Source of the DNA: Psammoneis japonica
Taxonomy: Eukaryota
Length of the DNA stretch: 20,000 nucleotides
Direction: 5' to 3'
Assembly (NCBI GenBank): GCA_008632985.1
Contig: QPGO01000198.1
Span: forward strand, 118,135 to 138,134
The position numbers and the translations under genes were made by a program. Numbering within the stretch: the first letter of the stretch is position 1; every line of letters starts with the position of its first letter. The notes beneath the pieces were generated by a model, which worked only from the letters and a program-made list of their open reading frames with translations, did not search any database and had not been told where the DNA came from. This document shows, in pieces, positions 1 to 20,000 of the stretch.

Positions 1-1548
1 CATTGACACATCCGGCTGTGATTGAACAGGTGCAGTAGCCGCTTTGCTCTTTCCACCAGGTGAGCTATCAATGTTAATTCGGATGGCCTCTTTTTTTGCT
101 TTGCGCGCATTACCGTTTTGTGCAGCGGGCGATAATACTCGGCTCTTGTCTCTTGATTTGCGAGGCGATGATGAGCCGCTCTTTGTCTTCTTTTCACACG
201 ATCCACTACTACTACTCTGTTTCCTTAATCTCCTAGTAGGCTTTTCCATTATTTCCTTCTTGTTCTTTCTTGTTGGAGAATGTTCTTGAAAGAGTTTGGT
301 CCATCGCTCCGAGACATTGCTCTTGATTCTTCGGTGTTCCGACGTGGCCTTCACCAAAGAGGAATTATTGTTTTCTTCTTCTTGACGCTGTTTGCGCGTC
401 ACCACCATTTCGGAATCACTCCAAGCGCCACAGGGATAAAGCCTCCCTGCACGTCGGCGGGGACTTGCCGCAGAATTGCATTCTCCATCCGAGTCATCAC
501 TGGACAAAAAGGCAGTCGGTATTTTCAAACGTCCCGGGGAGCCTTCTACAGATGAGTTTGGTGACTGAGCCTTTGGAATGACACTACTTGTGCTTGGCGG
601 ACGGGGCGGAGTTTTGAAGCCCAACGACGATACGGACGTTCTTGTAGGAGGCCGAGGCGGGGTTTGATGATGAGCGACTGGCAATTGAGCGGTACGTAGA
701 GGCTTTCGTGGTGGCGTTCCAAGAGGAGGTTTCTTCTCTGTACCGAGAGGAGGTGGTGGTGTCGAGGCTCTCTGTGTCGTCACGACGGGCGGCGATGGTA
801 TTGGGGATGATTCTGGTGTAGACGTCGTAGACTGAATCGGCTTTGTTGGTGTGGTCCTTTTCGTCCATCGTGGGGGAGTCCGTTTGCTAACCTTGAGTGA
901 AGCTCCCTGCTTCTGTTGCGCTTGTTGTTCTAACGACGGTAGCGCAGGTGGCAGAGCCGCATTCACATCCTCCATATTGTAGGAAGATGGCACAGGGGTA
1001 GTATCATTCTCATCCGAGCTCAAATCCTTTTTCATATGCCGTGGAGGTGGAGGAGTAGGTTTCGGAGACGGAACAACAGGAGGAGGCACCGGTAATTCTG
1101 ACTCGGAGGATAGCGACTGTGACTGTGTCAGTGACGGAACTTGTTGCTGTTCCTGTACTAGAGATATCCTTACGTCGTCGTGCATGCCCTTGAGGAGCAT
1201 TTGACCCTTGAAATTGATCAGCTTTCGTTTCTTGGCACTTTTCAACGTCCCCACGAGTGCTTCATAATATTGTTGCGCTTCTTCGTCTTCAAACAACTCT
1301 CCAAAGAGACAGTACGGCTCCTGAGGGTCACCAATACGAACAATATCCAACTGCAACTGCTTCAGTTCTTGCTCGAGTCGATGCTATAATGGGCAATAAT
1401 CGAGAGCTTATACGTGAGAGACATGTCGAATTCAATTGTTCCAAACATGCTTTTCGACAAAACATACCTCATGGTCCTTCACGTGATCCTGCGAAGGTGA
1501 CGGAGTCCAAGAATTTTGTAACGGTGGACTTGATAACTTGCTAGCCAT
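1..1548 (-). CDS. Costars (ABRACL-like) domain protein with long Pro/Ser-rich disordered extension; partial, continues beyond the left edge
   Basis: ATG at 1548; exon 1 1548-1468 (MASKLSSPPLQNSW...); intron 1467-1384 (GTATGT...TATAG); exon 2 1383 to <1 is open for 461 codons. It is missing from the ORF track, probably because it has no stop in the window. Exon 2 begins HRLEQELKQLQLDIVRIG...LFGELFEDEEAQQYYEALVGTLKSAKKRKLINFKGQMLLKGMHDDVRISLVQ, matching the Costars pattern (FG.LF.D...EALVGTLKAAKRRK...G.LLLQG.HDDV.I.L). Confidence 0.88.
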
Positions 1549-2232
1549 ATTGTCACTGTATACTGTATCTATTGCAATCTAATATCCCAAACGTCCTTTC
1601 AAAACTTTAGAAAACAGTACCAGGTCCATCAACAACAACAGCCAACAACCAACATAACAGGCAGAGCATGAAATGCGGTGTCCGTCCTCGCAGAGTCCGT
1701 TGGCACAATGTCCCACGTTCGTATCTATATTCGATTTCGGAGAAATTAGTTTGATGTCAAATTTTTTTTAAATAAGAAAGATTTAGAGAAACATACGTAC
1801 TTGAATACGGGAATGAATTTTTGATACGAGTGAACCTCGTGCCAGACACACAACGTACAGTGTACAGTATGCCATTTTGGATTCAGCGGGGTGTGGGGGG
1901 CACCTCCCTACAATTTTTCTAAGTACATTCTAATGACGCATTCAACACTTGACTGTTCTTTGGGGGAGCGTTCCTTCGTCAAACATTCCCCCGCTCATCA
2001 ATTGGTGAACAACGTGCCAACGCGATCTTGCTTCAACACAGCTTGAAACTTCAACACAAGATCGATCGCTAACTAACAAGAAGATCTGGATCGCAGATCG
2101 AAGCGAACACATTCTGCCTCTCATAAACCCATCATCACAATAAGCAGCATCTGGCAGCTTATTGTTTTGTCGTCTCTTTGTTGAAAACATCTTTTCCAGC
2201 CCAAATTCGTCTAGCTGGCGAATTCCACAAAG

Positions 2233-3818
2233 ATGAAACTTCTTTTGTTGTGTTCCTTCCTCGGCATTGGCATTGCATTCTCATCGCAGTTTTCCGAGCT
2301 CGAACATCGATACCCTCCTCACCAGAAACCTCGCAGTCTTACGGACACGATTATTCCGGTGGAACACAGTGGCGATTTGTACAGTGAAGGTGTCGACATG
2401 CTGATCCTTTCGCAATACATTTACGAGTTGGCGGCTCTGCGAAAGCATGCAAAGAAAAAGAAAGAAACAGACTTGTTGAAGAGCCTCGACGTTAGTAAAG
2501 AACATCCCAAGTGTCTTGCCGAGCTCAATCAGGTGCTCAAGGCGAATCTTCATCACATGTAAGGGTCTACGAGTGCGGTTGTCTATAGCAAGTCTTGTGT
2601 TTCGAGTCTCACATTACTCTTTCTCGAATGATGTTGCGTATATAGTGGCGGCAAGGGCGGGGAACAAGAGGCCATTGATGCTGTTGCTGCCTTTTTGAGT
2701 AGTGAAGATAAGCACGACCAAGAGCTTGTACATGGAACCAAGCACAATCATGATTTGCACGTGTTTGCCGACAAAAAGGACGATGCCAAGGCATCTCGTG
2801 TTCACGGCATTGCCGTGAATAAGAACAGGAAGCGAGTCGAGATTGTGTTTCGCGGAACGGCCAATGTATCACTCAAGAATGCCTGGTGGGATTGGTCCAC
2901 CAACTTGAAAGCGGTATGGAGGGTAAGTAGGAATAGTCTCCAAAGCAGGAAGATGTCATCTGGTCGATATAATAATCTTACAGAGTCCAATTTCTTCTTG
3001 TTGTGACAAAAGAGAAAGGAATCTAATCCTGATACTGATGCAGAAAAGGATGACGTCGTCAACAGTATCTTGGTACACCGGGGCTTTTCCAAAGTCCTTC
3101 TTGGCTCCCGAAAGAGCAAGATGAGGCCCATTGACAAGATTCTACAGGAAGACATCAAGCCGCTTATGCAACCGGGTTACCGGTAAGTAATACAGCGTTG
3201 AGAAAAGAAGAAGAAGAAGAAGTCGTTGTCTGTTTCTAACCATGGTTGCAGATTGTACGTGTCTGGTCATTCGTTGGGAGGTGCGATTGCGACACTTTTT
3301 GGTTTCTACGCGGCCGCGGATCCGGACCTTACCCAAGACGGGCCCGTCACGATTTACACATATGCAGCGCCTCGCGTCGGTGATGCTACCTTTCGAGAAG
3401 CCTGTGGTCATCTCGAGAGACAAGGGAAACTTCGTCATGCTCGTTTCCACAACCAACTGGATAAAGGTGCGTTTTTTTTATACTGGATCAGGCTTTGGAG
3501 CGTTTTCATGTAGGACAATCTCATGTCTCATTCTTAATTTTCTTATTTGTAGTCCCTCAACTACCCTGGTTGGCTGGGCTTTACAAACATGTTGGTATGG
3601 AGGTACGACTTCGAAAGGATGAGCCTCCCATTGTGGATTATCCTGTCAAACGCTCATGGCAGCAATCTGGTCAAGGGGTCGTGAAAAGCGTTAAAGCGTT
3701 ACCACAAGCCTTGAAGAATCATTCCCCCGAAGAAATGATGAAACGATTCAAAAAGGCCAAGGACGCTTTTCTCAAATCGACGCTGGAGCACGAATACCGT
3801 GCCATGTGGGGAATTTGA
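2233..3818 (+). CDS. Secreted class 3 (fungal-type) lipase, alpha/beta hydrolase, 5 exons
   Basis: Exons 2233-2558, 2646-2922, 3013-3182, 3252-3466 and 3553-3818 join in frame across GT-AG introns. Signal peptide MKLLLLCSFLGIGIAFS. Motifs IVFRGT, VHRGF, nucleophile elbow YVSGHSLGGA, YTYAAPRVGD, HNQLDKVPQLP (catalytic Asp), YKHVG and KNHSP (probable catalytic His). Confidence 0.93.
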
Positions 3819-4140
3819 GCAAAGATGGATCCAAAATAAAGTACAGTGGGCGCTGCATTTGTGAATGCTGGTGTGTCAAGGATAGTGCTCGCAAAAACAC
3901 GTCGGGACTAAGTACTTCCCATGGATTCGTGCAGCTCTCGTGCCAGGCCAAATCAAATCACCTTTAAAAAGAAAATTAGGGGGTTTGTACCTGTCCTTTT
4001 AGTAATTTACGACTAACTTAGCTAAATATTTTTTCCGGAGCACGCTGTCCTCTCTTCTTTGTACTTCAATCGCTTTGCTTCTGAGTTCCCGTGGTAAGGA
4101 AGGTGAAAAACTTAATGTATCAACTCTATTTCTTTCTCTT

Positions 4141-6573
4141 TCATAGTTGAACCACTTCGGCACTCTTGTCACCGAAGAGCTCCCCGGCCTTCTTGTCATC
4201 GACAACAACAAGCCAGTCGCGCTTTTTTCTTTTGCTGCCTGACGTGGACTTGTTGCGTCCGCGGCGACCATTCCTGAGGTCGCAGAGGCAGCAGAATCCG
4301 CGGGCATCTGAACAAGTAGTCGCAGACAAGGTCGATAATCGGAAACGAGTGTGTCCTGTAGTGTCTTCCATTCGGTGTGAAGTTCTTCCGACAGCTTCTG
4401 AGATACTTTTTCCTTCTTTGGCTTTCCCCGGCTCTCATGATAAAGTTTCGATGGAACAAGGGTTCGAAGCGCATCTTGTTGATTACTCACGGCAGAAACG
4501 TACTTGGACTGCACTATACAGGTGCGAAAGTCGCCATAGTCTAGGCGGTTTCGCAACAAGAAGATCAAATCGGGGCCAATGTTATCATCTGGATAGCAGA
4601 AAGGAGCAACTTGACCCTCGAACTTGGAACTGACTGACTTTGCAACCCAATCGATCGTTTTTCTAATACTCTCACTGGTGTCAACACAGAGCACGCCATA
4701 CGCCGACCTCCTTGAAATGTCGTAGGCCTCCAAAGCCGAACCGCCTTCCTCCAAATGTGAATTCAGGAAATTGTGCAGTCTGTCCTTCTCCATCAACAGA
4801 CCAGGCAACAGCAACCTCTCAAACCCTTCGCCGAGGCCACCTTCTTCCTGTTTCTTCAAATTTTCTCGGAGGTGGTGGTCGAGGTCGAAAAAATTGATCC
4901 CAGCTTGAACGACGACAGGTTCGTCGAGATGCCCTTTTATGCTGGTCCCTTGTCGATCAGTTTCGCAAACTGCAGCCACGCCATTTTCGATCAGCGCTTT
5001 TGCAGAAGCATCAGCAAACGGATGCGGTTTCTGGCCAACGGCAAAACGGCACACCGCATGCTCTAGGTCGTCCACTACCCGCCTAAGCAACTGGTTCATG
5101 CTCGATTCAGTGCCGGAACATTTGCGATCCACCCTTGCAAAGCAAGCATGCGCCGAAGTTTCGCCGGCAGTCCATGACTCTCGTCGGTTGTTTTCTTGAT
5201 CTGCACGCGTCATGACGTTCAAATGTCGATCCAAGGCTTCAATCAGTTTGGCACCCATGTCCTCGAAACTACCTTGAGTTCTCCACACTTGATTCGAGTG
5301 ACTTTTGTTCTCCCGTCGACTGGAGTGTGCTTCCAAAAAGCCAGCAGCCCATCTTGGTCGTCCACGAAGCCAGTTGGCGATGTGCGTCATGACATCATCG
5401 CGCACGCCAGATGGATCAAGCATTTGTTTGGCGCAGGCATTCTTTGACCTCTTCTACACTGAGCAACCTGAAACCCACGAAGAAGAGGCTTGCACTGTCA
5501 CCGAGCGATTTTCCCACAATGGACAGCGTCTGTTCGGAAAGTTGGTCCAATGCGAGACCTGTGCCCGAGAACACTGGAAAGTGCAAATCCTTTCGCATCT
5601 TGGACAAACAACCAAATCCCCCCACAATGGCAGAGAAAGCTGACCTGGCCTGCATGCCATTTCTGCTCAGAAATTTCATCTTGTTGAGCTCCAAGAGTGC
5701 TTGTGCTTCGTCAACAAAGATGGACCAAACTTTCTTTGTGGAGGCACAATGATCGAAGCGAACAGCTCCATTGACGCGGTCTTCATCACACTTCTCCATG
5801 GCATCGTAAAATGTGTCCCCGCCAAGCAGTCTTTCTGGAAATGTTTGATGCAGCAACCACTCGCGCGGAGTCATGTCCCTCTTCAAAATTTTGTTCAGTT
5901 CCTCATGGACAACATGCCGGACAAAAAGGAGCACCGACAGTCGCTCTTGAATTGTGGTGCGATTCTTGTCGTTCGTGCTTCGTGCGGGTGTCATTCGCCT
6001 CTGGCAAATCGCAGTCCAAAACATGCAGGAGATCCCGTGAACCTGGGTTTCTGCAAAAGTCGTCCACCAAAAAGTAGAACCCCTTCTCACGGCTCAGACA
6101 TTCAAAGATGGTGCGGGTCTTTCCAGCACCGGATGTGCCACAGAGAAATGTCGGTCCTTCTTCTTGCGCTCTGCAAATGTGTTGGTGGCCCTCGGGTTGA
6201 GAATGGTGCACTGTGTTGTGTCCACTGTTGTCTGCCAGACCCTGCAGAAGAGAAGGCATGGACGCGACGTTGACATGAAGCCTTCCTGCTGTCCAAGGGA
6301 GTGCCGCAATGGAACATTCTCGCGCTGGGGCTTCCACAGTGACGCCAACAAGGCGTCTCGTTGGGGCTCAAAAAATTCCAGCTGTGGTCCATTGACACTG
6401 ATGCTTTCTTCATGCTCCTGGAGGCAGGCTGCCACGAAGACCTTCACCGTGTCCGCAACCTCTTTCTTCTCCACACCCATCTTAAGATCCTCGTTTGAGC
6501 GGTTGGGTGCTGTTGGTTCAGCAGAAGAAAGTGGGTTGCTGTTGCGTTGGAGCAAGTGGCGTTGCTTTGTCAA
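4141..6573 (-). pseudogene. Crinkler/CR-effector-type P-loop NTPase + PD-(D/E)xK restriction-endonuclease-fold protein; frameshifted, 5' half hypermutated
   Basis: Successive minus frames give Walker A GTSGAGKT (6116-6139), Walker B IFVDEAQ (5701-5721), FSGTGL, WLRGRPRW, then the REase motif YPDDNIGPDLIF...IVQSKY (~4497-4595) and a C-terminal DWLVVVDDKKAGELFG...VVQL* ending at 4141. At least four frameshifts (~6270, ~5980, ~5425, ~4260). The 5' end is uncertain. Confidence 0.75.
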
Positions 6574-6622
6574 CGTTCACTGGGTCATTCTGTTGTTCTT
6601 TCTTGTTTCTTGCTTTCCCCAG

Positions 6623-8830
6623 GTTTTCCCACTTCTCCAAAATCGAGCAATGCAACATTCAAGCACAGACATGTGTCAAAATCGAATCAGCAATCAACTG
6701 TGGGCATCCGTTCATCGCGTTTGTGATCGCAATCCCGCCCGAGGGAACCATCGCACGGTCGTTTGTGCACCACAGTCAAGTGGTGAACGCCACTTTTCAG
6801 TGTGATGGGAGGGGTGATTTTGCAAAGCATTCGTGATTGCTTCACTGTGGAATTCAGAAGTTTTTTCAGCATGTTTGCGACTCAGAAGAGACGCAGAATC
6901 CCACCGGAGTGGAGGTGATTGAGCACCTTGATCCGGTGGAACAGAATCTGCGGCACCCAACGCTGGATGTCATTGGGGACGGGTGCAATCCGGCAGATTT
7001 TCTGAGTGAGAACAAGCTTTCAATGTTGGTCAACAACATGGACCACTCATGTGAGGATGCTGAAGTGCATCTCACGGCGGAGCTAGAACAGAATCAGGAG
7101 CTGTTCGATGCCGAGGTGCACCTGGAGCAGCGCTGTTTTGGCAGGTGCTGTCTCTAGAGAGTTGACAGCATGCGGTGCTGTGGTGTCTGTGTCATCCCAC
7201 TGGTGCATCAAATTGGCATTTCATGCCACAGTCGGGCCAAAAGAAGCGATTCAACAGCTCAGTCTAGAAAGTTTTAGCGGTGGCGCGCGAACAAAAAATG
7301 CGTGGAAGCAGTGCCACAATGTGCGGCCCAAAAAGAATGACACGGCATTCCGTTGTGGACAATTGTTGGTTGCCGGAGGAAGCACAACAGACAGGGGAAA
7401 CAAGCATGGTGAAGAGACGACGCAAGCAAAGAGACCGACACTGATGCAAGTGCCGGAGAGAGATGCAAGGACAGCAATCCAACGACATTGCAAGGGCGCA
7501 AAAGAGAGAACAGATCCATTTGAGTTAGTGCCATGTCTTCAACAAAAAAAGAACAATGCAAGACAACATTGGCATGCACAAAAACTCACACAGAGAAGCA
7601 CCACACCAGCGCCAGAAAAATGACCACATCTGCGGTGAGATGCAACAGCACAAGGAGGTGAGAACACACTTTTCTACCAGCGCAATGCAACAACGAGCAA
7701 ATGGGCAATGGAAACTCACCAGTGGGAGCAAAACTTGGGCTGTCTGGATTGCCAATGGCGGGCAGGGAGGAAAGAAGTCTGCTGGTTCCACGGAGCATGA
7801 TGACAAAAGCACGCAGCAGATTGGCATGAGCTTTGGCAGAAAGTGGGTGCTTGGGCTTGAGTGACTTGTCCAGTGCACACAAATCATGGCAGCAGCTTGG
7901 AGAATGGAGGCAGTGCTGTGGTGGGATGGCATGGGCCGGGGAGAGAAGAGGTGTTGCGGCAGAACGGCGTGGAATGGGGACGGAGCCAAAAACAGTGATG
8001 GTGTCGGTGCAGACCCATGGACATCAATGTCCCCATCTTCGAGTCCTGTGCATCAACACACACAGGGCAAGGACATTCAAGGTGAGTGCCGTTGCAAACG
8101 AGAACAGGAAAAAGACGCAAGACCATTCCCACGAGAATCAGAACTCACCATGTTTTTGTTCATTCTGACTCATTCTAGAGCCAGGGCTCACTCACACAGC
8201 ACAACCCAATGGAGCATGTGACACTGTCAAGCAAGGTGGGGGTTGGGAGGCAGTGTTGTCCCGGTCAAATTGGCCATGAGCGCCATTGTCGGAGGGAGTG
8301 GCGGTTGTCGATCGGCTGCTCAGAAAAATTGTGAGCCATCAACTTGAACGCGCACAGCTCGGAGTCACACAAATTCTGTTGGCAATGCAAATTGCACACA
8401 AAAAGTGCATCAGCACAAAAATGTGCAGAAGGTCTGCAAGTGGAATTGCACTGCCATCTCTGTGGCCCACACAAGGATTCTGCCATTAAAACACACCAGC
8501 ATGCACAATTTCACGTGGGTGGATTTGAGTCGTTCGTGCTAATTTTTTCAAATGTGGACCGCATGAATGGGCCAGCAATGGGAATCGAACCTGTGCACAT
8601 CACCTGGAGCTGGAACAGCCCCCCAATTCTTGGTGGTCGTGGCAGTGTTTGTTCACTTTGTCAGAGCCAATGTGCTGTGATGCTCAGACACCTGGAATGG
8701 GCATCATGAATGGTGTGGTGCAGTCATTGCGATTGATCAATTTTTGTGGCAAGCACCATGTTGGTCTTGTGGTTGCTCACGCAATCACTGAGTTCTTTGT
8801 GTGCATGTGTGCATTTACGAGCATGAACTG
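6623..8830 (+). pseudogene. Degenerate intron-containing gene of unknown family
   Basis: Candidate acceptor TTTCCCCAG at 6622. ORFs 6495-6836 and 6837-7157 are one frame split by a single TGA. With H/C read as Y and TGA as CGA, it reads like protein (AKYSRLLYYGIQKFFQYVYDSEE...AEVYLEQRYFGRYYL). It continues through frameshifts (7108-7623, 7833-8081), a clean intron 8082-8178 (GTGAGT...CTGAC..TTCTAG) and ORF pieces to ~8830. Confidence 0.55.
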
Positions 8831-9661
8831 AGTGCTCTTGTGGACCAGAGCAGTGATCCGTTAAGATGATGCATTGTTTGGATGCAACATGTTTGATCAC
8901 AGGAATGCAATGTGTTGGCTGAGTGCACAAACATTCAGGTGATGGTGTGGTGGCAGGCACTGTTGGATGCATGATGCACCACTGAGAGACGAATGTCTGA
9001 ATGTGTCAATCGACAGTTTTGCATCAATTGGTGCAAACAATGACACTGAACGGTGACCCGGCATGCTCGCAGGTTCATCAGCCAGTGGCATTTGCTGAAG
9101 CAAACTGCACACCACACATTTTCCCTCACAAAACTGTTTGTTTGCACACCAAAACGCAAAACAGCACTCTGATGCACCATGGCCACTGCTGCAGCCTTTG
9201 CAGCTGCTCTTGCGCGCTGTGTTGCCCACCAAGGTTTCACCACTGTTGAAAACCTGGAACAGGCCCCATTGACCAAAGTCAGTGACATGCTCAAGGGCAT
9301 CATGAAAGCAGCTGACCCCACTGTCAATCCCCAAGTGTGCTCCCCCCACATGGTGAATCACAAGCTCAAGGCTCTGCGTGCATGGGCTGATCACAGGAGA
9401 GCCCGAAACCAAGAACCCATGCCACCAGCCACTTTTGGTGGTTGCATTGTTGCCAAGTGTGGACAGAGCGCCTCATGGAATTGGAGCAACTCAAGTTGGC
9501 AGACTTGGACAATGACGCCAGTGCCGCCATGGAGCTCAAGCATCTGTGCGACTGGGTGGCCGACCTTCCAGGAGCTGTTGGAGACTGGAGACCGAGCTGC
9601 GACATCGCTGCACAATGCCATTGCTGGTGTCTCCCTTGTCTGCCTCATTCAGGAACATTGA
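8829..9661 (+). mobile_element. Truncated Ty1/copia (CoDi-like) LTR retrotransposon: putative 5' LTR, PBS and gag N-terminus
   Basis: Candidate LTR from TG at 8829 to ...CATCA at 9026, followed by ATTGGTG (PBS-like). ORF from ATG 9179 has SPHMVNHKLKALRAWADHRRARNQEP and WPTFQELLET...AGVSLVCLIQEH, resembling diatom CoDi gag motifs as I recall them (KLKA.R.W; W..F.E....YL....G..G.PL.Y.IR). No pol or second LTR is visible. The LTR left edge is uncertain. Confidence 0.62.
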
Positions 9662-9920
9662 TGCACTGCAGTGTCAAATGTCCTCTCTGGATCATGCAGA
9701 AGAAGCTGTGGATGCGGGGTTGCCCCATGGAGTGCCGCAATGTGGGACATTCTCCCGCTGGGGCTTCCACAGCAACATGCCACAACAAGGCGTCTTGAAG
9801 GGGCTCAAAAGCTTCCAGCTGCGGTCCATTGACACTGACACACTTTCTTCATGCTCCTGGAGGCAGGCTGCCACGAAGACCTTCGCGGTGTCCGCAACCT
9901 CTTTCTTCTTCGCATCCATC
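9660..9920 (-). pseudogene. Paralogous fragment of the N-terminal region of the NTPase-REase gene
   Basis: Aligns directly with ~6205-6482, e.g. the shared CTTTCTTCATGCTCCTGGAGGCAGGCTGCCACGAAGACCTTC...GTGTCCGCAACCTCTTTCTTCT. Proteins: KKKEVADTAKVFVAACLQEHEES vs EKKEVADTVKVFVAACLQEHEES; both have LWKPQRENVP. Confidence 0.9.
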
Positions 9921-10377
9921 CATCGCACTGTCATTCACCAGTGCTGCTGTGCACTGCTGCCTGTTGGCGTTCAGTCAGTTGCACATTGCGCACTTGCTTC
10001 GAGCTCAGTCAATTTTTTCCATCGATCGTGTCACGCAGACTCTGTGTGACATGCAGTGTGTGGCTGACGCGTTTTCTGCGATCTTTTGCTTTAGAATTGA
10101 ACACACTTTTTATCAAGTTGCGCGCAGACTTTGGCGGCCACAGAAGGAGGAAAGGTGGGCGATTGATGGAAAAAGGTGATGGGCCAATGTGGGCAAGGAG
10201 GGGGGCAGCAGAGCAAGGTGACAGGCTTGTTGCTGTGGTGTGGCAAATGTTGAGTGTTGGCACTCTGGTTGTCTGTTGACAAAATCAGAAAGAACAAGGG
10301 CCCAACAGGCGAGTGCCAGCTGCAGCGCCATCATGCCTCCTGGAGATCCAGGACATTTGGCACAACCTGAGTTGTGG

Positions 10378-10608
10378 NNNNNNNNNNNNNNNNNNNNNNN
10401 NNNNNNNNNNNNNNNNNNNNNNNNNNNNNNNNNNNNNNNNNNNNNNNNNNNNNNNNNNNNNNNNNNNNNNNNNNNNNNNNNNNNNNNNNNNNNNNNNNNN
10501 NNNNNNNNNNNNNNNNNNNNNNNNNNNNNNNNNNNNNNNNNNNNNNNNNNNNNNNNNNNNNNNNNNNNNNNNNNNNNNNNNNNNNNNNNNNNNNNNNNNN
10601 NNNNNNNN
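10378..10608. other. Assembly gap (N run)
   Basis: 231 consecutive N. Confidence 1.
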
Positions 10609-12023
10609 AAAGGCAAAGTCAAGCCACAAAGACTCTTCTTGTGCTCAAAGCAATGTGAAATGAAAAGCAAAGAGGGGGGCCTTGCTGGGGCGGAAGAGAA
10701 GTCCCGGCTCGGTCCACTCGCCAGGACGAGCTGGTTGTTTGTTTTGCAGTGGGCTCAATTTTGACATCAAAGCAGTTGAGAGCAAACTCCAGATGCAGTT
10801 TTGACATGAAATGACCAGTTTCTCAAGGATTTTCCTTCACCCAGTTTGTGCTGTGGTGCGAGTGCTGTGTGTGGACAGCAGCTGCAGCTCGGGAGGGGCA
10901 GCGCCAGGTGGCAACCCAGGTGCATCAGCTTGCTCTTCAAAAGAGCTGCAGCCACAACTTGACAAACCCAGATGGCAGTTGCCAGAAACAGATCTCTTGC
11001 TTGAAGTGAAGCTGCTGCTGAGTTGTTTTTGCACATGAAGAAAAACAACAAGAAAGCTCATTTCCAGCTGTGCCAGCGGGGCTGCTGGGTTTGCACGTGA
11101 GAGCAGGGGTCGTGCTGCAAGCTGGGGTGAGCAAAGTCACTGGAGACAACTCAAACTGGGGTCATGTGCATGATCTTGAAAAAAGGAAACAGGAGCACTG
11201 GATCAAAAGAAGAGAAAAAAAGCGCTGCACAGGCAAGGGCAGCACCCTGCCGAGGCAGCAAAAAGCACGCCAATTGGCTTTGCTCCCCAGATGCACCAGC
11301 TGCTCCCCTGCAAAAGAGTTTTGTCATTGCTGTGTTTTCTGTCTTGTTCTTGTCATCAAAGTTTTGCATGCACTGGACAAGCTGATGATTTGAACAAGGT
11401 GCTGAAGCAACACACAAACATGGAGTGTGCGCGCATGGAAGTGGGCCGCATTTTGTGAAGGAGTTTCTGGCAATGCAGAGCAGCAGAGAACCTGCTGTGC
11501 AATTTAAAACCACACACAGATGAGTCATGGTGAGGCACTGAAAAGTGTGGCAGAGCAAACTGGCGAGAAGGGAACAAACTGCAAAGCATGGTTGTGGTGT
11601 GCAAGCACAAAACTCTTTTTCTGTGTTCTGCATTTTTGATGCACTGGCCGAAGGACTGCTTCAATCTTGACATCTCTCAGGCTTTGCTTCTGACAAAGTG
11701 ATGAGGATTCCAATGTTTGTGCCATTGGCTGCAGGCATCCCGTCGCCTGTCATTGTTTTGTCTTTCGCTGGTGCGAACACAGTGGCACAACACAACGTGC
11801 ACATGGCCAGATGGGTGTTGTGTCATTTTTAAGGGGCCCAAGTGTTGTTTTGTTGGTCTCATGTGATGTTTTGTCAGTGGGCATTGCATTTGTGTGTTTT
11901 GGCCAATCAGAAAACTCTTCCTAAGATTTGCGACATTTTCGTCAAAGGAAAAGAATAAATGAAATGCTCTTTCTTTTGTCGCAACGACAAATTGCAATTG
12001 GCCACATCCCTGCTTGTCATTTG

Positions 12024-12780
12024 CGAGCTCGAATTTGCACAGACATGCTCCAGAGCACATCTGTGCATTTGCGTAGATTTTGCACCAGTCGCATCGTAGA
12101 GTGATGTTGTTCGCCTGCCCCAACGAACTCTTTCTCGTACACAAAATGTTGCTCACGCCTGCCAGATGGGTTGGAGGCACATTTTCCTGGTGCAAACACG
12201 TGGAATTTAACGCAGCTGCACAGATGGTCTCTGGAGACCATCTGTGCAGGTGACAGTGCACAGATGACAGAGACCATCTGTGCACAAGTGGGGATGTCGA
12301 AACAAAGGCAACCCCATGAATGTCCCATGTGTCATGACATGATGTGATCACATTCACAGCAGGGCCCTGTTCTATGACTGGGTCATGATCATCACAACAC
12401 TGTCGTGTGGCCCTTCAAAAACACGATTGGCGAACTTAGCGTCACACAATCACACTTCCATGTCCCTGCTCATTTTTCACGAGCTCCAATTTGCACACGA
12501 ACCACGTGCTGGTTCCTGTGCATTTACATGCATTTTACACCAGTCACATCGTAGAGGGGTGTTGTTCGCCGGCCCTGACGAACTCTTTCTCAGACACAAA
12601 ACACTTTTCACTGCATTCCGGCACATGACTGCCGGCTCGGTGGACACTGTTTCGAGTGCGTTTTCATGTAGAGCCTGCTGCAGATGCAGGCATTCAGATT
12701 TAATCGGTGCAAATCTATGCAGCATTTTGCGCAGGGTGCACACGGACCACCAGGTGGTTCGTGTGCACAAGCAGGGACAT
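12024..12780. repeat. Two diverged direct-repeat units, each bracketed by 31-32 bp TGCACA...TGTGCA palindromes
   Basis: 12024-12150 aligns with 12480-12605 (CGAGCTC.AATTTGCACA...CACCAGTC.CATCGTAGAG...TGTTGTTCGCC.GCCC..ACGAACTCTTTCTC...CACAAAA). Hairpins at 12036-12067, 12216-12249, 12256-12285, 12492-12522 and 12736-12768. Confidence 0.85.
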
Positions 12781-13269
12781 TCACGAACAATTTTTACAAC
12801 TCCTCACATGCGCTCTCATCAAAGAATGCTTTTTCAGGAAGTGACGTCATTTGTGCCATTTTTTTAACAACTTCAATGCCTTCTATCTCGAAAACGAGTC
12901 AGAATCCCCCCACTTTTCTTGTTTCCAAAACATCTCTTTTACTCAGCTGCACAACATGAGTGAATCATAAAAAAATCTGCAGAACCATTTTGGAGACATT
13001 TTTGCTTTTGTGCAATCGTGCAGCATGTCACGAGCTCTTTTTCTGAATTTTGGTCTCAACTTCACGATCGGTGTTCCATGCATGGCAACGTAGACAGAAC
13101 CCTGAAACCATCGTTTCCTCATCCACCTTCATGTGTTGCACTTGGTCCATAAAAGTCAGACCCATCCACCTGGTTTGAAAAATCTCACTCCATTTGCTCC
13201 TCCTTTCGCTGACCAATGAGGTCCCATTTTTTCAAAATTCCGAAAAACGAGTTGAAATTCCAGGCCCTG
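12360..13269. mobile_element. Possible non-autonomous DNA transposon with hAT-like termini
   Basis: Starts CAGGGCC (12360) and ends GGCCCTG (13263-13269). No recognisable coding content. Retains more TpA than its neighbours. No matching 8 bp target-site duplication. Confidence 0.35.
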
Positions 13270-13361
13270 ATGGGTGCACAACACTTAGTTGACATCCACC
13301 TGACTGCAAGACGCCTCTCCGGGTCCCTCCCCGTGAGGCAAAACACTCAACCAGCCACACC

Positions 13362-16200
13362 ATGAGAGCGCAGCCGGTCCATCAAGTTCTCTCTCGCATC
13401 AAAGAACAAAACTGTTGCCTGGGAAAAGCGAAACAACACAAGAACCAACTGTGTGAAAAGCAACCACACGAGAAAAGTGTGAACGAGAAATGAAACAATG
13501 ACGATGACTGCTGGCGAGGTGATGATGGTGACGATCGCCACAACAACAAAAAGCCACGCCGAGCGGCTGCGAGGAGTTCCTCCTCCAGAAGTGGTGCTGC
13601 TGCTTCTTCTGGTTCTCATCAGGACGTTCCTCATCGAGGAGGAAGAGCAGATGAAAGCCAAGGAGGAAGAACAGATGGTGATCCACACCGTCCAGGAGGA
13701 AATCAAACTGACCAGGATGGTTGTCATGGACCCACTCCTTGGCAAGATCATAAGCACCATCAACCATCGCAACCACAACCACAGCATCAAGATCGAGGAC
13801 ATCGAAATGAACAACAACAACAACAACAACCGCACCAACGTGATGACGATCATTGTTGTCAACACCAGCAGCAGCAAGATCATCGTCCTCCTCCTCCTCC
13901 TCAGTGTCATCCTCAAGAACAACAACACAGTGGAAGAGGAGATCGTGGTCAGCATCAGCAACAGCAATCTGGTGGTGGTCATTGTGGTCATCATGGACGA
14001 CCCTCAGGAGGAGGAGGAGGAGGTGAAGGGTGCCACCAACAACAAGACTCTGCGCCTCCTTGTCGAGGTTCTTCTTGGCAGCAGCAACAACAGTGCCGTG
14101 GTGATCATTGTCAGCATCAACAGCAGCAGCCTCAACCACAGCATCACCAGCCGCCGCATCAGCAATGCCAGCAAGGAGTTCCACAACAGCAGCGGCATCA
14201 ACAAGGTCGCTGCTTTGATGGAAGCCTGCAAGGCACTGTTCTCTGCTGCTGGAGTGAGAAGTCTTTTCTTGTTCCTCCCTGTTCTTGTCACCATTTGTTC
14301 AAGTGCACCTTCCATCATTGTTGCCATGATTGGTGGCAGTGGCTGCAGCACATCACTGGCTCACACCAGCGATGCACTGCAGGTCTGGGCCAAGAATCTG
14401 AGTTTGCAGTCCTGCCAGCTCCGGTTGGCAATTGAGGTGGAACAAAGTGTTTGGGCAGAACAACAGTGCCGTGCAACAAGTCAAGAGTTTCAGCAGTCAA
14501 AAGTGGTGCTCTTTGACATTGCATCACAGATCACCATGGAAAATGAAGAAATCTTTCAAACAGTGTGGGCCACCACCTTGGCGTTTGGCACCGAGCCTTT
14601 GCCCCCTCCTTTGCCCGTGAATCCAGAACATGCCCCAGCATTGGTCAACCCATGATCAATGACAGCTGAATGACATCATCACCACCTGACCTGACTGCAT
14701 TGCCCCTGCATGTCCACAGACAATGCAGAGCTGCTGCAGCGCCAAAAACAACAGAAACTCCAGTTGGCGCCTGCACACCATCAAAAGATGGGGTGACCGG
14801 GGCTGGTGCAGCCTGAACCACTGCCAACAGGTCAGGCACACGTGGCCTCTTGGCTGTGGCGGATGCAAAAGAAAGAAGTGAGACCAGAAAAAGCCTTGTG
14901 GCTGGTGCAAATGTTTTGGGCTGTGCCTTTGCCAATGAGCTGGGTGGCTGAATGCACAACAATCTGCGCTGTGTGCATGTCTTTGTGGCTCTGAAAAAAA
15001 AGACAATCACAGATGCTGCTGAGTTGGTTGATCAAAAGCAAACTGTCCCACATTTGGTGTTGCACAGAAAAGCTGCCCTGTGAACACACAGGCAAAAGGT
15101 GATGGTGGCAGCAGCAGTGCCACACAAATCATCACTGCAACCTGCATGAGCACATCGCTGGTGTGTTGGGAGAACAGATCCCAAGAGAAAAAATCTGGCA
15201 TGAGATCCCTGAAATGGCAGCCATTGAAATCTTCAAGAAAGTGCTCTCAGCACCAGTTGTCTTGGGCCTCGTCATTTGCACAGTTCTCCAGGAAGGCTTC
15301 TTGGAGTTGCTTGTCGGTGACTCCGATTTTTTCACAATGATTGTCCCCATTGTGTGTTGCAGTGCCTTGTTCTTGGCACAATTCACTGCAGGTGGATGTG
15401 TGTCTTGCAGTCTGGGTGGTTGCTGTTCATCAACCTCTGCTGCACAGTGAATGCAGGTGCACAAGCAAAGTGGTGCTGATGCATTCACCAGCAGCTTGAG
15501 GAGCTCCTTTGGAACCTCCAAGATGCAACGACTTGTGATTGTTGATGTTGCAACTCCCTGCACTTCCATGATGTGGCAACAAATTGCAGAGACTGTGGCA
15601 AAGCTCAAGGATTTGATGGCAGAAGAGGATGATGAGGATGCACGAGCAACCATCGCGCAATGATTTCACAATGATGTCACAAAGTGGTCCGATTGATGAT
15701 GCTGTTTCAAGTCTGCAGAGTGTTGAAGAAAGCAGACTAAAAGGATCGGTTGATGGATGGCGTGTTGGTTTGCAGAAATTCTTTGTGGAAAGTTGGGCAG
15801 TGCCAGCAAATGACAGTTTTTCTGAAGTTCAGTGGTGCACTCCTCCAAAGGAGTCCAGGCTTGTTTCACATGGTGCAGTCCTAAATTCAGGGATGAGTTG
15901 AACAATGAAGATTGCAGGTTGACCATCCATGGCTTTTTGTTTCCTGAGCATTCAGACACCAATCAAGAGTTTGTCATGTTTGACTGGCAAAGAGTTGCAG
16001 TGTCCCATGGAACGCCAAATCCTGAGTGGCCCATTGGTGTCATGGCAACATCTTGCCAGTTGAGATGAAAGCTGCAAGCAAAAATTGGTGGAAGACATGA
16101 AGGCACCAGACTCTGCTGCCTTGTTGGCCATGTCTTCCCTGCATGACGTTGACCACCATTGACGGCAACTCAATCTCAAGAGACAGCCGGTCTTCAAGCA
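13362..16200 (+). pseudogene. Degenerate gene with an N-terminal Q/G/P-rich (inferred formerly Tyr-rich) low-complexity domain and an unidentified globular region
   Basis: ATG at 13362 in frame +3, one TGA at 13491, then open past 14200 (…EQQQQQQPHQRDDDHCCQHQQQQDHRPPPPPQCHPQEQQHSGRG…). Protein-like pieces follow in other frames (14330-14655, 15163-15663, 15832-16068), split by TGA stops and frameshifts. The 3' limit is approximate. Confidence 0.55.
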
Positions 16201-16691
16201 GCTGTCTGTCAAGAAAGGGGCTGCCTCATGAAGATGTTTGCAGCGGCGCAGTGGCAGAAAGATGACCGACACAACAATTTGCAGAGCTGATTCTGACTGT
16301 CATCTCTGGCACCACTTGCCTGCTTTTTTCTTGCTGCAGCAAAGACACAGCATGCACAAGAAGAACACCCCCAGAAACTGAGTCTGCAAAAGCAACAAAG
16401 TTTGCAGCAGGAAAATTCCCTTTGATTTTCTAGGAGGAAAGTCGCTCCCAGCATTTTGTCTTCCATTGTGTGCCACAAAAGTGAGGTGGCAACATCCAAT
16501 GCCACCAGCAGTTTTTCAAACTCTCTGCCCACAGAGCCTTGAAAAAAGAAAAAAAGAGTTGCCAGCCAGAGTTGCGTGCCGGAGTGTGCTTTGTTTCATT
16601 TCTCTCACAAGCATCTTTCCAAGAACAGGAGGGTGCGTGCTGTTCTCTTGCTCCCAACATGCACAAAATCAAAGGTGTTGCTTGGTGACAG

Positions 16692-16715
16692 GTGTGTGTG
16701 TGTGTGTGTGTGTGT
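16692..16715. repeat. (GT)12 microsatellite
   Basis: Read directly from the sequence. Confidence 0.95.
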
Positions 16716-17526
16716 TTTCAAGACTCAGCAGTGCCCAGAGCTTGGCTTCCCCTCAGCTCTGGCAGAGGGTGGCAACTTGGGTCAAAACAAACCAGTTGGT
16801 TGAGTTGTGTGCAGCGGCCCTCCAGCGCTGCTCTCTGCACCTTAATTTCTGACAGAGTCAGACATGAGAAAGAGAAGATGAGTTTTTTCTCTGATGCCTC
16901 TGGGCTTGCTCTCACAATTCTCTGCACAAAACCTTGATGCCTTTGGGGCCCACAGCAATCTTGCAAAGAAAAAAATGTGGCGCAGCTGACAAAAAGCAGC
17001 ACAATTGTTTGACACAGAAAATTGGCGCCCTCTCTCTGACTTTGTCTTGTGTTGCTCAAGTGCTGGAGACACACACACACAAGACAAGGTCAATGCTCTT
17101 GTTGGACAGCAGAGAGCAGGAGAGCAGGCAACATGTCAGCGCTCTCATCAAACCAAATGCTGCCTGCCCTTCAGACCAAGACTCTCCATGTTCCCATGGA
17201 AATTGAGTTTTGTCATTTTTCAAAAGCATGCAAGGGCTTGGCACAAGGGCTTGATCCCTTTGTCTCTGACTTTCTTGCTGTGTCTTTGCTCGCATCTCTT
17301 GTGCTTCATCAGCCAGGCTGTCTTCTTCACACAACGCCCAACTTTTGTTTTGCAGCCTGGCTCAATCTGTGCAATTCCTTTGTGGCATTTCCACAAGACA
17401 TGTGACAATGACACAAGAGACATGTTGAAGCAGAGCACACAGCAACAAGCGGTGTGTTGAAACTCCTCCTCGTGTCAAAAACTAACTTCGGCCGAGGCGC
17501 CGCGTTTTGGTTTCATGCCAAAAAAA

Positions 17527-17538
17527 TTTGGCGGGAAA
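17527..17538. promoter_or_regulatory. Candidate E2F binding site TTTGGCGGGAAA
   Basis: Exact reverse complement of the canonical E2F element TTTCCCGCCAAA, at the right border of the mutated block. Function untested. Confidence 0.4.
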
Positions 17539-17996
17539 CAACATTTTTCGTTTTTTCTATATAAACATGTATGTTTCATTTGAATGTTCAACTTATTCGA
17601 TTCATTATTATAACATGAAATAAAAAATATTCAACATTGAATAAAACTATGGATATTTTCAATCATGCAAGCGGCATTCTTGAATTCTGAAACGAAAACA
17701 GAAAAAGGGGCAGATTGCGCATCTCTTTGATGGGTTTGGGGTCAGCATGGCGGCAACAACCATGGTATGTACGCGACAAGGTGTCGACTTGTGTGTGTTT
17801 TTACTGTGCCTTGCCACAGACATGGAGCGTATAAAAGGGGGAACAAGTCCCCATGTTTCGAAATTGCACCCGCATGTTTTTGATCACGGGTGTATCACGG
17901 TGTTCTCATCGATCGTGCATAATGTGACCTCACATTCATGCTGTTTTTTTCTTCTTCTTAAATTAGAGACGCATCACATCAACTAGTGGAAACGGC

Positions 17997-19702
17997 ATGA
18001 ATGCAATTGCTGCAGCTGCTCTCCTGCTTGTAAGCCTTTTCTCCGTTACAGTCGTCCATGCCCGCCCAAATTTTATATTCATGTACGCCGACGACTTGGG
18101 GTTTGGAGATTTAAAGTCGTACGGTCATCCCTATGCCATTACAGACAATGTCGATCGACTGGCCAGAGAGGGAACAGCGTTTTACGGATTTCACAATACA
18201 GGCAATATCTGTCCCACGAGCCGAGCGGGTTTCATGACGAGCCGCAATCCCTCGTGGTTTCCCAATTACACTCCCGACTTTGGATTTCGGGGTACCATGA
18301 CGGTCACACAGCTGTTACAAGACGCGGGATACCAAGTCGGACATATCGGCAAGTGGAATATCGGGGATCCTACACCCGCCAGGAGTGATACCGGCTTTGC
18401 GTTTCCGGAATATGGAATGACGGATGTGAGAATTACCCACGATGGACGAAACGACCCAAGAGGAAAGGAAGCGCATCGGTACGACTTGGCGATTGATTTT
18501 GTGGAACAAAATCAAAATGTACCATTCTATCTCAATGTATGGCAATACGTTCCACACTCGCCCATTTTACCGGCAGCCATTTTGAAGGAAAAATTTAACG
18601 GCCTCGTCGTCAATCGCAGTCTGTTTGGTCCCTATATGCAACAAAATTTTGATACAATCGAGAGACTGGGAGGAAACATTGACGTTTCCATGCAAAACTA
18701 TCTAGCCGAGGTTTATGGTATGGACATTCACATTGGTAGGTTATTGACGCGGCTCGATGAGCTGGGGTTGGCAAACAACACCCTATTGGTCTTCTCCAGT
18801 GACAATGGCCCGGCGGTCAATGATCAACCCGACGACTATGCTGCCGGATGGTCTGGTGGTCTTCGTGGTGGAAAGCCCAATTGTACGAGGGTGGACCGTC
18901 CGTGCCATTATATGTAAGGTGGCGGGACGAGTGCGGCCGGCAAGGTCAATACAGAATCCTTCTTTTCGTCACTCGACTGGCTCCCAACCATTTGCTCACT
19001 CGCCGGAGCAAATTATTCACAAGATCTTGTCGAAGGAGAGGATGTCAGTGATATATGGCTGGGATCCAATCGATCAAGAAAGAATCCAACCTTTTATCAA
19101 GATCCCTTCTCTGACAAAGTTGCGGTTCGTACGATAAATGGAAAATGCTTCAGTGGAAGAACGAACTCTATGAAATCGACGTGGATCGCCAAGAGACTTC
19201 CAACGTGTACGACGACTATCCCGAGATTGTGGCTGCCATGACAGATCTGATTGATCAATACAAGGTTACAATACCACAAAATCATGCGTTTGAAGGCCAA
19301 AGCCCGCTGCAATTTGATCCTACGGAACCGGTGCAAACCTATGAAATTCCGGCTGTGCTCGCCACTCCGGCACCCACGCCGTCACCGAGCTTGAGCCCTT
19401 CCTCCATGTACGTATCATCAAACACCACCATGAGCCCTTCCATGTTTGTCTTTTCAAACACATCGTTTCCCACAAGCAATTTGCCGAGCACAAGCCCGTC
19501 CTTTGTGCCGACGGTTTCGCCAAGTGCTCGTCCTTCTATTGTCCCGACAACCTTTCCAAGTGCTCNNNNNNNNNNNNNNNNNNNNNNNNNNNNNNNNNNN
19601 NNNNNNNNNGTCGTCCTTCTAACAATCCAACATCTCACTGAGCTTTTCTCTTCTGTTCACCATCTTCCATACCAACAATGGAACCAACTTTTTACCCACT
19701 AG
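17997..19702 (+). CDS. Secreted arylsulfatase-family (S1) sulfatase with C-terminal Ser/Pro/Thr-rich tail; frameshifted as assembled
   Basis: Signal peptide, RPNFIFMYADDLGFGDL, ICPTSRAGFMTSR, GHIGKWNIG, VPHSP, FSSDNGP, GLRGGK/AQLYEGG, SSLDWLPTICSLAG, ELYEIDVDRQETSNV, then PSxSPS repeats. Needs about four single-base frameshifts (~18877, ~18923, ~18937, ~19128). The 3' end is obscured by an N gap. Confidence 0.9.
19566..19609. other. Assembly gap (N run) within the low-complexity tail
   Basis: 44 consecutive N. Confidence 1.
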
Positions 19703-20000
19703 CTCGCCTACATCAACCGGTTTCAGGTATTTCACAATGGTCGTGCTACGCTCTTCTTCCAATTGCCATTCTCTTGTACATCTTTTGAGTGGTGTGGCAT
19801 TGAGATAGAATATCACAAGACTGTGATTTTTTCAAGTTACTTTAAAATAGAGATTCATAGCTGGGTGATTATTCTTGTGGCTGGTCTAACCACTTCTTTC
19901 GCCTTAATGGTACCTAGTGTACCAAAGAAAGCCGCAATTCAACATAAGAGATTGGGACGAAAACATCGAAACAGTGAGATGACGTGAGTAAAGCAGCAAC

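Follow-up and report, generated by a model that had tools for sequence, protein, structure and literature searches.

A sharply bounded TpA-depleted, CpA/TpG-enriched block with its left edge inside a pseudogene of a probable diatom

INTRODUCTION

Several systems are known that alter nucleic acids at particular dinucleotides. RIP, found in Neurospora and other ascomycetes, changes CpA to TpA, with TpA enrichment and new stop codons as the outcome; it is triggered by duplication, and its leakage into flanking unique DNA fades with distance. Deamination of the ADAR/ADAT type, as well as the A-to-I editing of the fungal sexual stage, acts on RNA, with U at position -1 in the fungal case.

The closest described system is that of Bigelowiella natans, in which TpA-only A:T>G:C hypermutation strikes integrated viruses, transposons and further DNA of foreign origin (Mettrop et al., bioRxiv 10.64898/2026.01.13.699255). 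According to the main text of that preprint, the process was measured directly in mutation-accumulation lines, is episodic and elevates the rate about 1000-fold; the mutated NCLDV region is single copy and still has a Rho TpA of 0.45. This 2026 preprint on a chlorarachniophyte is the one report of TpA-only hypermutation so far. Its main text makes no mention of boundaries, of trinucleotide or flanking context, or of diatoms, and no literature linking TpA-specific hypermutation to diatoms was found.

Here, we describe a block of 12.7 kb, probably from a diatom, in which nearly every TA has turned into CA or TG, the direction of change being read from homologues and not from newly arisen mutations. 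The block lies in a window of 20,000 nucleotides (the whole stretch of DNA analyzed), and its left edge falls within a pseudogene (Table 1).

RESULTS

Composition of the block

The TpA share was 0.41% of dinucleotides in the block and 4.14% in the flanks, the CG share 3.03% versus 5.35%, and the joint CA and TG share 21.0% versus 14.2%, so that the gain of CpA and TpG about equals the loss of TpA and CpG. None of the other dinucleotides shifts half as much (the largest changes were GC +2.4, TT -1.8 and AT -1.6 percentage points). Observed-to-expected ratios in the block were 0.07 for TA, 1.70 for CA, 1.66 for TG and 0.48 for CpG. Counted per 500 nt, TpA ranged from 12 to 31 in the flanks and from 0 to 6 over 5001-12500 and 13001-17500. 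A RIP signature is absent: TpA is depleted tenfold and the GC content is raised (50.2% in the block versus 46.7% in the flanks).

Both CA (10.81%) and TG (10.23%) are raised about equally, which indicates that both DNA strands were affected. Furthermore, between paired paralogous copies there are sites that read CA in one and TG in its partner, including one site shared by the pseudogene and its second fragment at 9721..9920. No recognizable viral or transposon gene was found in the block, and none of the 40 reading frames tested against Pfam, drawn from 64 frames of at least 90 amino acids, had a match; reverse transcriptase and integrase were likewise not found among them.

Outside the block, an exon of the lipase-like gene had four hits, all with PF01764, and one named hit, Odontella aurita. 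A sulfatase open reading frame in the window had matches with unnamed or bacterial names only.

Table 1. Positions of the features described in the window
Feature	Position	Strand	Evidence or remark
Spliced class-3 lipase-like gene (GHSLGG)	2661..3972	+	faces the pseudogene tail to tail
Introns of the lipase-like gene, GT..AG	2922-3011, 3182-3250, 3465-3550		X2 contig
Pseudogene, family of about 800 aa	4129..6480	-	homologues P0001-P0015, tblastn, frameshift-aware alignment to P0002
Met of the pseudogene	6480-6478	-	reading frames in order -3, -2, -3, -1, -3
Part of the pseudogene depleted in TpA, 5' three quarters	4726..6480	-	single-copy depth in X1
TpA-unchanged 3' quarter of the pseudogene	4129..4725	-	holds the conserved region of the putative PD...QxK motif, 4500-4601
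Walker A / P-loop GTSGAGKT	6139-6116	-	frame -2, flanked by the shifts around 6252 and 5977
Frameshift site, -3 to -1	5423..5430		4 nt are missing from one X1 contig of roughly half depth (29.3 of 62.2), an absence that would preserve the frame
Frameshift in the window sequence, -1 to -3	4238..4245		in the X1 contig, 4245 is followed by one additional G, seen at full depth (55.9 of 55.9)
TpA-depleted, CpA/TpG-enriched block	4726..17480 (right limit approximate)	none	dinucleotide counts, change points
Left edge of the block	4700..4775	none	maximum-likelihood change point 4725
Right edge of the block	17440..17555	none	step in TA and CpG
High-copy DNA	6709..9201	none	X1 depth 269-1462
Second fragment of the pseudogene 5' end	9721..9920	-	86% identical, matches 6290-6481, inside the block
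N gap inside the block	10378-10608
Island partly retaining TA inside the block	about 11750-13250

The pseudogene and its protein family

Aligning the unit 6480..4129 to the homologue P0002 needed shifts near 6252, 5977, 5430 and 4238, and because of these frameshifts we call it a pseudogene. The indel at 5423..5430 looks like a difference between two haplotypes, and the shift at 4238..4245 probably reflects either an error of the assembly or a difference between strains. The family is large, and its named members are diatom proteins, with Attheya, Nitzschia and Odontella among the homologue names.

The predicted layout of the family is a P-loop NTPase N-terminal half, a helical and winged-helix middle and a restriction-endonuclease-like C terminus, so that the affected gene would encode a STAND/AAA+-like NTPase joined to a putative PD-(D/E)xK nuclease domain. 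A helical plus winged-helix module after the NTPase is found in archaeal AAA+ ATPases and NLRs. In an AF2 model (pLDDT 87.4), residues 1-190 aligned by VIA-align with 2qen (Z 7.1, rmsd 3.5, 111 aligned), 2fna (Z 6.8), WRR4A (Z 6.0) and CED-4 (Z 5.7), and residues of about 182-396 with PaqCI (Z 4.7), R.BspD6I (Z 4.5), McrBC (Z 4.3), NgoMIV (Z 4.1) and FokI (Z 4.1), all of these under the caution line of Z 8. Foldseek against the PDB gave no match at an E value of 1e-3 or better, and Protein Atlas none at 0.9 or above. Pfam on the pseudogene pieces yielded nothing beyond AAA_22 and AAA_16 matches under the curated cut-offs (17.2 bits versus 27 and 18 versus 32.6, respectively). Across 36 sequences, P280, G285 and P286 never vary, and D281, D287, Q307 and K309 hardly do; we interpret these residues as a putative PD...QxK motif.

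Tyrosine loss in one part of the pseudogene

The two parts of the pseudogene differ strongly in TA, with 18 TA versus 79 CA plus TG in the 3' part (4129-4725) and 8 versus 296 in the 5' part (4726-6440; Fisher p=6e-7). By codon phase, TA occurs 8, 6 and 5 times in the 201 codons of the 3' part and 2, 4 and 2 times in the 565 codons of the 5' part; being low in all three phases, the loss is not tied to one of them. At alignment columns with a conserved Tyr, this residue is kept in 6/6 downstream of the edge and in 1/9 upstream of it, where the others hold His (four), Cys (three) and Arg (one) (Fisher p=0.0014). Of the single-step amino-acid differences, those of the TA>CA/TG type number about 15.5 among about 118 in 6440-5101 and 1 among 36 in 4725-4129. 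Among 24 loci encoding relatives of the family, none is free of TA, the lowest observed-to-expected ratio over 500 nt being 0.14. Since one gene has both intact and altered Tyr parts, codon usage and family composition are excluded as explanations, and the His/Cys-for-Tyr pattern, as judged from these alignments, is real TA>CA/TG mutation of this one gene.

The initial annotation had listed Tyr residues kept in the distal part, and all of them are present (codons 4724, 4700, 4595, 4538, 4502, 4442 and 4337), as are the two Tyr it left to the NTPase half (6076 and 5808). It had also taken six His/Cys sites for former Tyr, and homologues do carry Tyr rather than His or Cys at five of the six: FLEAH (5327; 92% of homologues, in a check against 15), ALDRH (5225; 86%), TSAH (5150; 73%), VKEC (5439; 85%) and IFEC (6100; 90%). 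The sixth, the His of MTHIANWLRG, is ancestral, as each of the 13 homologues covering the position has His there. The proposal that the gene serves as an internal control stands insofar as the same gene has parts with Tyr kept and lost, but a pseudogene provides no clean functional control.

A search for hypermutated family members by conserved Tyr columns in 157 homologues found only distant relatives to be low. One sequence, P0219, keeps 0/8 conserved Tyr and has 0.8% Tyr overall, which we regard as a lead and not as a result.

Tyr>His and Tyr>Cys changes are mixed within the pseudogene. Runs of one strand orientation (TA>CA versus TA>TG, inferred) along it, counted by hand, numbered 9; this is no significant departure from the expectation of about 11.5. 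The mixture bears on the possibility that RNA was hyperedited from A to I by an ADAR- or ADAT-like enzyme and then fixed in DNA through reverse transcription and integration. The TA context does resemble the 5'-U preference of RNA adenosine deaminases, which is established knowledge and is discussed in the B. natans preprint (bioRxiv 10.64898/2026.01.13.699255). Nevertheless, the two strands are hit about equally, both Tyr changes alternate in one gene, neither reverse transcriptase nor integrase was found in the block frames tested, and the edge falls inside a colinear gene and not at the end of an element; thus, we consider an RNA origin very improbable.

Sequence accuracy and continuity across the left edge

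A sequencing run, X1, was compared with the window; it is possibly the sample behind the window assembly and so is not fully independent. The two differ at 121 places and by several indels. One X1 contig of 2080 nt bridges 3112-5189 with 1 difference and 2 gaps, and another covers 5679-6322 with 6 differences, only one of which involves TA. The TA-poor sequence is thereby reproduced, which weakens the reading that modified bases were systematically miscalled. Polymerases are not known to read such bases as systematic TA>CA/TG. Additionally, identity to the two closest homologues, P0001 and P0002, is constant across the edge (0.64/0.70/0.69, with 0.66/0.65/0.68 for P0001 against P0002 as the control), and the protein segments encoded to the left and right of the edge are colinear within a single family. 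The bridging contig and the unchanged similarity make a misassembly or a paralogue chimera at the left edge unlikely, a concern raised beforehand for 4.7-5.1 kb. Homopolymer-type indels relative to X1 (3471 and 4245) and the many differences at CpG sites do speak for assembly errors or another haplotype, and N gaps are present in the window. Altogether, we give an artefact, whether miscalling or a misjoin of unrelated sequences, scarcely any credence.

Among the differences between the window and X1 listed in the block, 1/22 lies at a TpA-related site; almost all are at CpG, and most are CG versus TG or CA. There is no sign among them that the TpA process is active now. X2 contigs are spliced and look RNA-derived; their depth is 24.7 over 3939-4215, drops to about 3 over 4216-4769 and is zero over 4770-6431, where lack of cover is no evidence of silence.

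Both edges are steps

The last dense TA before the left edge stands at 4723 and the next at 4938. A step at 4725 was the best model; the width of a logistic transition collapsed to its lower bound, and the support within 2 log-likelihood units takes in about 4700-4775 and one further point, 5100. Models with a step plus an exponential tail or with two steps gained only 1.6 and 2.5 log-likelihood units, respectively, over the single step, the latter at the cost of 2 parameters. Thus, a fading of the depletion over 0.5-1 kb, as initially suggested, was not borne out. As to the partial depletion initially noted for 4720-5100, 4 of 59 TA+CA+TG sites in 4726-5100 are TA versus 18/1103 deeper in the block, a weak difference (Fisher p=0.022 on post hoc limits); two of these four surviving TAs lie in the protected YTAR context. 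The right edge, which lies outside any gene, is as abrupt as the left: TA/(TA+CA+TG) goes from 0.005 to 0.221, and the CpG observed-to-expected ratio jumps at the same place from 0.14-0.5 to about 1.2.

A step of no measurable width inside a gene would also be left by recombination or gene conversion, if the mutation were real and a gene once mutated over its full length (or a longer mutated domain) had received its 3' end from an unmutated allele or a close paralogue; the front would then mark a repair or crossover and not how far the mutator reached. The organism does look diploid and heterozygous, with the 4-nt indel at 5423 at about half depth and many single-base differences, and the 3' part of the pseudogene keeps an open frame in X1. 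On the other hand, the equally abrupt non-genic right edge makes steps seem to belong to the domain as such, the two sides are equally similar to P0001 and P0002, and one X1 contig of ordinary depth runs across the edge, with no TA-different version among the contigs listed. We therefore regard such a breakpoint as unlikely.

Depletion of single-copy DNA

X1 depth, with single-copy level judged at 90% likeness or more, is 52-91 up to 6708 and 51-69 over 9202-10032, both single-copy levels. The depletion extends about 2 kb beyond the start of the high-copy DNA near 6709, in agreement with the earlier suggestion that the mutation passes from the repeat block into neighboring DNA: 4726-6708, of single-copy depth and adjacent to the high-copy DNA, is depleted. 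Moreover, 4726-6708 and 9202-10032 are as depleted as the high-copy part.

These depths weigh against a RIP-like homology trigger, in which the 5' part was once duplicated, with 9721-9920 as a remnant, and mutation struck duplicated sequence only, so that the front would show where the duplication stopped. A second copy of the first 200 nt or so of the gene does lie inside the block, which also holds high-copy DNA. That copy covers only P0002 residues 47-97, however, and in all six frames of the window, a family HMM found no other fragment at E<1. In B. natans, too, the NCLDV region is reported to be single copy (bioRxiv 10.64898/2026.01.13.699255). Overall, a homology trigger appears quite improbable.

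Flanking-base preference and CpG decay

Surviving TAs in the block are often in YTAR context (25/51, versus 44/295 of the flank TAs; p=2.8e-7), and none of the 20 survivors in 4726-9000 is in RTAY. This implies a flanking-base preference of the process, either for TAY on the edited strand or for RTA, the two being equivalent because they are symmetric; from 13 Tyr codons, a small sample with symmetric contexts, TAY and RTA are not separable.

The CpG observed-to-expected ratio on the left side is about 1 up to around 5250, variable up to around 7500 and at most 0.58 beyond, so the left TpA edge lies about 0.5-2.8 kb outward of the onset of CpG depletion. Since CpG is near 1 where TpA is already lost, the two footprints do not share their left edge. 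In the block core the ratio is 0.07-0.5. Low CpG in the core is like the CpG decay of methylated transposon-rich DNA, a decay that, unlike what happened in the block, cannot remove TpA.

DISCUSSION

We propose, with a probability of about 0.7, that a DNA-level process turned A:T into G:C at 5'-TA-3', so that TA became TG and CA on both strands, and that it acted nearly to saturation within one bounded domain. The same domain would bear the CpG-decay footprint of methylated, repeat-rich DNA, and its left edge would cut a pseudogene of single-copy depth, leaving the first three quarters hit and the last quarter untouched. The most likely chemistry would be that an enzyme deaminates adenine in TA context to hypoxanthine, which replication then fixes as G, as proposed for Bigelowiella natans. 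The domain (chromatin state), and not copy number or homology, may be what is targeted, because single-copy-depth stretches are as depleted as high-copy ones and both edges are steps, all read from one window. Preferential survival of YTAR would reflect the flanking-base preference of the process.

A wider reading, which we hold tentatively and at slightly less than even odds, is that diatoms, like the rhizarian Bigelowiella, run a genome defence by DNA adenine deamination that erases TpA in sharply bounded silent-chromatin domains; it would be limited by domain and not by homology, prefer TAY/RTA, cut into resident genes and never make stops. If this were true, its presence in stramenopiles and Rhizaria would make the system an ancient one shared across SAR, and edges that fall inside genes would naturally report the position of domain boundaries. 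A saturated example that is probably from a diatom would extend TpA hypermutation to a major group of algae that is tractable in experiments.

The intragenic edge offers the cleanest control, as gene, frame and lineage are the same while conserved Tyr are all intact on one side and almost absent on the other. A candidate deaminase and targeting system would need to reproduce three constraints: the step edges, the TpA loss uncoupled from CpG decay on one side and the sparing of YTAR. Furthermore, since TAA and TAG are missing from such blocks, these produce many long, spurious open reading frames that gene callers could annotate.

Compared with known systems, the block shares with RIP a regional, dinucleotide-specific transition hypermutation of repeats or methylated DNA that can enter neighboring unique genes. 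The direction is opposite, as RIP makes TpA, whereas the process in the block destroys it and cannot create an in-frame stop. RIP leakage also fades, whereas here DNA of single-copy depth is fully hit up to a step edge. ADAR/ADAT enzymes have in common with the block an A>G outcome and a preference for 5' T/U, but they act on RNA, whereas in the block both DNA strands are changed over a contiguous 12.7 kb that includes non-genic and single-copy stretches.

The block is probably a diatom instance of a process of the B. natans type. As far as the preprint describes the latter (bioRxiv 10.64898/2026.01.13.699255), in both cases only TpA>CpA/TpG changes occur, these stay within discrete kilobase regions, the footprint is low TpA with high CpA and TpG (about 0.07 and 1.7 in the block), and single-copy DNA can be a target. 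The hosts differ, B. natans being a chlorarachniophyte and the host of the block probably a diatom (a stramenopile). Foreign DNA is the target described in B. natans, whereas the block has no recognizable viral or transposon gene and hits a family with diatom names. Saturation is near complete in the block, unlike in the B. natans NCLDV region, and the rate was measured in B. natans, whereas the block is known from sequence alone. To what the preprint reports, the block adds mapped step edges, one of them intragenic, the sparing of YTAR and the overlap with CpG decay.

Composition and edges of the TpA-depleted block

Both ends of the window have a normal dinucleotide content, and its centre is nearly without TpA, with 12-31 TA per 500 nt in the flanks and 0-6 over 5001-12500 and 13001-17500 (11 in 12501-13000). 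Between the flanks and the block (4726-17480 vs the rest), the TA share of dinucleotides falls from 4.14% to 0.41% and that of CG from 5.35% to 3.03%, CA (7.10% to 10.81%) and TG (7.13% to 10.23%) increase, and the GC content goes from 46.7% to 50.2%. Other dinucleotides shift less than half as much, the largest changes being GC (+2.4 percentage points), TT (-1.8), and AT (-1.6). The gain of CA and TG (6.8 points) approximates the summed losses of TA (3.7) and CG (2.3), as expected from two transition processes, TA>CA/TG and CG>CA/TG. As a control, none of 24 metagenomic loci encoding relatives of the gene at the left edge was TA-free (mean TA observed/expected, 0.30-0.68; lowest 500-nt window, 0.14). 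An island at 11750-13250 inside the block has a TA share of 3-10% per 250 nt vs 0-2% around it, a higher CpG observed/expected ratio (0.5-0.8), and a direct repeat pair (12007-12146 and 12463-12601, 76% identity); it may have been inserted more recently or have been less exposed.

The left edge is essentially a step. When each TA, CA, or TG between 2000 and 10300 was taken as one trial, the best single change point was 4725, with a TA share of 0.217 on the left and 0.019 on the right. The initial annotation had described a mutation front fading over 0.5-1 kb within one gene, and this gradient was not recovered: a fitted logistic transition shrank to the smallest width allowed, an exponential tail added to the step gained 1.6 log-likelihood units, and a two-step model (4730-5105 at 4/59) gained 2.5 units for two extra parameters. 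Comparison of the proposed intermediate zone with the deeper block gives P = 0.022, with limits set after looking, and two of the zone's four surviving TAs lie in a context that survives throughout the block. The codon at 5060 encodes His where 4/4 close homologues have Tyr, and surviving TAs adjoin it at 5064, 5076, and 5084; thus, the zone has been mutated, perhaps a little less completely than the deeper block. The right edge (17440-17555) is likewise a step, where CpG observed/expected also jumps. On the left side this ratio is about 1 to approximately 5250, variable to approximately 7500, and at most 0.58 beyond, so that TpA loss reaches outward past clear CpG decay by some 0.5-2.8 kb.

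The gene at the left edge and its neighbours

Protein-coding features of the window (positions within the window)
Feature	Position	Strand	Description
Edge gene	Met at 6480 to ~4129	minus	Series of reading frames; homologous over full length to ~800-aa proteins
Costars-domain protein gene	1-1383	minus	PF14705, E 2e-16
Class-3 lipase-like gene, spliced	2661-3972	plus	Three GT..AG introns seen in contigs of X2, a run with spliced (RNA-like) contigs
Sulfatase gene	17997-18917	plus	PF00884, E 5e-31

The flanking genes look normal; the only named relative of the lipase-like gene is from Odontella aurita, and the sulfatase gene starts about 450-550 nt beyond the right edge of the block. The family of the edge gene is large, with 499 representatives in a 50%-clustered library (E of 1e-3 or better), and its named relatives come from two diatoms, Attheya sp. 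and Nitzschia inconspicua. With Odontella aurita, the named eukaryotic relatives number three and all are diatoms, names that make a diatom the probable source of the window. The family, with P0001-P0277 among its relatives, has no Pfam family of its own, and its named members are diatom proteins. Relative to P0002 (825 aa), the closest full-length homologue, a frameshift-aware alignment needs four frame changes, near 6252, 5977, 5430, and 4238. Contigs of the public DNA run X1 bear on each of them. The X1 contig over 5679-6322, which also covers the site near 6252, aligns without gaps, and the shift near 5977 therefore does not stem from an error in the window sequence alone. One X1 contig, at roughly half depth, is 4 nt shorter at 5423; this deletion would preserve the frame and suggests a pair of haplotypes of which only one carries the frameshift. 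Behind 4245, X1 carries an extra G at full depth that would abolish the shift near 4238, which suggests an indel error in the window or a strain difference. Together with the X1 evidence, the frame changes mark the gene as a pseudogene in its 5' part; in the sequenced material, the frame of the 3' part has probably remained open.

The reading of the product as an NTPase half and a restriction endonuclease half is no more than plausible. A P-loop (GTSGAGKT) is present, and in 36 sequences P280, G285, and P286 are invariant and D281, D287, Q307, and K309 nearly invariant; the structural matches are middling. AlphaFold modelled the 3' 396 residues with confidence (pLDDT 87.4). In the model, residues 1-190 resemble archaeal AAA+ and NLR helical/winged-helix modules (Z 5.7-7.1) and residues ~182-396 resemble restriction-endonuclease-like folds (Z 4.1-4.7); Foldseek returned no match to this model at E of 1e-3 or better. 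The predicted architecture would be similar to a STAND/NLR-type NTPase fused to a restriction-endonuclease-like domain, an arrangement known from some prokaryotic antiviral STAND nucleases, at weak scores (Z 4-7).

Loss of TpA and tyrosine within the gene

The front divides the gene into a 3' part (4129-4725) with 18 TA vs 79 CA+TG and a 5' part (4726-6440) with 8 vs 296 (Fisher P = 6e-7). By codon phase, TA numbers 8/6/5 in the 201 codons of the 3' part vs 2/4/2 in the 565 of the 5' part; it is lost in all three phases, and neither codon usage nor synonymous sites account for the loss. At conserved-Tyr columns (Tyr in at least 60% of at least nine homologues), the nine upstream of 5100 hold His four times (6187, 5327, 5225, and 5150), Cys three times (6142, 6100, and 5439), Arg once (5865), and Tyr once (6076), whereas downstream of 4726 Tyr is kept in 6/6 (Fisher P = 0.0014). 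Five of the six His/Cys examples proposed initially as former Tyr are indeed Tyr in homologues; the exception is the His of MTHIANWLRG, which is His in 13/13 covering homologues. The count of only two Tyr left upstream was correct (6076 and 5808). Amino acid differences of the single-step TA>CA/TG type make up ~15.5 of ~118 in 6440-5101, 3 of 19 in 5100-4726, and 1 of 36 in 4725-4129. P0219 (841 aa), a family relative from the representative library, has Tyr at 0/8 conserved-Tyr columns and 0.8% Tyr overall; it might be a TpA-hypermutated copy in another genome or merely a distant relative.

Assembly, alleles, and copy number

X1 contains 81% of sampled words and is possibly the source sample, yet its consensus is distinct, with 121 differences from the window, 40 of them listed, over the 2000-10300 stretch compared. 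An artefact as the origin of the front is contradicted by a 2080-nt X1 contig that spans 3112-5189 at ordinary depth (~56) with one base difference and two gaps. X1 also repeats the TA-poor sequence in 5679-6322, where only one of six differences involves TpA (6230; window TG, X1 TA). Protein identity of the window to P0001 is 0.64 (5856-5101), 0.70 (5100-4726), and 0.69 (4725-4129), and the P0001-P0002 control gives 0.66, 0.65, and 0.68 in the same zones. The closest relatives are therefore constant across the front, contrary to what a fusion of two distinct paralogues would predict, and the 2080-nt contig bridges the 4.7-5.1 kb interval in which the initial annotation had considered a chimera or misassembly. 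Gene conversion or crossover could also place a step inside a gene, which would then be a breakpoint with an unmutated allele and not the limit of the mutator; against this, the non-genic right edge is equally abrupt and the homologue distances do not change across the front.

The window-vs-X1 differences listed in the block are 22 single-base changes in 5957-8810: 16 have CG in X1 and TG or CA in the window, 2 are the reverse, 3 are other changes, and only 1 (6230, TG vs TA) touches TpA, which gives no sign of present activity of the TpA process. The pattern suggests that CpG decays very fast between haplotypes or strains, or else that methylated CpGs were miscalled in the assembly. Of the T>C differences from X1/X2 listed in the left flank, where TA is normal, four of six fall on TpA (2643, 2700, 2709, and 3550; window TA, reads CA). 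Three T>C differences at 2694-2709 lie near the end of an X2 contig, where X1 DNA has the window base; possible causes are a paralogous copy, an artefact of the contig end, and a difference between RNA and DNA.

X1 depth is 52-91 in most bins of 2000-6708 (142 in the 3108-3384 bin) and 51-69 over 9202-10032, vs 269-1462 over 6709-9201 and 395 over 10033-10300. High-copy DNA thus begins about 230 nt upstream of the gene's Met, and the TA-free state extends about 2 kb into DNA of single-copy depth. A duplication-limited, RIP-like trigger is weakened by this fully mutated DNA at single-copy depth. A second copy of the gene's 5' end occupies 200 nt at 9721-9920 (86% identity), and a search of all six frames of the window with the family HMM found no further gene fragments at E below 1. 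Sites with CA in one copy and TG in the other occur in this pair and in the repeat pair 12061/12516, as expected if a single ancestral TA had changed independently to CA in one copy and to TG in the other.

Context preference, false reading frames, and mechanism

YTAR (CTAA, CTAG, and TTAA) accounts for 25/51 surviving block TAs vs 44/295 flank TAs (P = 2.8e-7). Among block survivors there are no ATAC or ATAT and one GTAC, and 0/20 in 4726-9000 are RTAY. A site thus appears to be spared when both strands offer an unfavourable neighbour, which implies an enzyme preferring TAY or, by symmetry, RTA; the two are not separable from 13 Tyr codons. TA>CA/TG changes cannot make an in-frame stop and remove TAA and TAG. 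Consequently, 6600-17600 holds 64 stop-to-stop frames of at least 90 aa on both strands (the longest 390 aa, 13483-14655), and none of the 40 tested matched Pfam; blocks of this kind may lead gene finders to predict genes that do not exist.

The net outcome is A:T>G:C change limited to TpA on both strands, in a domain with step edges that includes single-copy DNA and overlaps DNA bearing the signature of cytosine-methylation decay. RNA editing followed by retro-copying is contradicted by the strand symmetry of the changes. Of 231 mutations that arose in two integrated viral regions of Bigelowiella natans in mutation-accumulation lines, 230 were A>G or T>C, every one of these at TpA, and the genome has 124 TpA-depleted, CpA+TpG-enriched clusters; the preprint's authors suggest that an ADAT2-like enzyme deaminates adenine (bioRxiv 10.64898/2026.01.13.699255). 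Adopting this proposal, adenine deamination would most likely be the chemistry behind the block. This preprint was the only paper on TpA-specific hypermutation that full-text literature searches returned, and its main text makes no mention of diatoms, boundaries, or flanking or trinucleotide context (bioRxiv 10.64898/2026.01.13.699255). The TpA-restricted, domain-limited A:T>G:C pattern of the window matches the process measured directly in the B. natans lines, as reported in that main text. The kind of process is already known, if only very recently described, and the window would add another case, probably the first from a stramenopile. This case is marked by near saturation, mapped step edges, a context preference, and one edge lying inside a gene that acts as its own internal control.

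Follow-up and report, generated by a model that had tools for sequence, protein, structure and literature searches.

TpA-restricted hypermutation of integrated viral DNA, as A>G or T>C, has been described in mutation-accumulation lines of Bigelowiella natans (Mettrop et al., bioRxiv 10.64898/2026.01.13.699255). According to the available text of that preprint, two viral regions together gained 231 single-nucleotide mutations, of which 230 were A>G or T>C and fell on TpA without exception, and the mutation rate there was about 1000 times the background; the larger region is an integrated, transcriptionally silent giant virus (NCLDV), and the authors propose an ADAT2-like deaminase, citing DNA A-deamination by amphioxus ADAT2. 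That text makes no mention of diatoms, and our literature searches found no report of TpA hypermutation in diatoms. The first-pass annotation of the locus presented here had considered such a pattern undescribed, which no longer holds in general, given the 2026 preprint, although our searches found no exception to it for diatoms.

Other known systems share parts of the picture. Fungal RIP likewise loads mobile or duplicated DNA with mutations region by region, all of them transitions, ruins its ability to encode proteins and can spill over into neighbouring sequence; however, it converts C:G to T:A, mostly at CpA, making TpA and creating stop codons, whereas here A:T becomes G:C, TpA is removed, GC is raised, and the removal of TAA and TAG leaves long open frames. 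Deamination of 5-methylcytosine turns CpG into TpG or CpA, as has also happened in this block, but it cannot remove TpA, whose loss is much the more complete of the two: TpA stands at an observed/expected ratio (o/e) of about 0.05 where CpG o/e is 0.6–0.8. With TpA removed, TG and CA raised and the loss uncoupled from CpG, neither process explains the pattern, as had been argued initially. APOBEC3 also disables invading DNA by an enzyme-made, context-specific load of transitions, but it acts as C>U on single-stranded cDNA with strand bias (plus-strand G>A), in contrast to the symmetric changes at A:T pairs of chromosomal DNA found here. TadA/ADAT2-ADAT3 and ADAR convert A to I, read as A>G, and favour a 5′ U/T neighbour, but the roles known for them are on RNA. 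We know of no TadA, ADAT or ADAR enzyme whose signature is a 5′ purine at −2 together with a 3′ pyrimidine.

We analysed a 20,000-nucleotide stretch of the Psammoneis japonica contig QPGO01000198.1 (the window; Table 1). Between 5090 and 17550, TpA accounts for 48 of 12,228 dinucleotides (o/e 0.06; binomial p = 3e-154 against the flank frequency), compared with o/e values of 0.55 in 1–5089 and 0.62 in 17551–20000. Many 500-base windows in the block hold just 0–2 TA, and depletion is only partial in 11800–13300 (o/e 0.2–0.3). The near absence of TpA over some 12.5 kb noticed in the first-pass annotation is therefore borne out, as are its by-eye count of about five TA in 13300–17460 (exactly five, at 13751, 15738, 15882, 16431 and 16843), the continued abundance of AA, TT and AT (1.07, 0.80 and 0.77 times their flank frequencies, respectively) and the normal TpA of the flanking genes, where o/e is 0.35–0.68 in the Costars region and 0.5–0.76 in the sulfatase region. 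We consider it very probable that this loss is a real footprint of TpA-targeted hypermutation. The block, about 12.7 kb long, would consist of old mobile-element DNA together with adjoining sequence. Its right limit falls within 17483–17558: a single TA at 17483 is followed by the next 13 within 17558–17654. The left limit lies further out than first thought, within an open reading frame, with onset between 4724, where the last Tyr codon (TAC) is retained, and about 4940. TA occurs there at 4664, 4667, 4699 (the final RTAY site) and 4723, and after that only at 4938, 5064, 5076 and 5084, while Y>H and Y>C changes appear near 5050.

Table 1. Features of the window, with strand and supporting evidence.
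Feature	Position	Strand	Evidence or remark
Flanking normal gene, Costars domain	1..1383	-	PF14705, E 3e-18
P-loop NTPase-family pseudogene (family of approx. 800 aa, known from diatoms)	4129..6576	-	Protein alignments
Hypermutated block	4725..17555	.	TpA nearly gone; CpG at about half; higher GC, TG and CA
Left border zone, graded	4725..5100	.	Inside open reading frame
Multi-copy repeat segment, fully TpA-depleted	6671..9338	.	Contig depth
Gag-like mobile-element protein remnant (putative), family without Pfam model	9218..9652	+	HMMER, tblastn
Second, partial copy of NTPase gene 5′ coding part	9721..9920	+	Copy of 6290-6481, 86% identity
Multi-copy repeat segment	10006..13340	.	Summed contig depth 384-1711
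Single-copy-depth segment, fullest TpA loss and strongest CpG loss	13341..17483	.	Contig depth 47-91
Right border, sharp, intergenic	17483..17558	.	TA positions
Flanking normal gene, sulfatase	17967..18917	+	PF00884, E 5e-31

The products of the change are TpG and CpA. Block o/e values are 0.48 for CG, 1.75 for CA and 1.71 for TG; relative to flank frequencies, about 455 TA and 289 CG were lost and about 845 TG plus CA gained, the flanks being an imperfect stand-in for the ancestral composition because in some contexts the TG/CA gains exceed the TA plus CG losses 2–3 fold. TG and CA are balanced (1265 and 1325), and strand bias at the kilobase scale is inconsistent (p < 0.05 in 2 of 13 one-kb bins over 5001–18000). 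Together with the Tyr replacements described below, this upholds the earlier claim that A changed to G at TpA on both strands.

The NTPase-family pseudogene, which has a weak AAA_22 match (Pfam), lies across the left border, with its C-terminal part outside the block and its N-terminal two thirds inside. Its C-terminal part is 61–65% identical to P0001 and P0002 and its N-terminal part 44%, and the frame is damaged by an in-frame stop near 6094–6096 and by frame changes near 4242, 5428 and 6000–6300. At columns where Tyr is conserved in 15 homologues, TAY is found in 6/6 outside the block and in 1/10 inside (Fisher p = 0.0009). The nine lost codons became CAY (four), TGY (three), CGC (one) and TTT (one), in agreement with the initial impression that Tyr had been replaced by both CAY and TGY. 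Conserved non-Tyr columns are kept in 86/96 cases outside and 121/138 inside (p = 0.68). Related loci of the family are not equally TpA-free: overall TA o/e is 0.30–0.67 in all nine, and 0.51–0.67 in eight of them. A second, partial copy of the gene elsewhere in the block has TG where the first has CA, or the reverse, at two sites, which are independent hits after duplication.

The loss follows the locus rather than one element, as first supposed, since it covers a pseudogene cut by the border, repeats and single-copy-depth DNA. Summed DNA-contig depth in the left repeat segment is 794–1854, against about 55–75 in single-copy parts, and TA o/e there is 0.04–0.15; the right-hand segment, with no recognisable gene and no Pfam match, has 0–2 TA per 500 bases and CpG o/e of 0.13–0.6. 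Single-copy-depth segments are as TpA-depleted as multi-copy ones, where "single-copy" refers to contigs placed at ≥80% likeness and leaves older, more diverged copies uncounted. The name "reverse-RIP" given in the first-pass annotation, which implies a repeat trigger, is not supported by this result. Nor could we confirm its "copia gag" in 13300–17460: the sole supportable gag-like remnant is at 9218–9652, the interval given by tblastn, with three matches in an exhaustive HMMER search (E 7.5e-6 to 1.3e-4); there, conserved FPY, DYR and TYV read SPH, DHR and VCL (Y>H, Y>H and Y>C). "Gag-like" is our reading of the alignment, as Pfam assigns no name. Among 92 stop-to-stop ORFs, none matched a Pfam gag, RT or integrase domain, and no viral hallmark was found among the block ORFs (Pfam).

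Bases flanking TpA order the loss. The 48 residual TA of the block comprise 1 RTAY, 23 mixed and 24 YTAR sites, against 100, 133 and 38 among the 271 flank TA (Fisher p = 1e-7); for the changed A, 5′-RTAY-3′ is fastest, followed by YTAY, and TAR is slowest. The 23 residual TA of 11800–13300 (1 RTAY, 15 mixed and 7 YTAR) belong to a less mutated, probably younger part of the second repeat segment. The RTAY-first rule recurs in a second diatom contig (L002), whose block carries a DDE_Tnp_4 transposase fragment: positions 1–3900 have RTAY at 1 of 86 TA, whereas the share past 4200 is 86 of 301 (p = 8e-10). The density of R(TG/CA)Y per kb goes up from 28.0 to 46.2 and that of YTAR is flat (9.3 to 9.5), while at mixed sites the product from A with a 3′ pyrimidine gains 17.9 per kb and the other product 3.2. 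It recurs more weakly in a third contig (L007), an NTPase-family copy with Tyr in 2/11 columns (5 H/C, 1 stop); in L001–L006, Tyr is retained in 71/91 columns.

Taken as a whole, the locus is best explained, with a probability of roughly 0.6, by region-confined rewriting of TpA to TpG or CpA in mobile-element DNA and adjoining sequence: a strand-symmetric process would convert A:T to G:C at TpA only, with slower decay of CpG to TpG or CpA alongside. Demonstrated at this locus are the way the change runs, its limitation to TpA, hits on both strands, confinement to a region with one border in a gene, and the ordering by flanking bases. It is probable that the same process operates in B. natans, where TpA alone is affected, products are TpG or CpA by strand, discrete regions lie beside normal DNA and, in the long term, TpA ends up low and CpA plus TpG high. 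According to the available text, genes of that species that are poor in TpA are enriched for transposase and RT domains, and a DDE transposase remnant lies in L002. There are also differences. B. natans is a chlorarachniophyte, of the rhizarian lineage, in which live mutations were recorded in viral targets, with Rho 0.45 in the NCLDV region, whereas the stramenopile case is known from its footprint, is near saturation (o/e 0.06) and concerns repeats, part of a gene of the NTPase family and a gag-like remnant. The term "CpG" is absent from the available text of the preprint, as is flanking context from its main text, while CpG is co-depleted and the hierarchy is seen here.

As for the chemistry, adenine deamination favoured at 5′-(R)TAY-3′ is a candidate that we put forward tentatively, at somewhat less than even odds; a TadA/ADAT-like deaminase had been among the candidates of the first-pass annotation, next to decay of a modified adenine and Pol eta-type repair. 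A TadA/ADAT2-like deaminase would turn adenine into hypoxanthine in DNA, targeting would go by the state of the chromatin, a domain both silent and CpG-methylated, and not by sequence homology, and the role may be the inactivation of invading DNA. The natural site of TadA is U-A-C-G in a tRNA loop, which fits TAC and leaves the 5′ purine preference unexplained; since RTAY is palindromic, an enzyme recognising duplex DNA would account for the preference just as well.

It is unlikely, although conceivable, that thymine is the target instead. A TET/JBP-like or other T-modifying enzyme acting at 5′-RTA-3′ in silent DNA would produce a modified T, such as 5-hydroxymethyl- or 5-formyl-uracil, that pairs with G and yields T>C. 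Its footprint in duplex DNA would be identical, a symmetric footprint cannot tell which base of the T:A pair was attacked, and the context rule reads equally as T in RTA. Dinoflagellate DNA contains 5-hydroxymethyluracil with a preference for TpA, and mispairing with G is known for 5-formyluracil; to our knowledge, no T modification has been reported in diatoms. The mixed sites, however, are governed more by the base 3′ of A, which is 5′ of T on the other strand only, although this is not decisive.

Error-prone repair is improbable. Lesions in methylated DNA (e.g., 5mC-derived T:G) would recruit a Pol eta-type polymerase that miscopies A:T at WA, and this would tie the TpA loss to the CpG loss, both being depleted in one block. 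CpG co-depletion, absent from the first-pass annotation, reaches o/e 0.13–0.3 in 14000–17500. In immunoglobulin hypermutation, the A>G errors that Pol eta commits at WA fall on TA more readily than on AA. The idea is nevertheless a poor fit, since AA keeps its frequency here; TT and CT have no matching shift either. Moreover, TA o/e is 0.00–0.08 in 5250–7000 though CpG is barely touched (0.61–0.84), the L002 block has lost all RTAY sites but one with CpG o/e mostly at 0.7–1.0, and conserved non-Tyr residues are affected no more inside the block than outside. The TpA and CpG losses may be linked or may be separate processes.

A-to-I editing of retroelement transcripts by an ADAR/ADAT-like enzyme, fixed by reverse transcription and integration, is very improbable. 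The 5′ U preference of ADAR, mentioned in the Discussion of the B. natans preprint (10.64898/2026.01.13.699255), would yield TA>TG, and a gag-like remnant lies within the block; but this rival is largely refuted because the footprint is strand-symmetric, with CAY and TGY in one gene. In addition, the block runs contiguously over a non-retroelement gene, repeats and single-copy-depth DNA with a border in a gene, and the L002 target is a DNA transposon remnant.

There is likewise very little chance that the block is foreign DNA, viral or horizontally acquired, that always lacked TpA, even though integrated viral DNA is targeted in B. natans (10.64898/2026.01.13.699255) and most of the block is without recognisable genes. 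The TpA loss is mutation and not native composition because Tyr became CAY or TGY only inside the block in a gene that is normal outside, relatives of that gene have normal TpA, duplicates carry TG and CA at the same site, and contigs bridge the borders; the kinetic ordering of the residual TA sites also argues against a native origin.

An artefact of sequencing, assembly or polishing can be set aside as highly unlikely: the window contains two N gaps (10378–10608 and 19566–19609) and is therefore a scaffold, and the single DNA run that the search turned up probably stems from the source sample itself, so that it does not count as support from an independent library, but Logan's contigs from this run reproduce the window sequence and bridge both borders at flank-like single-copy depth (record 4, 3112–5189, with one other letter, on the left; record 8, 16725–19012, on the right; records 6–8 span 14454–19012), the effect is limited to one region with one border within a gene, and the same context-specific signature appears in contigs of unrelated metagenome assemblies. 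Window and contigs differ by TG versus CA at 6229/6230 and 11593/11594, again as independent hits following duplication, and many other differences are CG versus TG or CA.

What is new here is a stramenopile case near saturation, its spread into a gene and single-copy-depth DNA, and the RTAY/YTAR rule. If the process is shared with B. natans, region-confined rewriting of TpA may be a widespread cellular means of wrecking invading DNA.

Between 5090 and 17550 only 48 TpA steps are left, a TA observed/expected ratio (o/e) of 0.06 versus 0.55 in one flank and 0.62 in the other (binomial p = 3e-154 for the deficit relative to flank frequency). Measured against flank frequency, TA stands at 0.10x, AA at 1.07x and AT at 0.77x. 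The products TG (1265) and CA (1325) are nearly equal, which means that both strands were hit. Strand bias at the kilobase scale is not consistent: p < 0.05 is reached in two of 13 one-kb bins, the CA-leaning bins lie only within 12001–14000 (p = 0.03 and 0.002), and the result of a runs test is weak (z = −2.3 for the block and −1.6 for the flank). The footprint is an A:T>G:C change confined to TpA, on both strands, in a regional domain with one border within a gene. The first-pass annotation had the extent of this depletion as 5090..17550; the depletion itself stands, but not its start, as onset lies further left, between 4724 and ~4940, within an open reading frame. The right border is sharp, between 17483 and 17558. 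Its estimate of about five TpA in 13300–17460 proved exact, five by count.

CpG is also low in the block (o/e 0.48 vs. ~1.0 in the flanks). TpA loss and CpG loss share their location along the block and are uncoupled: in 5250–7000 TA o/e is 0.00–0.08 while CpG o/e is 0.61–0.84, and in 14000–17500 CpG o/e goes down to 0.13–0.3. GpC is 1.47x the flanks, as expected if GTA>GCA and TAC>TGC changes were common, and its excess may be an extra marker of the TpA-removing process. Long open reading frames in all frames are common across the block, a by-product of the erasure of TAA and TAG, which leaves only TGA as a stop. The overlapping frames over simple-sequence DNA at 13350–14655 are likely such by-products as well, and not genes.

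Fungal repeat-induced point mutation (RIP) changes C:G to T:A, mainly CpA to TpA, so that TpA goes up and CpA and TpG go down. The block is the opposite, with CpA and TpG raised to o/e 1.75 and 1.71, and the earlier statement that RIP offers no explanation holds. RIP is also triggered by duplication and depends on cytosine methyltransferases of the RID/DIM-2 type. Beside two multi-copy segments of the block, segments of single-copy depth are equally or more TpA-depleted; copies below 80% likeness go uncounted in that depth. The same statement had been made for 5-methylcytosine deamination and is borne out by the balance against flank frequency: ~455 TpA and 289 CpG were lost and ~845 TpG+CpA gained. 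Deamination of 5-methylcytosine covers ~289 of ~745 lost YR steps (R, purine; Y, pyrimidine), and the ~455 lost TpA cannot derive from CpG loss.

The sequence is reproduced by DNA contigs from a run that is probably the source sample (X1, Logan's assembly). One contig (record 4) spans 3112–5189 with one other letter and bridges the left border; another (record 8) spans 16725–19012 with seven other letters and bridges the right one, both at ~50–60 depth, equal to the flanks. An assembly artefact is rejected on these grounds. An artefact at the library level would be compatible with such support, but the effect is regional, with one border within a gene, and a matching signature occurs in contigs from unrelated metagenome assemblies. 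Contigs of a second run (X2) look like transcripts, since they carry GT..AG joints in flank genes; they are placed on 1–4000 and 18000–19300. These introns, together with the relatives of the gene at the left border, mark the window as eukaryotic, diatom DNA. They give no or nearly no cover over 4670–6670, 9339–11339 and 14008–17342, and such missing cover is not evidence of silence.

The composition of the block is a product of mutation, and native composition is rejected as its source. The left border is crossed by a gene of ~800 aa with a P-loop (the NTPase-family gene), whose best relatives (an MMETSP transcript and proteins of Attheya sp. and Nitzschia inconspicua) indicate diatom affinity. 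We defined conserved columns by at least 60% agreement among at least five aligned homologues (set of 15). Outside the block, Tyr columns keep TAY in 6/6 cases; inside, one of ten is kept, the rest being four CAY (His), three TGY (Cys), one CGC and one TTT (Fisher p = 0.0009), which confirms the earlier observation that Tyr codons were replaced by both CAY and TGY. Non-Tyr conserved columns are kept alike on both sides (86/96 outside, 121/138 inside; p = 0.68); hence, among conserved columns, it is the TA-bearing Tyr codons that carry the excess of change, silent sites not being polarisable. The block part of the gene also carries an in-frame stop and frame changes, which make it a pseudogene. 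The family is not natively TpA-free, as overall TA o/e in nine related metagenome loci (L001–L009) is 0.30–0.67, and 0.51–0.67 in eight of them.

Both short pairs of internal duplicates have sites where one copy reads TG and its partner CA. The window has TG where same-sample contigs have CA at 6229/6230 and 11593/11594. Such a pattern would follow from separate changes of a single ancestral TpA (or CpG), on one strand in one copy or allele and on the opposite strand in another; the differences from the contigs may be alleles or sub-clonal forms.

Features of the window and of the metagenome contig L002 (depth is summed contig depth in X1; o/e, observed/expected)
Feature	Location	Strand	Remark
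Spliced gene of the left flank	2661-3972		Marked by an X2 contig that skips three short GT..AG introns (2921-3012, 3181-3251, 3464-3551)
NTPase-family pseudogene	4129-6576	-	Runs from 6576 to 4129
Single-copy-depth segments	4670-6670, 9339-10005, 13341-17343		Depth 47-91
Multi-copy segments	6671-9338, 10006-13340		Depth ~400-1850
Short internal duplicates, first pair	6290-6481/9721-9920
Short internal duplicates, second pair	12007-12146/12463-12601
Open reading frame with putative gag-like remnant	9173-9658	+	Remnant at 9218-9652(+)
Open reading frame	11677-12414	-	No homologue among 42 candidates
Partly depleted interval	11800-13300		TA o/e 0.2-0.3
Piece skipped by several DNA contigs	12458-12779		~317-322 bases; joints 12457>12780, 12458>12779, 12462>12780
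Overlapping open frames	13350-14655	both	218-390 aa, all of low complexity (acidic or rich in Asn, Gln or His)
DDE_Tnp_4 (Harbinger-type) transposase fragment	L002:980-1861		In partly hypermutated block

The TpA that remain follow a rule set by their neighbours, and we classed them as RTAY, mixed (RTAR/YTAY) or YTAR. The RTAY share differs between block and flanks (Fisher p = 1e-7), and estimated survival relative to flank density is 0.5% for RTAY, 9.5% for mixed and 35% for YTAR sites. Read per strand, the changed A is lost fastest in 5′-RTAY-3′, then in 5′-YTAY-3′, and slowest in 5′-NTAR-3′.

The same hierarchy, at an earlier stage, is seen in L002, a 17-kb metagenome contig on which the named relatives of a neighbouring gene are all diatoms (Seminavis, Cylindrotheca, Cyclotella). 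Its first 3.9 kb have TA o/e of 0.2–0.7 (0.23 over 1000–3300), end at a sharp border near 3900–4300 and adjoin an intact receptor gene (1108 aa). RTAY makes up one of the 86 residual TpA in 1–3900 versus 86/301 beyond 4200 (p = 8e-10). Among mixed sites, RCAR+YTGY, in which the A with a 3′ pyrimidine was changed, are up by 17.9/kb, and RTGR+YCAY by 3.2/kb. Estimated cumulative rates are 3.7 for RTAY, 0.53 for mixed and ~0 for YTAR; a 5′ purine must therefore matter too, since a 3′ pyrimidine alone predicts RTAY:mixed = 2:1.

TpA and its products by flanking bases, as counts in the window and densities per kb in L002
Region	Measure	RTAY	Mixed	YTAR	Total
Block 5090-17550	Residual TpA	1	23	24	48
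Flanks	TpA	100	133	38	271
Block without 11800-13300	Residual TpA	0	8	17	25
11800-13300 only	Residual TpA	1	15	7	23
L002 block 1-3900	TA per kb	0.3	12.3	9.5
L002 rest	TA per kb	12.1	20.9	9.3
L002 block 1-3900	TG or CA per kb	46.2		38.5
L002 rest	TG or CA per kb	28.0		41.3

A second member of the NTPase family was hit in L007, a 1.3-kb copy (1–1307; TA o/e 0.30, RTAY 2/27 of residual TpA): its conserved Tyr are kept in 2/11 cases (five His/Cys, one stop) vs. 71/91 in L001–L006. No block with the signature was found in L001, L003–L006, L008 or L009, where 600-base windows of low TA retain RTAY. Tyr→H/F/L replacements are common to L004, L006, L008 and L009 at identical columns, look inherited, and were rejected as products of hypermutation.

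The targets are in part probable mobile DNA: the multi-copy repeats and the gag-like remnant of the block and the transposase fragment of L002. Also hit are part of the NTPase-family gene and a 4-kb stretch at single-copy depth without recognisable content. A Pfam scan of 92 stop-to-stop open reading frames of at least 70 aa within 5644–17983 gave no domain typical of mobile elements or viruses, such as reverse transcriptase, integrase or capsid. A “copia gag” placed in 13300–17460 by the first-pass annotation was unconfirmed. All matches were weak and below curated cut-offs (AAA_22, AAA_18, LpqV, DYW_deaminase); we treated them as noise, except AAA in the NTPase-family gene. A deaminase gene based on the DYW_deaminase match was rejected (E 0.008 over 18 residues).

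For the frame that holds the gag-like remnant, exhaustive searching with HMMER gave three distant relatives (E 7.5e-6 to 1.3e-4), which we read from sequence as a putative gag-like mobile-element protein, one that lacks a Pfam model. The relatives’ conserved FPY, DYR and TYV appear as SPH, DHR and VCL in the window. Protein Atlas returned only low-sharing matches for this frame (82–114 of 256 features), hypothetical or EF-hand, and was uninformative. Self-alignment yielded just the two short pairs, and tandem or segmental duplication inside the window was rejected as the origin of the block. The piece skipped by several contigs points to other repeat copies without it and suggests a nested insertion in the window’s copy. 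The NTPase-family consensus shows the Walker A-like motif “GTSGAGKT” and the box “VDEAQ”, and apart from the weak AAA_22 match the family corresponds to none in Pfam. Several copies occur in diatom-bearing metagenomes; the family was hit by hypermutation twice, in the window and in L007, and may itself be part of a mobile element.

The process had been taken as undescribed, which no longer holds: a 2026 preprint reports TpA-only hypermutation in Bigelowiella natans (Mettrop et al., bioRxiv 10.64898/2026.01.13.699255). There, 231 of 302 nuclear single-nucleotide mutations in mutation-accumulation lines fell in two integrated viral regions, one of a giant virus (NCLDV) and one of a virophage; 230 of these 231 were A>G or T>C, each on TpA. 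The in-region rate was ~1000x background, with hypermutation in some lines only. The genome has clustered windows poor in TpA and rich in CpA+TpG, transposase and reverse transcriptase domains are enriched among TpA-depleted genes, and the enzyme proposed by the authors is an ADAT2-like deaminase of adenine in DNA. The main text makes no mention of diatoms, stramenopiles or CpG and give no context beyond TpA (10.64898/2026.01.13.699255).

As in B. natans, A:T pairs of the window block were changed only within TpA, other A/T contexts being spared; both strands were hit, with TpG and CpA as products; and discrete regions stand in normal adjoining DNA (borders at ~4725–4940 and 17483–17558 in the window, ~3900–4300 in L002). 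Unlike B. natans, where de novo mutations were seen in lines, the window is known from its footprint in one sample. The block is a further instance of a kind of process described once, in another lineage. New here are a near-saturated diatom case, the collateral destruction of a gene, two earlier-stage diatom loci and a tetranucleotide specificity rule. No report of TpA hypermutation in a diatom or stramenopile was found in the literature searched, which lacked most subscription journals; a Phaeodactylum “TpA” match (PMC4504042) was the word “Tpase-like”.

Regarding mechanism, we favour deamination of adenine at TpA to hypoxanthine, which would be read as G, with a probability of roughly 0.35–0.4, because a preference for 5′ T is in keeping with enzymes of the TadA/ADAT/ADAR type and the B. 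natans system points likewise. The natural site of TadA is U-A-C-G. A 5′ U preference of ADAR is given in the Discussion of the preprint (10.64898/2026.01.13.699255). The decay of CpG suggests that targeting might be through a methylated, silent domain. Diatom transposable elements are methylated at CpG. Since the left border is graded and lies within a gene, it would suggest a chromatin state that spread, and not repeats that were recognised.

An attack on thymine in 5′-RTA-3′ would leave an identical footprint, and we consider it unlikely. Pol eta-type mutagenesis at WA fits poorly, as A after A should change too, and AA stands at its flank level or slightly above it, without a paired gain of AG/CT. 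RNA A-to-I editing fixed by retrotransposition also fits poorly: it predicts change on the transcribed strand only and in one retroelement, whereas products are symmetric in a block that includes genic, repeat and further sequence, and a DNA transposon remnant was hit in L002.

The window observation is real and striking, yet with precedent. In the literature searched, TpA-only hypermutation of silenced foreign DNA is known from that preprint alone, which deals with one rhizarian alga (10.64898/2026.01.13.699255). A near-saturated diatom footprint and two partial diatom contigs suggest that the process is widespread, or arose more than once, in ecologically major algae. Genetic tools exist for diatoms, which makes an enzyme hunt practical; the order RTAY, then YTAY, then TAR is a biochemical specification for candidate deaminases or T-modifying enzymes, and lends itself to comparison with the table of mutations in B. 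natans. Stripped of TAA and TAG, dead DNA shows spurious long open reading frames in all frames; removal of TpA also makes mobile elements hard to find by homology, can knock out an adjacent gene, and raises local GC and GpC. Pipelines that annotate algal genomes should take every one of these effects into account.

Finally, we tentatively hypothesize, as a possibility still short of probable, that an old defence by DNA base editing, directed by chromatin, is common to diatoms and chlorarachniophytes, and that in it an enzyme at silent, methylated domains rewrites A in 5′-RTAY-3′ on both strands. The enzyme would most simply be an adenine deaminase derived from ADAT2/TadA, and rewriting would continue until all TpA is gone. 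Such a defence would spread over a domain and not by sequence homology, so that neighbouring host genes could be destroyed; it would remove TAA/TAG stops, raise GC and leave TG/CA dimorphic alleles. If true, it would be a widespread eukaryotic counterpart of RIP, of opposite chemistry, carried out by a natural editor of adenine in double-stranded DNA.
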